From NCBI GenBank assembly GCA_041659325.1, contig JBAZYN010000002.1, forward strand, positions 513 through 64,512: a stretch of DNA of 64,000 nucleotides, given 5' to 3'. Positions 1 through 64,000 of the stretch are shown in pieces. Source of the stretch: Candidatus Shapirobacteria bacterium (lineage in GTDB: Bacteria > Patescibacteriota > Microgenomatia > UBA12405). The number at the start of each line of letters is the position of its first letter. Position 1 is the first letter of the stretch. The notes under the pieces were generated by a model that saw only the letters and a program-made list of their open reading frames with translations, had not been told where the DNA came from and made no database searches. The translations under genes and the position numbers were made by a program.

Positions 1-99
1 TGAATACAGGAATTTTAAAGTACCAGATGAATCGACTTGATTCATAGTAGGGATATTATATAGTAGATTGCTAAAAAATACAGTAGGGAAAAGTTGGAA

Positions 100-534
100 T
101 TAGCCCTGATATCTTTTTAAATAGACAAGATGTTTTTTGGTAACGTACCCGTGAGGGAGGAGCTGTTTTAGAGAGGTGATTTTATGGACCCCATGAATAT
201 CGGAAATCACTACGTCAATATCTTTGTTGCTGATTTGATAGAACTGGGTTAAATATTGTAAACAAGCTCCGCAGGGATGGACCTGTTTAAAGTCCACGAC
301 ACAAATAGCTTTAATTTGATATTTACCATGAATAACGGCATGGTCGATTGCCGATCTTTCGGCACAAACTCCTAAACCGGTTATAACCGACTCGATAAGA
401 CAGCCCCCGAAGTATTCCCCATCGACCGTAAGTACCGAGGCACCAATTTTATGTTTTGATCTGACAGTGAATGATTTCGGACGCGATTCGGTTGCTACTT
501 TTATAAGAGTTGATATTTCGTCTTTTGTAAGCAC
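100..534 (-). CDS. cdd: cytidine deaminase
   Basis: Zinc-binding deaminase motifs CAERSAI and HPCGACLQ. A GTG at 534 gives ~144 aa whose N-terminus aligns with short bacterial Cdd proteins, and it lies 8 nt downstream of the recF stop. The ORF track extends to a TTG at 636 that overlaps recF. Confidence 0.8.
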   Translation of the reverse strand: MLTKDEISTLIKVATESRPKSFTVRSKHKIGASVLTVDGEYFGGCLIESVITGLGVCAERSAIDHAVIHGKYQIKAICVVDFKQVHPCGACLQYLTQFYQISNKDIDVVISDIHGVHKITSLKQLLPHGYVTKKHLVYLKRYQG

Positions 535-541
535 TGGATTA

Positions 542-1603
542 TTATAACTGAATAATTTTGGCGGAAGGAAGGATAGAGACTGATTCCGGCTCGGAAGAAG
601 TGAATATTGTTTGATACCTTTGGCAAATTTTGCCAATGAGCTTTTGGTGGTTTTCGTCTAATTCCGAAAAGATATCGTCCAGAAGTAATATGGGTGATTC
701 CTGGTATTTGGTTTCAAGATAGTCTATTTGTCCTAGTCTAACGGTAAATGTGGCTAATCTTTGCTGGCCACGGCTGCCCCAACTGGCTAAATTCTTGTCG
801 GCAGAGTGAAAAACCGAATTATCAAAACTAAAATCATCGCGGTGAAGTCCGGATTGAGTGTAGCCACACTCAAGCTCCCGAGAATAATTTTGATCGATTT
901 TTTCTTGAGTAAGAAAAGAGGGGTAATAGTTTATGGAAATTGTGTTTATTTCCAGGTCGGGGTGATTTTGAAAAAAATTGTTGAGATGTTTTATGAAAGA
1001 TAGTCTAAAATCGTGGACTATTTTGTCATTTTTTGTCAGGGATTGATCCCAATAATAGAGTTCGGATTTATTATTTTTGCCACATCTGATTAGGTCTAAT
1101 AATTCGTTACGGTGTTTTAGGGCCCGATTGTATTGCGATAAGGCGGAGGAATAGCGCCATTCTGATTGCATAAATATTTCATCAAGGAAGTCGCGTCGAC
1201 GGCCGGGGGAGCCGGCTACTAGCCGAATATCGTCGGGGTGAAAAATTACAGTTTTAATCTGGCCGATAAACTCCTTCCGAAGTTTTTCGGCCCTATTGAT
1301 TAATAACTTACGGGTAACGGCAGTTTTGGCGGGATCGTTTGTTAGCTGAATCTCCAGTTCGCTGAGTTCATTGTTTGTAGACAGTTTACCCCTAACCGAG
1401 GAATACGACGAATCCCACATAATAAGTTTTGAGAGGGAGGTTGAGCGAAAACTCTTGCCGTGAGATAGGAGATAAATTGATTCCAGGATATTGGTTTTTC
1501 CGGAACCATTCGGACCAATAATGAGATTGGTTTTTGGATCGAATTCAAAAAGTGTTTTTTGATGAGACCGGAAATTTTCCAGGAGTAACTTGGTGAGAAA
1601 CAT
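542..1603 (-). CDS. recF: DNA replication and repair protein RecF
   Basis: N-terminal Walker A IIGPNGSGKTNILESI, C-terminal LLLDDIFSELD motif, and 353 aa length are typical of RecF. Confidence 0.9.
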   Translation of the reverse strand: MFLTKLLLENFRSHQKTLFEFDPKTNLIIGPNGSGKTNILESIYLLSHGKSFRSTSLSKLIMWDSSYSSVRGKLSTNNELSELEIQLTNDPAKTAVTRKLLINRAEKLRKEFIGQIKTVIFHPDDIRLVAGSPGRRRDFLDEIFMQSEWRYSSALSQYNRALKHRNELLDLIRCGKNNKSELYYWDQSLTKNDKIVHDFRLSFIKHLNNFFQNHPDLEINTISINYYPSFLTQEKIDQNYSRELECGYTQSGLHRDDFSFDNSVFHSADKNLASWGSRGQQRLATFTVRLGQIDYLETKYQESPILLLDDIFSELDENHQKLIGKICQRYQTIFTSSEPESVSILPSAKIIQL

Positions 1604-1671
1604 TAAGGCAATTATACCTGCTTCGATGTTGTGGATGGTTTACATAACTTTGATTGTTCTATAATTACGAC

Positions 1672-2625
1672 ATGATAGACGTATTAAAAACAACAAAATA
1701 TGTAGCTGATAATTCAAAGTTGGTAAAAATCTCTACAAGAGCAATTGAAAAGCTGGTAAATAGTGTGCAGGAGAGTGAATTGGATTCGTTTGACTTGGGA
1801 TATTTTGGCTATAATTGGCCTTTTGATCTTCAGATGGAATTGGTTTTTATATTTAACGCTGTAAATTTTTGTTATTGGTCGGGAAAAGGCGAACAAAAAT
1901 GGACGGTTGAAATTGGAGGCAAGAAATTAGATGGGGCAATTGCTCTATTTAAATGCTTGGAGGAGGAGGCTAATAGAAATGACTCGTTTTTCCGACCGGA
2001 AACTCTGGCCAATTTAAATGAAAATGATTTAAAAAGAATTCTCAGGGGAAATGCAGAGATTCCATTGTTTGATGAGAGATTGGAATGTTTAAGAGAGTTG
2101 GGGCAAGTAACAAAAGACAGGTATGGCGACTATTTGAAAATTATTGAAAATAGCGAACATGACGCTATGAAACTAGTAGAAACAATAACTATTAATTTTC
2201 CGAGATTTAACGATGTTTCTGAATATAGTGGCAAAAGCATAGGGTTTTACAAGCGGGCACAACTGAATGTCAATATGATAAACAGTATCTTGGTATCTGT
2301 AGGACAAGCCCCAATGTTAAACATTGATAAGTTGACGGCATTTGCGGATTATAAAGTGCCACAGATACTTAGAGGGATGGGCATTGTCAAGTATTCAAAT
2401 ACATTGTCGAAAAAAATAGATGATTACGAGTTAATTCCCGTAAATTCAAGAGAAGAAGTCGAAATAAGGGCAAATACAGTTTGGGCGGTTGAGCTCATCA
2501 GAGAAGAATTAAGTAAGACGTTCCCCGTGACATCGCCTGAAGTTGACACTGTTCTTTGGACGAGATCGCAGAAAAAGGAACCCGGCGAAAAACCATATCA
2601 CCGGACACTAACAACGGCTTACTAG
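1672..2625 (+). CDS. QNG1-like queuosine salvage protein (DUF2419; queuosine 5'-phosphate N-glycosylase/hydrolase family)
   Basis: Several blocks align with human QNG1/C9orf64: AVNFCYWSGKGEQKW, FYKRAQL, AFADYKVPQIL, EVEIRANTVWAVELIR. The track start at 1654 is TTG; the ATG at 1672 is more likely. Confidence 0.8.
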   Translation: MIDVLKTTKYVADNSKLVKISTRAIEKLVNSVQESELDSFDLGYFGYNWPFDLQMELVFIFNAVNFCYWSGKGEQKWTVEIGGKKLDGAIALFKCLEEEANRNDSFFRPETLANLNENDLKRILRGNAEIPLFDERLECLRELGQVTKDRYGDYLKIIENSEHDAMKLVETITINFPRFNDVSEYSGKSIGFYKRAQLNVNMINSILVSVGQAPMLNIDKLTAFADYKVPQILRGMGIVKYSNTLSKKIDDYELIPVNSREEVEIRANTVWAVELIREELSKTFPVTSPEVDTVLWTRSQKKEPGEKPYHRTLTTAY

Positions 2626-2802
2626 AATTTTGGTCCGGAGAGTATCGGTAGCGTGGAACGAATTATTTGCTAACCTAATTTCCATCTACGAAACTCTTAA
2701 GCCTATTATACCTGAAGAAAAATTAGCTTTGGATTATTCCTATTAGGGATTACCAGTATAGTAATAGAACTATAATATAAAGAAGTGTTAATAGGACTGT
2801 TA

Positions 2803-3111
2803 TCAATAATTTTCAAATACGTCATACCAAGGGTAGGTAAGCCGAAGCATTCTTAAGCGCCGGAGAGGTCTAAGTGGTCGGAGAGGTCTAAGTGGTCGGA
2901 GAGGTCTAAGTGGTCTTAGCTTGAAAGGTTCCCCATAACGTTTTACAATCCTGTCATCTGAACTAACGTAACCAATAAATGACATGTCATTTGCACTGTA
3001 AACTTCATTACCGTTCAAGATAAAACCAATCCAATTGCATTCGGTATCAAACAGATAGTTTCCGTTAATAAAAGCAATATAGTTACCTGATGTATTAAAG
3101 ATATATCTCAT
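2803..3111 (-). CDS. hypothetical beta-rich protein with N-terminal Gly/Asn/Tyr-rich repeats and an internal RPLRPL tandem repeat
   Basis: ORF of 102 aa with periodic G-N-Y/I-x-F motifs. It is co-oriented with the downstream ORF and overlaps it by 4 nt. Confidence 0.4.
   Translation of the reverse strand: MRYIFNTSGNYIAFINGNYLFDTECNWIGFILNGNEVYSANDMSFIGYVSSDDRIVKRYGEPFKLRPLRPLRPLRPLRPLRPLRRLRMLRLTYPWYDVFENY
2861..2914. repeat. perfect 18-bp tandem repeat x3 (cggagaggtctaagtggt), in frame within the ORF 2803..3111
   Basis: Three identical head-to-tail copies are visible directly. They encode (RPL)n on the minus strand. Confidence 0.95.
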
Positions 3112-3563
3112 TGTCTATCTCTTAATAAAGTAACCTGTGAATACAGATACAAAATACCCCCTATTACCATCATTACAATAGCACCCACAACCTGATAATC
3201 AGTCTTACCAATCGGAACACTGTGTTCAGAAGTTATAAAGTTAATTCCTATACCTATTAATATGGTTGCAAATAAATTTAAGACAACCGAATTGAGTGCT
3301 TTGTATTTATTAAGTTGGTAGTCGTTAGCGTATGTTTTTAAAGTCTCGTTCTCTGTTTCCAGTTGAGTAATTTTTGATTCGCAGTTTTTGGTATAAGTTA
3401 GAATTGTACTAGCTAATGGTCTATTGCCAGTTAAATCTTTAGCCTTAATCGTTCCTAAACTGGTTGGGTCAATACCTAAAGGACCGTTACTATTAGCCAA
3501 GGGAGGTGTGTTTGTTGTTTGAGGAGGAGTTACGGGGGGAATAATTGTTTTAGGTTTAGCCAT
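3108..3563 (-). CDS. hypothetical membrane protein (Pro/Thr-rich N-terminus, coiled-coil, two C-terminal TM helices)
   Basis: The two C-terminal hydrophobic helices and central coiled-coil suggest a holin- or phage-like architecture. No recognisable family. Confidence 0.4.
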   Translation of the reverse strand: MAKPKTIIPPVTPPQTTNTPPLANSNGPLGIDPTSLGTIKAKDLTGNRPLASTILTYTKNCESKITQLETENETLKTYANDYQLNKYKALNSVVLNLFATILIGIGINFITSEHSVPIGKTDYQVVGAIVMMVIGGILYLYSQVTLLRDRQ

Positions 3564-3686
3564 TGTAATTATTTTACTCCATAATGGATATTTTTCTGGT
3601 TAGTAGGACTAATAGCATAAAGTATTAATAGCTATTAATACTCTATGGATTACGTAGGATTTGAGTTTTTGTGATATAAATGGCGT

Positions 3687-3869
3687 ATGGATGACGTATC
3701 AGGTTTTTTATCTTTACTTTTCATATTGGCTTTGTATTTACTGCCAACCATTATTGCTTTTTCAAAGCGGAAAAAGAATAAAGTAGCCATTTTCTTAACT
3801 AACTTTTTATTGGGCTGGACGGTATTAGGCTGGATAATTTCTCTAATCTGGTCGGTAACAAACGATTAG
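3687..3869 (+). CDS. superinfection immunity protein (T4 Imm-like, two-TM)
   Basis: YLLPTIIAFSKRKKN...FLTNFLLGWTVLGWIISLIWSV matches the Imm superinfection-immunity family signature (LPxIIA, LGWT, GWIxxLIW). 60 aa. Confidence 0.7.
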   Translation: MDDVSGFLSLLFILALYLLPTIIAFSKRKKNKVAIFLTNFLLGWTVLGWIISLIWSVTND

Positions 3870-3958
3870 AGCTGGACTACTAAATTAAGTAGATGAGGGG
3901 AAATTGGTAGATAATGTATATAATCAGAACTAGAGTTAAGGGTTAAAAAAATAATAAT

Positions 3959-5881
3959 ATGGACACCTATCAGGTATTACAAAAAATCTTTAAAAACCCC
4001 GAACAGGACCTTTTCATGTTTGATGACCTTTCCCAAATAAATATATATGAAAAAGGTGAAGGGATGTTTTATGTAAAAGCAATTTCAAAACTAGATGAAG
4101 AGAAATTGGTCTACAACGCCAAGACTGGAAAATCCGCACCTGAAGAAATTGTTAGACAACTATATTTAGTGCAACTTACAAAGCATTATAAATACCCTAA
4201 AAGTCTTATTGAGCTTGAGAAGCAAGTAAATTTTGGACGTGAGCAAAAACGAGCAGATATAGTGGTTTACAGGCCTGACGGCATTACCCCGAAAATAATA
4301 ATTGAGGTAAAAGCTCCAAGTGAGGACAATGATGTCCAGCAGTTAAAATCATATTTGAATGCTGAAGGGGCACCCGTAGGGGTTGCGTTGAATGGTAAAA
4401 CACGCCTTATCCTATACAGACCATATCCAAAAGATTTTGATGACACACTTGACGATATTCCTGCCTCTGATGAAGGGATAGAAGATGTTTTAGCAAAACG
4501 AAAAACTCTTAAAGATTTGAGAGATATTGAGCTAAAAGAAGTAATTGAAGAATTGCAAGAGCTGGTATTGGCTAACTCCGGAGCTGATGTATTTGACGAG
4601 ATTTTTAAACTGATATACGCAAAACTATATGATGAAAAAGAAGCTTTAACACGACCCAATCAAGAACTGTTTTTTAGAAAAAGCCCGACAGGAAACCCAT
4701 TAGAAACAAAGCGAATTATTGATGACCTTTTTGAAGGAGCTAAGAATGAATGGCCCGATATTTTTTCTAAGGATGACAATATTAAACTACGGCCAGAACA
4801 TCTTTCAGTTTGCATAGGAAGACTTCAGGAGGCAAGACTATTTGGTTCTAACCTCCGTATCATTGATGAAGCATTTGAATATTTACTGCCTGATGTTGCC
4901 AAGGGAAAGAAAGGTCAATACTTTACACCTCGTGTGGTGATTGATATGTGTGTTCAGATGCTTAATCCGCAGAAAAAGGAGTATGTGGTTGATACCGCCT
5001 GTGGGAGTGCAGGCTTCTTGGTCCATACAATGCAGTATGTTTGGAAAAACTTGCCAACCCCTGAAACTCATAGAGAATATGCTAGCAGGTATCTCTTTGG
5101 GATAGATTTTGATGAGAAGTCAACCAAAATTAGCCGAGCAATTATGCTTATTGCAGGAGATGGTAAAAGCCATATCTACAAGACAACCTCACTTGACTCT
5201 AGAGAATGGCCTGAACGGCTTAAAAGCGACCTGAATGACTTAGGTTTGGTCAGACATTTTGATAATTACGATACAGATAGAAACAATAGAGAAACTTTCC
5301 AGCAATTAGGCTTTGATGTACTGCTAGCCAATCCCCCTTTTGCTGGCGAAATAAAAGAAAAGAATTTGTTGGCTCAATATGTTCTAGGTAAGAACAGTAA
5401 AGGAAAACTCCAAAACAAAGTTGAACGCCATTATCTGTTTATTGAGAGGAATCTTGATTTTGTAAAGGCTGGCGGTCGTCTGGCGGTTGTTTTACCGCAA
5501 GGTATTTTTAACAATACGGGTGATGAATACGTCAGAAAATATATAATGCAAAAAGCTCGTATATTGGCGGTTGTAGGCCTGCATGGAAATTCATTTAAAC
5601 CTCATACAGGTACTAAAACGTCAATCATTTTCTTACAAAAATGGCGTGATGATGAGCTAGACCAAGGGGGTAACCCCACTACTCAAGATTACCCGATTTT
5701 CTTTGCCACACAAAAACAGTCATTCAAAGATAATAGTGGTGATTATATTTATGAAAAAGATAATGATGGTCAGTTAATAAAAGATGAGAGTGGTAATCCG
5801 AAATATCTAAGCGACCTTGATGAAATTGCTGATGCTTTTGTTGCTTGGGGTAAGGAGCAAAGTTTAAGTTTCTTTAAATAA
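3959..5881 (+). CDS. hsdM: Type I-like restriction-modification N6-adenine DNA methyltransferase (HsdM) with N-terminal HSDR_N-like PD-(D/E)xK domain
   Basis: MTase motifs: GQYFTPRVVIDMCVQML, motif I VVDTACGSAGFL, motif IV LLANPPFAG. The N-terminal ~160 aa match the HSDR_N_2 pattern (RADIVVY...IIIEVKAP...GVALNGKTRLILY). Confidence 0.85.
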   Translation: MDTYQVLQKIFKNPEQDLFMFDDLSQINIYEKGEGMFYVKAISKLDEEKLVYNAKTGKSAPEEIVRQLYLVQLTKHYKYPKSLIELEKQVNFGREQKRADIVVYRPDGITPKIIIEVKAPSEDNDVQQLKSYLNAEGAPVGVALNGKTRLILYRPYPKDFDDTLDDIPASDEGIEDVLAKRKTLKDLRDIELKEVIEELQELVLANSGADVFDEIFKLIYAKLYDEKEALTRPNQELFFRKSPTGNPLETKRIIDDLFEGAKNEWPDIFSKDDNIKLRPEHLSVCIGRLQEARLFGSNLRIIDEAFEYLLPDVAKGKKGQYFTPRVVIDMCVQMLNPQKKEYVVDTACGSAGFLVHTMQYVWKNLPTPETHREYASRYLFGIDFDEKSTKISRAIMLIAGDGKSHIYKTTSLDSREWPERLKSDLNDLGLVRHFDNYDTDRNNRETFQQLGFDVLLANPPFAGEIKEKNLLAQYVLGKNSKGKLQNKVERHYLFIERNLDFVKAGGRLAVVLPQGIFNNTGDEYVRKYIMQKARILAVVGLHGNSFKPHTGTKTSIIFLQKWRDDELDQGGNPTTQDYPIFFATQKQSFKDNSGDYIYEKDNDGQLIKDESGNPKYLSDLDEIADAFVAWGKEQSLSFFK

Positions 5882-5882
5882 T

Positions 5883-7310
5883 ATGGACTGGCAAACTATT
5901 GTCAAAGATAACAATTTAGATGTATCGGTTATAAATAGCTCTGATTTAAACGAGGACATTAGATTTGAAGCTGAATTTTATCGTCCAGAATTTATTCAAA
6001 TTGAAAACTTACTTAAGAAGAGAGGGGTTGAAAGCTATGGTTCTTTTATTAAAAATATACAATGTGGCCCTTTTGGCTCAACAATTCTTTCTGATTCTTA
6101 TGTTGAAAGTGGGGCGTATTTAGCTAGGCCATTTAATTTAAGAAATTGCGTAATTACTGATGATAATAGAGTGTATATTAGTGAAGAAGATTTGAAGAAT
6201 AAAAAGTTAAATGAATATAATAATGGTGATATATTTTTTTCAAGGGTGGGAGAGATAGCTTGTAGTTTAGTTTGGGGATTTGGAGAAAAAGATAAAGTAA
6301 CAATAAGCCCTAATATAATCGCGGTTAAAACTGACACAAAAAAATTGTCTCCATTTTACACAGTAATATTTTTTGAAACAAAATATGGTAAAGGGCAGAT
6401 GCTTAGGGCTCAAATAGTAGTTGCTCAACCGACCATATCTACCCAGCTTATTAAATCTTTGCTTATACCAATACCCTCAATTAATTTACAAAATTCTATA
6501 GAAAAAATATACAGAGCTTATGTTGTGGCATTAAAAAAATCTGCAGATAATTATAGGGAAGCGGAGAAGCTATTCCTAAAAGAAATTGGCCTTTTTGATT
6601 ATGAAGTAGGTGGAAAAAATATCTCTATCCGAAACTTTATAGATTGTTTAATTGAAGACCGTTTTGATGCCGAATATTGGCAACCAAAATATGACGAAAT
6701 GTTTTGTAAGATACGAGAAAAACCTTATAAGAAAATTGGTGATATTGCGAATGTTGAGACTGGTCAATATATAAGCGAATATGTTGAGAAAGGAGCTGAT
6801 ACCAAATCTTTTATCAGGGGTACGGATGTTTCTCAATACGAGATTGATACTAATAGCTTGCTGTTTGTCCGCGTATCTGACCAAAAGAAAAAACATGTTG
6901 CCAAAAAAGATGATGTAGTAGTCGCCAGAGTAGGTTCTATAGGCTTATGCGCACGCATACAAGATAACCTAGTAGGCTCTACCATTAGTGATAATCTTAT
7001 TGCTATTAGAACCAAGGCAGATATTGAGATGAGCTCATATTATCTTACGGTATATCTTAATAGCTTCGTGGGCCAAGAGTTTATGAAGCGCTTAAGTAGG
7101 GGTAGTGTTCAACAGCGTTTAAATCAAGAAACTCTAAAAGAATTACCTGTCCCGATTCTTGATATTGATATTCAATACAAAATAGAGAAAATGGTAATTG
7201 ATGGTCATTTAGCGAAAAATGAAGCTAAGGACCTTTTTGAAAAAGCTAAGCGAGCAGTAGAAATATTTATTGAACAAGATGAAGAAAAGGCCTTGAGTTT
7301 TATTCAATAA
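5883..7310 (+). CDS. hsdS: Type I restriction-modification specificity subunit (HsdS), two target-recognition domains
   Basis: 475 aa with duplicated TRD architecture and conserved spacer/C-terminal helices (LPVPILDIDIQYKIEKMV...). Starts 2 nt after the hsdM stop. Confidence 0.8.
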   Translation: MDWQTIVKDNNLDVSVINSSDLNEDIRFEAEFYRPEFIQIENLLKKRGVESYGSFIKNIQCGPFGSTILSDSYVESGAYLARPFNLRNCVITDDNRVYISEEDLKNKKLNEYNNGDIFFSRVGEIACSLVWGFGEKDKVTISPNIIAVKTDTKKLSPFYTVIFFETKYGKGQMLRAQIVVAQPTISTQLIKSLLIPIPSINLQNSIEKIYRAYVVALKKSADNYREAEKLFLKEIGLFDYEVGGKNISIRNFIDCLIEDRFDAEYWQPKYDEMFCKIREKPYKKIGDIANVETGQYISEYVEKGADTKSFIRGTDVSQYEIDTNSLLFVRVSDQKKKHVAKKDDVVVARVGSIGLCARIQDNLVGSTISDNLIAIRTKADIEMSSYYLTVYLNSFVGQEFMKRLSRGSVQQRLNQETLKELPVPILDIDIQYKIEKMVIDGHLAKNEAKDLFEKAKRAVEIFIEQDEEKALSFIQ

Positions 7311-7360
7311 ATCACCAAAAAAGTTGGATTTCTGAAAAAACATGACTTTCCCCAATATAC

Positions 7361-7410
7361 TTGACACGCAAGATACTGGTTGGTAATATATGAATTAGAC
7401 AGTGGTGTCT
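7361..7410 (+). promoter_or_regulatory. sigma70-like promoter (TTGACA-17 nt-TAATAT) followed by inverted repeat AGACA-gtgg-TGTCT upstream of the MerR-like gene
   Basis: Consensus -35 and -10 hexamers with 17-nt spacing at 7361-7389. Palindrome at 7397-7410, then ATG at 7416. Confidence 0.4.
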
Positions 7411-7415
7411 AATTT

Positions 7416-8000
7416 ATGCTTTTTATTACTGATAATCTTCTAGCCAAGGCTTCGGAAACAATCAAGAAATGTAATCTTGGTGATATTTTCAATCAAAAAA
7501 AATACACGATAGCTGATACTCCCCTGTCATACAGGCAAGCTAATACTTTAGACAAGGACAAGTTACTAAATGATAATAGGACGGGTGGTAAAGGTTGGAG
7601 AAAATTTAGCTTTAAAGAATTGGTTTATATTGATATTGTCTTGGACCTTAAGAAATTTGGGGTTAAACATGAGCAATTAAAACAATTATGGCAATCATTC
7701 TTTAAAGAGCCTGATGGTTTATTGGTCCCTAGTTTAGTACCAAATAGAGGAGAATCGGAAATAGCAATTTCTAGCGTGTTTGGTGGTGTTGAAATGGTTC
7801 TTTGTATAGATAGTGATGGAGAAATATTATATTTTGACCCTCAATTTTCTACTAAGTATAGTCAAAGCTCCAAGCCACTGATACGGGTTAGTTTAAATGT
7901 GGTAATTAATAAAATTATTAAACTAATAATTAAAGAGGAATTACCGGTGGAGGATTCAATCAAAAAATTAATAGTTGAGTACAAACTGATAGAAAAATAA
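7416..8000 (+). CDS. MerR-family-like HTH regulator fused to an uncharacterised C-terminal domain
   Basis: YTIADTPLSYRQANTLDKDKLL...GWRKFSFKELVYIDIVLDLKKFGVKHEQLKQL follows the MerR HTH and dimerisation-helix pattern. Confidence 0.45.
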   Translation: MLFITDNLLAKASETIKKCNLGDIFNQKKYTIADTPLSYRQANTLDKDKLLNDNRTGGKGWRKFSFKELVYIDIVLDLKKFGVKHEQLKQLWQSFFKEPDGLLVPSLVPNRGESEIAISSVFGGVEMVLCIDSDGEILYFDPQFSTKYSQSSKPLIRVSLNVVINKIIKLIIKEELPVEDSIKKLIVEYKLIEK

Positions 8001-8220
8001 TATGAATCCCAAAAAAATATTAAATATTGAAAATTTACATTCAATAATTAATGGACATTTTACGCCACTATTTAAGCTCAGTTTACAAATTTTAGTCTAA
8101 AAATAATAAGTAAGAATAAATAAATAATTATCAATTTAGGCCAAGATTGTAACTCCTTTACTTAGGCAAGGCCGGCTGACAGCTACTAGTTCTTTTTGAA
8201 AGAATTGAGAAGGAACCAAT

Positions 8221-8239
8221 CAACACATAATTTGTGTTG
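8221..8239. promoter_or_regulatory. perfect palindrome CAACACA-taatt-TGTGTTG upstream of small ORF and recombinase
   Basis: 7-bp arms with a 5-nt spacer, seen directly. It lies in a 230-bp AT-rich intergenic region. Confidence 0.3.
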
Positions 8240-8287
8240 GTTGGCGAGTCATTTCTTAACCACACACAGATAGTGAGGTTTAAGAAT

Positions 8288-8458
8288 ATGACAGTTAATA
8301 GAGCAAGAAAAATACTAGGAAATATGGCAAAAGACTACTCTGACGAGCAGGTCATGAACTTGGTTAAGCAAGTCAAAGCTCTAACTGATATTTGTGCAGA
8401 AAATATAAATAAAAGGATGAAAAACGAAGGAGTTAGTTTTTTATATAAAGTAAAATAA
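8288..8458 (+). CDS. small hypothetical protein immediately upstream of serine recombinase (possible directionality or regulatory factor)
   Basis: 56 aa from an internal ATG (the track ORF is 8234..8458). Its stop is 5 nt before the recombinase start. Confidence 0.3.
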   Translation: MTVNRARKILGNMAKDYSDEQVMNLVKQVKALTDICAENINKRMKNEGVSFLYKVK

Positions 8459-8463
8459 AAGAA

Positions 8464-10212
8464 ATGATAAGAGCAATTATATTGGCAAGAGCATCTGACC
8501 CAAAACAAATTATCATGGGTGATACGTTGGACGACCAACTTTATCTCTGTAAGAAGCTCATAGTTGCAAGAGGGTGGGATTTAGCTGAAGTGTTTCCCTG
8601 TGTAGAAAGTGGCCGAAAGAAGGAAAAAGAATACTTTTGGAAAATCTATAAATATTGCGAAGAGAGACAAAATACTCCAAAAAAGATTGACTACTTGGTT
8701 GTGAAAAATTTGAGTAGATTTACGAGAGGTGGCGGTGCCGAGTATCTTTATCTTAAAAAACTTTTAGCTGAAGTTGGAGTAAAGGTTCAGGATACACTTG
8801 GAACCGTAGGAGATGAAATAAATACTTTGGGTGACTTAGGATTTAAATACGAGTGGAGCATTCAATCCCCCACAGAGGCCATTGAAGTGAGTCAAGCCGA
8901 GGGAAATTTGCAATACGTGAGAAATCAACTAACACAGATGATTAGTGGATGTATTCGCTATATCCAAAAAGGATATTGGAATGGTCCGGCACCTTTTGGG
9001 TTAAAAAACAAAAAGGTGGAAACTCAAGAAGATGGAATAAGGAACATTCTTGCTGAAAATACTATTGAAAGTCATTTTGTTAAGCGAATTTATGAGATGA
9101 GAGCTAGTGGAGTATCTGACAAGGAAATTGCTGAAAAAATAAATTTGATGGGATTTAAGACTAGGTTAATGGCAAAAAGAGACCCAATAACTAGGATGAA
9201 GATTGGAACAAGAGGGGGAGTTCCGCTTACCGTTAAGAAAATCCAAGAGTGGGTAGTTAATCCTATTTATTGCGGAGTCATTGTTGCTTTGTGGACAAAG
9301 TATCAACCTATCAAGGCAGTTATGTTTGACGGATTGGTTGATATAGAGACTTTCAACTCTGCTAATAAAGGTAAAATTTTTATATCAAAGAATGTTGATG
9401 GTACTTATTTGATTAAACGAAATATTAAATGGGCGAATATAAATCAACCCGATAAAAGAATGAGGTATAACCCGTTTTACCCGTACAAAGGCATTCTACT
9501 GTGCCCTGTATGCAAAAAAGAGGTCAAGGCGAGTGCTTCAACTGGCCATTTGGGAACTAAATATCCTGCTTATCACTGTGACAGGAATCACCATAAAAGA
9601 TGGCACGAAAAGCGAGAGGATGTTCATAAAATAGTTGAGAACTTTACAGAGAACCTAAAATTTTCTGAAGAATTTACAAAACTGTTTCAAGAAGTGTTTG
9701 TGGAGTCTTGGCAGGAAAAAAGACAAGTTGCCATGGTTGACAGTGAAAGGGCCGAAAACTACGTTTTAGAGCTTGTAGTGAAGCGAAAAAGCATATTGGA
9801 GACAATCAAAACAACTGATAGCTTGCCTGTCAAGAAGGCATTAGAAGAAGAATTTGAGGCAATTGATAGTGAAATAGAAAAAGCAAGAAGCGGGAGAAAT
9901 GGGGTGGAGAGAAAAGAGGTGGATATTAAGCATATTTTGAAATATGCGGGATATTTAGTGGAACACCCAAAGGAACTACTGATAGATACGGACAACATGA
10001 TAAATCAGAGGTATCTTTTCGGATTGGTATTTGACACCCTTCCAACAGTTGATGAATTAGTTAGTGGAACCGCCAAATTACAGCCAATATTCCAATTAAA
10101 GGGAAATGAAAATATGTCAAAAAGAGACTTAGTCCAGCGGGCAGGAGTCGAACCTGCTCAAAATGGTTTTACAGACCATCACCTAACCGTTCGGTCACCG
10201 CTGGTTATTTAA
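8464..10212 (+). CDS. large serine recombinase (phage-type integrase)
   Basis: Resolvase catalytic N-terminus IILARASDPKQ, recombinase domain, and zinc-ribbon CPVCKK...YHCDRNHH. The C-terminal 24 codons are antisense to tRNA-Tyr. Confidence 0.85.
   Translation: MIRAIILARASDPKQIIMGDTLDDQLYLCKKLIVARGWDLAEVFPCVESGRKKEKEYFWKIYKYCEERQNTPKKIDYLVVKNLSRFTRGGGAEYLYLKKLLAEVGVKVQDTLGTVGDEINTLGDLGFKYEWSIQSPTEAIEVSQAEGNLQYVRNQLTQMISGCIRYIQKGYWNGPAPFGLKNKKVETQEDGIRNILAENTIESHFVKRIYEMRASGVSDKEIAEKINLMGFKTRLMAKRDPITRMKIGTRGGVPLTVKKIQEWVVNPIYCGVIVALWTKYQPIKAVMFDGLVDIETFNSANKGKIFISKNVDGTYLIKRNIKWANINQPDKRMRYNPFYPYKGILLCPVCKKEVKASASTGHLGTKYPAYHCDRNHHKRWHEKREDVHKIVENFTENLKFSEEFTKLFQEVFVESWQEKRQVAMVDSERAENYVLELVVKRKSILETIKTTDSLPVKKALEEEFEAIDSEIEKARSGRNGVERKEVDIKHILKYAGYLVEHPKELLIDTDNMINQRYLFGLVFDTLPTVDELVSGTAKLQPIFQLKGNENMSKRDLVQRAGVEPAQNGFTDHHLTVRSPLVI
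10133..10204 (-). tRNA. tRNA-Tyr(GTA), class I (short variable arm), C1-G72
   Basis: Manual fold: acceptor CCAGCGG/CCGCTGG, anticodon stem ATGGT/ACCAT, loop CTGTAAA (anticodon GTA), T-arm GCAGG-TTCGACT-CCTGC, discriminator A73. D-stem is only 3 bp. Confidence 0.55.
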
Positions 10213-10588
10213 CTAAATATTTTTTATATTTTGGCCCCAGAACTAAATTGTATTTTGCAACAAGTTCCAGGCTAGGAATAAAATATTTTTCGAGATTTTG
10301 GGTAACGACAAAAAGATAGTCACAGTTTGCCGTGTCAAATTTTTTAATTTTTCCAACACTGGTTCTATTGCCACCTTTTACCGACAAATTGACTTCGTAA
10401 CTTTTTCTTTTATAGCTACAAGTTTTAACCTGGACTCTCCCCAAATGGCTTCCGTCATCAATGATTAAATCATAGTCTTGACTATCGGTGAGAGGGATAC
10501 CAACTGTGTATCCTACGCTTGTAAAATAGCCAATAGCTACACCCAATCCCATATCTCCTTGTTTTTTAGAGTTTTTAAAGAGCCCCAT
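10205..10588 (-). CDS. small PD-(D/E)xK / Mrr-cat-like restriction-endonuclease-fold protein
   Basis: GDMGLGVAIGYF...DYDLIIDDGSHLGRVQVKT resembles the Mrr catalytic core (D...Q-x-K). 127 aa, abutting the tRNA-Tyr 5' end. Confidence 0.4.
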   Translation of the reverse strand: MGLFKNSKKQGDMGLGVAIGYFTSVGYTVGIPLTDSQDYDLIIDDGSHLGRVQVKTCSYKRKSYEVNLSVKGGNRTSVGKIKKFDTANCDYLFVVTQNLEKYFIPSLELVAKYNLVLGPKYKKYLVK

Positions 10589-10669
10589 TAACAGTATGAT
10601 ACACCGTTAATGACCACTGGTAAAATGTAGATGATTATAGCAGATTTTGTTAACTGGTAGAATAATAAT

Positions 10670-11440
10670 ATGCGTAACATCAGAATAATTTCTTGGAATG
10701 TGGCCGGAATGAGGGCGGCGATAAAAAAGGGATTGTGGGATTTTGTAAAAACAGACAACGCAGAAATATATTGTCTTCAAGAGGTGAAAGCATATCCTTC
10801 GCAAGTGCCAATGATAGAGTGCCCCGGGGATTATATCCCCTATTGGAACCCGGCTAAAAAAGCCGGCTATTCCGGGGTAATGACATTGACGAAGATGGAA
10901 CCAAAAAAAGTAATTGTGGGAGACAGGGATAGCGATTGGGACGACGAAGGAAGGGTTTTGATAACTAAATTTGATGAATTTACCCTGCTAAATGTTTATT
11001 TTCCGAACGGCAAAAAGGATAAAGGAAGACTGCAATATAAAATGGATTTTTATGAAAATTTTTTGAAATATATAATCGAATTGAGAGAGCGGGGTGAAAA
11101 GGTTATATTTTGCGGTGACGTAAATACCGCCCATAATGAGATTGATTTGGCGAGACCAAAAGAAAACGAGTTGGTTTCCGGATTTTTGGAGATTGAGAGA
11201 AAATGGATGGATAAATTAGTAAAAAATGGTTTTGTTGATACCTACAGAATATTTAATAAGGACAGAATCGGATATAGCTGGTGGAGTCAAAGGGGCGGGG
11301 CCAGAAAAAGAAACGTCGGGTGGAGGATTGACTATTTCTTTGTCTCAGAAGAACTAAAAGATAATGTAGTTGGCGCTTTTATATTGCCGGAGGTGGTGGG
11401 GAGTGATCATTGTCCAGTTGGGATGGAGTATCGGATTTGA
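10670..11440 (+). CDS. xth: exodeoxyribonuclease III (AP endonuclease)
   Basis: IISWNVAG, CLQEVK, GDVNTAHNEIDL, WRIDYFFVS, GSDHCPV are ExoIII/APE family motifs. Confidence 0.9.
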   Translation: MRNIRIISWNVAGMRAAIKKGLWDFVKTDNAEIYCLQEVKAYPSQVPMIECPGDYIPYWNPAKKAGYSGVMTLTKMEPKKVIVGDRDSDWDDEGRVLITKFDEFTLLNVYFPNGKKDKGRLQYKMDFYENFLKYIIELRERGEKVIFCGDVNTAHNEIDLARPKENELVSGFLEIERKWMDKLVKNGFVDTYRIFNKDRIGYSWWSQRGGARKRNVGWRIDYFFVSEELKDNVVGAFILPEVVGSDHCPVGMEYRI

Positions 11441-12212
11441 GCATAAGTGAAGTACCAATACCGATAACCAAAGAATTGAAGAAAGGAAATGAGAGGTGGA
11501 TATTTTGTTTCAAAATGTAATTTAAAAGTAGGCCAATTATTACCCAATCCACGAACAAGATGATGGTGTAGATAAAAAGAGAGGTACCGTAGATTTCTAA
11601 TTTTTTATCGTTTGGGTGAAGTTTGAATATCTTTATAATGGTTTTGGCGACCCAAGAGTACCAGAGGTTTTGGCTGAGGAAAATGATAAGCAATAGTGGA
11701 GTGGCCATGAAGGGAACAAAATAATATAAATTACGTCCGCTTCGGAGGATTAAGGGCAGATACTGATTAACAAAATTAACAATTTGGTTTTTGTCCAAAT
11801 TGTAATTGACGGTGGCCGGAATTGTTTCTACCTTGTAGGTGTTTTCCTTGTCAGGATAGACGTAATAGTTGGTCCCGACCAGAGCAATCGGTTTGCAAAG
11901 GGAGGAGTAGGTTTCGTCAGTAAGAGATAGAACTCTAGGGTCCCGGTCGCCAGTAAAAACAATTCCCGATTGGCTTTTGTCGTCTAAAACAAGGCAATAT
12001 GGGGTTTCACGATTGACAGACACTTGGCCGCTTTTTACGGAGATAATCAGGTCGTCGGGGTAACGGGAAACCAGATTCGTGTCTACCCAGGTTGAAGCGT
12101 TAGACAAAATATCATTTAGGGTAGAAAGGGGCAAAATGAGATAGAACCAGCCAATGATGGATGACAAGAGAAGAAAGATAGTGAGGTAAAGGACCGATTT
12201 TTGGGTTTTCAT
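11379..12212 (-). CDS. hypothetical polytopic membrane protein (possibly DUF1189-like)
   Basis: N-terminal TM, extracytoplasmic domain, and four C-terminal TM helices. Its 3' end overlaps xth convergently. Confidence 0.4.
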   Translation of the reverse strand: MKTQKSVLYLTIFLLLSSIIGWFYLILPLSTLNDILSNASTWVDTNLVSRYPDDLIISVKSGQVSVNRETPYCLVLDDKSQSGIVFTGDRDPRVLSLTDETYSSLCKPIALVGTNYYVYPDKENTYKVETIPATVNYNLDKNQIVNFVNQYLPLILRSGRNLYYFVPFMATPLLLIIFLSQNLWYSWVAKTIIKIFKLHPNDKKLEIYGTSLFIYTIILFVDWVIIGLLLNYILKQNIHLSFPFFNSLVIGIGTSLMLKSDTPSQLDNDHSPPPPAI

Positions 12213-12231
12213 ATGTAGATTGTAACTTATT

Positions 12232-12930
12232 TTATGGTTTGATAATGAAATTCTTGGTCCCCTCTTTTTTTAACCAAAGATTGTTGGCTTTCCAATTTGG
12301 ATCGTATTTCCCGAAGGTCTCCCAATAGTGACGGCTGTGATTTTTAACCTCTAAGTGAATTAACTCATGCAGGAGAATATGGCGAAATTTATCTTTTGGA
12401 AAGAAAATAATTTGCCAGTTGAAATTTAAGTTGTTTCTGCCCGAGCAGGAACCAAAAAGAGATTTTTGGTTTTTCAAAGAAAGACGGAAATATTTGAAAT
12501 GATATAAGAGACAGAGATTGTCTAATTCCTGCCGGATTAAGGGTAGGGCTAAGCGACGAAGACGGGGTTCAAGGATTTTTTTGAGGTGGGGGCTGGTTTT
12601 TGTTTTGGCATTAATATCAATAATATGTTCATCGGGGAAAATAATAACCGAATCGTGTTTGGCCGGATGAATGTTTAGGGCGTATTTTTGATCGAGGATG
12701 GTAAGGGAAGAAAGACGAAGGAGGGAGCGGGGAGACTTAAATTTGGTTGAATTTTTAATAATCCAATCGGCATGCTGATTGATGAATTTTTTAATAAAGA
12801 AATCGGGGGTAAGATGAGGGCAGGAAACGGTAAAAGAAGAGCGTGATTTTAGGCGCAAGCTAAGGGAACGGACTAGTTTACGAAAGACAGAATATGTAAA
12901 GACTTTATTAGATAGCGTGATCTCGGGCAT
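12232..12930 (-). CDS. YgjP-like metal-dependent hydrolase (DUF45/WLM-type, HExxH)
   Basis: The C-terminal HELIHLEVKNHSRHYWE motif is typical of the DUF45 family. Confidence 0.7.
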   Translation of the reverse strand: MPEITLSNKVFTYSVFRKLVRSLSLRLKSRSSFTVSCPHLTPDFFIKKFINQHADWIIKNSTKFKSPRSLLRLSSLTILDQKYALNIHPAKHDSVIIFPDEHIIDINAKTKTSPHLKKILEPRLRRLALPLIRQELDNLCLLYHFKYFRLSLKNQKSLFGSCSGRNNLNFNWQIIFFPKDKFRHILLHELIHLEVKNHSRHYWETFGKYDPNWKANNLWLKKEGTKNFIIKP

Positions 12931-12995
12931 GGTATATAATTATATTTGATTAGGAATTATATATTTTAAACTGGATTAAAAAAGATTAGTGATAA

Positions 12996-13439
12996 ATGAT
13001 ATATATCGGGGCGGACCATAAAGGGCATAGATTAAAAAGCAGGATTGTGGATTGGATGAGGGGCTCGGGGATTGACTGTACTGATCTGGGGAATAAGGAA
13101 TATGACAGTGGCGATGATTACACAGATATTTCGATATTACTGGCAGAAAAGGTGGTATCTGAGAGGGCGAAAGGGATATTAATTTGCGGCTCGGGGGTGG
13201 GGGTATGTGTGGCGGCAAATAAGGTTAAGGGGGCGAGGGCGGCTTTGGTTACAAACGATAAACAAGCCCGATTGGCCAGAGAAGACGATGACGCCAACAT
13301 ATTATGTCTGTCGACTGACGTGGTGGGCGATGAAGATAATATCGGGATTGTTAAAACTTTTTTAGAGACAACTTTTTCATCTGAAGAAAGACATATCAAA
13401 AGGATTAATAAAATAAAGGAATATGAAAATAAATCTTAG
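12996..13439 (+). CDS. rpiB: ribose-5-phosphate isomerase B
   Basis: RpiB/LacAB pattern IGADHKG...LICGSGVGVCVAANKVKGARAAL. 147 aa. Confidence 0.85.
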   Translation: MIYIGADHKGHRLKSRIVDWMRGSGIDCTDLGNKEYDSGDDYTDISILLAEKVVSERAKGILICGSGVGVCVAANKVKGARAALVTNDKQARLAREDDDANILCLSTDVVGDEDNIGIVKTFLETTFSSEERHIKRINKIKEYENKS

Positions 13440-14475
13440 TCCTGTTTCTGAGGTAGATCCTAACTTAAGAGTCTTGTTGAGAATGGACACTGATCTTCCC
13501 ATGGATGACGGACAGATATTGGACAACAGCAGGTTGGTCAAGACTATCCCCACAATAAAGTTACTCCTGGAGAAGAATTGCAAAATTGTAATTATTGGCC
13601 ATCGAGGACGGCCGGAGGGAAAAATTGCCCCTGAAATGTCTTTGAAACAGATTTATCTGGAACTGATGGATTTACTGGAAAATGACGGACAGAGTTTAGT
13701 TGAGAGTGTGTTTGTAGAAAACTTTACCGATCAGGAAAAAATAAAACAGGCACTGGAAACAAATCAGATAGTTTTTTTGGAAAATCTGAGATTCCACCCC
13801 GGAGAAGAGGCCAATGACCCCCTTTTCCTGAAAGGATTGGTGGATCTATGCTCGGTGTTTGTAAATGATGCCTTTGCGGTAGCCCACAGGAAATGCGCCT
13901 CGATAATGCTTCATAACACCATGCCTGCTTTTTATGGGATAAGTTTTGTTGAGGAGGCAGAAAAAATTGCTAAGTTACTGGATCCGGAACGACCGTTGAC
14001 AATAATTCTGGGGGGGGCAAAAAAAGATAAACTGGATTATTTGCCGGAGTTAGAAAAGATAGCAGACAGAATTTTGATTGGAGGAAAATTACCAAAATTA
14101 ATGCAAAACCCCTCCCCCGCTTCGCGGGACCTCCCCTTGACAGAGGAGGCTAAAGTTGTGGTGGCAAAATTAAGGGAAGACGGATTGGATTTGAGCGATG
14201 AGGATATCGAAAAATTTAAAGAAATAATAAATAGCTCTAACACAGTTATTTGGGCCGGAGCAATGGGTTTTTACGAGTCTCCGGAGAGTAAAAAAGGGAC
14301 CGATGAAATAGCTAGCGCAATTGCGGAGGCAAATGCATATAAGGTAATTGCCGGTGGGGATACATCGGCTTCGGTGAGTAATTTGGGGGTGAGAGAAAAA
14401 ATTGATTATGTGTGTTCCGGGGGCGGGGTAATGCTTGAATTTTTAGCTAAGGGAACTTTACCGGCTTGGGGATAA
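13423..14475 (+). CDS. pgk: phosphoglycerate kinase
   Basis: FLENLRFHPGEE, IILGGAKKDKL, CSGGGVMLEFL. A compact 350-aa form. Confidence 0.9.
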   Translation: MKINLSPVSEVDPNLRVLLRMDTDLPMDDGQILDNSRLVKTIPTIKLLLEKNCKIVIIGHRGRPEGKIAPEMSLKQIYLELMDLLENDGQSLVESVFVENFTDQEKIKQALETNQIVFLENLRFHPGEEANDPLFLKGLVDLCSVFVNDAFAVAHRKCASIMLHNTMPAFYGISFVEEAEKIAKLLDPERPLTIILGGAKKDKLDYLPELEKIADRILIGGKLPKLMQNPSPASRDLPLTEEAKVVVAKLREDGLDLSDEDIEKFKEIINSSNTVIWAGAMGFYESPESKKGTDEIASAIAEANAYKVIAGGDTSASVSNLGVREKIDYVCSGGGVMLEFLAKGTLPAWG

Positions 14476-14512
14476 TGAGGTGAATTGAGGAAAAATGGTT
14501 TATGATTAAGAT

Positions 14513-15556
14513 ATGGATAACATTAAACCAAAAATAAAAATCGGCATAAACGGTTTCGGGAGGATTGGGACGGTGGTGTTGAGAGCTATTCTAATGGAAA
14601 AATATGACGTTGAGGTGGCGGCAATAAACACAACCGGAGCTTTTGGGGTTGATACTTACGCACAACAATTCAAATATGACTCGGTATACGGAAGAATTCC
14701 GTTAAAAGTAGAGGCCAGAGATCCCGAGAAAGGTGCGGAGTTGGGGAGGCTCATGGTTGGAGACTTAAGTATTCCGGTTTTGGGGGAAATGGATCCAAAT
14801 CGGATTAACTGGAGGGGGTACGGGGTAGATGTTGTTTTGGAATGTACCGGAGCCTTTACCGATAATAAGGCCCTGGCTCATATTAAAGCAGGAGCCAAAA
14901 AGGTGGTGATTTCAGCTCCGGCAAAAGATCCGAAAATTCCGGTGTTTATCCTGGGAGTGAACGAGGAAAAATATAAAGGAGAGGCTTTGATTTCAAACGG
15001 CTCATGCACGACTAATTGTGTCGCTCCAATTGTAAAAATTATTGATCAGGCTATTGGCTTTCAGGAGGGTATTCTGACGACAATTCACGCTTATACGACT
15101 AATCAAAATATTGTTGACGGAGCCGGTAAGGATCCGCGAAGGGCCAGGGCAGCGGCAATAAACATTGTTCCGACTTCCACGGGGGCGGCCGAGGCAGTAA
15201 TCGCTGCTTATCCGGAGTGCAAAGGGCGGTTTGCCGGGACAGCCATAAGAGTACCGGTGGTATGCGGCAGCTATTCTGATCTTACATTTAAGCTAACCCG
15301 GAGGACAACAGTGGAAGAAATTAATTCAATATTGGAAACGGCTAGTGTTTCTCCCATATTGGTGGGAAAATTAAAAGTTTCCTATGAACCACTAGTTTCT
15401 TCTGACATCATTGGAAATAACGCATCGTGCGTCATTGATACAATGATGACTAAGGTGGTTTCCGACGACATGGTGTCAATCGGGGCGTGGTATGATAACG
15501 AATATGGGTACAGTTGCAGGCTAGCAGAAATGGCGATGTATGTCGGCCAAAAGTAA
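14513..15556 (+). CDS. gap: glyceraldehyde-3-phosphate dehydrogenase
   Basis: IGINGFGRIGT NAD-binding motif and SNGSCTTNCVAP active site. Confidence 0.9.
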   Translation: MDNIKPKIKIGINGFGRIGTVVLRAILMEKYDVEVAAINTTGAFGVDTYAQQFKYDSVYGRIPLKVEARDPEKGAELGRLMVGDLSIPVLGEMDPNRINWRGYGVDVVLECTGAFTDNKALAHIKAGAKKVVISAPAKDPKIPVFILGVNEEKYKGEALISNGSCTTNCVAPIVKIIDQAIGFQEGILTTIHAYTTNQNIVDGAGKDPRRARAAAINIVPTSTGAAEAVIAAYPECKGRFAGTAIRVPVVCGSYSDLTFKLTRRTTVEEINSILETASVSPILVGKLKVSYEPLVSSDIIGNNASCVIDTMMTKVVSDDMVSIGAWYDNEYGYSCRLAEMAMYVGQK

Positions 15557-16202
15557 AATGACGATAATTCCCACTATTTTTGATAAAGATTACAGAGAGG
15601 CGGAAAGAAAACTGGGGCTAGTTTCCGGATTGACTAAGTGGGTTCAGATTGATGTTACAGATGATATGTTCACCCCAGGGAAAACTTTTGAGCTGGAACT
15701 ACTGAATAAGTTTGAGACAAACGGGATTAATTTTTTGTACGACATACACTTAATGGTTAAAGATCCGATTAAATGGTTGGAAAAGTGTTTGTTTGTCAAT
15801 GCGACCAGAGTTATCGGGCAGGTGGAAATGATGAGTAGCGTCGAGGCATTTGTCGAAAAATCAAAAGATATCGGTTTCGAAGCAGGAATTGCCTACGATT
15901 GGGGAACAGAGATTGGGAAAATCCCCAAGGAAACTGATGAAATACTTTTAATGGGAAGAAAGGCAGGGTTTGGTGATTTTGAACTGGAGAAGGGTATATT
16001 TATAAAAATTGAGGCTTTAAAACAGAGGAGGGTTGATGATAATTTGGATTTTATGATCGGAGTTGATGGAGCAGTGACTTTGGGAAATGTGGCAAAAATC
16101 AAAACGGCGGGGGCGGATTGGGTGTATTGCGGAGAAGCTGTTTTTCATGGTAACGTCAATGACAACTTAGACTTGTTAAGAAAGGAGATAAAGAGTGATT
16201 GA
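15540..16202 (+). CDS. rpe: ribulose-phosphate 3-epimerase
   Basis: IDVTDDMFTPGKTFE, HLMVKDP, GVDGAVTLGNV...AGADWVY match the Rpe barrel pattern. Confidence 0.75.
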   Translation: MSAKSKMTIIPTIFDKDYREAERKLGLVSGLTKWVQIDVTDDMFTPGKTFELELLNKFETNGINFLYDIHLMVKDPIKWLEKCLFVNATRVIGQVEMMSSVEAFVEKSKDIGFEAGIAYDWGTEIGKIPKETDEILLMGRKAGFGDFELEKGIFIKIEALKQRRVDDNLDFMIGVDGAVTLGNVAKIKTAGADWVYCGEAVFHGNVNDNLDLLRKEIKSD

Positions 16203-16773
16203 CAAAACCAGTAAAAAAATAAAAAGAATAACATTTTTTGGCGATGGAGATAGGCGGTGTGAGGATAAAAAATATTACAGGCAAGCCTTTGAGTTGGCGA
16301 AACTATTAGCAGAAAACGGATATATTGTAGTAAACGGCGGTGGCCCCGGGGTGATGAAGGCAGCAACTTTGGGGGCAAAAGCAGGGGGAGGGAAGGTTGA
16401 GATAGCGATTTTGGATCCAAAGAACCAACCGGCAAATTATGAGGGGGTCAATAAAGATAATTACGCGTTGGCAGATAAGATATTCATGATGTCTTCGTAT
16501 GAGACTAGGCTGAAAAAACTGATGAACCGAGGAGATGCCTTTGTAATTTTTAGCGGAGGGACGGGAACGATATCGGAAATCGGGATGACATGGAACAGAG
16601 CAAAGTATGAGTATGGGCATCATGAACCGCTAATTTTTTTCGGTAAATTCTGGAGGAGGATTGTGGCGGATTTAATTGCCGGCCTGGGCCTGGAAGAGAA
16701 AGAAAAAAAGGTGGTAGAGATGGTGGAAAGTCCAAACGAGGTGCTGAAATTACTGAAAAGAATCAGCGGATGA
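16195..16773 (+). CDS. LOG family protein (cytokinin riboside 5'-monophosphate phosphoribohydrolase-like)
   Basis: GGGPGVMKAA and FVIFSGGTGTISEI (PGGxGTxxE) motifs. GTG start with an AAAGGAG Shine-Dalgarno. Confidence 0.75.
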   Translation: MIDKTSKKIKRITFFGDGDRRCEDKKYYRQAFELAKLLAENGYIVVNGGGPGVMKAATLGAKAGGGKVEIAILDPKNQPANYEGVNKDNYALADKIFMMSSYETRLKKLMNRGDAFVIFSGGTGTISEIGMTWNRAKYEYGHHEPLIFFGKFWRRIVADLIAGLGLEEKEKKVVEMVESPNEVLKLLKRISG

Positions 16774-17709
16774 GGTCTTGAGGACAGGGCGGGAATTTTG
16801 TTGGATTTCGATGGGAAAGACTTCTTGTCTTAGAATCTCATTTTTGGTGAGAGTGAGACGGACTATATTTGAATGGGAGGTGGCGTACGACCAACTTTGA
16901 TCAAAGATAAAATTACCATAAGAATAAAAAATCGGTTTCCCCCGGTAATACTCTTCCGGCTGCCAGACATGAGGGTGATGGCCGTGAATTATGTCGGCGC
17001 CAGCATCAACCAGATCTTTTCCAAATTTTTGCCGCCAGGCTTCTGGCTTGGGAAGATATTCGTTTCCCCAATGGAGAGAAACAATGAGCCAGTCGACTTG
17101 TCCGTCTGAGTTTTTAACAGTTTCGATGATTTTGTTTTTATCGTAATTGGGGTAGGTAATAAAGTCATAACTTAAAAAACCAAATTTAATATCATTGACG
17201 GTTTTGGTGACAAATTCTTTGTCAGGATCGTGACCGTAGATGTAGACGAGACTGTTTTGATCCAACATATCCTCTGTTTGGACTAGCCCATCCCGGCCAT
17301 AATTTAAAATATGATTATTGGCCAGTGATAAGACGAATTTATTTTCGACCAGTTGGGGCAGAAAACGAGTGTCTCCGCAAAAGGTAAATGTGCCGGTAAA
17401 ACCGGTCGGGCAGTCGTTGATAATCGGACTTTCAAGATTAGCCAGATTGAAATCATTTTCTTTTAACCAATCTCCTACTCCAGAAAAGCTCCATGAAAAA
17501 TCATTCCTAGACCTGGCTGTGGAAGTGATGTGGCGTCCTAAACCAAGATCCCCTACTAATCCGAGAACCACTGGCGGAATGAGGGTAGGAGAGGGTTGGA
17601 CCGTGGGGGGAAAAGCTGAGGGGGATGATTCTTTGACGGAAATTGATTTGGGGTTGGGAGAAAAAAGGGAAAGAAAAAAGGCGGTTATTAATGCGATAAC
17701 AGAAGACAT
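16750..17709 (-). CDS. CapA/PGA_cap family metallophosphoesterase-like protein (poly-gamma-glutamate capsule synthesis family)
   Basis: LIVSLHWGNEY and GADIIHGHHPHVWQ motifs. N-terminal signal/TM. Confidence 0.75.
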   Translation of the reverse strand: MSSVIALITAFFLSLFSPNPKSISVKESSPSAFPPTVQPSPTLIPPVVLGLVGDLGLGRHITSTARSRNDFSWSFSGVGDWLKENDFNLANLESPIINDCPTGFTGTFTFCGDTRFLPQLVENKFVLSLANNHILNYGRDGLVQTEDMLDQNSLVYIYGHDPDKEFVTKTVNDIKFGFLSYDFITYPNYDKNKIIETVKNSDGQVDWLIVSLHWGNEYLPKPEAWRQKFGKDLVDAGADIIHGHHPHVWQPEEYYRGKPIFYSYGNFIFDQSWSYATSHSNIVRLTLTKNEILRQEVFPIEIQQNSRPVLKTSSADSFQ

Positions 17710-17736
17710 ATAATTGTTTAGTATACTTGATATTGT

Positions 17737-18534
17737 ATGTTCAAAAAAATAATTTTACTAGGTTGCTTATTAATGTTGGGGGGTTGCGGCATTATACCAA
17801 GGAAATCCGGAGTGGAAATCGTTTCCACCCCGCCGACAAAGGTATATATCGATGAAAAGGAAGCAGGAATGACGCCTTATAAAAATAACTCTCTTGTGCC
17901 CGGGGAAATCGACTTGAGATTGGTAGCACCGGAGGGGGTGGAATGGAAAAAAAAGATCAAGATGTTTAACGGGGTTAACACGGTCGTAAACTGGAAACTA
18001 TCCGATACCGAGAGCGAAAATGGGGGTTATATTTTGTATCTGGAAAAAACGGGCGATAAAAATAAGGCCGGGTTATTGGTTAATGCATCGCCGGATCAAT
18101 CGGTTGTTTATATCGACGGGGAAATAAAAGGATTTACCCCCATGAGGCTTGATAGTATCGGCGAGGGTGACAGAGAAATATCTGTTTCCTTCCCGGGTAG
18201 GAAAAGTACAAATATTATTGTAAAGGCTCTAAATGGTTTTCTATTGGTGCTAGACACTACTCTTCCGGAGGAAGAACCGTTAGCAACGCCGACGCAAGAA
18301 CCGGTAGCCCAACCGTCTTTAATAAGCTCCGGGCAAAAGATAATGATAAAGGAAACAGAGACAGGCTGGTTGAGAGTAAGAGATCTGCCCGGCAATACGG
18401 CAACAGAAATTGACAGAGTTAAACCACTTTCGATTTATACCATGCTTTCGGAAAATAACGGATGGTTCCAAATCGATTTGGGGAATGGAGAATCGGGCTG
18501 GGTTTCGACTAAGTACGCCGAGAAAGTTGAATAA
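17737..18534 (+). CDS. lipoprotein with two PEGA domains and a C-terminal SH3b domain
   Basis: Lipobox LLMLGGCG; PEGA-like VYIDEKEAGMTPY / VYIDGEIKGFTP; C-terminal GWLRVRDLPG...GWVSTKY SH3_3-like. Confidence 0.55.
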   Translation: MFKKIILLGCLLMLGGCGIIPRKSGVEIVSTPPTKVYIDEKEAGMTPYKNNSLVPGEIDLRLVAPEGVEWKKKIKMFNGVNTVVNWKLSDTESENGGYILYLEKTGDKNKAGLLVNASPDQSVVYIDGEIKGFTPMRLDSIGEGDREISVSFPGRKSTNIIVKALNGFLLVLDTTLPEEEPLATPTQEPVAQPSLISSGQKIMIKETETGWLRVRDLPGNTATEIDRVKPLSIYTMLSENNGWFQIDLGNGESGWVSTKYAEKVE

Positions 18535-19564
18535 GTGATCCAAAAAAAAGTAGGGCGACCCCGACAAAGACGTACATCTTTTGTTGGCTGTTTAGAAACA
18601 AAGAAATAATTCCCAACAAAAGGCTGATGGCCCAGTAAAAAACCGATATTTTTCGTCGGCTCCAGCCAAGACGCAGCAACCGATGATGAAAGTGGCTACC
18701 ATCGGAAACAAAAATCGGACGGTGGTCGATTATCCTTTTGGTCAAAACATAGAGACCATCTAGCATCGGGATACCCAAAAGAAAAATAAGCGTTGCCAAC
18801 TTTGCTCCCGAGAGGATTGAAAGAACTGCCAACAAGAGCCCGGCAAGACTTTTTCCACTGTATCCGGGCATGATACTTTGGGGATAAAAATTATAGGGGA
18901 GAAAACCAAGATAGGCACCGGCGACAGCCCCGGCTAAAATAATTACCGGCCATTGAGTGACGTCAGTGGCATATCTTAGACCAAGAATTCCAATAAAAAT
19001 AGCGGAAATACCCGCAAAGCCAGGTAGCTGACCTTCGACCCCCGCCGCCCACCCCACTGAATTCATACACCAAACAATCCAAAAAACGGCCAGTAAATCG
19101 GAAATAACCCAAATTGAGTGAGGGCCAAGAAGATCAAAATTAATTTTTAGGGTGGATAAGTCGATAATCCCGCCAAGAGGATTGGAGATATAGGCGATAC
19201 CTATGCCGGAAGATACAACCAACAGCGCCGCGACAATATTAGTCAGGAGTCTGGTTTTGGGGTTGACGTCTTTGATATCGTCAAATACTCCGACAATAAG
19301 GGTAAGAATTGAGGACAAAAGGATAAAGACCAAATGTTTGTCCGGGGGCAGGAAAAGCAGAGCCGAGAAGGTAATTCCAAAAAAAATCGGTATCCCCCCG
19401 CCCCGAGGAACAGAGGCGGTGGCAGTGGCGTTGTGGGTTTTGAGCTGTTTTTTCTCAGGATTTTCTACCCAACCTTTGGCAATAAAAAAATTCCTGGTAA
19501 TCGGAGTGAGAACCCAGGATACAAAAAAGGAGGAAAAGATGGCCGTAACGAATTTCAGGATCAT
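18509..19564 (-). CDS. polyprenyl-phosphate N-acetylhexosamine-1-phosphate transferase (WecA/MraY family, GT4)
   Basis: Ten-TM protein with the VGVFDDIKDV aspartate-rich motif and VPRGGGIPIF (WecA-type rather than MraY TPTMGG). Confidence 0.7.
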   Translation of the reverse strand: MILKFVTAIFSSFFVSWVLTPITRNFFIAKGWVENPEKKQLKTHNATATASVPRGGGIPIFFGITFSALLFLPPDKHLVFILLSSILTLIVGVFDDIKDVNPKTRLLTNIVAALLVVSSGIGIAYISNPLGGIIDLSTLKINFDLLGPHSIWVISDLLAVFWIVWCMNSVGWAAGVEGQLPGFAGISAIFIGILGLRYATDVTQWPVIILAGAVAGAYLGFLPYNFYPQSIMPGYSGKSLAGLLLAVLSILSGAKLATLIFLLGIPMLDGLYVLTKRIIDHRPIFVSDGSHFHHRLLRLGWSRRKISVFYWAISLLLGIISLFLNSQQKMYVFVGVALLFFGSLIQLSRRT

Positions 19565-19944
19565 CAGGAGACCAGATAAACTATATGGATTAGGGTAATC
19601 AAAGACAATATGGAATAAATAAGGGAGAAGACAACGAGAAGTCTGGAAATCACTTGAATGGAGTGTAAGGTGAAGGCCGACAGAACATTATTGATCAGAG
19701 AAAAAAATATTGAAAACGAGGGCAGAAGAAAAAGTGACGAGGCCGAAGCTAGCCTTTGGCTTCCCCAGGGCAGTGAGTAGTATAACGGGACCTGTTTGGG
19801 GAGACTGTCGAATTTAAAAAAAATAAAGGCTAGCTGAATTAGAATGGTCAGGGCATTCCATCTGAAGATTGTACCGTTTATTTTTTCCTGCCAAAACTTC
19901 CCTAAAACTGACAATTTGACAAAAATAGTTTTTGCAAAGGCCAT
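19564..19944 (-). CDS. small hypothetical membrane protein
   Basis: 126-aa hydrophobic ORF between the WecA-like and GT-C genes, same strand. Confidence 0.3.
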   Translation of the reverse strand: MAFAKTIFVKLSVLGKFWQEKINGTIFRWNALTILIQLAFIFFKFDSLPKQVPLYYSLPWGSQRLASASSLFLLPSFSIFFSLINNVLSAFTLHSIQVISRLLVVFSLIYSILSLITLIHIVYLVS

Positions 19945-19949
19945 AAGAG

Positions 19950-21413
19950 TTATCTTGACCGATAGATCAGGGCGTCGCCTATTTTGACTGCAAGATAGTA
20001 ATATTTTTTAATAAACAAGTCCAGTTGAGGGAAATCCCTTCCCGGCATATTATAGTAGATTATTACTTTTGGAAGATCGATTTTGAATTTTTCGATGGTC
20101 TCATCGTAACCATTGAAATCGACAATGTGATAGGCAGTTGTAAACCTGGCCTGCGGCGGACGGTTTGACAGAGCATAAATCGAAGCGCGATCCCCCCAGA
20201 TAAATATTTTATCATCAGGAACGGTATTATTTTTTAAAAATTCTGATATTTGATAATTTTCCGGTACATGCCAGCCAAAATAATTGTTGAATTCGTCTTT
20301 GGACTTGAACCCCAAAACATATGAATAAAAGTTGGCGTAATAGGAGACGGTGCGATAAAAATAAAATTTGTATTTGACTATTGCACCGGCAAAAACCGCA
20401 AAATACAAAACGATTATCAATTTGGTGAAAGTTTTGTATTTGCCAAAAAGATGGACGACCAAAATGGAAAGAGGGGGAATAATTTCAATAAGGTAGTGAG
20501 GATAGGGACGACCGGAAAGGAGAGAGCCAAAGAGGGAAAAGGCAAACCAGGAGGTAATCATAAAAGTTTTGGCATCAATTTTTTTCGATACTTTTGAAAT
20601 ATAGCCGACCGCCAGAAGAACAAACAATACCAATAGACGAAGAGCCAATCCGCCACTAAGAGCTGATCCGGAGTGAGTGCCGATGCTCCACGAGGATAGA
20701 TATCCAAAATTTTGAAGAAGGGAAGCGTAGATAAAATAGTTGAAACCCCCGTTAGCGAGGAAATATAGAGAGCACAAAACAAGAGGAACAAAAAAACCCC
20801 CTAAAAGAAGAGCGACCCTTTTGGCAAAGGGAATAATTTCTCTTTTAAAGGCTTTTTGATCGAGCAGGCAAGATGTTTCCCAAAAAATGATGGTGCCAAC
20901 TTCAAGAGCGGCCGGGGCTTTGATCATAAATGACAATCCCAGGAGCAAGCCGGAGACCAAATAGTGGAGAGGTTTGGCGGCGGTGATGTATATGGTAAAG
21001 GCAGCCAGGGTAGGGAGAAGCATGAAAATTTCGGCATTGGCAATATTGCCCTCGAGCAAGGGGATACAAGAAAGAATAATGAAAACGAAAGTGGCGATTT
21101 TTTGCAGTCCTCCTGATACAAATTTTTTGGCTAGTTTGTGGAAAAAATAAACAGTCGGGATCATTACGAAAAACAAAAGTAGGCGAAAGCCAAAAACGGT
21201 TTTGGAAAAAGCGGCCATAAGATAAAGAAGCGGAGGTTTATTGTCGTGAATTTGACTGTAAAGCTTGACCCCCCGGTTGAGTGCCTGACCAATAGTTAGG
21301 TAGATGCCTTCGTCATCATACCAATATGGCTCAAAAAGTGAAGGCAGGCGAAGAAAGATAAATAAAACAGCGATAACCAACAAGAAGTTTGATTTGAGGA
21401 ACTTCTTTAACAT
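19950..21413 (-). CDS. GT-C fold membrane glycosyltransferase (ArnT/PMT, GT39/83-like)
   Basis: Polytopic membrane protein with an N-terminal-loop EPYWYDDEGIY DE motif and a C-terminal soluble domain. Confidence 0.6.
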   Translation of the reverse strand: MLKKFLKSNFLLVIAVLFIFLRLPSLFEPYWYDDEGIYLTIGQALNRGVKLYSQIHDNKPPLLYLMAAFSKTVFGFRLLLFFVMIPTVYFFHKLAKKFVSGGLQKIATFVFIILSCIPLLEGNIANAEIFMLLPTLAAFTIYITAAKPLHYLVSGLLLGLSFMIKAPAALEVGTIIFWETSCLLDQKAFKREIIPFAKRVALLLGGFFVPLVLCSLYFLANGGFNYFIYASLLQNFGYLSSWSIGTHSGSALSGGLALRLLVLFVLLAVGYISKVSKKIDAKTFMITSWFAFSLFGSLLSGRPYPHYLIEIIPPLSILVVHLFGKYKTFTKLIIVLYFAVFAGAIVKYKFYFYRTVSYYANFYSYVLGFKSKDEFNNYFGWHVPENYQISEFLKNNTVPDDKIFIWGDRASIYALSNRPPQARFTTAYHIVDFNGYDETIEKFKIDLPKVIIYYNMPGRDFPQLDLFIKKYYYLAVKIGDALIYRSR

Positions 21414-21422
21414 TAATCTATT

Positions 21423-22967
21423 TTAACTAATTTTTTTAATTGGTGTTTTGTTGGTGGTTTTGTAATCCAGGCGCTTACCCAAGAGAAGACGGGTGTGAGA
21501 GTGAAGCCCGGGTAAAACAGACATGGTGAGGGTGGCGATGGGCATAAACGGCCATTGGAGCAGATTCTTGAGAATGTTTACGAAACCCTTTTTTTGATTG
21601 TCCGGCCGAAGAATCCAATCAAGGATGATGATAACAATGAGAGGAATTAGGCAGATGGTGAGGATAATATTGGAAATACGGGGAAGGTTAAAACCAATGG
21701 CTGTCTGGAAAAACCTGGGATTTAGGATAACCGGCAGAGAGGTACCAAGGGTAAGGATAAACCAATTGCTAGACCAGATAAGATGGGTTTGAATAAGCTT
21801 GAAGATGCGAAGACATCGGGTGATGAGGGGAATCTCTTTGTGAATTTTTGCCTGTTCTATGGCATAGGGGATGTCAATTGCCCCCCAGGCATGACGTACA
21901 CTTTGGTTATAACGATTCTTAAGAGCGGAAAGGTAGTTTTTGCCGCTAGGGGCATCGACGACGGTCGGTAGGAAAATTGGTTCGACCTGGGCTAAACCCC
22001 GGGTACTAAAAAAGGATTGGAGAAAAATATGCCAATCTTCTGGGATCATATCAAGATCCCAATATCCAACCGAATCAATGAGTTTGTATGATGAGGAATA
22101 GCAGGAATAGTTGAAAAAAAGGCCGTCCGGTTCCTGAATATTGGCGATGTGAATAACGTTGCCCAAAACTCCGATTATGCGGATGGGGGCAGGAACATCA
22201 TTGATATTGTGATGCCAAAAAATCGGTGATTGCCAAAAACGGAGATATCGATTCGGAGAAGAGGCAAAGCGGTAGGTGAGAGCGGAAAAATATTTTGGAT
22301 TAAAAATGGTATCAACATCGCAACTGGTTAGGGTGAGGTGGCTGATATCAAATATGCCTTTGTCGATATACTCTTTTTTTACAAATTTAGCAGCCCAGGC
22401 CTCGTTGCTATGCTTACCGATGGTTTCTCCAGGTTTACACTTGGCCGGATGTTCAGAAAAAATCAAATGACCAAATACACCTTTGTATTTGGCAGAGAAA
22501 TAATCGATTGTTTTTTGGTTGTTCTCTTTGCCGGCCCTCTCTTCCTGAGCAATAACAACATTGATTTTTTTTAAATTAATATCAATTTGGGCGGCAAGAG
22601 AGCCAACCGCCATTTCGATAACATCAAGAGGTTCTTTATAGGAAGAAATTATTATGATGTGATTAATTTTGTCGTAACTGGGCCAGTTTTTATCGTAGTT
22701 TTTTTTAAATAGTTCAAGCCAGTCGATTTTTTTTGATGCGCGAATTTTATAATAACCAATTACGGCCAGAATTGACGATTTAAAAGATTGATACAGCCAA
22801 TAGACCAAAAAGGCGATGACGAAGTAAGTTACAAGTTTCGGTACCAGAATAGCACCCCAAACCGGAAATAAAATAAAAGTCCAGGCAAAAAAGCCAGGGA
22901 TCATTTCCCAGAGACGGTATTTTTTGGTGGTTTTGTTGATTTGTGTAGATTCGGATTTGGCCATAAT
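21423..22967 (-). CDS. family 2 glycosyltransferase, membrane-embedded (processive synthase-like)
   Basis: N-terminal TMs, GT-A domain (SSYKEP, CDVDT D-x-D, RFWQSP ~ QxxRW) and C-terminal TMs. The track ORF runs to 23108 but overlaps a divergent gene, so the start is likely at MAKSES (~22967). Confidence 0.65.
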   Translation of the reverse strand: MMAKSESTQINKTTKKYRLWEMIPGFFAWTFILFPVWGAILVPKLVTYFVIAFLVYWLYQSFKSSILAVIGYYKIRASKKIDWLELFKKNYDKNWPSYDKINHIIIISSYKEPLDVIEMAVGSLAAQIDINLKKINVVIAQEERAGKENNQKTIDYFSAKYKGVFGHLIFSEHPAKCKPGETIGKHSNEAWAAKFVKKEYIDKGIFDISHLTLTSCDVDTIFNPKYFSALTYRFASSPNRYLRFWQSPIFWHHNINDVPAPIRIIGVLGNVIHIANIQEPDGLFFNYSCYSSSYKLIDSVGYWDLDMIPEDWHIFLQSFFSTRGLAQVEPIFLPTVVDAPSGKNYLSALKNRYNQSVRHAWGAIDIPYAIEQAKIHKEIPLITRCLRIFKLIQTHLIWSSNWFILTLGTSLPVILNPRFFQTAIGFNLPRISNIILTICLIPLIVIIILDWILRPDNQKKGFVNILKNLLQWPFMPIATLTMSVLPGLHSHTRLLLGKRLDYKTTNKTPIKKIS

Positions 22968-23033
22968 CTTTGGAAGAATCCAAGAATGATAAATTATACC
23001 AAATAGAGGGTCGGTTTGGGATAAAATAGAGAA

Positions 23034-23804
23034 ATGGAAATTAGTGAGGCGATACAAAAGACAATTGATTACGCCGGGAAATTTGGGATGAAGCTGAGTC
23101 GGGAGCAACTATGGTCAAGATTGATGGGGGAAAGAGTATTTTCCGAAAAAGAATTTGAGAAAGAAATTGGAGGGGGTAGCCTTAGTACAAAAAAGAAGAT
23201 CGAAGGGGAAGCAAGAAAAAAAAAGTTGGTGGCGAAGCGTTTGGGAAAAATGGTGGCGGAAAATGACAACAATATCCTTATGGTGGCAGTTACCGGATCG
23301 GTAGCGGCTGAAAACTGTAAGAAGGGTGACGACATTGATATCCTGATTGTGACTAGGGAAAACAGATTGTGGTGGAGCAGATTAAAACTACTATTTTTTT
23401 TGATCAACAAAAAATACAAATTCCGAAGATATGGAAAAAGAGAAATAAGAAATGAGCTTTGTTTTAATATGTGGCTCGAAGAAAAATCATTAAAACTACC
23501 AAGTGAAAAACGGGATGAGAGGAGCGCGGTTGACCTGATATTGTTGAAAGTAGTGGTAGATAAAGACAATATTTACCATAAATTGTTAAGGGAAAACGAT
23601 TGGGCCAAAAATTGGGTAGCAACGGGATATAGCTTAAAGTCTAAAAGTCAAAAGTCTAAAAGTCGAAAGATTGGAAAGAATAAGAAAAATATAGCCGGAG
23701 ATTTGATTAATTTATTGGCCTTCGTGGGGCAATATTTGCATATGTGGCCAAAAAAAACGAAGGAAAATGTCGGTCTAAAGGCAGCATTTTTCCATCTTTC
23801 TTAG
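23034..23804 (+). CDS. nucleotidyltransferase-domain protein (Pol beta superfamily)
   Basis: VAVTGSVAAENCKKGDDIDILIV is the GS...DxD NTase motif. Confidence 0.5.
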   Translation: MEISEAIQKTIDYAGKFGMKLSREQLWSRLMGERVFSEKEFEKEIGGGSLSTKKKIEGEARKKKLVAKRLGKMVAENDNNILMVAVTGSVAAENCKKGDDIDILIVTRENRLWWSRLKLLFFLINKKYKFRRYGKREIRNELCFNMWLEEKSLKLPSEKRDERSAVDLILLKVVVDKDNIYHKLLRENDWAKNWVATGYSLKSKSQKSKSRKIGKNKKNIAGDLINLLAFVGQYLHMWPKKTKENVGLKAAFFHLS

Positions 23805-23826
23805 CAGGGAGTGGTAGAATGGAGTA

Positions 23827-24447
23827 ATGAAACTGAGCCGAATGGCGTATATGGTGGTTTCCCTGCTACTGGGGGTGGTAATCTTGGTGGTATCGATGGC
23901 AAGGGCCGGATTGGAAATTATGGCGGTTGAGGGAAATGAAGAAACCCTACGTAATGATCCGATTAAGTTTGTGATTGTCAACGATGAGTTTGAAAAGGAG
24001 GAATACTTTTATAAGTTACCCGAGGCCGGAATGCTACCGACAAACCCATTTTATGGATTCAAAAAAGTCAGAGATTTTCTTTGGGTAAAATTTAGTTCAG
24101 GAAGTATTAAAAAAGCAAAAGTGCAATTACTGGTGGCCGACAAAAGAATGGCCGAGGCCAAGATACTTTTGGAAGACAATAGAAGCAAAGTCGGTTTGGA
24201 GGCTTCACAAGAAGCCTTTGACGCTTTAAAATTAGCCGAAATATCAATTTCCGGGGTTCAAGAAGAAACTGATGATTCAAGGCAGATGCAATCGCGGATT
24301 TTTAAAGCCGGATTTGCTTATATGCAAATACTGAAAACTTCAGAAAATTCTTTTGAGCTAGATACTAGTAAATATAACCAATTAATTAAAGAGCTGGATG
24401 AGTGGAACCAAAAACAAAAAAGCCAAGAGAAAGAAGACGAAGGGTAA
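23827..24447 (+). CDS. DUF5667-like membrane-anchored helical protein
   Basis: N-terminal TM, LPTNPFYGFKKVRDFLW motif, helical remainder. This family is common in CPR genomes. Confidence 0.5.
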   Translation: MKLSRMAYMVVSLLLGVVILVVSMARAGLEIMAVEGNEETLRNDPIKFVIVNDEFEKEEYFYKLPEAGMLPTNPFYGFKKVRDFLWVKFSSGSIKKAKVQLLVADKRMAEAKILLEDNRSKVGLEASQEAFDALKLAEISISGVQEETDDSRQMQSRIFKAGFAYMQILKTSENSFELDTSKYNQLIKELDEWNQKQKSQEKEDEG

Positions 24448-26575
24448 AAAACTGCGGTTGGCTTTGTTTTTGGGAATATTTTTACTTTTGACAGGGATAG
24501 TAGTTTTGGCTGTGGCGGTGTCTCAGGATTTGCCCAATCCCAAAAAGTTGATGACGTATGAATATCCGGAATCATCTCAAATTTTTGATAATAAGGGAAA
24601 ACTTTTATATGAAATGTATTCTGAAAAAAGAAGGCTGCCGGTAGAACTTGGGGAAGTCCCGGAGAGCCTGAAAAAGGCGACTCTGGCAATCGAGGATTCA
24701 GGTTTTTACAGTCATTTCGGATTTGATCTAAGGGGTATTGTCCGCGGACTATATCGGACAATTGTAGAAAGAAGACTTCAGGGCGGCTCAACTCTAACGC
24801 AGCAGCTAGTCAAAAACGCTCTATTGACTCCGGAAAGGACGGTGTCCCGAAAGATAAAAGAGGCAGTACTGACAGTTGTCACGGAGATTTATTATTCAAA
24901 AGATCAGATTTTAGAAATGTACTTTAACCAAACCCCTTATGGAGGAACATTGTGGGGAGTCCAAGCAGCTTCAAAAGGGATTTTTAATAAAAACGTGGGT
25001 GAATTAACTTTAGCAGAATCGGCACTGATTGCGGGGCTTCCAGGATCACCTTCCAAATACTCCCCTTTTAAAAATCCGGTAGCGGCCATTAACAGACGAA
25101 ATATGGTGTTGGCGAGAATGAGAGAGTTGGAATATATAACAGCGGAGCAGGAGGAACAGTCCAAAAATGAGGAACCCAATTTTTATATTAATAAGGGGAA
25201 TCTGGTGGCGCCTCATTTTGTCTTTTATGTCAGACAGCAATTAATAGATAAATACGGAATTAAAAAGGTGAATGAAGGCGGCCTGAAAATAAAAACAACC
25301 CTTGACTCTGACCTACAAAATTTTGCTGAAACGGCAATAGCGTCTGAAATGGCAAAACTAGTTAGATATAAGGTTTCGAACGGAGCAGCCCTGATTACCG
25401 AACCAAAGAGCGGAAAAATTCTGGCCATGGTAGGGTCAAAGGACTATTTCTCGATAGACATAGATGGCGAATATAATGTGACGACGGCTTTGCGACAACC
25501 CGGGTCGTCGATAAAACCACTTAATTATGCGGTGGCAATAGAAAATGGAAAAATTACGGCGGCATCGGTAATCAATGACGGGCCGACTTGTTTTAATGTG
25601 ACGGGATTGAAATCATACTGTCCGACGAATTACGGGAATAGGTACTTTGGGCTGCAAACGGTACGGAATTCGTTGGCGAGCTCTTTGAATATCGCGGCGG
25701 TAAAAGTATTAAAGCTGAACGGATTGGAAGCATTTGTTGCTTCGGCCTCGGCGATGGGAATATCAACCTTTAACAACGCTTCTGACTTTGGATTGTCACT
25801 AACTTTAGGAGGAGGAGAGGTAAAAATGACCGATATGAACGTGGCATTTGGAGTGTTGGCAAATATGGGGTCGAAACAACCATTAAATCCGATATTGGAA
25901 GTCAGAGACAGAAACGACGAGGTTATCGATGAGTATAAATATGTTCCGGGAGATAGGGTGTTGTCACGAGAGACATCTTTTATTATCCAACAAATTTTGT
26001 CTGATGACGGAGCCAGGGCAATGGTTTTCGGGAGAGGATCAATGTTAAACATTAAAGGTCATTCGGAGGTGGCGGTAAAGACAGGGACAACAAACGATCT
26101 AAGAGATAACTGGACAATCGGATATACTCCCGATGTAGTAGTAACGACATGGGTGGGAAATAATGATAATTCAAAAATGAGCGGAGTGGTTTCCGGAACG
26201 ACCGGGGCGGCACCGATATGGAATAAAATTATGACCTATTATCTACAAGACAGGCCGATAAAAAAGCCGGTGATGCCATCAAATGTAGTGGGTATGTATG
26301 TTTGTAATGTTACGGGGGGTCTGGTACCGGACGAGGGCTGTGACAGTCACTACGAATACTTTAAAAACGAATATAAACCAACCAGCAAGATACCTCTCCG
26401 GGCTAATGTATTGATCGACAAAGATACCGGGAGAGTGGTCAGTGATGGTGATAATAAACCTAATACGGAATGGCAGGATCACGCGGTGATAAAAGATATA
26501 AGCGGAGTAACGGTGTGTCTGGACTGCCCGCTAACCAATCCTGAGGCAGAAAAAGTGGTTACGACAATAAATTAA
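24398..26575 (+). CDS. class A penicillin-binding protein (PBP1A; transglycosylase + transpeptidase)
   Basis: GT51 motifs IEDSGFYSHFG and GGSTLTQQLVKN; TP domain with KILAMVGS and SIKP (SxxK). Confidence 0.9.
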   Translation: MSGTKNKKAKRKKTKGKKLRLALFLGIFLLLTGIVVLAVAVSQDLPNPKKLMTYEYPESSQIFDNKGKLLYEMYSEKRRLPVELGEVPESLKKATLAIEDSGFYSHFGFDLRGIVRGLYRTIVERRLQGGSTLTQQLVKNALLTPERTVSRKIKEAVLTVVTEIYYSKDQILEMYFNQTPYGGTLWGVQAASKGIFNKNVGELTLAESALIAGLPGSPSKYSPFKNPVAAINRRNMVLARMRELEYITAEQEEQSKNEEPNFYINKGNLVAPHFVFYVRQQLIDKYGIKKVNEGGLKIKTTLDSDLQNFAETAIASEMAKLVRYKVSNGAALITEPKSGKILAMVGSKDYFSIDIDGEYNVTTALRQPGSSIKPLNYAVAIENGKITAASVINDGPTCFNVTGLKSYCPTNYGNRYFGLQTVRNSLASSLNIAAVKVLKLNGLEAFVASASAMGISTFNNASDFGLSLTLGGGEVKMTDMNVAFGVLANMGSKQPLNPILEVRDRNDEVIDEYKYVPGDRVLSRETSFIIQQILSDDGARAMVFGRGSMLNIKGHSEVAVKTGTTNDLRDNWTIGYTPDVVVTTWVGNNDNSKMSGVVSGTTGAAPIWNKIMTYYLQDRPIKKPVMPSNVVGMYVCNVTGGLVPDEGCDSHYEYFKNEYKPTSKIPLRANVLIDKDTGRVVSDGDNKPNTEWQDHAVIKDISGVTVCLDCPLTNPEAEKVVTTIN

Positions 26576-28602
26576 TGGGGCGAAAGAAAAGGGTGGAAGG
26601 GATAAAACGATTTTTAATTTTAGCCGGTCGGCCATTGGTAAGGACGGTGAAACGAATTTCGTGGGGTTATTTTATGGGAACAATATTGATGGTGGCGATG
26701 ACGGTGGGAATGGTGTGGCTTTATAAACAATTTTTGGTTGATTTGCCAAATATTAACGAAATTTATAATCCTCCAAGATTGTCAACAAGAATATTGGACC
26801 GGAGGGGGAAACTGCTATATAAATTTTACGACGAGGAAAACCGAAGCTGGACTTCAATAGACAGAATCCCAGAGTCACTGATAAATGCAACTATTGCAAT
26901 AGAAGATAAAGAGTTTTACCAACATCATGGAATATCGATAAAAGGGATAATTCAGGCAGTCTTATATAACTTCAGAAAAAACGGCCAACAGGGGCCGAGA
27001 GGCGGGTCAACCATTACACAGCAGTTGGTAAAAAATGTTTATTTCACCCGGGAAAAAACCTGGCAAAGAAAAATAAAAGAGGCAATTTTGGCGGTGGTGT
27101 TGGAAACAAAATTAACTAAAAAGGAAATATTGGAAAGGTATTTTAATCAGGTTGCTTATGGCGGAGAAACGTATGGGGCACAGGAAGCGGCAATTAAATA
27201 TTTTGGCAAAAATGTATGGGAAATAACGGCGGCTGAGTCAACCTTTTTGGCCGGTTTGCCGGCAGCGCCAAGCTCCTACTCCCCTTTCGGCAGCAGCCCG
27301 GAATATGCCCACATCAGACAACTACAAGTAATCGACCAGATGGTGAATGCCGGCTATATTGACGAGAGGCGGGCTCTTCAGCTAAAAAACGAGAAGATTG
27401 TAATTGCTGAAGAAAACAGAATAATCAGAGCACCTCATTTTGTGTTTTATGTAAAAGATATTTTGGAAAAAAAATATGGATTTGTAAATTTTGGCCGGTT
27501 GGGGCTGACGGTTACTACGAGCCTTGATAGCGATATTCAAACGATGGCCGAAGAAAAAGTGAAAAGCGAAACGGAAAAGGTGAAAAGGCTTCGAATTAGT
27601 AACGGGGCGGCAGTGGTAATTGACGTTAAGACAGGTGAGATATTGGCTATGGTTGGGTCTAAAGACTATTATTCAAAGGAGATTGACGGTAAATATAATG
27701 TGACGACAGCGCTGAGGCAACCGGGGTCGTCGATAAAACCGATAAATTATCTTCTGGCGTTAAAAAACGGAATGACTCTAATGTCGACAATTGAGGACAG
27801 CCCGATTACCTATTATGTGAAAGGGCAAAAACCGTATAGTCCGAATAATTATAATGGTAAATATATGGGACAGGTGACACTAAGAACTGCTCTGGCGAAT
27901 TCCCTAAACGTGCCCTCGGTAAAGTTACTGGAAAAAAACGGAGTGAATAATATGATTGATCTGGCTGAAAGCATGGGGATTACCACATGGACAGACAGAT
28001 CGAGATTTGGACTGGCCCTGGCGCTGGGTGGCGCAGAGGTGAGAATGACAGAACTGGCTCAAGCTTATTCAGTTTTTGCCAATATGGGTAAAAAGATAGA
28101 TTTAAGTCCGGTATTAAGAATTAACAACTATCTGGGGGAAACAATTTTTGAAAAGAGGCAGGAAAGTGATGAAATATTTGAGCCCAGATATGCTTTTTTG
28201 ATAAATAATGTGTTGTCGGATAATCAGGCCAGAACTACGATCTTCGGGCCAAATTCACTGCTAAGAATTGAGGGGAAAAATGTGGCAGTAAAAACCGGAA
28301 CGACTAACAATCTTAAGGATAATTGGTGTATCGGTTGGACACCGAGTTACCTGGTGGCGGCATGGGTGGGAAACAACGACAGCTCGCCCATGAGCTGGGT
28401 GGCGTCGGGAATTTCCGGGGCGACGCCGATTTGGAATCAAATAATGAAGGAAATGCTTGCGCAAAAAACAGATGAAAGTTGGGAGGTGCCATATGATGTG
28501 ATAAAAGTTAATGTCTGCGGGAGGGAGGAATATTTTTCGGTGGGGACTGAAAAAGATGTAAAATGCTCACTACATATAACGCCCACACCTGCTCAAAAAT
28601 AA
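26575..28602 (+). CDS. class A penicillin-binding protein, second paralog
   Basis: IEDKEFYQHHGI, GGSTITQQLVKN, ILAMVGSKDY, SIKP. Same order of blocks as the upstream paralog. Confidence 0.9.
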   Translation: MGRKKRVEGIKRFLILAGRPLVRTVKRISWGYFMGTILMVAMTVGMVWLYKQFLVDLPNINEIYNPPRLSTRILDRRGKLLYKFYDEENRSWTSIDRIPESLINATIAIEDKEFYQHHGISIKGIIQAVLYNFRKNGQQGPRGGSTITQQLVKNVYFTREKTWQRKIKEAILAVVLETKLTKKEILERYFNQVAYGGETYGAQEAAIKYFGKNVWEITAAESTFLAGLPAAPSSYSPFGSSPEYAHIRQLQVIDQMVNAGYIDERRALQLKNEKIVIAEENRIIRAPHFVFYVKDILEKKYGFVNFGRLGLTVTTSLDSDIQTMAEEKVKSETEKVKRLRISNGAAVVIDVKTGEILAMVGSKDYYSKEIDGKYNVTTALRQPGSSIKPINYLLALKNGMTLMSTIEDSPITYYVKGQKPYSPNNYNGKYMGQVTLRTALANSLNVPSVKLLEKNGVNNMIDLAESMGITTWTDRSRFGLALALGGAEVRMTELAQAYSVFANMGKKIDLSPVLRINNYLGETIFEKRQESDEIFEPRYAFLINNVLSDNQARTTIFGPNSLLRIEGKNVAVKTGTTNNLKDNWCIGWTPSYLVAAWVGNNDSSPMSWVASGISGATPIWNQIMKEMLAQKTDESWEVPYDVIKVNVCGREEYFSVGTEKDVKCSLHITPTPAQK

Positions 28603-28611
28603 GGGAAGGGC

Positions 28612-29262
28612 CTAAATTTTGATGACACTCCAATAGATTTTTTCCACGAGAAGCGGAATAAGCGACTTAGATTTTTCGAGATTGGTGCCACCGGAGGTTT
28701 TGATAACAATAAAGATTTGTTTTCCGGGAACGGTGACGATTGATTGATATTCAAAATAATTATCTTTGGCAATTTGGTTTTCTTTGATTTGGGCACCTTC
28801 AGGGAGATTGTTTTTTGCCAGACTATCGACGGCATTTTCTTTTTTTAAGAGCTGAGAAACTGTATTAACAGGATTGCTCTCGAGAAACATTTGATCACGG
28901 TTTCTTGACCAGGAAAATGATTGGCTAGTGGCCGGGAGAGTTTCCACATAAAAGGACCAAAGGCTGTCATTGTCTTGAATCAGAGGATTGATACTGGCAT
29001 CCAAGTCAACTCGGTTGGAGGAGTTAATTTTTAGATCCGGTAGGTCTAAATTTATTTTAATTTTTTGATATTTTTTTTCGCTAATGATTCGATTTATGGT
29101 TCGATAGGCAGCAAAAATGGTGCTCAGGCCAATACAAAGAAAAAGAGCAATCATCAGAGTAGTTTTTTTCTTTTTGGCCTTGGCAGCACTTTCAAGCGGC
29201 TCAACCAAACTGAGCTGTTGACTGGGAAATATTTTTTTTGTTTTGTCTAATTTGGAGCTCAT
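28612..29262 (-). CDS. hypothetical membrane-anchored protein
   Basis: Lys-rich N-terminus, single TM, Asn/Ser-rich ectodomain. Confidence 0.4.
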   Translation of the reverse strand: MSSKLDKTKKIFPSQQLSLVEPLESAAKAKKKKTTLMIALFLCIGLSTIFAAYRTINRIISEKKYQKIKINLDLPDLKINSSNRVDLDASINPLIQDNDSLWSFYVETLPATSQSFSWSRNRDQMFLESNPVNTVSQLLKKENAVDSLAKNNLPEGAQIKENQIAKDNYFEYQSIVTVPGKQIFIVIKTSGGTNLEKSKSLIPLLVEKIYWSVIKI

Positions 29263-29265
29263 AGA

Positions 29266-30183
29266 CTACTTGATTTGCTTTAGAGTTAACAGAGCGGTTT
29301 TTGCTCCCATGGCGGAAACAACAGAGGCTGAGTTTTTTATACCCCAGGACAGGGCTTCCCCGGGATCTTTTCCGTAAATCAGAGCCGCTACAAAAGCCGA
29401 ACCAAAGGAATCTCCGGCCCCGGTTTCATCGACCGGTTTGATATTGATAATGGGTGAAAAAAGATGCTGACCACAGGTGAAAACGTGAGCGCCCTGCCGG
29501 CCATTGGTTACCGCAGTAATAAGTGATTTAAGGGCGGCAACCTTTGACCAGAAACCAGAATCATCGTTTTGGGAATCCATTAGATTTTCGGATTCTGTTT
29601 TGTTGAGAAGGAAAAAGTCGATATATTTTAGGAGCGGAATTATTTGTCTTTTTTTTGATAGTTCCCTATTGCCGGGATTCAAGGCTACTTTGATTTTGTG
29701 ATCAAAGGCAAAACCAATTAATTTTTCTAAAAGATCAAGGTTGCCTTCGAGGGAAGCGATATAAAACCACTTGGTTTTTTCAATTTTTGACCAAGCAAGA
29801 TGTTTTTCTTCGAGTCGATTTTTACCGCGATAGGTCATAATCGAGCGACTACCATCGTGAGCAACCAGAATTACAGAAAAATCGGTAAGCTCATCGGGGG
29901 GACGGCTCAGAAGGGAAGTATCCACTTTTTCTGTGGCAAAATCTGACATAACATAACGACTAAGGGTGTCGCTGCCGAGAAGCGAAACGCAGGCAGTTTT
30001 CAGACCGAGACGGGAAAAAGCAACCGAAGAATTACTGCCCCCACCACCCGAACAAATTAAACTCTGAGAAATTTCATTTTTGGAAGAAACAGGCAGACCT
30101 AAAATCCCGTTTTTTTGAACTAATTGTTCAGATTTGACAAGAATATCGACAGTTGAGGCACCAAAAGATATAATATCGTACAT
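29266..30183 (-). CDS. PfkB-family carbohydrate kinase (ribokinase-like)
   Basis: SGGGGSNSSVAFSRLG and DETGAGDSFGSAFV motifs. Confidence 0.8.
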   Translation of the reverse strand: MYDIISFGASTVDILVKSEQLVQKNGILGLPVSSKNEISQSLICSGGGGSNSSVAFSRLGLKTACVSLLGSDTLSRYVMSDFATEKVDTSLLSRPPDELTDFSVILVAHDGSRSIMTYRGKNRLEEKHLAWSKIEKTKWFYIASLEGNLDLLEKLIGFAFDHKIKVALNPGNRELSKKRQIIPLLKYIDFFLLNKTESENLMDSQNDDSGFWSKVAALKSLITAVTNGRQGAHVFTCGQHLFSPIINIKPVDETGAGDSFGSAFVAALIYGKDPGEALSWGIKNSASVVSAMGAKTALLTLKQIK

Positions 30184-30222
30184 AAACTATGTTAGACCGT
30201 TTATTGGGTTAAAACAAGAAAG

Positions 30223-31623
30223 ATGGGTAGTGAAAGCGGTGGAGGGTGGAGACCAGTAGTAGCGGGAATGCTAGTCATCGCGGCAGCTACACTGGGGACG
30301 GGGCTCAATGGAAATAACGAGAATGGGGTTCAAGCAAAAAATAAGGTGACTGAAGTGTCTCCAAGCAAAACACTAAAACCCACGTATACCGCGATACCGA
30401 CAGCTACTCCGACGGTGACTTCGACCCCGACACAGACGCCTGAACCAGTACCGTCTGCAAAACCAACGGAGGTATTTCAAAGCACCATTGAAATGGGGGG
30501 AATAACGATGTTTTACGGTTCGAGCGGGTCAATTGCCTATCAAATCGGGGACGAGCCAAAAATGTTTATTGACAAACAAGAGATTGTAAAAGCACGAAAC
30601 GTGGCAAGAAAAGAACACGAATACCAAGTTATCGCATTAATTGAGGCTCCGGAGCCGGGGCCGGATACATATAAACCAAGTGAAGACAGACCACTGTTCA
30701 ACGAATTACCGCCTGATGTGGTCAGTCCGGAAGATTTAGAAAGAAGAGGGATAAAAGTAATAAATGGGGCAGTTGAGCTACATATAAGAGAAATGGCTTT
30801 TGACGCCGACGGCCCGTTGGCGGAATATCAACCGGGTGGCCAAAAAAAACTTATTGTGGCAATGGTTGATGAACCGACTTTTTCGCCAGATTCTTTAAAT
30901 GACCAACGTTATGAGGAAATCCGGGAACTAGCGGGACCGGCTTATAAAAGCATAGGAGGTGAAGAATCAGCCGGGATAGAAGAATACAGACAGCAGGAAC
31001 TAACAGCCATGGAATTTCAACTGTCACAGGCAAGAGGAGAGAAGATGGATGATACAACACTCCAAAGTATAAAAGTAAGCCAGAGGTTTCTTCAGGACGC
31101 AAGCGAGGGCCAGCTAAGGGAGTGGATGAGTAAAGAAACGAACTTCGGAGGTGTCATGGTTCCGGCTTCAATGGTCGAAGAAATTATTGGGCTAAAAAAC
31201 ACTGATGTTATCGTAATCTGTACCGGAAAAAGCAGGATTGGGAACTATTGGGCAGTCGGAGTAGACGGTCGTGGAAAATATAGTACTCAGTTGGTACCAT
31301 TGGGGGCCCGGCGCAATGTAAATGGACGCCCTAAGATAAGTCAATCCAGACCGAGAGCGAGTGATTTTAGTATCTCCGACGAGGGCACAGGGAAGACATA
31401 TGCAACAGACGACAGAACTCTGCCTTTAAATTTATGGCATGAACTTGTACATCTCTTAAAACCGGGTATCGGGGAAAGAGCCACAGATGTGGAGGCAATT
31501 AACCATTGGATCCAGGAATATTTTGAACGCGGGGAATCTCCATTTTTATTTTCAGTACCTGATAGGGGCGGTTATATTCAGGCTAAGAATGAGAAAGGGA
31601 AAGCTGCACAATTCTTTGCTTGA
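30223..31623 (+). CDS. hypothetical secreted/anchored protein with Thr/Pro-rich linker and HExxH motif
   Basis: N-terminal hydrophobic segment, TPT-rich linker, C-terminal WHELVHLL. GC-rich relative to neighbours. Confidence 0.4.
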   Translation: MGSESGGGWRPVVAGMLVIAAATLGTGLNGNNENGVQAKNKVTEVSPSKTLKPTYTAIPTATPTVTSTPTQTPEPVPSAKPTEVFQSTIEMGGITMFYGSSGSIAYQIGDEPKMFIDKQEIVKARNVARKEHEYQVIALIEAPEPGPDTYKPSEDRPLFNELPPDVVSPEDLERRGIKVINGAVELHIREMAFDADGPLAEYQPGGQKKLIVAMVDEPTFSPDSLNDQRYEEIRELAGPAYKSIGGEESAGIEEYRQQELTAMEFQLSQARGEKMDDTTLQSIKVSQRFLQDASEGQLREWMSKETNFGGVMVPASMVEEIIGLKNTDVIVICTGKSRIGNYWAVGVDGRGKYSTQLVPLGARRNVNGRPKISQSRPRASDFSISDEGTGKTYATDDRTLPLNLWHELVHLLKPGIGERATDVEAINHWIQEYFERGESPFLFSVPDRGGYIQAKNEKGKAAQFFA

Positions 31624-32422
31624 CAATTTCTTTCACTTCGTCGATGGCGGGGGCAAGGTATTCGTAGATTTTTTCTGAATTTATCGCCGATAAGCTGTGG
31701 CGAAGGGAGGAGAGATATTTCAAACGAAGATCGGTGTTGATATTGATCTTGACAATCCCCGTTTGAATGGCCCGATCGATTTGCTCGGGGCTGATACCTG
31801 AACCACCGTGGAGGGTAAGAAAATTTTCGGGAATGGATGCAGCTATTTGGGAAAGAAGATCAAGGTCAATATTTTCGGGATAGGTAGTGTTGACACCATG
31901 GAGATTGCCAATGGATACAGCCAAAAGATCGGCGCCAGTGGCAGACATAAATTCGGAAGCTTGGAGGGGTTTGGTGAAACTTTCTGCGGAAAATCCGTTT
32001 TCGATCAGATTAATTTTGTTAAATTCGACTTCTATAAGAGAATCGGGGTTTGAATGGCGTATTTCGGAGATAAAATTTTTGGAAATTTCTAAATTTTCCT
32101 GATAACTGAAGGCAGAACCATCAAAATGGACCATGTCAAAACCAAGAGTGAGCAACCGTTTAAGGCGGGAAATATCTTTTCCATGATCCATGTTGAGAAA
32201 AATCGGCAGACCTTCAATTCTGGCTTTTTTAACCAACATCAATAATCTTTCTGCTCGGACGAAAATATCTTCGCCAGTTGATAGTTGAACAATGCAGGGT
32301 AAGTTTGTCTCGGAGACAGCACTTTCGACGGCCTGATAGATTTCAAAACAGTCTATGTTGAAGGCAGGCAGAGAAAGATGGTTTGATTTATATTGATCAA
32401 AATATTGGCGAAGGGTGTTCAT
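31583..32422 (-). CDS. fba: class II fructose-bisphosphate aldolase family protein
   Basis: PIFLNMDHGKD and LTLHGGSGISPEQ motifs. Confidence 0.8.
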   Translation of the reverse strand: MNTLRQYFDQYKSNHLSLPAFNIDCFEIYQAVESAVSETNLPCIVQLSTGEDIFVRAERLLMLVKKARIEGLPIFLNMDHGKDISRLKRLLTLGFDMVHFDGSAFSYQENLEISKNFISEIRHSNPDSLIEVEFNKINLIENGFSAESFTKPLQASEFMSATGADLLAVSIGNLHGVNTTYPENIDLDLLSQIAASIPENFLTLHGGSGISPEQIDRAIQTGIVKININTDLRLKYLSSLRHSLSAINSEKIYEYLAPAIDEVKEIVKQRIVQLSLSHS

Positions 32423-33345
32423 CTAGATGACATGATAACATTTACGGCTTCGCGTAAATAATCGACACCGATACCATAGTGTTTATAAAGTTCCCGAAAG
32501 TCTTTGGCTGATTGGCCAAAACGGTTGTCGACGGCAAGATGAATAAATTTCGGGGAGAGACCGGCAGATAGTACCAGGGAAGCGACAGCTTCCCCCAATC
32601 CGCCATTTTTTTGATGGTCTTCGAGAACGATCAGGCGGCCGGTTTTTTCAACACTTTTTAAAATGGTCTCGGAATCTAGCGGTTTTATAGAAGAGCAATT
32701 TATAATTTCAACACTGGTGGAGCCAATGTTGAAAGCCTGAATCAGGGTTGGGCCATAACCCAAAACCGTGACACTGTGCCCTCTTTTTAAAACATAAGAT
32801 TTTCCGATGGTAAAGCTGTTTTTGGGATTATAAATTGAGGGAGTGTGAGGGCGGATCAGGCGAAGATATGAAGGCAGGGGGCTTCGGGCAATTACGGAGA
32901 CTATTTTTTCGGTTTCAATGGCGTCAAGCGGAGCAAAAACCTGCATATTTGGTAAGGAGCGCATAAGGGCGACGTCTTCGAGCATCTGATGGGTGGCGCC
33001 AAGGTCGGTACTGAAAAGACCGGAGTGAGAACCAACGATAGTGACATTGGCATGGTTATAACAGATGGATTGCTTAATGGTATTCCAGTTTATGGATGGG
33101 GAAAAACAGGAAAATGAAGTAAGAAAAACTTTTTTGCCGGTTTTGGCTAAGCCGGCGGCAACGCCGGCGGCATTGGCTTCGGCGACACCACACTCAATGA
33201 AGCGGGAAGGGAATAATTTGGCGAACTTATTTAAAGAAAGCGATGATTTTAAGTCGGCATTGACGACATAAATACTTCTATCATGCCTGGCAAGTTTGGT
33301 AAGAGTTTCTCCAAAAGCCTGGCGGATGGATAGGTCTTTAACCAT
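32419..33345 (-). CDS. transketolase, C-terminal (pyrimidine-binding) subunit
   Basis: Internal ATG at 33345 gives MVKDLSIRQAFGETL, ECGVAEANAAGVAAGLA. The track's TTG start at 33462 adds an implausible poly-Thr extension. Overlaps the upstream subunit by 8 nt. Confidence 0.85.
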   Translation of the reverse strand: MVKDLSIRQAFGETLTKLARHDRSIYVVNADLKSSLSLNKFAKLFPSRFIECGVAEANAAGVAAGLAKTGKKVFLTSFSCFSPSINWNTIKQSICYNHANVTIVGSHSGLFSTDLGATHQMLEDVALMRSLPNMQVFAPLDAIETEKIVSVIARSPLPSYLRLIRPHTPSIYNPKNSFTIGKSYVLKRGHSVTVLGYGPTLIQAFNIGSTSVEIINCSSIKPLDSETILKSVEKTGRLIVLEDHQKNGGLGEAVASLVLSAGLSPKFIHLAVDNRFGQSAKDFRELYKHYGIGVDYLREAVNVIMSSR

Positions 33346-34132
33346 GGTTGTCGATTTCTTTTCTGGCCCTTTGATGTAGATTTTCGGGCAAATTTTTAAT
33401 GTCGTGGTAGTGGTAGTCGTGCTGCATGAAAGAAACGCCCTTGCCAATAATGGTTTTGGCAATTATACAATTGGGAAAATCGGAGTCTTGGGCGTCCTTT
33501 ATGGCCTTGGTAATTTTTTTAAAATCGTGACCATCGACAGTGGTAACAGTCCAGCCGAATTGAACATACTTGCCGGCAAGATTACCCAGGGGCATTATGT
33601 CGTCGGTAGCCCCATCGATTTGATAGTGGTTGTAGTCGACAATATTTATCAGGTTGCCGAGATGATATTTGCTGGCAAACATGGCGGCTTCCCAGGTTTG
33701 CCCTTCCTGGTGCTCCCCATCGGAGGTGAGACATATGGTGGTATTCTTTTTATCGCCAAGTGCCAGTCCACAGGAAAACGACAGTCCCTGGCCCAGGGAG
33801 CCGGCGGAATATTCAACTCCGGGAACATCGGTGGAAACATGCCCCTGGAGAATGGAGCCAAAGGAAGAATAGGAAGAAAGAAGCTCTCTGGAAAAAAGCC
33901 CTAATTTCGCCAGGACTACATACAAGGCCGGGCAAAGATGGCCGGCAGACAGGACAAAATGATCTTTTTTGTGGTTAAAAACATCGGAAAAATAGACAGC
34001 AATCATTAGGTCCAGAGAAGAAAGCGAACCTCCGATATGGCCTCCACCTGATTGGTAAATCATATCCAGCAGATCAAGACGAAGTTCACGGCTGATTGTC
34101 TTTAGGTTGTTAACCCGGGGGGCAAGAAGCAT
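33338..34132 (-). CDS. transketolase, N-terminal (TPP-binding) subunit
   Basis: GGHIGGSLSSLDLM, GSLGQGLSFSCGLAL, DGEHQEGQTWEA. Confidence 0.85.
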   Translation of the reverse strand: MLLAPRVNNLKTISRELRLDLLDMIYQSGGGHIGGSLSSLDLMIAVYFSDVFNHKKDHFVLSAGHLCPALYVVLAKLGLFSRELLSSYSSFGSILQGHVSTDVPGVEYSAGSLGQGLSFSCGLALGDKKNTTICLTSDGEHQEGQTWEAAMFASKYHLGNLINIVDYNHYQIDGATDDIMPLGNLAGKYVQFGWTVTTVDGHDFKKITKAIKDAQDSDFPNCIIAKTIIGKGVSFMQHDYHYHDIKNLPENLHQRARKEIDNHG

Positions 34133-34193
34133 AAAATAGTATAGGTGGTTTTGGTGTTAAAATAAAGGGAAAATTGTGATAAATTAGAGGGCA

Positions 34194-34694
34194 GTGGACA
34201 TTTTTTATAACAAATACTATCAAAGCGTCCGGGGCTTTGTGGCAAAAAGGATTGATGATGAAGGGTTGGCTGAGGAGCTGACAAACGACATATTGATGGC
34301 AGCGATTAAGTCGCTACCTAATTACGACAATAAGTGCTCTGAATTCAGTTGGATTTGCAGTATTGCCAAGCATAAAATAATTGACTATTACCGAAAGAAA
34401 AAAATAAAGACGGTGCTGTTTTCGGTTTCGGAAGTGTTTGAAGATGTGGCCGATAAAGCCCTCAGCCCGGAGCGAGAAAGTATAGAGGCCGAGCTAAAGG
34501 GTGAAATTAAAAAAACACTAAGGGAGCTAAAAGCAGGATACGGCAGCCTTTTACGACTAAAGTATGTAGACGGAATGAAGATCAGACAAATCGCCGGTAT
34601 TTTGAAATTGAGTGTAAAAGCGGTTGAATCCCGGCTAATAAGGGCCAAAAAACAGTTCCGTCTGGCGTGGAACTATGATCAAAAAAAGAGTTGA
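34194..34694 (+). CDS. ECF-type RNA polymerase sigma factor (sigma-70 family, regions 2 and 4)
   Basis: Region 2 FSWICSIAKHKIIDYYRKKK; region 4 MKIRQIAGILKLSVKAVESRLIRAKKQFR. Confidence 0.8.
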   Translation: MDIFYNKYYQSVRGFVAKRIDDEGLAEELTNDILMAAIKSLPNYDNKCSEFSWICSIAKHKIIDYYRKKKIKTVLFSVSEVFEDVADKALSPERESIEAELKGEIKKTLRELKAGYGSLLRLKYVDGMKIRQIAGILKLSVKAVESRLIRAKKQFRLAWNYDQKKS

Positions 34695-35031
34695 AAAAAT
34701 TGCTAAGTTGTCAATTTTGGTCGGGGCCAAACAGGCGTGGAAATTGCTTTGTAACTTATATCTTTTGAGCTACCAGCCATTTTTGACCCTGAGAACCATT
34801 AAGGAAAGTGATGATAAGCTGCAATTAATATTGCTACTTTTGGCAGTTGTTTCCCCGGCGGTTTTTTATGTTACAACCCGAGTGGTTTGGGATAACTATA
34901 AATACGGGCGGGTATTAAATTCGGTGGGGCAGGTGTTTTTGGTGGTTTTCGTTGTGGAGGTTTTGATATTTTCGTATCTTTTGTATTGGTCGATTAAAGT
35001 AATCAGGAGTTGTCCGAAAAAAACAAATTAA
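34675..35031 (+). CDS. membrane protein, possible anti-sigma factor
   Basis: Overlaps the sigma-gene stop; three hydrophobic helices. Assigned by position only. Confidence 0.35.
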   Translation: MIKKRVEKIAKLSILVGAKQAWKLLCNLYLLSYQPFLTLRTIKESDDKLQLILLLLAVVSPAVFYVTTRVVWDNYKYGRVLNSVGQVFLVVFVVEVLIFSYLLYWSIKVIRSCPKKTN

Positions 35032-35109
35032 TGGAATTAGTTGACAAAATGGTTGATTTGAAATATTATTCGGGTGTCGTTTCGTGTTATTGATTTAAGG
35101 AGATTTTTT

Positions 35110-35652
35110 ATGGGAAGAGAGCATGGTCCAGTTAGAATTGTGGTATTGAGTCGAAAAGAAAGAGAGGTGGTAAGCGATCCGAGGTGGAGAGATAGATTTG
35201 GAAGGTTGAACCAACTCTTGGGTGAATTGGGGCCGGAGGCAAATACGGTTGTTGATGATTCTTTGGCAATGGTTGACCTACGGCTTGAGACTGAAGGACT
35301 TAATGCTTTAGAATTAAACGCCGAAAGGAGAGCGAGAGGACAGGAGTTATTAAAATTGAGAAGGGAAAGGGCGACTGGTATTGTCAGGGCCGCAACAACA
35401 TTGAATCCTAACGTGACTATGGCACGTGGCTTGGAGTTATTTGATGATGATAAAGATTCTGTTGGTGATTATGAGGTCGCCTCATTGGTTGAAAGAGCGT
35501 TTCTAGAGGCGGCTGATAGAGGTACACCAATGATAAATTCGAATGTAATCAAGGCCTGGGCTAATATTTTGAGGATGGGGTACGATATGCAATCCAGTAT
35601 TGATCCCTCTAGGATAACTACCGTGATGAGATCGGCGATAGTTAGACGTTGA
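35110..35652 (+). CDS. hypothetical protein (GC-rich, first gene of accessory cassette)
   Basis: ATG at 35110 preceded by an AAGGAG Shine-Dalgarno (the track starts at GTG 35074). No recognisable motif. Confidence 0.4.
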   Translation: MGREHGPVRIVVLSRKEREVVSDPRWRDRFGRLNQLLGELGPEANTVVDDSLAMVDLRLETEGLNALELNAERRARGQELLKLRRERATGIVRAATTLNPNVTMARGLELFDDDKDSVGDYEVASLVERAFLEAADRGTPMINSNVIKAWANILRMGYDMQSSIDPSRITTVMRSAIVRR

Positions 35653-35729
35653 GGATATGAAAATTAACCAAATTGACAGTTGAGGTTGCAATTTGGGATG
35701 AAAGACAGAAAAACGTATATAATGGGCGG

Positions 35730-36341
35730 ATGAGGAAAATAATCGTAGTATCGGGTTTGGGAGACAGCAAACGCGAGCTTGGCCTTGGGTCGGCCTGGTG
35801 GAAAAATGAGGGATTAAGGCCGTTTATATTTCTACCAAATTGGGGAAACGGTAAAGGAGTAAAGCCAAAGCTCGTCAGATTATTAAAAATGATTGATAAA
35901 GAAAGTGGAAAAGAGACAATTTTTTTGATGGGAATCAGCGCCGGAGCTAGCTTGGCGATGAATGCTTTTTTACAAAGGCTTGATCGGGTAGAAAAAATGG
36001 TGAGTCTGTGCGGCAGATTAAGGTTTGGGTATTCCCCGGATAAAATCAGGAGAAAAATGCAAAAAGAGACATTGGCCTATCGGGCGTTTAGGGAATCGGT
36101 AAAATTGCTGGAATCCAATGTCAAAAACCTGGAAAAAAAAGATAGAAAAAGAGTCCTGACGGTTAGCGCCAAATTCGGCGATGAGCTAATTCCGATCGAA
36201 ACGTCACGGTTGGAGGGGGCAAAAAACATTTTGATACCGACGGCGGAGCATATTTTGTCAATTTTTGGCGGAATGACGGTCCATTTTAAACCGATAAGAG
36301 AGTTTTTGCTGGGAAAACAGGGTGGGAGTAAAATATACTAG
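35730..36341 (+). CDS. small alpha/beta-hydrolase (paralog A; RBBP9/YdeN-like serine hydrolase fold)
   Basis: Nucleophile elbow GISAGAS and later D (GDELIP) and H (TAEHIL). Clear paralog of 42674..43351 and 62304..62870. The track starts at TTG 35673. Confidence 0.6.
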   Translation: MRKIIVVSGLGDSKRELGLGSAWWKNEGLRPFIFLPNWGNGKGVKPKLVRLLKMIDKESGKETIFLMGISAGASLAMNAFLQRLDRVEKMVSLCGRLRFGYSPDKIRRKMQKETLAYRAFRESVKLLESNVKNLEKKDRKRVLTVSAKFGDELIPIETSRLEGAKNILIPTAEHILSIFGGMTVHFKPIREFLLGKQGGSKIY

Positions 36342-36343
36342 TG

Positions 36344-37087
36344 ATGACAAACGTGGTAATGAGTGATGAGGCAGAAGGGGCGCTTCAAAATATCTTTGAA
36401 ATTACAAAACCGATTTCTATTTTTGTTTATGGCTCTCGAGCCAGAACAGATTTTAAACCAACCAGTGATTATGAGGTCGGGGCAATTTATTTAAAAGAAA
36501 ATAAACCAAGAAGGGCTGAAATTGCGGCGTTACATAATGTCGAGGGGTTGAATGTTTATCCTTTTGCGGCTGAGGGGCTGAAACAATATAACCTGGATAC
36601 GCCATTTCCCAGGGCAATATATCTTAGGGAACTTATTGGCAGTAGCAGGACAGTATTTGGGCAGGAGATTTTGGAGAAAATGGAGCTGCCGGTGATTAGA
36701 TTAACAGATTTATTGGAGAGTGCGGCTTTTGAAGTGGCTACAGCGTTTGCGGCAGTTAGGTCGTTTAGAACAAATGATTTAATAACTACTTCGATAAACT
36801 TTAAATCAGCGCTCTTTGGGGCCAGGATTTTGGAAATTTTAGAACTAAAGAAATTTCCTTTAACTTATGATGGAATCTTTGAAACGACAAAACAGTTAGA
36901 CCTAAGTCCTGAATATTTGCCCTTACTTGATCATGCCATGAGAGTAAGGCGGGGAGAAAAAATTCAGGAACAATTTTTATTTACGAACATTACTTTTTTA
37001 AACCAAGAAGTTCTTAAAAAGGTAAAACATGAATTATCGGCAAGTGGCGATAGAACGGTTTTACCGGGGAAGAAAATTGAGTGGTAG
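36344..37087 (+). CDS. Pol-beta superfamily nucleotidyltransferase with helical C-terminal domain (KNTase/ANT-like architecture)
   Basis: IFVYGSRARTDFKPTSDYEVGAIY (hG[GS]...DxE), followed by ~150 aa of helical domain. Confidence 0.55.
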   Translation: MTNVVMSDEAEGALQNIFEITKPISIFVYGSRARTDFKPTSDYEVGAIYLKENKPRRAEIAALHNVEGLNVYPFAAEGLKQYNLDTPFPRAIYLRELIGSSRTVFGQEILEKMELPVIRLTDLLESAAFEVATAFAAVRSFRTNDLITTSINFKSALFGARILEILELKKFPLTYDGIFETTKQLDLSPEYLPLLDHAMRVRRGEKIQEQFLFTNITFLNQEVLKKVKHELSASGDRTVLPGKKIEW

Positions 37088-37177
37088 GAGCTTGGGGCTT
37101 TTTCCCAAACAGAATTGGCTGATGAAACCCCGAAATAAAAAAAGTTATAATGAGGGGTGGGAATAGAAGAGGGATAA

Positions 37178-38056
37178 ATGGTTGCAAGTCAAAGACCGAT
37201 AAAATGTGAGGAGAGACCTGAGTTGGTATCAGCAGTTTCCCAAAAATTAGGACATGCATATAAGTTGTTGGGGATTCCCGAGCCTAAGCTGCTGCCGGTA
37301 TCAATAGATTTTGAAGAAATTCCATATCTTGCAAAAGTAGATGTTACGAAAATCGGGGTAAGGGTAGCCTGTGACGAGAGATTTAGAACAAAAGAACAAG
37401 AGGATACTGCTTTGGTGGAATTTAGGTTAGAGGGAAACAACTTCCCCGGGACAGAGATAGTGTTGGCCCATGAGCTAGCGCACATCGGTCTTTGGGCTCT
37501 GACCGGGCAAGAAAGGCAACCGCCAACGAGGTTATTTGATGAAGGATTTGCGAATATTATCGAGAATGCGGCTGAGGCTGAAGATATTGAAGACTTAGAG
37601 CTAAGGGCAAGAGAGGAAACACGGGAAATGATGGCTTCTCACCCGGATGCATATGCAAGATGCCTGGAAATAGACCGGCCGGTTACCCAGACAGAGGCAC
37701 CACAGTTAAACGGGGTGGATGCAGTAGTGGGGAGGGCATTTTTGTTGTGGGCACGGCAAAAGGGCGGAAACCAGGCAATGATTGACTTGCTATCTCATTC
37801 ACCATCGGCAACTAAAAGAAATGACGAGGAGTTTGAGCCGGTGGCCTTGAAAGATGAGTGGGCAAATAATGAGGAGTACAATGAGTTGGTTGAAAAGATG
37901 ATATCAGGGGAAATACAACCTGAAGATTTTCCCCAAGAGGCCTATGAGTGGGAAAGAAAACAGCTAAAATGGGCGATATTAAAAATAACCGGAGCGGGAA
38001 ATATGGATGAAGTTAAACGAAAATTTTCCGAATGGGTTGAAGAAGGAAGAAAATAG
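37178..38056 (+). CDS. hypothetical HExxH protein (putative zinc-dependent hydrolase/peptidase)
   Basis: EIVLAHELAHIGLW motif. GC-rich, acidic C-terminus. Confidence 0.4.
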   Translation: MVASQRPIKCEERPELVSAVSQKLGHAYKLLGIPEPKLLPVSIDFEEIPYLAKVDVTKIGVRVACDERFRTKEQEDTALVEFRLEGNNFPGTEIVLAHELAHIGLWALTGQERQPPTRLFDEGFANIIENAAEAEDIEDLELRAREETREMMASHPDAYARCLEIDRPVTQTEAPQLNGVDAVVGRAFLLWARQKGGNQAMIDLLSHSPSATKRNDEEFEPVALKDEWANNEEYNELVEKMISGEIQPEDFPQEAYEWERKQLKWAILKITGAGNMDEVKRKFSEWVEEGRK

Positions 38057-38137
38057 GTAGCAAGATGGATATGTTTGTGGGAAGCAAAGAAGTAGTCTAA
38101 TGATGATTTATTTGAGGTTGATAAGAAGTAAAGAGGA

Positions 38138-38971
38138 TTGCGGTATAATAGCCTGATGGATATTTTGTGCTGGAACATAATGAGCGGAGGGTTTAATGGC
38201 TACGACAGTATGGCCAGTAAACCCGAAAGGTTAGATTTGTTGGTAGAAGCAATAAAGGGAGTTAACGCCGATTTTGTCAGTTTGGTTGACACACACAGAT
38301 GGACTGAGGTGTTTACGCCTGATGATTTGAGAGGATTATTTGGATATGAAAATGTCTATTTTGTGGGGCTTAATGACCAGAGGCTTAAGGTAAAAGGGCA
38401 TGATAATGGTATTGCTGTTTTAACACGATTGCCGATTACAAGATTTGAGACGGTGAGATTGGCAACGAGAAATGCAATTAGATCTGTGATTATGAATGGA
38501 GGAAAAGAATTGGAGATATTTTCAGTATATTTGGATGACTTAAGTGAGGATACGAGACTAAGGCAGGTAATGGCACTTTTGGGGCTAATTGATTTTGCTA
38601 AACCGACGGTATTTGCCGGAGACTTAAATACCATAAGTGCAAGTGAGGTACCGGAAGCGAGGGAAAATATAGAGAAGTTATTTTCTAGATACCCGCAAGC
38701 CCGGGTGATGGAGCCGTCTTTGAGGGAAATGATGCGGGGAGAGGTGATCAAAAAAATCGAAGAAAGGGGTTTTGTTGATATGGGAAAAGGGGCGGGAAAT
38801 ACAATACCGAGTAAACTGTCGCCTATTCCAATAGATAGACCTTTATTAAGGTTAGATTACGGCTTTTGCACCAAAGGGGTGGTAGTGGAAGGTTTTGAGG
38901 TATTAAGGGAAGAGATATTTGACAAGGTGTCGGATCATTATCCTATTAGGATGAAGGTTTCCTTGGGATGA
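38138..38971 (+). CDS. endonuclease/exonuclease/phosphatase (EEP) family protein
   Basis: ILCWNIMSGG, FAGDLNTI, SDHYPIRMKV are the EEP catalytic motifs. Confidence 0.75.
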   Translation: MRYNSLMDILCWNIMSGGFNGYDSMASKPERLDLLVEAIKGVNADFVSLVDTHRWTEVFTPDDLRGLFGYENVYFVGLNDQRLKVKGHDNGIAVLTRLPITRFETVRLATRNAIRSVIMNGGKELEIFSVYLDDLSEDTRLRQVMALLGLIDFAKPTVFAGDLNTISASEVPEARENIEKLFSRYPQARVMEPSLREMMRGEVIKKIEERGFVDMGKGAGNTIPSKLSPIPIDRPLLRLDYGFCTKGVVVEGFEVLREEIFDKVSDHYPIRMKVSLG

Positions 38972-39076
38972 ACGTCGGGTAAAATGATTGGGGAGTAATA
39001 AAAGAAAAACGCAACCTAACGTTTGCCTGTTTTGTATTGAATAAGAAGATAAATAGGATTGGGGTAAAATGTAATA

Positions 39077-39598
39077 ATGAAGTTAAATATTAACCCACCA
39101 GACTTTATTTATTGTCCATTTTGCGGTAATAAATTAGAAATAAAGTTTGACGGTGAAAAAGAAAGAAAATATTGTCTCACCGACAATTGGACTTATTATC
39201 CGTTTGTGGCCAACGCAGTCGGTGCCGTGATTCGGAACGGCGATAAAGTACTACTGGTTAAACGGAACAAAGAACCGTATAAAAATACATGGATGTTCCC
39301 TGCTGGGTTTGTAGATTATGGGGAGCACCCGGAAGATTCATTGGCCAGAGAGGTAAAAGAAGAGACGGGATTGGATGTAATAAGTTCTAGTTTAATGGGA
39401 ATATTTCAGGTTGACGATGATCCCCGGAGTCCAGGCCATTTTGATTTTTTTTACGAGGTAAAAGTTGGGTTGAAGAATGAGATTAAAACCGATAAAGACG
39501 AGAATAACGATATTAATTGGTTTGACTTAATAAATTTACCGGAAATAGGATGGCATACTCATCAGAAGGTTGTAGATATTGTTAGAAAAGAAGTCTAA
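39077..39598 (+). CDS. NUDIX hydrolase with N-terminal zinc ribbon (NudC-like)
   Basis: CPFCGNKL...KYC ribbon plus Nudix box GFVDYGEHPEDSLAREVKEETGL. Confidence 0.8.
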   Translation: MKLNINPPDFIYCPFCGNKLEIKFDGEKERKYCLTDNWTYYPFVANAVGAVIRNGDKVLLVKRNKEPYKNTWMFPAGFVDYGEHPEDSLAREVKEETGLDVISSSLMGIFQVDDDPRSPGHFDFFYEVKVGLKNEIKTDKDENNDINWFDLINLPEIGWHTHQKVVDIVRKEV

Positions 39599-39705
39599 AG
39601 TGAGCGTCAGACAAAATGATGTGGAGTAATAAAAGAAAAATATAACTTAACCATTGCCTGGTTTGAGATTGGCAAGAAAAAGCGGAATTGGAGTAAAATC
39701 AGATC

Positions 39706-40383
39706 ATGAAAAGTGACCACTTAATAAGTTCTTCTGAGGCAGGATTTGGAAAAAGGCTTAGAGATATTGAGCTGTGGGGGGATAAAGAAGGACAAATCGT
39801 GACGAACTATCAGGAAATATCCGAATATATCGCAAGAAGGATTTTTTCTAAAACCGGGGATAAAAGTATATTGGAAATTTGTTGCGGGATAGGATCTCTT
39901 ACTGTGTTTTTGGCTAAAGTTTTTAGCCGGGTAATTGCGGTTGATATTAATCCAATTCGAATTGTAGCGGCAAATAAAAATCTACAATTAAACAATTTAA
40001 TAAACAGAGTCGATTTAATAACCGGAGATATTGAAAACGAAAAGGTTATTAACAAAATTTGTAATAAATACAAGATTGGGGCTGTTTGTACGGATGTCAC
40101 ATGGTCTGAAACCGGTATCTACGGACAAGATCATACGGATGACTTGGATAAAACTACACCAGCTACGGATAAATTATTTAAGTTATTGACTGATAGAGAT
40201 TGGAAAAATATCTGTATGAGACTACCAAAAACGATTGACTATAAACAATTAATGGGTTTGGGGTCGGTAGAAATTGAAGAAATTTCCATAAATGGAGAAT
40301 TAAAGTTTATTTACGCTTATTTTGGCATGCTAGTTAAGGATATCGGAATAACAAAGAAGAACTTTCGGATAGACAGAAAATAA
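39706..40383 (+). CDS. class I SAM-dependent methyltransferase resembling RNA cap guanine-N2 methyltransferase (Tgs1/Methyltransf_15-like)
   Basis: ILEICCGIGSLTVFLA...VIAVDINPIRIVAANKN...VDLITGDI parallels the Tgs1 pattern DAFCGVGGN...VIAIDIDP...FICGD. Confidence 0.55.
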   Translation: MKSDHLISSSEAGFGKRLRDIELWGDKEGQIVTNYQEISEYIARRIFSKTGDKSILEICCGIGSLTVFLAKVFSRVIAVDINPIRIVAANKNLQLNNLINRVDLITGDIENEKVINKICNKYKIGAVCTDVTWSETGIYGQDHTDDLDKTTPATDKLFKLLTDRDWKNICMRLPKTIDYKQLMGLGSVEIEEISINGELKFIYAYFGMLVKDIGITKKNFRIDRK

Positions 40384-40461
40384 AGATTACAGCTGAACAA
40401 TGACCTTGTTTTGGACTGATAAAGAGATTAGGAGGATAGGAACAGGGTGTAAAATCTGACA

Positions 40462-41208
40462 GTGAAAGACAATTTATTAGTCAAATGCAAAGAACTAATT
40501 CGGGCATATAAAAACGGTTTGTTAGGTATCTGCACTATGCCGGAAGACAGCAACCCTGGGTTTGACGAAGATGATGGAGAACTAAGACTTGCCTATTTTA
40601 CTTTGCCAATGAGTCTTAACTACCAGCGAGACAGTTACAAATTATGGGAAGCCGCACTTAAGGCGTACAAGGATAAGGCAGTTCAAAACATATTTGATGT
40701 AAAATCGGTATCGGAGATGTCCTCGGAAGAATTAAGAAGTAAGTTACTGAAATATAAAGTTGCTCTTCAACCAAATAAACACATCAATACTTGGAAAACC
40801 ATTTCGGAGACAATTTTGAATAACTGGGGTAGTTTCAAAAACTTGTTTGAATCAACGAATTTTGATTTGGAGATTATCAAGGAATTGATTCAAAAAAAAT
40901 ATAAAAGAGGCTTTCCTTATTTATCCGGACCTAAGATATTTAATTACTGGAGTTTTATTATAGGCACTTACGGAAGGATACCCCTTAAGAATAGACAATT
41001 AATTGAGATTGCCCCAGATACTCATGTGATTAAATGTTCAGTGGCTTTGGGATTAATTAGCATCGCGGAAGCAGAAAGACTAAGTAGGGACGAAATATCA
41101 AAACGATGGAGAGATGCTTTGGAGGGCTCAGGAATTAGTCCAATTGAGATGCATCCCCCTTTGTGGTTTTGGAGCCGGAATGGGTTTGTTTATAAACTTC
41201 GAAACTGA
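40462..41208 (+). CDS. HhH-GPD superfamily glycosylase-like protein
   Basis: FPYLSGPKIFNYWSFIIGTYGRIPL...IAPDTHVIK fits the helix-hairpin-helix Gly/Pro loop plus catalytic Asp pattern. Confidence 0.5.
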   Translation: MKDNLLVKCKELIRAYKNGLLGICTMPEDSNPGFDEDDGELRLAYFTLPMSLNYQRDSYKLWEAALKAYKDKAVQNIFDVKSVSEMSSEELRSKLLKYKVALQPNKHINTWKTISETILNNWGSFKNLFESTNFDLEIIKELIQKKYKRGFPYLSGPKIFNYWSFIIGTYGRIPLKNRQLIEIAPDTHVIKCSVALGLISIAEAERLSRDEISKRWRDALEGSGISPIEMHPPLWFWSRNGFVYKLRN

Positions 41209-41283
41209 ATATTGCGGGTACCTCGAAGATTGTAGAACCGGGATAGGTGGACCAATTTTTGAACTTTCGGAGTAAAATACGAT

Positions 41284-41760
41284 ATGGGTGGAGATTTTAA
41301 GTGGGTGTCTACAACAAATATGTTTGTAATGGATGGGAGTAAAGTGCTAGTGATTAAAAGAGGAGAGGAAGAGAAAGATTTTCCCGGTTGGTATATGCTG
41401 CCCGGAGGGAAGCAAGAAGCGAATGAAACACCGATACAGACTGCAATTAGAGAAACTTTTGAAGAGACGGGAATAAAGGTAACAAATCCAAAATTAAGAG
41501 TTTTGGCGACACACAATCACGAATACCGGGAAAGAATGTATCTGGTATACATATTCTCATCTACCGAATTCTTGGGACAAATTGTCCAGTCAGATGAAGG
41601 AACCGCGATGTGGATGCCGATTGATGAACTTATAAATAACCCAAAGTTATACCCGGACTTAAAGAGACATATTAGAATGATTATAGGGGACGAAGAGCAT
41701 GAAGTATTGTTTACGTATCATAAGTTTGACGATAACTTGAATATCATCGAGGAAGCCTGA
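41284..41760 (+). CDS. NUDIX hydrolase
   Basis: Nudix box GGKQEANETPIQTAIRETFEETGI. Confidence 0.8.
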   Translation: MGGDFKWVSTTNMFVMDGSKVLVIKRGEEEKDFPGWYMLPGGKQEANETPIQTAIRETFEETGIKVTNPKLRVLATHNHEYRERMYLVYIFSSTEFLGQIVQSDEGTAMWMPIDELINNPKLYPDLKRHIRMIIGDEEHEVLFTYHKFDDNLNIIEEA

Positions 41761-41763
41761 GCT

Positions 41764-42555
41764 ATGGATCGGGAGAGTATAGGAGAAGAAATTGAGAAGG
41801 AAAGAAGAGGCCCTAAAATCATTGGAGTAATCGGGCCTCACAGAATAGGAAAGGATACTGTAATTGATGGACTGGTTTCAAGCTTATCGGGCAAAGATGT
41901 GAGAAAGTTTTCAATCGGTGAATATATCAGGGATAGGCTTTATGAAACGGATGATCCTGCCGGAGCAGAGGTACTTTTTGCCAGAGAATTGGAAGAAGCG
42001 AAGGTTGAGAGCGAAGATACTCGTTTGAATAAACTGTCGGGGAGACAACTGGTGGGGGAAATTAAACATAATTATGACAATAGATTACCCATTCCGGAGG
42101 AAGTGGCCGACTGGATATTTAAAGGATTTCTCGAGAGTTGTTCTGAGGATACTATAGTGCTGATGTCTGGAGGGCCTTATTCTGTAATTGATCTGAAGTT
42201 CATGGAGAAACATTCTCCTCCAATGGGGTTGATTTTGCTAGCCCCGACCTCTAGGGATTGGATGGAAGAAATTCCCAGAAGGGCGGCGTTTGGGGAGAGG
42301 GAGAGTATGCGTGACCCAGAAGAAGAGTGGAACAAATGGAGAGGAAGGGTGGCGGAAGTGATGCGACACGCTTATTCGATGGGATACCCGGTACTACATG
42401 TGAATATGAGAAACCCCGGGTTGTCTATAGAAAATGTTAATAGTCAAATACAAGGTGCCCTTGGTGAGTTTGTGGAGGGGGTAGCAGAGGGGCGAACACT
42501 CTCGAAATTGAAAAAAATTGATATTGGTGGGGATGAGAGGTTAGGACGAAATTAA
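41764..42555 (+). CDS. P-loop NTPase, predicted nucleotide/nucleoside kinase-like
   Basis: Walker A-like IGVIGPHRIGKDTV near the N-terminus. 263 aa; no other clear family signature. Confidence 0.45.
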   Translation: MDRESIGEEIEKERRGPKIIGVIGPHRIGKDTVIDGLVSSLSGKDVRKFSIGEYIRDRLYETDDPAGAEVLFARELEEAKVESEDTRLNKLSGRQLVGEIKHNYDNRLPIPEEVADWIFKGFLESCSEDTIVLMSGGPYSVIDLKFMEKHSPPMGLILLAPTSRDWMEEIPRRAAFGERESMRDPEEEWNKWRGRVAEVMRHAYSMGYPVLHVNMRNPGLSIENVNSQIQGALGEFVEGVAEGRTLSKLKKIDIGGDERLGRN

Positions 42556-42673
42556 GGTGGTTCTAAAATCGAAGAGATGGACTATGGAATTGCCAGATAG
42601 TAGTGCAATGGCTTAATAATTAATTGCTTTGGGGTTGATAATAAAGTCAGGAGAATTGGAGTAAGATCTTAGT

Positions 42674-43351
42674 ATGAATTATGTGGTTGGTGGTGTGGCG
42701 GTGGCGATATTATTCTGTTTAGTGTTTACCCTTAGTATTGTGATAAATAATAACTCTTTGGGAAAAACTAATCATACGGCGATAATCGTATTGGGTTTGG
42801 GAGAAAACCGGGAATCTAAAACCGTGGAATATCTATGGAAAAGGCAAGGAGTAAAAGTGATATTTTTTCAACCTAACTGGAAAAGTGAAGAAAAACTACA
42901 GGATAAACTAAAAAGATTGTCAGATTTAATTGATAAAGAAGCAATGGGGAATAAGGTTTCTCTAGTAGGTGTGAGTGCCGGAGGAAGTCTGGTAATCAAT
43001 GCTTTCGTCGAAAATAAAAATAAAGTTGATAAAGTAATCACTTTATGTGCCCGCTTAAGAAAGGGTGAAATGACAGGCTTCCGAGGTTTTGAAGAAAGAA
43101 CAAAAGGTTATCCGGCTTTTCGGGATTCAGTTATCTTGGCAGAAAAAGTAGAAAAGTTATTTGATGAAAATGATAGAAAAAAAATTATGACCGTTCATGC
43201 ATTGTTAGGTGACGAATTGGTACCTCAAAATACGACAACGATTGAAGGAGCAAAGAATATAACCGTGCCGACGGGAGAACATGTAATTAGTAGTGCGGCC
43301 AGTTTGACGATATTTTCTAAACCTTTAGTTAAATTTATTTTAGAAAAATAG
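42674..43351 (+). CDS. small alpha/beta-hydrolase (paralog B, N-terminal TM anchor)
   Basis: GVSAGGS elbow; LCARLRKGE; GDELVP; TGEHVI. Collinear with paralog A throughout. Confidence 0.6.
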   Translation: MNYVVGGVAVAILFCLVFTLSIVINNNSLGKTNHTAIIVLGLGENRESKTVEYLWKRQGVKVIFFQPNWKSEEKLQDKLKRLSDLIDKEAMGNKVSLVGVSAGGSLVINAFVENKNKVDKVITLCARLRKGEMTGFRGFEERTKGYPAFRDSVILAEKVEKLFDENDRKKIMTVHALLGDELVPQNTTTIEGAKNITVPTGEHVISSAASLTIFSKPLVKFILEK

Positions 43352-43477
43352 GCTTGAGACCTGACGGTTGAATCCGTATGTTTGTAACAAATTACCAATA
43401 GTTCTGCAATATTTCTAATTGATTTTGTATTTTTTATAGGTTACACTATCGTTGTTTATTAGAATTCATTAATAAAA

Positions 43478-44368
43478 ATGGGTATAGAACGGGGAGTACA
43501 AACAAAAGAATTTCCCACTGCCACAAGGTATCAATTTTCCGAATGGGATGAAAAAAAACAGGAATATGTCTGGACTGACGGAAAAGAAACTTTGGCTGGC
43601 GAAAAAGGACAACTTTCAGTGGGACACTACGAAGGGGAAGGGTTAAGAGAAGCGTTAAGGGTAAATACCGGCATGGCCAGATTTGTTTTGGTTGATAACG
43701 GAACAGCATCTCTGGAAGGCCAGATTGTTGATTCAAAAAGTTTGGTTTACATCCCTGCCGGAGCATCTGTGAATCTTGGGGAAGTCCAGGGCGGGGCTTG
43801 GATTGTGGAAGTAACGGCAACTCTTTCTGAAGAAAATACTAAGGCAACTATTCTTCCGGTTTCGGTTAATCCAACTAGTCATGCTGCCTGGTTTGGTTCT
43901 TGGACTTCGGTTGGTGGCCAAAACCTTGGTATCCCTCCTTCGATTCATTTCGGAATTGAAGAGGGATCGGTTACGGAAATTATCACCGCCGGATTGGGCA
44001 CAGAATATACTCCATGGAGCCTTCGGAATTTATCAGAAGAAAAACAAACAAAAGCTAGAGCAGCAGTGGCCGATAATAAAAATGCAGAACTTCTCCATGG
44101 ACATAATGATACGACTGAAATTTACGTTTGTGTTGAAAATCGAACAGTAGTTGATATTCAACCTAACAACGCTCCTCCTACAAATGAAATAGATCACCAA
44201 CAATCGGTACCTTTAGGGCCAGGAATGATGGTAGTCGTTGGACCCAGTACAGGATACTCTCACCGCGAACCTTCTCCAATAATCAGTGGCAAAATGTTTG
44301 TTATTAAATGGAATGGAGGGGAAATCGTCGATAGGAACGATAAACACCCCCATCCTTTGGCGGGATAG
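43478..44368 (+). CDS. hypothetical protein (possibly cupin-like beta-rich)
   Basis: 296-aa ORF with no recognisable catalytic motifs. Lies between the cassette and tRNA-Cys. Confidence 0.35.
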   Translation: MGIERGVQTKEFPTATRYQFSEWDEKKQEYVWTDGKETLAGEKGQLSVGHYEGEGLREALRVNTGMARFVLVDNGTASLEGQIVDSKSLVYIPAGASVNLGEVQGGAWIVEVTATLSEENTKATILPVSVNPTSHAAWFGSWTSVGGQNLGIPPSIHFGIEEGSVTEIITAGLGTEYTPWSLRNLSEEKQTKARAAVADNKNAELLHGHNDTTEIYVCVENRTVVDIQPNNAPPTNEIDHQQSVPLGPGMMVVVGPSTGYSHREPSPIISGKMFVIKWNGGEIVDRNDKHPHPLAG

Positions 44369-44377
44369 CACGACTTG

Positions 44378-44448
44378 AGACCCGGGTGGGAGTTGAACCC
44401 ACCTAAACGGTTTTGCAGACCGCTGTATAACCGCTTTACTACCGGGTC
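44378..44448 (-). tRNA. tRNA-Cys(GCA)
   Basis: Manual fold: acceptor GACCCGG/CCGGGTC, anticodon stem GCGGT/ACCGT, loop CTGCAAA, T-arm GTGGG-TTCAACT-CCCAC, discriminator U73 (the CysRS identity element). Confidence 0.7.
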
Positions 44449-44515
44449 ATAGACTTAAAAGAGCATACCGGCCCTCCTACGCCAAGGCTACGGCGGGTAA
44501 GATAGCTGTATTGTA

Positions 44516-45496
44516 TCAAAATAGGTGGTTTTCGACCAGATGAGCGCCGGCGCAGGGATGATTTTCGATAATGTCTTTAACATAATCCAGAGATCGAAGT
44601 TTTTTTGTAATTTCGGCGACAGTATTTTGCTCGCAAATCAGATGGACATCCTGACCGGTGTTAAGAGTGAAATAAACCGGTATCCCCTCTTTGCGCCATG
44701 ACTGAACTTGTTTCATAAGCCGGATACTTTCGGGGGTCAGATAAATCAGGGAGGGGGTGGAGGTGATCATGATTGCGTGAAGCTCGAGGGCTTCGGACTC
44801 GACTAATTCACCAAATTTTTCAAAATTTTTGGTTTTGATAAATTCGTTAATTTGGGCAATTTTTGCGGGGAGATTTTTTAGCCTGGTTTTTAAAAATGGA
44901 CTGGTGTGGGCAATCTTGTGGCCATCAGTGGAACCAATGTCTTTTCTAAAATTGGAAACCAGAACCACCACATCGACAATTTTCCAATAGGAGGATGGAT
45001 AAACGGAAACAGCAAAACTTTTATGGTCGGTGCACCCGGCAAGCCACCTGGTAAAACCCGAGGGAATAGAGCGGCAGGCAGAACCAGAGCCGCGGCGGGC
45101 CAAAATTGATAACTCTTTTTCGGATAATTTCAAACCGGCGGCGGCAGAGGCGGCGAGCGCCAGAGCAGCAAAGGCTGAGGCGGATGAAGAAAGACCAGTG
45201 CCGATGGGAAAGGAATTTTTGGAGGCTACTTTGGCAAAATGGGAAATATTATTTTTTTTTCTGATAAGATCCAAAACGTTAACTACTCTGGCAAGTTCGG
45301 TGGCGGCGACCTGATTGCCGGCAATTTCCAGGGAATCGTTTTTGAATTCGCCCGAAAACTCGACGGTGGTAGTGGTCAACATGTTACTTAAATTCATGGA
45401 GATATTGTCGTTCCAGCACAAACGGAGATCGTGGTGGCGGTTGCCCCAGTATTTAATAAAGGCAATGTTTGACGGAGAGGTAGCGGTGGCTTTCAC
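44516..45496 (-). CDS. mvaD: diphosphomevalonate (or phosphomevalonate) decarboxylase, GHMP kinase family
   Basis: N-terminus SPSNIAFIKYWGNR and GHMP motif PIGTGLSSSASAFAALALA. Confidence 0.8.
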   Translation of the reverse strand: MKATATSPSNIAFIKYWGNRHHDLRLCWNDNISMNLSNMLTTTTVEFSGEFKNDSLEIAGNQVAATELARVVNVLDLIRKKNNISHFAKVASKNSFPIGTGLSSSASAFAALALAASAAAGLKLSEKELSILARRGSGSACRSIPSGFTRWLAGCTDHKSFAVSVYPSSYWKIVDVVVLVSNFRKDIGSTDGHKIAHTSPFLKTRLKNLPAKIAQINEFIKTKNFEKFGELVESEALELHAIMITSTPSLIYLTPESIRLMKQVQSWRKEGIPVYFTLNTGQDVHLICEQNTVAEITKKLRSLDYVKDIIENHPCAGAHLVENHLF

Positions 45497-45498
45497 TC

Positions 45499-46299
45499 TT
45501 ATTTAGTCGTGATTAAAGTAGATTTACTGCAATCGTCTGAGACGATGGCGGAGAATAAATTATCAGGGTGAGTGCCGTTGATGATAAAAACATCGGTGCC
45601 GGTTTTGGCCATATTTAAACTCTCCTCGATCTTGTGTAGCATACCGCCGGTAACATCAGCGACGGTTGAGCTTTTAAGGGCAGATCTTAGAGAAGGAAAA
45701 TTTTGGGGGGTGATTATTGGAATTGTGGTTCCGTTTTCGTCGTAGACACCATCGGTGGTACCGGCCTGGATGACTTTGGAAATTGAAAAACCATTTGATT
45801 GAAGCGGCGGGATAAGATTATCAAGGTTGGCCTCCCCGGAATAAATACAACTGCCGATTTTTTTGTCCAAAATTATATCGCCAAAAACAAGGGGAATTAT
45901 CCCAAGTTTCAGAGCGATTACAATCGGATCGATGTAGAGGGAATTTAAGTCTTTGTTATCCGAAGTAGTAAAGGATGAAGGGACAAAAGACAAAACATTT
46001 AGCCCCTCGTCTAAAAAAATACGATTAACGATACGATTGATTTCGATGGCCACTTGTTGGACCTGACATAGGCCCTTGATCTGGTCTTCTGTTTTTGCAC
46101 CGTCGGCAGTGCCATATTGACTAGCCAGAGTGTGGGCGAAAGAACCCGATCCGTGAGAAATGAGGAGTTGATATTTTGAAGATTTGGATTTTTTTATTTC
46201 TATGGCTAAACGGCGAATCACATCGTCGCGGGCAGTATAGGGCTTTGACTTGTCTGTAATTAAGCTGCCACCTAATTTTAAAAGAATTAGATTTTTCAT
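45499..46299 (-). CDS. isopentenyl phosphate kinase (amino-acid-kinase fold)
   Basis: ILLKLGGSLITDK N-terminal motif and AAK-fold length. Adjacent to the MVD gene. Confidence 0.75.
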   Translation of the reverse strand: MKNLILLKLGGSLITDKSKPYTARDDVIRRLAIEIKKSKSSKYQLLISHGSGSFAHTLASQYGTADGAKTEDQIKGLCQVQQVAIEINRIVNRIFLDEGLNVLSFVPSSFTTSDNKDLNSLYIDPIVIALKLGIIPLVFGDIILDKKIGSCIYSGEANLDNLIPPLQSNGFSISKVIQAGTTDGVYDENGTTIPIITPQNFPSLRSALKSSTVADVTGGMLHKIEESLNMAKTGTDVFIINGTHPDNLFSAIVSDDCSKSTLITTK

Positions 46300-46940
46300 T
46301 TGGAAAATAAAACTGCTTTTAACTGTTTTTGGAGCCGGCCGTGATGACGAATCAAGACAAGGATGGTACCGACTAGAACCGGTAAAAACATAGTCGGGTT
46401 TATTAAAAATATTGGGACGAGGGCAAATATTTCCCCTATCAGGCGACCCAAAATTTGGTCAGAGATGATGTGTGAAAAAGAAGGGAAACGACCTTTGAAT
46501 TTCTTTTTGATAAAGAAAACGAACTCAGTTAAATACATAAAAATAACAAGGGTGAGAAGCCAGACAATAAGCATTATCGGCTGATAGTAGAAAATTATCC
46601 CCATAAGAGTGGCGGCTCCCCGGCCACCATAAAATTTCAGAAAAACCGGATAATTGTGACCAAGGATGACAAAAAAGGTGGCTAAAACGGGACTATCGGG
46701 GAAAAGGTTTAGGACCAAAATTCCTTTAAAAATATCCGTCAGAGCGACAATCAAAAAAGCGACGGCAGCAAGAAGGATACTTCTTTTTTCTTTCTTGACG
46801 GTTCTTAGGGTATTTAGGGCGCCCATGTTGCCCGAGCCCCCGGAGCGGACATCTTGGCCGGTAAAAAGATAGACAATAATCAGGGCAGTGGGGAAACAAC
46901 CGATGAGATAAGAAATAACAATGGGGTTAATTATCGACAT
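46296..46940 (-). CDS. PlsY-family glycerol-3-phosphate acyltransferase paralog
   Basis: GSGNMGALNTLRT and GHNYPVFLKFYGGRGAAT motifs. Confidence 0.7.
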   Translation of the reverse strand: MSIINPIVISYLIGCFPTALIIVYLFTGQDVRSGGSGNMGALNTLRTVKKEKRSILLAAVAFLIVALTDIFKGILVLNLFPDSPVLATFFVILGHNYPVFLKFYGGRGAATLMGIIFYYQPIMLIVWLLTLVIFMYLTEFVFFIKKKFKGRFPSFSHIISDQILGRLIGEIFALVPIFLINPTMFLPVLVGTILVLIRHHGRLQKQLKAVLFSK

Positions 46941-48615
46941 ATGAACAAACTATTGAACCGGGGCCTAAGTGGACACTTAAAACAGGAGAAGTGACAGTGG
47001 AAAAAATTACTTTTATCCCATAATTCTCGAGTAATTGTTGTAGGTTTTTTACGAGCTTTTGGTTTGCGGTATGGGTGATAATTATTTGGAGGCGATAGTT
47101 TGGTTTATCATATTTTTTTAGACGGTCAAACATAACCCGGGCGAGATCCCCGCCCCCAAAACCCAGACCGGCATTTTTCATAACACCGTCTTTTATCTGA
47201 AGAAAAGGGTTGAGCTTTAATTTTTTTAAAACCCGAACTATATTGGCTTTGGTATGACTTAGGCGGCCACCCATTTCGGCCCACTTTGGATCATCAATCA
47301 GGGCGATGGTGTGTATTTTTGGAATCTGGCTTTTGATTTTTTTGACAATTATTTTGGCTTTTTGTTTTTTAGCAATCAGCTCTAAAATTTGGAGAGCCAA
47401 AATGGCCTCTCCCCCGCTGACGCAAAAAGAGTCGATGATGTGAACTCTTCTTTGGTCGTATAGGCTAAGTAAACTTCTGGCTTGAAGGGCGCTGTTGTAT
47501 GATCCGGATAAAAGAGAGGAAATAGTAAGACAAATGATTTTTTGGTATTTTTTTAAATGCGACTGAAAAAGCTGATGGTAAATTTTTGGTGACGGCTGGG
47601 AAGTGGTTGATACTTTGCCTGATTTAATAATCCTGAAGGGCGCAACGGGGATATCGTATTGGAAAAGTAAGTTCTTTGGCAAATCAGCGGCACCATCTAC
47701 AATCAGGCCAATACCACCCAGACGGGCGGAGACGGAGATTTGTTCTAAAAGATCCTGTTTTTCTATTTTTAGGACTTTGCCTAGGGATTTGATCTTTTTG
47801 ATAACAGGATCAGGATGGTTGGTATGAATATGAATTTTAGTTTTTTGATTGACAGTAATAATATCCAGAGAATCGCCCAAATTTTTCAGACAATCAAAAT
47901 TGTTTACAGAGGGCTTGAGGAGACAAATAATTTCAAAACGTCCGGAGTCGGAGATGGCGACAACCGGAGAGTCGGCGAATTTTTGCTTTTGAACGACATG
48001 GACATCTTGGTGATTTAGGGCTTCCAAAAAACCTTCCAGAGCAATTAAAAAACCTAAACCGCCGGCATCAACGGAAGAGGTTTTACCGGAAATCCCGACA
48101 TGTGACCTGGTGGCATCGACCGCTTTGGAGGCAGATTTGATTGAGTTTTGAAAAGCGAGAATTATGTTTTTGTTTTTCCTGCTCTCTACGGCAAAAGAGA
48201 GAGAGACGGCTTTTATAACATCGAGAACAGTGCCGGTTTTGGGATTTTGAATAGAAGTATGGGCTTTCTTGAAACCGTTTTGAAAAGCGGTGGCTAAATT
48301 GCTAATTTCGATGGGAATTTGCTGAAATGTTTGTAAAAATCCTACCAAAAATCCGGTATAAATTATACCGATGTTGCCGGAGGCAGAGTCGAGCGCCCCT
48401 TCCAGAGCAAGAGATCGAAAATCATTAATGTCGGTAAAATTTTTTGAAATTAGAGCCCTTTTGATGCCATTTAGGGTTTGGCTTAAATTGTTGCCGGTGT
48501 CTTTGTCGGGGACGGGGAAAAAATTGGTAAGGTTAATCTGGTGTTTATTTTCATCGACTTTTTCGGCGGCACGGAAAAACATTTGGGATAAATTTTCAAG
48601 GTTGAGAGAATTCAT
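46927..48615 (-). CDS. fakA: fatty acid kinase FakA-like (DAK2 + DegV-like domains)
   Basis: N-terminal Dak2-like DKDTGNNLSQTLNGI; C-terminal DegV-like ICLTISSLLSGSYNSA. 562 aa. Confidence 0.65.
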   Translation of the reverse strand: MNSLNLENLSQMFFRAAEKVDENKHQINLTNFFPVPDKDTGNNLSQTLNGIKRALISKNFTDINDFRSLALEGALDSASGNIGIIYTGFLVGFLQTFQQIPIEISNLATAFQNGFKKAHTSIQNPKTGTVLDVIKAVSLSFAVESRKNKNIILAFQNSIKSASKAVDATRSHVGISGKTSSVDAGGLGFLIALEGFLEALNHQDVHVVQKQKFADSPVVAISDSGRFEIICLLKPSVNNFDCLKNLGDSLDIITVNQKTKIHIHTNHPDPVIKKIKSLGKVLKIEKQDLLEQISVSARLGGIGLIVDGAADLPKNLLFQYDIPVAPFRIIKSGKVSTTSQPSPKIYHQLFQSHLKKYQKIICLTISSLLSGSYNSALQARSLLSLYDQRRVHIIDSFCVSGGEAILALQILELIAKKQKAKIIVKKIKSQIPKIHTIALIDDPKWAEMGGRLSHTKANIVRVLKKLKLNPFLQIKDGVMKNAGLGFGGGDLARVMFDRLKKYDKPNYRLQIIITHTANQKLVKNLQQLLENYGIKVIFSTVTSPVLSVHLGPGSIVCSYVDN

Positions 48616-49208
48616 GGACGGTTAAAAAGTGGGGGTTCCTGACCGGAGATAAGCCGGGTGATATTTTTTCGGTGAGAATACCAAATAATTAAAATCATAA
48701 TAAAACCAACGAGTGAAAGTCTAAAACCATGGAGACTATACAGTAGATATGGGGCGAAAAGTATAAGCAGGAGGTTTGTAAGACTCATGAGGTTGATGAG
48801 ATACAGAAGAGCAATCCAAACAAGAAGGCAAATTAGGCCTAAACGCCACCCGAGCAACACGGACAAAACACCAAAAGTGGTGCTGACCCCTTTGCCGCCT
48901 TTGAAACCAAGCCAAGGGTTAAAAACATTGCCAAGAACTGGGAAGAGACAAACGGCTACAAGTTGCCAATCGGAAAACCCCAGACGTTTGGCGACATAGA
49001 CAGGGATGGCCCCTTTTAAAACGTCGAAAAGCCCGACGAGGATTGCCCATTTAATACCAAATACACGAGAGATATTGGTGGCACCGATATTTCCACTCCC
49101 TTTTTTGGTAATATCAACACCTTTGACTTTACTCAAAATATAACCAAAAGGGATAGAGCCGGATAAAAAGGATAGAATTGCAACCAAAAAATACCCGGTG
49201 TCCATCAT
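48612..49208 (-). CDS. plsY: glycerol-3-phosphate acyltransferase PlsY
   Basis: GSGNIGATNISRVFG and NPWLGFKGGKGVST canonical motifs. Confidence 0.85.
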   Translation of the reverse strand: MMDTGYFLVAILSFLSGSIPFGYILSKVKGVDITKKGSGNIGATNISRVFGIKWAILVGLFDVLKGAIPVYVAKRLGFSDWQLVAVCLFPVLGNVFNPWLGFKGGKGVSTTFGVLSVLLGWRLGLICLLVWIALLYLINLMSLTNLLLILFAPYLLYSLHGFRLSLVGFIMILIIWYSHRKNITRLISGQEPPLFNRP

Positions 49209-49573
49209 GAAGATAAAACCCTTATTTCGGCCTCACCGCGGCGTTTTTCTAAATTATTGCCCACTTTCCAATTTCCTTTAGATTTAATTTTTTTGGTTTT
49301 ACCATTTGTAAGCTTAATATAGGCATAGTCAACATCATAGACTTCACCCTGGCCGTCATCATCGGCTTGATATTTCTTTTCGGTTTTAATTTCGGTAATT
49401 GTGCCGAACCACTGATCATTTAGTGACTTGAAAATAAAAAATAAACTAACCACAGCGGCAATACCTAAACCCCCCAGAGTATTTTCTTTTTCGGCGGGGT
49501 CAGGAACCAGAGTATTAATTAAAATAGCCATAACCAGAAGACCACCGGCCCACCAAGTTAAAAATTTCTTCAT
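49205..49573 (-). CDS. hypothetical membrane protein
   Basis: Two TM helices followed by a soluble domain. No motif. Confidence 0.35.
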   Translation of the reverse strand: MKKFLTWWAGGLLVMAILINTLVPDPAEKENTLGGLGIAAVVSLFFIFKSLNDQWFGTITEIKTEKKYQADDDGQGEVYDVDYAYIKLTNGKTKKIKSKGNWKVGNNLEKRRGEAEIRVLSS

Positions 49574-49646
49574 GGCTTATTTTAACAAAAACCCCGTCAG
49601 GACGACGGGGTTTTGAAATTGTTCGACGTTCTTTGAATGACATTCG

Positions 49647-51651
<2,005 letters not shown>

Positions 51652-51676
51652 ATTTTTTTGTTTGGTAAACTTATAA

Positions 51677-51703
51677 TTATCAGTGACTAAGCGAGACTGC
51701 TAA
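51677..51703 (-). promoter_or_regulatory. degenerate CIRCE-like inverted repeat (TTATCAGTG-N9-GACTGCTAA) upstream of groES
   Basis: Resembles the HrcA operator TTAGCACTC-N9-GAGTGCTAA in 14 of 18 positions and lies ~30 nt upstream of the groES start. Confidence 0.35.
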
Positions 51704-51765
51704 TATTATAACCTGGCTTTGCATTTTAGCAAGAGGGATTTAAAAAGTTTACTAGGATAAAATAG

Positions 51766-52197
51766 GTGATGAAGAAAGAAGAGCTGATAACTATATTTGA
51801 AAAAAGGCTAAAACAATCGGAGCGGGAGCGGGAAAAGTATAGCCTGGAAATAGGATTAGCAGATGGGCCGATGGAATCGGCGGGAATTTCGGTTAGCCGG
51901 TGGATAATCGAGGACAGAGCTGAAATGGCAGGGAAAGAAGTTGAGAGATGGAAAAAGGCTATAAAAGAAATTTCCCAAATAGAAATAAAAACTGATTTTG
52001 AGAAGATTGAAGTAGGAGCAAATTTGGTCTTGGTTTGGCCAAACAGGAAAAAAGAAATTCTGGTAACAAAAGAAATTGAAGATTTTGAACTCGGACTGCT
52101 ACCATCAACAAATCCGCTGGTAAAAGAGATAATAAACCAAAAAGTGGGGTTTGAATTTCAAAACCAGGGAGAAAAAATCAGGATAGAGGGTTTATAA
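51766..52197 (+). CDS. hypothetical protein
   Basis: 143-aa Lys/Glu-rich ORF. No motif. Confidence 0.35.
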   Translation: MMKKEELITIFEKRLKQSEREREKYSLEIGLADGPMESAGISVSRWIIEDRAEMAGKEVERWKKAIKEISQIEIKTDFEKIEVGANLVLVWPNRKKEILVTKEIEDFELGLLPSTNPLVKEIINQKVGFEFQNQGEKIRIEGL

Positions 52198-52235
52198 TAA
52201 CCTACATATTTGTTACAAATTTATAAAATTTTTAC

Positions 52236-53546
52236 ATGTCAAAAATAAAAAGCATTTATGCCCGGGAAATATTAGCCAGTGGCGGAGAACCAACTCTGGA
52301 AGCAACGGTTATTCTGGAAAGCGGAGCAATCGGGGAAGCATCGGTACCATATGGGGCCTCGGCCGGAAGTCACGAGGCGACGGTACTTTTGGATGGAGAT
52401 AAAAGTCGGTATAACGGTAAAGGAATGTTGAAGGCGGTGGCGAATATCAATGAAATTTTGGTTAAAGAATTAACAGGGATGGAGGCGGATGATCAGAGAA
52501 AGATTGATGAAAAGATGCTTTTGATTGACGGAACGGAATATAAATCAAAAATCGGGGGAAATGCAATGCTGGGAGTATCGATGGCGGTGGCCAGAGCGGC
52601 GGCTGAGGAAACAAAATTGCCTTTGTATTTGTATTTGAGAAAAAATTTTGGAATAGAGCAGGGGGAAATAAGACTGCCAAGACCAATGATTGTAATGATC
52701 GAAGGTGGAAAACACGCCGATAATTCAACCGATTTGCAGGAATATATGGTATCGATGCAGTTGGATGATAGCGCCCGAGAAAATGTGAGAAGAGAAATGG
52801 AAATTTATGGGAAATTAAAAAGCATTTTTAAAGAATTAAAAATTAACACTAATGTCGGCAATGAGGGGGCTTTTGCTTTTGCGGGAATTAAACAGCCCGA
52901 TGTAACAATTACCGGCGCTTTTGCCCCTTTGGCAATGAAATCAAATGAAGAGCCGTTGGGATTATTATTGAGAGCAATAGAAATGGCGGGGTATAAACCG
53001 GAAACAGAGGCGGCGTTGTCAATCGACGCGGCCGCGTCTGAATTTTATGAAAACGGAAAATATAATTTAAAAACTGAAAACCGAGTGGTGACAGCCGAAG
53101 AATTAATTGAATATTACGATTCATGGTTAAACAAGTATCCAATCGCGACAATGGAAGATATGCTTCATGAGGACGATTGGGATAATTGGGTAAAATTAGT
53201 CGAAAAAATTAACGGTAAGATACCACTGATTGCTGATGATCTGACAGTAACTAATACCAAAAGGTGGCAGAAAGCAATTGAGATGAAGGCGGCAACGGCG
53301 ATTTTGATCAAATTAAATCAGGCGGGCACATTGACGGAAACGGTGGACTGTTGTTTGTTGGCCAATAAGCATGGATTGATGACGGTGCCGTCACACCGCG
53401 GAGGAGGAGAAACAAATGATACATTTATGGTTGATTTGGCGGTGGCCGTGGGAAGCACCTATATTAAAGTCGGACCAACCAGGGGCGAGAGGGTTTGCAA
53501 GTATAATAGGTTAATGAGGATTGAGGAGGAAATAAGTGGAAAGTAA
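52236..53546 (+). CDS. eno: enolase
   Basis: SKIKSIYAREILASGGEPTLEATV, IKLNQAGTLTE, SHRGGGETND. Confidence 0.9.
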   Translation: MSKIKSIYAREILASGGEPTLEATVILESGAIGEASVPYGASAGSHEATVLLDGDKSRYNGKGMLKAVANINEILVKELTGMEADDQRKIDEKMLLIDGTEYKSKIGGNAMLGVSMAVARAAAEETKLPLYLYLRKNFGIEQGEIRLPRPMIVMIEGGKHADNSTDLQEYMVSMQLDDSARENVRREMEIYGKLKSIFKELKINTNVGNEGAFAFAGIKQPDVTITGAFAPLAMKSNEEPLGLLLRAIEMAGYKPETEAALSIDAAASEFYENGKYNLKTENRVVTAEELIEYYDSWLNKYPIATMEDMLHEDDWDNWVKLVEKINGKIPLIADDLTVTNTKRWQKAIEMKAATAILIKLNQAGTLTETVDCCLLANKHGLMTVPSHRGGGETNDTFMVDLAVAVGSTYIKVGPTRGERVCKYNRLMRIEEEISGK

Positions 53547-53850
53547 GAATTTGATACAGGAACCTCCGGTAGGAGAAAGCTTATTTGTTCGCGTTAATGA
53601 TGAAGTAGTCTTTGTTCCAAGTTTAGATATGCCTTATCAAAGGATGCTAAAAGAAAAAGGGTGGCCAACAGACCGCGCTTTTGTAAGAACAAATCAAGTG
53701 GATTTGGGAGTGGCAGTAAGGGGAGACAACGATGTAGCTTTGGGAGGCCGATCTGTAATATATGACTGGCCTCCCCGGGATGATACAGAAATCAGGCCAG
53801 CAACAGAAAATATACTAAGGAGAAAATTCCCCGAGTTAGACCTGGGATGA
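53536..53850 (+). CDS. hypothetical small protein
   Basis: 104-aa ORF overlapping the eno stop. No motif. Confidence 0.3.
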   Translation: MESKNLIQEPPVGESLFVRVNDEVVFVPSLDMPYQRMLKEKGWPTDRAFVRTNQVDLGVAVRGDNDVALGGRSVIYDWPPRDDTEIRPATENILRRKFPELDLG

Positions 53851-53927
53851 ACCAGGATAGGAGTTTGGCAGAAAATAAACAAAGGATAAAAACTGATAAT
53901 TATTAATAAACAACCCACAAGAAAGAA

Positions 53928-55511
53928 ATGAAAAAACCGGTAGTCTATATAATCCTTGACGGCTGGGGAATAGCACCGGCGGGGGCAGGGAACGCCATAA
54001 GCGTGGCTAAAACGCCATACATGGATTACCTCAAGGCGAATTACCCGTATACAGAAATCGGGGCGGGGGGTGAGGCAATCGGGCTTTGGAAGGGGCATCA
54101 GGGGGCATCGGAAATCGGACATTTTATAATCGGGGCGGGAAGAAATGTGTTTTTGCCACAAAATAAAATCGCCAATGCAGTCAGCAGCGGGGAAATTATG
54201 GAAAACAAGGTATTTTTGGAAACGATGGAGTATGTAAAAAAAAATAAATCGACGCTACACATTGCCGGACTAATGTCTAACTCTGGAGTACACAGTTATG
54301 ATGTGTTTATGCATGCTTTAATTGAGATGGCGGCAAAAAACGGGGTTTCTGATGTGGTGGTTCATTTCTTTAGCGATGGGCGGGATACTCCCCCATTTGA
54401 GGCAAAAGTTTATCTTGACCGGCTAAATAAAGTTTTTGAAAAAACCGGAGTTGGGAGAGTAGGAACAGTGATGGGCAGATACTGGATTATGGACCGGGAC
54501 CATAGATGGGATAGGGTGGCAATAGGTTACAGGGCAATGGCGGAGGGCAAAGCGGAATATTTTGCCAAGAGTGCTCAGGAAGCAATTGAGACGGCGTATA
54601 AGCGAGCCCAAGAAGCCAAAGACAGAGGGGAAAATTTGGTTGAAAGCGATGAGTTTATAAAACCAACGGTAATAGTTGACGAAAAACAAGAGCCGGTGGG
54701 AAAAATAAAAGACGGGGATGCCCTGATTTGGGCAAATGCCAGAACCGACCGGGCGATAGAAATTACTCAAGCTTTTACTGAAGATAACTTTGTTGACTTT
54801 GACCGGGGCAAAAAATTAAATATTAAATTTGTGGGGACTTTCAAGTATTACGACGGGATGAAGGTACCTTATGCCTATGAAAAGGACTATCCGACCAATA
54901 CTTTTGGAGAGATTATAAGTAAAGCAGGGCTGAAACAATTCAGGGTAACGGAAACGGAAAAATGGATCTATGTAACAACAATGTTTTCGGGAATGAGAGA
55001 GGAGCCATTTGAGGGGGAAGACCGAATGCTAATTCCCTCCGATAAGATTGAGACTTATGATCTGCAGCCAAAAATGCATACGATGGATATAGCCAAAGGG
55101 GCGGTGGAGGCCATAAACAGCGACAAGTATGCCCTTATTATGATGAATTTTAACAATCCGGATATCATCGGACACACAGGGAATATCCCGGCGGCGATTG
55201 TCGGAATTGAGGAATGTGACAGGGCGGTGGAAATGGTAACAAAGGCGACACTGCAAAAGGGCGGATTAGTGGTGGTGTCAGCTGATCATGGCAATGCGGA
55301 AATAATGATGAACAAGGACGGGACTCCGGAAACGGCTCACTCGGCCAATAAGGTGCCGTTTATTGTCGTGGACGACGATCCCAAATTTAAAAATATAAAA
55401 TTAAAAAGCGGTGGAGCATTAAAAGACGTAACACCGACGATTTTGGAGATTTTGGAAATCCCTAAACCGCCGGAAATGACCGGAGTAAGCTTGATTGAAC
55501 CTGGAAGATAA
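53928..55511 (+). CDS. gpmI: 2,3-bisphosphoglycerate-independent phosphoglycerate mutase
   Basis: VVYIILDGWGIA N-terminus; SADHGNAE; 527 aa. Confidence 0.9.
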   Translation: MKKPVVYIILDGWGIAPAGAGNAISVAKTPYMDYLKANYPYTEIGAGGEAIGLWKGHQGASEIGHFIIGAGRNVFLPQNKIANAVSSGEIMENKVFLETMEYVKKNKSTLHIAGLMSNSGVHSYDVFMHALIEMAAKNGVSDVVVHFFSDGRDTPPFEAKVYLDRLNKVFEKTGVGRVGTVMGRYWIMDRDHRWDRVAIGYRAMAEGKAEYFAKSAQEAIETAYKRAQEAKDRGENLVESDEFIKPTVIVDEKQEPVGKIKDGDALIWANARTDRAIEITQAFTEDNFVDFDRGKKLNIKFVGTFKYYDGMKVPYAYEKDYPTNTFGEIISKAGLKQFRVTETEKWIYVTTMFSGMREEPFEGEDRMLIPSDKIETYDLQPKMHTMDIAKGAVEAINSDKYALIMMNFNNPDIIGHTGNIPAAIVGIEECDRAVEMVTKATLQKGGLVVVSADHGNAEIMMNKDGTPETAHSANKVPFIVVDDDPKFKNIKLKSGGALKDVTPTILEILEIPKPPEMTGVSLIEPGR

Positions 55512-55533
55512 AGATGAGTTTCTTGGAATTGTT

Positions 55534-57762
55534 TTAAATTCTCTCTTTTACTTCAAATTTTCCATATATTTTTGTTGTTCGATAGTTATTTAGAATATAG
55601 TTATTAATCAATTCCAATTTGAGAGGTGATAAGTCCGCAAAATTCATGTTTGGATTATAAATTATTATGGCTTTTTGATTATTATCTAAATCGGTTATCA
55701 TTTGAATCTGGTGGGCCAGAGTAAAGAACCCATAGGGGGTATCATTTTTGGTAGCATTTTCTTTTCCGCTTAGAAAATATATTTCCGGCATCCAAGGATA
55801 GGCGAAAATTTTTTGATTGGAGGGAGTTTGGGAAAGAAAATCTATTAAATCATCGATGGCGGCAGTATCGGTTCCCTGGTCGACGGCAATTCCAAATTTT
55901 GAATTTTTATAATTTTTAAAAGTTCCGGGTATTTTTCCGTAAGATTGGATTTTTTCCACCTGGCTATATATAAAAAAATCGTTGAAGGAACTTCGGTTTA
56001 AAATAAGGGTAAAAACTATAAGGCTGATGCCAAAAATCATGGATATTTTTTTACATAAGTTTTCAACCAGGAAACCAAACAAAATCAGAGCAATAATCAG
56101 GGGAAAGAGCAGATGCCACCAATCCGATCGACCTAAAGCACTTCTAAATAGAAATAAACCGATTAGACAAAGGGTTATAACAATTCCGGTATTCGGATTT
56201 TCTTTTTTTTCTTTAATCGATTTGCTTATCCCCCAAAAAAGGGAGCCGATAATTGTAAGCTGGCTGAACTGCCACCACATTTCTATTGATCCCAAATAAT
56301 TGTTGACAATTCTCCAATCTAATAACTGCAAAAGGTTGCTTCTTTCTACCGCCAAATTAAAAAAACCATTCGAGAATGCATTTGAATAATAGGCTAATTG
56401 TCCGACCATGTCGAGAAAAGCCCCGTGATAAAAAAGAAAAAAGGAGATGGGGGTAACTATTGTCAGCAGTCCGCATAGGTAATAAAAGAAAGGTTTTATT
56501 ATCTTGGTTTTTTGGGTGGTTATTAAATAGATACTGACTGATAAAAATGACACAATACCTACTTCTAGACTAATAAAAATTGACAAGGCGTTGGCAATCC
56601 CTGCCCAAATCAGCCACCAATTTTTTTTGGAATTTATGTAATTAAACAATGGAATTAAGGGTAATAAACCCATGGCTAATCTGATTTCTACGTTGTTTTT
56701 TGTTAATCCGTTGCTTATACCCATTATCATAGTAAGAATTGTTATCCGAGCGACTTTGTTGTTGATAATGGTTTTTATTAACGAATAGAAAATAAAATAG
56801 GCAACTATCTGAAGAAGGTGAAAGAAAAGCTTCACGTTGGCAACGGTGGCTCCTGTCAATAATACAAAATACTTTAGAGTCCAAGCCAATAAAGGAGGTT
56901 GGTGGGCCATAAAATCCCTATAGATGATTTGATTGTTTAAAAGACGCTGTAACCACCCCAACCAAAAACCTTCTTCGACAGAATCCAAATCTGACCGATA
57001 ATAGAGAGGATTAAAGGCCACAATAGTAATCAGCGCAAAAGGATATATTTTAAAAATAAAATTAAATATCTTTTCCTTATTTTTTGATTTCATTATTTCT
57101 GTAATAACCACAAAAATGGCGGTTATTATCAATAAAAACAGAAGCCAATAAAAATTTCCGGGTTTTATTACCAAAAAAATTAACAGTAGATGACTGGGAT
57201 TTTGTAAAAAACGAAAAGGCAATAAATGATAAAGTAAGGGCATAAAGCCCAGGACAAATAGCGGCAAGATCAGTGAGTAGTTGAATTTTTGAATCACCTG
57301 CATCATAACCAGACCAAGAAAAATGCCATTGGTGAATAACTTGGGATTAAATACGATTTCTTTGTCCTCCCCTTTTGACATTAGCATCGTCCAAAACATA
57401 AATTGAAATAGGACAAAGAAAGCCAGGACCAAGGTTCCGGAAAAATCCACAAAATTCACCTGGGCAAAAAATAAAAGAGAAACCCCAAAATATAACCAAT
57501 CATAAAGGCGTGCTTTTCTCTGGCGATGTTTAATAAAAATTAGAGTAAAGGCAAACAAAATGGCAATTACCAGAACAAGTAAGCCGTATTCAATTATGTC
57601 GATTGACTTGGCCTGAGCTAATTGCCGGGAAAACGAAGGAATCGCCTCCCAAGATGACTTTGAAAATATGTTGACTGAGCTGAATTTGTTTAGTAGATAC
57701 AAAAATATTTTATCCAAGCCGAGGGAAAAGAAAAGTGTTCCCAAAAAAAGACCGATAGTCAT
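55534..57762 (-). CDS. large polytopic membrane protein with C-terminal soluble domain (putative GT-C-like glycosyltransferase)
   Basis: ~16 predicted TM helices. The C-terminal domain shares the ...IF(A/I)..W....IY.LS.....IIYYN pattern with 19950..21413. Confidence 0.45.
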   Translation of the reverse strand: MTIGLFLGTLFFSLGLDKIFLYLLNKFSSVNIFSKSSWEAIPSFSRQLAQAKSIDIIEYGLLVLVIAILFAFTLIFIKHRQRKARLYDWLYFGVSLLFFAQVNFVDFSGTLVLAFFVLFQFMFWTMLMSKGEDKEIVFNPKLFTNGIFLGLVMMQVIQKFNYSLILPLFVLGFMPLLYHLLPFRFLQNPSHLLLIFLVIKPGNFYWLLFLLIITAIFVVITEIMKSKNKEKIFNFIFKIYPFALITIVAFNPLYYRSDLDSVEEGFWLGWLQRLLNNQIIYRDFMAHQPPLLAWTLKYFVLLTGATVANVKLFFHLLQIVAYFIFYSLIKTIINNKVARITILTMIMGISNGLTKNNVEIRLAMGLLPLIPLFNYINSKKNWWLIWAGIANALSIFISLEVGIVSFLSVSIYLITTQKTKIIKPFFYYLCGLLTIVTPISFFLFYHGAFLDMVGQLAYYSNAFSNGFFNLAVERSNLLQLLDWRIVNNYLGSIEMWWQFSQLTIIGSLFWGISKSIKEKKENPNTGIVITLCLIGLFLFRSALGRSDWWHLLFPLIIALILFGFLVENLCKKISMIFGISLIVFTLILNRSSFNDFFIYSQVEKIQSYGKIPGTFKNYKNSKFGIAVDQGTDTAAIDDLIDFLSQTPSNQKIFAYPWMPEIYFLSGKENATKNDTPYGFFTLAHQIQMITDLDNNQKAIIIYNPNMNFADLSPLKLELINNYILNNYRTTKIYGKFEVKERI

Positions 57763-57838
57763 GAGGAAGCTTAACTAATTTGAATAATTAAGTAAATATG
57801 AAGTACATTTTCGAACTTAAGAGAGAGGAGATAAGTTT

Positions 57839-60643
57839 CTATTTTTCAACCTTTTCTATTCTTAGGGTGTCACCGTTTTCAATAGAAACACCGAGAGTCT
57901 TTTTCAAGATTTGGGACTCAAAGGATTTTGGCCAGGAGGGTGAAAAAATTTTGATCCGGTCGTCAATTTTTAGAGCGGCTCCACGCCTTAATACCTGGAT
58001 TGACCTAATAAGATCACGATATTCGCCCTCGGAAATAAGCTCGGGGGTCAAAGCGGTATCCAAAACTACATTTAACAATTCCGTTTGGGGAGCAAAGATG
58101 ACTTTTTTGACATTGGTTTCCTGGGCGATGACATCTATCAGCCCCTGATCCAGTTTGAGGCTTGAGTCGACAGTAACTTTGGCAAGCGGCTGACGGAGTT
58201 TAATGTTAAACTTTTGCCTCTGGCCGTGAACCAGTTGGCAGATATTTCTGACAGACTCCATCTGTTTTTCTAAAGTGGCGTTGATTAAGTCATTTTTTGA
58301 CTCCGGCCAGTCCTGTAGGTGAACACTTTGGATGGAGGCCGCCAGGTCAAAACCGTGAAGATTTTGAAAGATAATTTCCGACAAAAATGGAACAAAGGGT
58401 GATAAAAGACGGGAAAGACTATCAAAACAGAAAAATAGGATTTCATGATTGTCGGATCTGTCGCGGCTGCGCCTGATATACCAGGTGGACAAGTCGTTGA
58501 CAAACTTCTCGATGGTTTTAGTGGCAGCCGAAGTATTGAATTTATCCAGACTTTTGGACGTTTTGGAAATGGTGGAATTTAGCCGGGACAAAAGCCAGCT
58601 GTCCATAACATTGCCGGAATTTTGGGGAGTTAACGAATTTTTATCCGGCTGCCAATTTTCCAGATTGGCATGCTGAGTGAAAAAACGATAGGAGTTCCAA
58701 AGGATTAAAATAAAATCCCTTTTGACCTGATCGGCGATGTTGTAACCAAAATTGACGTTGGTGTGGGATTTTTGCTGACAATACAGCCAGCGCATGGCGT
58801 CGGCCCCCATTTTGGTTATGGCATTTTCGTAGGGAATACCATTTTTTTTGGTTTTGCTCATCCGTTCGCCTTTTTCGTCTCTGACTTCGGTGTGAGCGAC
58901 CACGTTTAAATAAGGGGAGGTGTTTTCGAAAGCAACACTAAAGAAAAGCATGGAGTAGAACCATAAGCGGACCTGCTCGACCATTTCTAAAACCAGATCG
59001 GCCGGAAACCATTTTTGCCAATAATTTTTGTCTTCAAGATATTTTAGAGTGGAAAAAGGGACGACTCCGGCATCGAGCCAACAATCCCCAACATCGGGAA
59101 TACGAGTGACCTCTTTTTTACACTTGGGACAGATAATCTTAATCTGGTCGATCCAGGGACGGTGAAGGGAAGGAAGTTCTTCGACGCGCTTCGCTTGCTC
59201 AGAATCAACTGCGAGTTTTTTTAGCTCCTCTAGGCTGCCAACAACTGTCAACTCACCACAGGAACATTCATAAAAAGGCAGGGCCAAACCGTAAAAACGT
59301 TTACGGCTGATCATCCAATCTTCCATTGAATCCAACCAATTTTGCATGCGGCGACCGACATATTTGGGGTGCCAATTAACTTTTTTGGCGGCTTCTTTCA
59401 TGAGAGGGCGGATTTCATCGGACTTGATATACCAACTATCTTCGAGTCTAAAGAGACACTTGGTGCGACAGCGCCAGCAGTGAGGATAGCGGTGAGTGAT
59501 CGATTCAGTTTTGTAAAGTGAATTGGTTTTTTTGAGATAGTCGAAAACGATTTGGTTTACTTTGTGAGCGTAAAGGCCAGTTAAGTCCCCAAAACCTTCG
59601 ACAAAATAGCCTCTTTCGTCGAGGGGAGCGATCATGGCTGATTTCAATTTTTTACCCAAGAGATAATCTTCCTGGCCGCAACCAGGAGCAATGTGAACCA
59701 CCCCGGTTCCCTCTTTGGGGTCGACTAGGTCCCAGACGACGATGGAGTGTTTAACATTTTCCTGGGCGGGAATTTTGTAGAGTGATTCGTATTCGAGGCC
59801 GACAAGACTATTGGCATCAATAGGTTTGTAGTCGGTGATATTTAACCGATCGGCGGCCAAGCGGGCCAGGTAGACGACATCATTATCAATTTTGGCTTTG
59901 ACATATTCAAAGCCGGGATTGATGGCCAGAAGCACATTGGCAGAAAGAGTCCAGGGAGTGGTGGTCCAGGCCAAGACATATTCGTTGTCCCGATTTAACA
60001 GTTTAAATTTTAAATAGACTGAGTCGTCGGTGACTTCTTTGTAGCCGTCGGCTTCTTCATGCTGAGAAAGACCGGTTTCGCAGCGAGGACACCAGGTAGT
60101 AGCACTTTTATTTTTGGCTAGCCAGCCTTTTTGATGAATAATTTTCAAAAAATACCAGATATAAAGATTGTTGGTTTTTGAATTGGTGTAATAGGAATTT
60201 TCCCAGTCCATAAACATGCCAAGACGTTTTGACTGCTCTGTTTGCAAATTACTGAATTTATCGACTCTTTCGATACAGGAGGTGGTAAATTTATCCAGAC
60301 CAAAGTCAATGATATCTTTTTTTGAATTAAAACCGTTTTCTTTTTCGACTTCGACTTCGACCCATAAGCCCTGGCAATCAAAACCATTTTGAAAACGCTG
60401 CGCAAACCCACAGGCATTTTTATAACGCTGAAAAACATCCTTTAATGTCCGCCCCCGGGCGTGATGAACTCCCATGGGGCCATTGGCGGTGATGGGGCCG
60501 TCAATAAAACTGAAATTTTTTTCCGAAGCATCGTTTTTGTGGAGATATCGGTTGACAAAATCATGGTGATACCACCACTCTACAAGCTCTTGCTCTAAGA
60601 CCGGAAAATCAGGCAGTGACGGTAAATCTTTAAAGTAGGACAT
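57839..60643 (-). CDS. ileS: isoleucyl-tRNA synthetase
   Basis: Class I HIGH-type PITANGPMGVHHARG, KMSKS-type RMSKTKKNG, CP1 editing domain, zinc CWRC...C..C. 934 aa. Confidence 0.95.
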   Translation of the reverse strand: MSYFKDLPSLPDFPVLEQELVEWWYHHDFVNRYLHKNDASEKNFSFIDGPITANGPMGVHHARGRTLKDVFQRYKNACGFAQRFQNGFDCQGLWVEVEVEKENGFNSKKDIIDFGLDKFTTSCIERVDKFSNLQTEQSKRLGMFMDWENSYYTNSKTNNLYIWYFLKIIHQKGWLAKNKSATTWCPRCETGLSQHEEADGYKEVTDDSVYLKFKLLNRDNEYVLAWTTTPWTLSANVLLAINPGFEYVKAKIDNDVVYLARLAADRLNITDYKPIDANSLVGLEYESLYKIPAQENVKHSIVVWDLVDPKEGTGVVHIAPGCGQEDYLLGKKLKSAMIAPLDERGYFVEGFGDLTGLYAHKVNQIVFDYLKKTNSLYKTESITHRYPHCWRCRTKCLFRLEDSWYIKSDEIRPLMKEAAKKVNWHPKYVGRRMQNWLDSMEDWMISRKRFYGLALPFYECSCGELTVVGSLEELKKLAVDSEQAKRVEELPSLHRPWIDQIKIICPKCKKEVTRIPDVGDCWLDAGVVPFSTLKYLEDKNYWQKWFPADLVLEMVEQVRLWFYSMLFFSVAFENTSPYLNVVAHTEVRDEKGERMSKTKKNGIPYENAITKMGADAMRWLYCQQKSHTNVNFGYNIADQVKRDFILILWNSYRFFTQHANLENWQPDKNSLTPQNSGNVMDSWLLSRLNSTISKTSKSLDKFNTSAATKTIEKFVNDLSTWYIRRSRDRSDNHEILFFCFDSLSRLLSPFVPFLSEIIFQNLHGFDLAASIQSVHLQDWPESKNDLINATLEKQMESVRNICQLVHGQRQKFNIKLRQPLAKVTVDSSLKLDQGLIDVIAQETNVKKVIFAPQTELLNVVLDTALTPELISEGEYRDLIRSIQVLRRGAALKIDDRIKIFSPSWPKSFESQILKKTLGVSIENGDTLRIEKVEK

Positions 60644-60709
60644 AATTGGGTGAATTTTAACCTTTTTGAATCGAATTTACCAGAAATAATATGTATAATC
60701 TGAACTACT

Positions 60710-60985
60710 ATGAAATATCGCCCGTCTTATTTTAAATATTCGCCCATTCCCTACACCGGTTGTAAATATTGCCTTCCATGCCCTTTTGGGGTAAATATCC
60801 CCCGTAATTTTGAAATCTATAATGAGATGAAAATGTTTGATTGTCACGAAACCAGTGCCAAAGAGTATGGCAGTCTTGACGATTTGCAGAAAGCTTCTAA
60901 CTGCAGACAATGTGGTAAGTGTGAACCTCTCTGTCCACAAAAAATTGCTATACGTGACTGGTTGGTAAAAGTGGCAGGAATATAA
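60710..60985 (+). CDS. Cys-rich 4Fe-4S ferredoxin-like fragment (possible remnant of an AKR-FeS oxidoreductase C-terminus)
   Basis: CKYCLPCPFGVNIPRNFEIYN and CRQCGKCEPLCP (CxxCxxCxxxCP). Only 91 aa with no upstream catalytic domain. Confidence 0.35.
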   Translation: MKYRPSYFKYSPIPYTGCKYCLPCPFGVNIPRNFEIYNEMKMFDCHETSAKEYGSLDDLQKASNCRQCGKCEPLCPQKIAIRDWLVKVAGI

Positions 60986-61446
60986 TGGTGCATATGGAAA
61001 ATCATAAAATAAATGTTCGATTGAGAATCGTTGTTATCAAAGACGGCAAGCTTTTGGTTCAGTACCGACAAAAACATGATTATTATCATTATATTGGTGG
61101 GCATTTAGAATACGGAGAAACGGTGCTGGAGGGCTGTATTAGAGAAGTGGCCGAAGAGTGCGACGGGGCCACATTTGCGTTTAATAAAATTCTTTATATC
61201 CGTGACTTTATTCTCCCCGAAGAAAACGAGCATAGTGTGGAATTGTTTATATTAGGAAATATTGATAAGTCAGAAAAATTGGAACATCTTTTTGACCCTC
61301 AACATACCGATAATTCTGTTTGGTGTACGTGGTTGGATATGGATAAGCTTCCGAATAATTTAAAGCCAAAGGATTTAACTAAAAAATTAGTGACTGATTA
61401 TAAAAATAATTTTCTAAATACCGGCGAGTACGTGGGGAGGATGTAA
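60985..61446 (+). CDS. NUDIX hydrolase
   Basis: Nudix box GGHLEYGETVLEGCIREVAEECD. Confidence 0.8.
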   Translation: MVHMENHKINVRLRIVVIKDGKLLVQYRQKHDYYHYIGGHLEYGETVLEGCIREVAEECDGATFAFNKILYIRDFILPEENEHSVELFILGNIDKSEKLEHLFDPQHTDNSVWCTWLDMDKLPNNLKPKDLTKKLVTDYKNNFLNTGEYVGRM

Positions 61447-61449
61447 AAA

Positions 61450-61944
61450 ATGAAAATTTCATCAGTCGTTGAATGGAGTAGCCAGAAGGTAACTTATACT
61501 TGGATTCCGGCGGATGATTTGAAAAAATTTCAACCAATAAAACAAGCTTATGGCGTTTGTGTAAATGACGACAAAGAAACCCTGATATACCGTGCACCAG
61601 GGAAAACAAACTGGAATTTACCCGGGGGTACACCGGAAGGAAACGAGTCCCCGATTGAAACATTAAAACGGGAGTTAATAGAAGAAGTCGATATTGAAGT
61701 TGAGCGAATTAAACCCCTGGGGGTTCAAAAAGTAGTTTTTTCCGACGGTGTTATTTTTTACCAGGCCCGATTTTATTGCAAAATAAAAAAAATATTATCT
61801 CAAACGGTTGACCCGGCAACAGGGCTTTTGAACGAACGTAAATTTGTGAAAATTGCAGAGCTTAATAAGTATTTAAAATGGGGTGAAATCGGTGAAGCGA
61901 TTGCTAAACGGGTGGTAAATATGGAAACAATCCTTAATTATTAA
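61450..61944 (+). CDS. NUDIX hydrolase
   Basis: Nudix box LPGGTPEGNESPIETLKRELIEEVDI. Confidence 0.8.
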   Translation: MKISSVVEWSSQKVTYTWIPADDLKKFQPIKQAYGVCVNDDKETLIYRAPGKTNWNLPGGTPEGNESPIETLKRELIEEVDIEVERIKPLGVQKVVFSDGVIFYQARFYCKIKKILSQTVDPATGLLNERKFVKIAELNKYLKWGEIGEAIAKRVVNMETILNY

Positions 61945-62303
61945 TGGCTACAAAACAAAATTAGAACATTCCGGTCCCAAAAATCACACAGGGTGCCAAT
62001 CCATCAACTCTAACTCCAACATAATTCCAGTGTACCTAAACTTACCAGACAAAGATTTTTGTAAAAATCCGATGAGTAGAAGAAGAATCGTTAGATTAAA
62101 GTTTGGATTTTGTAGTTTATTGTGGACTAAGAGTGGTTTCAAAATATATTATGGATTGAGTTATAATTGACCTATAAAAAACTCACGATCTTACGATCGG
62201 GGTTTTGTGTTCCGCTTTTGTCGAGCAATGCTTAGTTATTAATAGCTTCATCTCCGACCTCACGGTCGGAGATTTCGCTGTCTTGGAATAAATATGACTG
62301 AAA

Positions 62304-62870
62304 TTGAAATTCGAGGGAAATTATCAGAAAGTGAATTCTAATATGCAAATAATTTACCTGGCCGGGAATAGCCTTAATAATAAAACTTGGATTGAAAAGG
62401 TAAAATTCAACTTTGATTCGTTTTCCGAGGGTGATATTTTGTATTACGATCATTGGGAATCCGGAAAAGAATGGATAAACCTAAATAAAGAATCAGAAAA
62501 ATTAGCCAAACTCGCAAAAGATATAAAAGATTGTTTTGTTTTTGCCAAATCAATCGGATCGGTATTGGCTTTAAAAAATATTATGGAGGGAACCCTACAC
62601 ACAAAGAAAATGGTGATTTGCGGATTTCCCTATCGGGCTGGTAAAAGAGAGCTTGAAGAAATAAATGAGTGCTTAAGGACGCTTGCTGTCCCGACAATGT
62701 TTATTCAAAATGAATTCGACCCGGTTTATAGTTTTGATGAATTGACAAAAACACTGGAAGAAAATAGTCCACTTGATTGCCACCTAGTGAAAATTCCACG
62801 CAATAATACACATGACTATGAGGACTTTGAGAATTTAACAAAAACCACCAGAGAGTTTTTTGAAAAATAA
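62304..62870 (+). CDS. small alpha/beta-hydrolase (paralog C)
   Basis: IIYLAGNS..., FAKSIGS, VICGFPYRAG, DPVYS, NNTHDY are collinear with paralogs A and B. The start is probably the ATG at 62343 (MQIIYLAG). Confidence 0.5.
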   Translation: MKFEGNYQKVNSNMQIIYLAGNSLNNKTWIEKVKFNFDSFSEGDILYYDHWESGKEWINLNKESEKLAKLAKDIKDCFVFAKSIGSVLALKNIMEGTLHTKKMVICGFPYRAGKRELEEINECLRTLAVPTMFIQNEFDPVYSFDELTKTLEENSPLDCHLVKIPRNNTHDYEDFENLTKTTREFFEK

Positions 62871-63105
62871 TAATATGATTCTATCTCCTAAAATTCGAAA
62901 AGCTTTAAGATTGGCTGCTGTTCAACATGATGGCCAATACCGCAAAGATGGTGTTACTCCGTTTATCATTCATCCAATTGAAGTGGCCATGATTGTCTCA
63001 GAATATACCGATAATGAGGATATTATTAGTGCTGCTTTGCTTCATGATGTTTTGGAGGATACCCGGGGGTGTTCCATGGGGTATGAAAACTTTCCTTCCC
63101 TATAA
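62860..63105 (+). pseudogene. truncated HD-domain (RelA/SpoT-type (p)ppGpp hydrolase-like) N-terminal fragment
   Basis: LAAVQHDGQYRKDGVTPFIIHPIEVAMIV...AALLHDVLEDT is the SpoT HD signature. The ORF ends after 81 aa, where the convergent NUDIX gene begins. Confidence 0.5.
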
Positions 63106-63519
63106 CAATTCAACCTTTTTCAAAAATATTAAGTACCTCAATAATCCACCCACTATTTCGTAGTTCACTTTTCATATTTTTTATTTCTTCAAAAGAAAAC
63201 CACTTAGCGTCAAGAATTTCATCTTTTGGATAACTTAAATCTCCACTTATTATTTTTGCTTCAAAAGCGTGTATTACAGGCTCATTAGCTGAGTTATGGA
63301 TAACACAAATTTTCTTAATTAATTCAACGTTATAACCAACTTCTTCCTTTGCTTCTCTAATAGCGGCTTGTTCGATAGATTCCCCTACGTCGACATGTCC
63401 AGCAGGGAAATTCCAAAGACCATATACTTATAGCTTTTTTCTTGAATTAAAAGATATTTATTATTTTGGTTAATAACGACACCCGCGACGACTAAAACTC
63501 TTTGGTCTTCTTTTTTCAT
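63106..63519 (-). pseudogene. frameshifted NUDIX hydrolase
   Basis: N-terminal frame MKKEDQRVLVVAGVVINQNNKYLLIQEKSYKY, then a 1-nt frame change near 63410-63420 into NFPAGHVDVGESIEQAAIREAKEEVGYNV... (the Nudix box), ending at TGA 63106. Confidence 0.55.
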
Positions 63520-63660
63520 AATTTATTCTAACCAATGGTATCTTTTGTTACAATACTGCGAATATTGTGCCCCGAAGCGAGAGAAGGCGAAACGTAATAA
63601 ATTTCTTTCAGAAATTTAAATGTTTCAGCAGCGTTTGCCGACTTTGTCGGCATTACGCTG

Positions 63661-63743
63661 CGGAAGGAGAGGGAGTCGAACCCTCATGCCATTTCTGACG
63701 CGGGTTTAGCAAACCCGTGGCTTACCATTCGCCGCATCCTTCC
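63661..63743 (-). tRNA. tRNA-Ser(GCT), class II (long variable arm)
   Basis: Manual fold: acceptor GGAAGGA/TCCTTCC, anticodon stem CGGGT/ACCCG, loop TTGCTAA, 15-nt variable arm, T-arm GAGGG-TTCGACT-CCCTC, discriminator G73. Confidence 0.65.
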
Positions 63744-63806
63744 TGGATACCCACAGTGCGTTCTAGTATATCAAATTTTGGAAAAATGCTTTAGAATAAG
63801 TGTAGC

Positions 63807-64000
63807 TATGAAAGGAAAAAAGGACGACTATATTTTTACCGATCCGAGCGAAGAGAAAACTGTTTTTGAATGGGTGGCGGCCGAAAGAGCTTTTAAAAAT
63901 AGGGATAAGGATTTTTGGGTAACGGCAATTTCTATTTTGGTAATCGTGGGAATTATTCTTTTTTTAATCGGCGAAAGCATGCTGATTATTGCCTTGTGTT
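63807..64000 (+). CDS. hypothetical membrane protein (5' partial at window edge)
   Basis: ATG at 63807: MKGKKDDYIFTDPSEEKTVFEWVAAERAFKNRDKDFWVTAISILVIVGIILFLIGESMLIIALC... It runs off the window and is absent from the ORF track. Confidence 0.3.

Follow-up and report, generated by a model that had tools for sequence, protein, structure and literature searches.

A TGS1-family methyltransferase homolog beside a zinc-ribbon Nudix hydrolase in a Candidatus Shapirobacteria genome

Introduction

The enzyme TGS1, which methylates m7G caps, has been described from eukaryotes and giant viruses. A homolog of TGS1 is encoded by a CPR contig (Candidatus Shapirobacteria), from a host with no known m7GpppN caps or snRNAs. 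The methyltransferase gene (MT) follows a gene for a zinc-ribbon Nudix hydrolase (NUDIX1), and a sequence-only reading of the locus had taken the two for an unusual cap-modifying and cap-removing pair that might serve the metabolism of NAD or other non-canonical RNA caps. Here we describe the family of each protein, the residues they retain, and the conservation of their association. The window refers to the whole 64,000-nucleotide stretch of DNA that was analyzed.

Results

The locus and its genes

Both genes were confirmed at the positions given in Table 1. The many conserved homologs found for NUDIX1 and MT indicate that these are real genes and not chance ORFs. MT had been described as directly following NUDIX1; it is indeed the next gene on the same strand, but a 107-bp spacer with a leader of its own separates the two, which do not overlap and are not translationally coupled in the Shapirobacteria genome.

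Table 1. Features of the NUDIX1-MT locus (positions in the window).
Feature	Position	Strand	Basis or remark
NUDIX1 upstream (leader/promoter) region, paralogous to the MT leader	38972..39076	+	77/101 aligned bases identical
Zinc-ribbon Nudix hydrolase (NUDIX1), 173 aa	39077..39598	+	PF00293, 78.5 bits
Ribbon knuckles C13-x2-C16 ... C33-x2-D36 (Cys3Asp)	39113..39184	+	translation, family alignment A5
Nudix box G77-x5-E83-x7-R91-E92-x2-E95-E96-x-G98-L99	39305..39373	+	followed by signature Q111-x2-DDPRSPGHF
MT upstream (leader/promoter) region, copy of the NUDIX1 leader	39599..39705	+	ends GTAAAAT-N6-ATG
Stand-alone TGS1/Methyltransf_15-family guanine-N2 methyltransferase homolog (MT), 225 aa	39706..40383	+	PF09445, 58.7 bits
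SAM-binding motif I, I55-L-E57-I-C-C60-G-I-G-S64	39868..39897	+	HMMER alignment to human TGS1
Motif IV, D130-V-T-W133	40093..40104	+	aligns with human TGS1 S763-P-P-W766 and Giardia Tgs2 DPPW
Unannotated 248-aa gene, between MT and the second Nudix	40462..41208	+	GTAAAAT-N6-GTG start element
Second Nudix, MutT-like, 158 aa, two genes downstream of MT	41284..41760	+	PF00293, 72 bits

The 248-aa gene gave no significant family match, only faint ones to AGOG (E = 0.04) and ERCC1-HhH, and the gene downstream of the 64% ortholog at locus L006 is unrelated to it. For the second Nudix, the best NCBIfam models were of the MutT type, all scoring below their cut-offs; this protein may be tied to the function of MT. 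On either side of the block containing these genes lies one of a pair of alpha/beta-hydrolase paralogs (42% identity), and the block ends at a tRNA-Cys gene. Genes for a Pol-beta nucleotidyltransferase and an EEP nuclease/phosphatase are also found in the block with the Nudix genes, of which the window contains three.

A leader sequence shared by NUDIX1 and MT

The leaders of NUDIX1 and MT are 76% identical over approximately 100 nt. Their alignment score of 44 compares with 6.5 +/- 2.4 for 1000 shuffles, and all other leader pairs of the block scored 21 or less, so that the duplication is limited to these two genes. A shorter start element, GTAAAAT-N6-RTG, is common to NUDIX1, MT, the 248-aa gene, and the second Nudix. 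Since the same leader has been copied before each gene, NUDIX1 and MT are probably co-regulated.

We also considered whether the leader is a riboswitch or other structured RNA, and rejected this possibility because the MT leader had no Rfam match at E <= 1, neither copy folded significantly (z = 0.0 and -1.1), and the leader is not kept upstream of the orthologs at loci L006 and L007. The element represents a promoter/leader that was duplicated locally. Consensus scans for a terminator or promoter between NUDIX1 and MT performed no better than on shuffled sequence.

MT is a member of the TGS1 family

The best Pfam match of MT was to PF09445 (Methyltransf_15) with an E-value of 7e-16 and a score of 58.7 bits against a cut-off of 22, covering model positions 3-164 of 165; the next-best Pfam family scored 33.8 bits. 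Human TGS1 (3gdh/3egi) was the best sequence match in the PDB by HMMER (1e-16, residues 25-211). A Foldseek search of the PDB with the AF2 model of MT (pLDDT 95.5) returned human TGS1 for all of the top six matches (E-values of 5e-13 to 6e-12, TM 0.70-0.77), the next fold match following at 2e-9 and TrmM and RumA at 1e-8. The motifs quoted in the sequence-only reading were found at residues 55-70 (ILEICCGIGSLTVFLA), 76-83 (VIAVDINP), and 104-109 (LITGDI). MT was not placed in any family of rRNA, tRNA, or protein methyltransferases, and the scores of the rRNA and tRNA models all lay far below the cut-offs and well below that of Methyltransf_15. Of the best other methyltransferase models, those of NCBIfam gave at most 33 bits against cut-offs of at least 160, and the MTS model gave 22.6 bits, just under its cut-off of 23. 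MT contains no THUMP, PUA, or other RNA-binding domain. Profile, sequence, predicted structure, and fold search thus all strongly support MT as a member, over its full length, of the TGS1/Methyltransf_15 guanine-N2 family, and with this the earlier view of MT as Tgs1-like.

An exhaustive phmmer search of 1.84 billion representatives gave only 579 matches at E <= 1e-3. Approximately 50 small prokaryotic proteins or clusters ranked first, followed by long eukaryotic trimethylguanosine synthases, whose identity was confirmed. The family is a rare prokaryotic branch of TGS1, found mostly in CPR along with a few other uncultured lineages; no members were found in viral contigs. It appears to be uncharacterized, as literature searches found no study of the prokaryotic TGS1-like family.

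Conservation of catalytic and pocket residues

MT resembles human TGS1 (3GDH/3EGI) in fold over approximately 190 residues, with an rmsd of 2.5-2.9 Å and 28-29% identity, but is a stand-alone protein of 225 aa as compared to the 800-1100 aa of eukaryotic TGS1. Residue conservation was counted over 44 prokaryotic family members. By alignment, the SAM-ligand positions D696, D719, N731, and D747 of human TGS1 correspond to E57, D80, N92, and D108 of MT (within motif I, C699 also corresponds to C60), and their equivalents are kept in 42 to 44 of the 44 members: the residue is acidic at D696 and at D719 in all 44, and N731 is kept in 43. The motif IV Asp is present in every member and the Trp, equivalent to human W766, in 40. 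The four SAM-binding residues are essential in human TGS1 and Tgs2. In motif IV of TGS enzymes, the Ser or Asp accepts a proton in catalysis and the Trp stacks the guanine (PMC2709555, PMC1865056), and D140 and W143 of this motif are strictly essential in Giardia Tgs2 (PMC1865056). The AF2 model and these alignments show MT to keep the predicted TGS1 fold together with the catalytic apparatus, namely the SAM ligands and the Asp and Trp of motif IV.

The remainder of motif IV varies. Both prolines of the human SPPW are replaced in the DVTW of MT (V131 and T132), the first of these (P764) being kept in 31 of the 44 members. The Tgs2 of Giardia lamblia and the mimivirus Tgs are small, stand-alone, mono-methylating cap guanine-N2 methyltransferases and, like MT, have Asp in place of Ser at the start of motif IV. 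In Tgs2 the motif reads DPPWGG; the GG is missing both from the DV(T/E)W of the MT subfamily and from the D-P-x-W of the wider prokaryotic family.

Differences from human TGS1 are found in the pocket. F804, of the human first-methyl pocket, is R172 in MT, and 38 of the 44 members have R, K, or H there, which predicts at most mono-methylation if MT acts on N2 at all. The neighboring P806 is retained as P174, and a basic residue (K175) occupies the position of R807. The S671 position is hydrophobic, N704, Y771, and N808 are not conserved, and K646, which belongs to a four-helix N-terminal extension in the human enzyme, has no alignable counterpart, MT having a shorter segment (GDxxG..TNYQ) instead. 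In the region of T673 the alignment could be shifted by one residue. A segment RYRF, similar to RYRLF655, occurs in many members; MT has KRLR in its place. TGS1 owes its specificity for 7-methylguanine to cation-pi stacking on the Trp, a residue that MT retains. In the eukaryotic enzymes S671, Y771, K646, and the N-terminal extension flank the m7G pocket and bind the triphosphate. Since these elements are not conserved, recognition of m7G or of a polyphosphate cannot be deduced from these alignments.

NUDIX1 belongs to a zinc-ribbon Nudix family that is common in CPR

NUDIX1 had been read as having the architecture of NudC, with a Cys4 ribbon and a Nudix box. The ribbon and the complete Nudix box are present, but the ribbon is of the Cys3Asp type: C13, C16, and C33 are followed by D36 (C-L-T-D-N-W) where the family consensus is CxxC...CxxC. 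In family alignment A5, C16 and C33 are invariant, C13 is conserved in at least 90%, and the fourth ligand is mostly Cys; an Asp at this position occurs in 3 of 25 aligned relatives (P0066, P0079, P0114), or in 4 of 26 when NUDIX1 is included. Asp is able to ligate zinc. The alignment has 24 invariant columns that include the whole Nudix box, among them G77, E83, R91, E92, E95, and E96, as well as Q111 and D115 beyond it.

We found 287 homologs of NUDIX1 at E <= 1e-5, mostly in CPR, with identities of 45-62% among the matches listed. Many are annotated with PF14803 (Zn_ribbon_Nudix) plus PF00293, and NUDIX1 has this layout of an N-terminal ribbon fused to a complete Nudix box, in a family of approximately 170-190 aa. 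NUDIX1 is thus a member of a common CPR zinc-ribbon Nudix family, one whose gene neighbors are variable.

The relationship to NudC is limited to the ribbon-Nudix module. With the AF2 model of NUDIX1 (pLDDT 91.7), the 13 best Foldseek matches were chains of E. coli NudC (E-values of 5e-12 to 2e-10, TMq ~0.62), followed by 3cng, and the profile of the family aligns over positions 8-153 with residues 95-233 of NudC (5IW4, 5ISY), which shares the order of zinc ribbon then Nudix. The overall rmsd to NudC is approximately 8 Å, the orientation of the ribbon relative to the Nudix domain being different. The NudC model NF001299 was the best NCBIfam model at 57.4 bits, well under its cut-off of 158, and matched at model positions 104-241 of 263. 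NudC carries an N-terminal domain of approximately 90 residues, which is absent from NUDIX1, a protein that begins 12 residues before its first Cys. The SQPWPFPxS motif is the defining signature of NADH pyrophosphatases. NUDIX1 lacks this motif and has F-Q111-V-D-D-D-P-R-S-P-G-H-F there, of which only the Q aligns. Generic MutT-type Nudix proteins score as well as NudC against the NUDIX1 family.

The Nitrosomonas europaea protein 3CNG (PF14803 plus NUDIX), which stems from structural genomics, has the size and two-module layout of NUDIX1 with no extra N-terminal domain. Residues 12-110 of NUDIX1 align with residues 5-105 of 3CNG, and the NUDIX1 family matches it at 6e-15. Identity to 3CNG is approximately 22%, and the CPR family is set apart by the signature Q-x2-DDPRSPGHF, EN..I.WF, LP.IGW.SH.

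Gene neighborhoods of the two families

The pairing of NUDIX1 with MT is not conserved from either side. A TGS-like methyltransferase was found in none of five genomic contexts of NUDIX1 orthologs, and a Nudix neighbor in none of the five other lineages of the MT subclade, so that the proposal of a conserved cap-modifying and cap-removing pair is not supported for NUDIX1. At locus L007, which shares synteny with the window (identities of 60% for the sigma factor, 43% for EEP, and 59% for the Nudix), the Nudix gene is followed by an unrelated TehB-like methyltransferase and a UDG. Within the MT subclade (43-58% identity) the neighbor differs in every lineage, being a tRNA-binding protein (L010), FtsZ/RmuC (L001), Ham1 and another methyltransferase (L005), the CCA-adding enzyme (L067), or a peptidase S51 (L012). 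CPR genomes are known to pack unrelated housekeeping genes into co-directional strings.

A different picture is seen in a sister clade whose methyltransferases are 38-43% identical to MT. Here the gene lies within an operon of overlapping genes on one strand, [NDT-like]-PRTase-GuaA-Tmk-like-(PfkB)-MT-Nudix, found at loci L015, L016/L047, L017, L042, L044-L046, L048, L049, and L069/70; at L068 a radical-SAM gene stands where the Nudix gene would be. The arrangement is preserved between methyltransferases that are just 40-47% identical. The operon Nudix gene is followed by a RibA-like GTP cyclohydrolase II gene at L042/48/49 and by a convergent gene for an XTP/dITP diphosphatase (Ham1) at L045/46. 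Outside of the operon, a Ham1 gene overlaps the start of the methyltransferase gene at L005, and a divergent Nudix gene is found two genes away in Desulfarculus (L018).

The operon and the window share the methyltransferase family, with motif IV of the form TDVxW, and a same-strand Nudix gene beside it. They differ in that the operon Nudix is downstream, MutT-like, ribbonless, and often translationally coupled whereas the ribbon Nudix of the window is upstream, and in that no GuaA, Tmk, or PRTase gene is nearby in the window. The second Nudix was the top scorer among the three Nudix genes of the window against most of the operon Nudix genes. With scores of only 35-48 bits, orthology was rejected, and none of the Nudix genes of the window is an ortholog of the operon Nudix. 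Because the operon is essentially one inherited arrangement, the data amount to 2-3 independent methyltransferase-Nudix adjacencies among approximately 15 lineages, a count that is suggestive, not statistically compelling.

A second methyltransferase gene follows the TGS-like gene at L005 and L069/70 and is fused to it in a Nanoarchaeota protein (L019). A conserved partner for a two-step N7 and N2 methylation was rejected since these partner methyltransferases are mutually unrelated (E of 0.011 to 2.2).

Discussion

The explanation that we favor, tentatively and at somewhat less than an even chance, is that MT is a guanine-nucleotide N2-methyltransferase working alongside pyrophosphatases in nucleotide-pool or 5'-end metabolism, and not part of a NudC/NAD-cap system. 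The recurrence of the MT family beside other Nudix and Ham1 pyrophosphatases, in operons for guanine-nucleotide salvage, makes a methyltransferase/pyrophosphatase partnership on a guanine nucleotide plausible. In the proposed mechanism, the guanine nucleotide would stack on W133, its N2 would be activated through D130 and the backbone of V131, and a single methyl group would be transferred, with R172 at the F804 position of the second-methylation pocket. The gene neighborhoods of the family suggest an exposed guanine nucleotide as the likely substrate. It could be free, as a mono- or dinucleotide that may carry a 7-methyl group, or it could stand at a 5' end, an internal G of a folded rRNA or tRNA being less likely; the Nudix, or Ham1 in other genomes, would hydrolyze the same class of compound. 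TGS enzymes use free m7GDP and m7GTP in vitro (PMC1865056, PMC2709555).

An ordinary m2G methyltransferase acting on internal guanines of tRNA or rRNA, a small RsmD/RsmC-like enzyme with NUDIX1 unrelated to its function, is the strongest competing explanation, although we consider it rather unlikely. TGS1 is evolutionarily related to the RsmC/RsmD family of m2G enzymes (PMC2709555). These, too, are class I amino-methyltransferases of small size, and their motif IV is of the (D/N)PP(F/W) type. The replacement of F804 by Arg together with the non-conserved m7G-flanking residues would fit another type of guanine substrate. Two relatives lie by tRNA-associated genes: P0125, the closest full-length relative (47%), overlaps the end of the CCA-adding enzyme gene by 8 bp, and a 51% relative is 39 bp from the divergent tRNA_bind-domain gene. 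The lack of conservation of the NUDIX1-MT pair also favors internal-RNA methylation. Against it, the rRNA and tRNA methyltransferase models fell well below Methyltransf_15, no RsmC or RsmD model is among the family matches listed for MT, and TGS1 is clearly closer by sequence and by fold (1e-12 as compared to 1e-8 for TrmM and RumA). The family is also very rare, unlike a housekeeping modification enzyme, MT is without an RNA-binding domain, and the sister clade is placed in a nucleotide salvage operon. Should MT be a plain tRNA/rRNA m2G methyltransferase, the finding would be modest.

The two genes could also have no functional link, being unrelated accessory genes that happen to adjoin within a co-directional block whose content varies while its anchors are conserved. 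The replacement of MT by an unrelated methyltransferase and UDG at L007 despite retained synteny, the bracketing of the block by the hydrolase paralogs with the tRNA-Cys at its end, and the three Nudix genes in 64 kb, which make a chance adjacency not rare, are all consistent with this. We nevertheless regard it as clearly unlikely, given that the duplicated leader is confined to NUDIX1 and MT, that adjacency of the methyltransferase to a pyrophosphatase is seen again in other arrangements, and that the slot after the Nudix at L007 is again occupied by a methyltransferase.

A more specific form of guanine-nucleotide methylation would have wider consequences, and we consider it improbable: the small prokaryotic TGS1-like enzymes may N2-methylate m7G nucleotides or m7Gp4N-type 5' caps, which are known from E. 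coli RNA, with the Nudix and Ham1 proteins as the matching hydrolases. If true, CPR bacteria would have a system of hypermethylated caps or modified guanine nucleotides, possibly representing the prokaryotic stock of eukaryotic cap hypermethylation. Bacterial m7G-containing Np4N caps exist, their methyltransferases being unknown, and methylation of the cap blocks the Nudix enzyme RppH (PMC7044304). 

MT is a confidently modeled TGS1 relative, predicted to be catalytically intact, in bacteria with no known m7GpppN caps. The MT family offers a candidate for the missing methyltransferases that would modify bacterial NpnN caps, and has a bearing on the origin of the eukaryotic cap hypermethylase. 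Its recurrent salvage and sanitation context of GuaA, nucleotide/nucleoside kinase, MutT-like Nudix, Ham1, and GTP cyclohydrolase II genes leads to the hypothesis of a new nucleotide-level or 5'-end methylation.

The m7G-containing Np4N caps also speak for the original proposal, in which a NudC-type NAD-cap decapping enzyme and a methyltransferase that modifies caps would act as a pair on RNA with NAD or other non-canonical caps. For the ribbon-Nudix module, the top fold match is E. coli NudC, which also provides the best NCBIfam model. The fold matches of NUDIX1 further include NUDT12, a relative of NudC whose structure was determined with m7GTP. We find the proposal quite doubtful. NUDIX1 scores 57 bits where the NudC model requires 158, it has neither the N-terminal domain nor, apart from the Q, the SQPWPFPxS motif, generic MutT-type Nudix proteins score equally, and the rmsd to NudC is large. 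NAD offers no obvious site to a guanine-N2 methyltransferase, a TGS-like gene is never beside the NUDIX1 orthologs in the five contexts, and nothing in the data points to NAD.

We consider least probable a role of MT as an orphan N6-adenine DNA methyltransferase or as a component of a defense island. PADLOC matched residues 25-114 of MT to mad2 (1.5e-16), which serves the MADS system as its N6A DNA methyltransferase (bioRxiv 10.1101/2023.03.30.534895), and there are weak PHROG matches to 'DNA methyltransferase' as well as Pol-beta nucleotidyltransferase, EEP, and Nudix genes in the same block. However, the match to mad2 is confined to the SAM-binding half (positions 265-353 of 492) and ends ahead of motif IV, no other MADS genes were detected among 10 flanking proteins, MT is a compact 225-aa TGS1-type domain without a target-recognition domain, MicrobeMod treats Methyltransf_15 as a non-DNA methyltransferase decoy model, and no family member was found in viral contigs. 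An origin from phage or a defense island was accordingly rejected, the PADLOC and PHROG matches being at the domain level only.

A minor observation concerns the 263-aa neighbor in the window, which has faint matches to a phage dNMP kinase (7e-6) and to thymidylate kinase (6e-5).

Family and Predicted Fold of the Methyltransferase

The best Pfam match of the 225-residue methyltransferase is PF09445 (Methyltransf_15, RNA cap guanine-N2 methyltransferase), which scores 58.7 bits over model positions 3–164 of 165 against a cut-off of 22 bits; the next Pfam family scores 33.8 bits. The rRNA, tRNA, and protein methyltransferase models of NCBIfam all remained far below their own cut-offs. When solved structures were searched by sequence, the catalytic domain of human TGS1 was on top (3egi/3gdh, E = 1e-16, methyltransferase residues 25–211), with all other structures at 4e-4 or worse. 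Foldseek was used to compare the PDB with an AlphaFold2 model (pLDDT 95.5) for which 44 family members served as input, and the best six matches were all human TGS1 chains (E ~1e-12, TM 0.70–0.77, rmsd 2.5–2.9 Å), followed by gentamicin methyltransferases, TrmM, and RumA at 2e-9 or worse. Profile, sequence, and predicted fold thus all lead to TGS1, as the sequence-only reading had proposed, and show that the protein is a genuine member of the TGS1 family.

When 1.84 billion cluster representatives were searched exhaustively with phmmer, no more than 579 proteins matched at E ≤ 1e-3. The top ~50 are short proteins of 190–260 aa that stand alone; members with a named source come from Dojkabacteria, Saccharibacteria, Woesebacteria, Brennerbacteria, unclassified Patescibacteria, Desulfarculaceae, a Spirochaetes MAG, and Chloroflexi as well as from Nanoarchaeota, and some already carry the JGI label 'trimethylguanosine synthase'. 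Later matches are proteins of 300–1200 aa with the matching region at the C-terminus; the long matches were confirmed as eukaryotic trimethylguanosine synthases of fish, lizard, chytrid and Neocallimastix fungi, and an amoebozoan. We found no study of small prokaryotic TGS1-like proteins in the literature searched. A fusion of a Methyltransf_31/25-type domain to a TGS1-like domain also occurs; the second methyltransferases that adjoin the TGS1-like gene at two other loci (L005 and L069) are not related to its N-terminal part.

Residues Shared with TGS1 Enzymes

Residues whose function has been tested in human TGS1 and Giardia Tgs2 (PMC2709555, PMC1865056) were mapped onto 44 prokaryotic members; numbering is that of human TGS1, with the residue of our methyltransferase in brackets. 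Among the SAM ligands, D696 (E57) and D719 (D80) are acidic in 44/44, N731 (N92) is kept in 43/44, and D747 (D108) is D or N in 42/44. The first residue of motif IV is Asp in all 44, as it is in Giardia Tgs2 and mimivirus Tgs, and in Tgs2 it is strictly essential (PMC1865056). The guanine-stacking W766 (W133) is kept in 40/44 and P806 in 31/44; R807 is Lys in the methyltransferase (K175) and in 20/44 members. In contrast, both motif IV prolines are lost in the window subfamily, which reads D-V-T-W (P764 is kept in 31/44 overall), the eukaryotic m7G-flanking segment GWFSVTPE is replaced by GQIVTNYQE in our methyltransferase, and neither N704, Y771, and N808 nor the four-helix, K646-bearing N-terminal extension is kept. 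At F804, which forms the first-methyl pocket of TGS1 and so permits dimethylation, 38/44 members have a basic residue (R172). The protein belongs to an uncharacterised prokaryotic TGS1 branch whose substrate pocket is altered: the guanine-N2 methylation machinery is intact, and the regions that recognise the m7G face and the triphosphate appear diverged. Mono-methylation is predicted.

The Zinc-Ribbon Nudix Hydrolase

The 173-residue Nudix protein matches PF00293 at 78.5 bits and has a complete Nudix box. Its ribbon carries C13, C16, C33, and D36, against a family consensus of CxxC...CxxC; the supposed Cys4 ribbon is therefore a Cys3Asp variant, a change present in 4/26 aligned sequences. Among NCBIfam models NudC fits best, but scores 57 bits against a cut-off of 158 and covers model positions 104–241 only. 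The family profile matches E. coli NudC at 2e-15 across ribbon and Nudix domain, about level with the generic MutT-type structure 4dyw (9e-16) and the ribbon-Nudix 3cng (6e-15). Of the SQPWPFPxS signature of NudC only the Gln aligns, the family carrying Q-x2-DDPRSPGHF instead. For the AF2 model (pLDDT 91.7) the best 13 fold matches are NudC, at E ~5e-12 but with an overall rmsd of ~8 Å; 3cng, mycobacterial NudC, and NUDT12 follow. The family is large in CPR bacteria (287 matches at E ≤ 1e-5), PF14803 (Zn_ribbon_Nudix) being present in many of its members, and JGI names the protein generically as COG 'ADP-ribose pyrophosphatase YjhB'. The NudC likeness thus holds roughly for ribbon-plus-Nudix layout and fold and fails for model score and signature; the protein is a bona fide Nudix that resembles NudC in layout only.

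Organization of the Locus

The window is part of a contig of Candidatus Shapirobacteria (CPR/Patescibacteria). Both open reading frames were confirmed, with a spacer of 107 bp, and NCBI and JGI entries from a contig of 335 kb match each protein with 100% identity. They lie in a co-directional gene run (see table) flanked by core metabolism: one flank has the split transketolase, FBA aldolase, and PfkB, the other flank mevalonate-pathway genes and PlsY. A tRNA-Cys gene lies on the opposite strand just past the end of the run. Two paralogous alpha/beta-hydrolase-like genes bracket the Pol-beta nucleotidyltransferase, a 292-aa gene, an EEP gene, the Nudix and methyltransferase genes, a 248-aa gene, the second Nudix, and a 263-aa gene. 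For the 248-aa protein encoded 3' of the methyltransferase the only matches, both faint, are AGOG (8-oxoguanine DNA glycosylase, E = 0.04) and the ERCC1 helix-hairpin-helix; together with the adjoining MutT-like Nudix, the AGOG likeness would suggest a conceivable guanine-damage theme. The 263-aa protein weakly matches phage dNMP kinase (PHROG 139, 6.7e-6) and thymidylate kinase (PHROG 761, 6.1e-5).

Coordinates of features in the window and at loci of relatives (L-handles)
Feature	Coordinates	Strand	Remarks
Transketolase, two separate overlapping ORFs	32419-34132	-	N-terminal TPP-binding part; pyrimidine-binding and C-terminal part
Co-directional gene run	34194-44368		From ECF-type sigma factor to 296-aa gene
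Region syntenic with L007	34194-39598; L007:400-4540
Alpha/beta-hydrolase-like paralogues	35673-36341; 42674-43351		42% identity, E = 2e-50
Pol-beta-type nucleotidyltransferase gene	36341-37087		248 aa, motif N-terminal; weak MntA/AbiEi-like antitoxin and PADLOC PDC-S09 matches
Upstream copies	38972-39076; 39599-39705		5' of Nudix; 5' of methyltransferase
Nudix	39077-39598	+	173 aa
Methyltransferase	39706-40383	+	225 aa
SAM-binding half of methyltransferase	39778-40047		Residues 25-114
248-aa gene directly 3' of methyltransferase	40462-41208	+	No family match
Second Nudix	41284-41760	+
263-aa gene 3' of second Nudix	41764-42555		P-loop GPHRIGKDT
Third Nudix	61450-61944		164 aa; PF00293, 44 bits
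GTAAAAT-N6-RTG	36328-36343; 39064-39079; 39693-39708; 40449-40464	+
GTAAAAT, N5 variant	41272-41286		At second Nudix
Sister-clade operons	L016:658-6124; L042:172-6325; L049:212-6393; L068:795-6876; L069:238-5036
Methyltransf_31/25-type (N-terminal) and TGS1-like (C-terminal) fusion	L019:3537-4937		Nanoarchaeota; also P0175, 467 aa

The Nudix and the methyltransferase are each preceded by ~100 nt of sequence, and the two stretches are mutual copies, 76% identical (77/101 aligned bases; score 44 versus 6.5 ± 2.4 for shuffles); all other pairs of upstream regions in the block scored 21 or less. The copies are unstructured, have no Rfam match, and are not conserved 5' of orthologues. The motif GTAAAAT-N6-RTG occurs four times in the window versus 0.55 expected (four were reached in 0/100 shuffles), always in the 36–41 kb block and each time ending exactly on a start codon: those of the Pol-beta nucleotidyltransferase, the Nudix, the methyltransferase, and the 248-aa gene. 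The element may be a -10-like sequence placed for leaderless or near-leaderless transcripts, in which case each gene would have its own promoter, the Nudix and the methyltransferase sharing the most similar one. A generic promoter scan was uninformative.

A Guanine-Nucleotide Operon in the Sister Clade

Methyltransferases of a sister clade (38–43% identical to ours, with the same TDVxW motif) lie in a tight operon of same-strand, often overlapping genes, in the order [nucleoside-deoxyribosyltransferase-like]-phosphoribosyltransferase-GuaA (GMP synthase)-thymidylate-kinase-like-(PfkB nucleoside/sugar kinase)-methyltransferase-Nudix. The operon is present in L015, L016/L047, L017, L042, L044–L046, L048, L049, and L069/70; in L068 a radical-SAM gene replaces the Nudix. 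One variant has a second methyltransferase plus Nudix 3' of the TGS1-like gene. The operon Nudix is MutT-like, without a ribbon, and is followed in L042/48/49 by a RibA-like GTP cyclohydrolase II (155 bits against a subfamily cut-off of 148) and in L045/46 by a convergent XTP/dITP diphosphatase (Ham1). Because the operon is kept between methyltransferases only 40–47% identical and Nudix proteins ~44% identical, the linkage is old. There is a strong case for placing one methyltransferase clade within guanine-nucleotide metabolism. The prokaryotic TGS1-like branch has an informative link to guanine-nucleotide salvage. The literature searched held no description of this operon. The 263-aa protein of the window may be an analogue of its Tmk-like kinase. 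In Desulfarculaceae a cupin gene precedes the methyltransferase, and in L018 a divergent Nudix lies two genes away.

Proposed Function and Competing Explanations

TGS enzymes accept a 7-methylguanine nucleoside di- or triphosphate as sufficient substrate (PMC1865056, PMC2709555). Methylated NpnN caps, m7Gp4Gm among them, occur on E. coli RNA; the methyltransferases that make them are unknown, and the methylation blocks the Nudix enzyme RppH (PMC7044304). We tentatively favor a role in nucleotide-pool or 5'-end metabolism, in which the methyltransferase would N2-methylate an exposed guanine nucleotide, free or 5'-terminal and possibly N7-methylated beforehand, and Nudix and Ham1 enzymes would handle the same compounds.

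The main alternative is a plain internal m2G tRNA or rRNA methyltransferase, which we consider somewhat unlikely. In the methyltransferase's own subclade (43–58% identity) the neighbor differs in each lineage: FtsZ/RmuC in Saccharibacteria (L001), a Ham1/ITPase gene overlapping the methyltransferase start plus a second methyltransferase (L005), peptidase S51 (L012), a divergent tRNA-binding-domain gene (L010), and a CCA-adding enzyme gene that overlaps by 8 bp (L067). The two tRNA-related neighbors speak for internal m2G formation. A 64% orthologue lies on a 1.2-kb contig that stops short of the upstream gene.

Pure coincidence within a variable block would explain the Nudix-methyltransferase adjacency with low probability. 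Locus L007 is clearly syntenic with the window, sharing the transketolase(-)/sigma(+) anchor and a sigma factor, EEP, and Nudix that are 60%, 43%, and 59% identical; a radical-SAM gene lies between its EEP and Nudix, and its Nudix is followed by a TehB-like methyltransferase without similarity to ours and then by UDG. The region is a variable slot between conserved anchors. The transketolase gene that adjoins the L007 sigma factor is the same N-terminal one. After clustering of the methyltransferases at 70% identity, ~17 lineages had usable context, and a Nudix was the immediate neighbor in four (the window, the L047 cluster, L015, and L017). Three of these share one ancestral operon and the 64-kb window has three Nudix genes, a high density that weakens arguments from adjacency alone, so the statistical case for a general methyltransferase-Nudix rule is suggestive, not strong.

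The pairing of NudC-type NAD-cap removal with a cap-modifying methyltransferase, raised by the sequence-only reading, is improbable and was not supported. No TGS-like methyltransferase was found beside ribbon-Nudix orthologues in five contexts (L007/L008, L009, L063/L064, L065, and L066), and the subclade neighbors all differ. Least probable is a DNA methyltransferase or defense gene; the SAM-binding half of the protein matches PADLOC mad2 (1.5e-16), the N6-adenine DNA methyltransferase of the MADS defense system (bioRxiv 10.1101/2023.03.30.534895), but the match is to a half-domain only, and size, fold, and missing partner genes speak against it. Proteins of ~400 aa from Actinocorallia and Streptosporangiaceae (L024–L037) may belong to the mad2 group.
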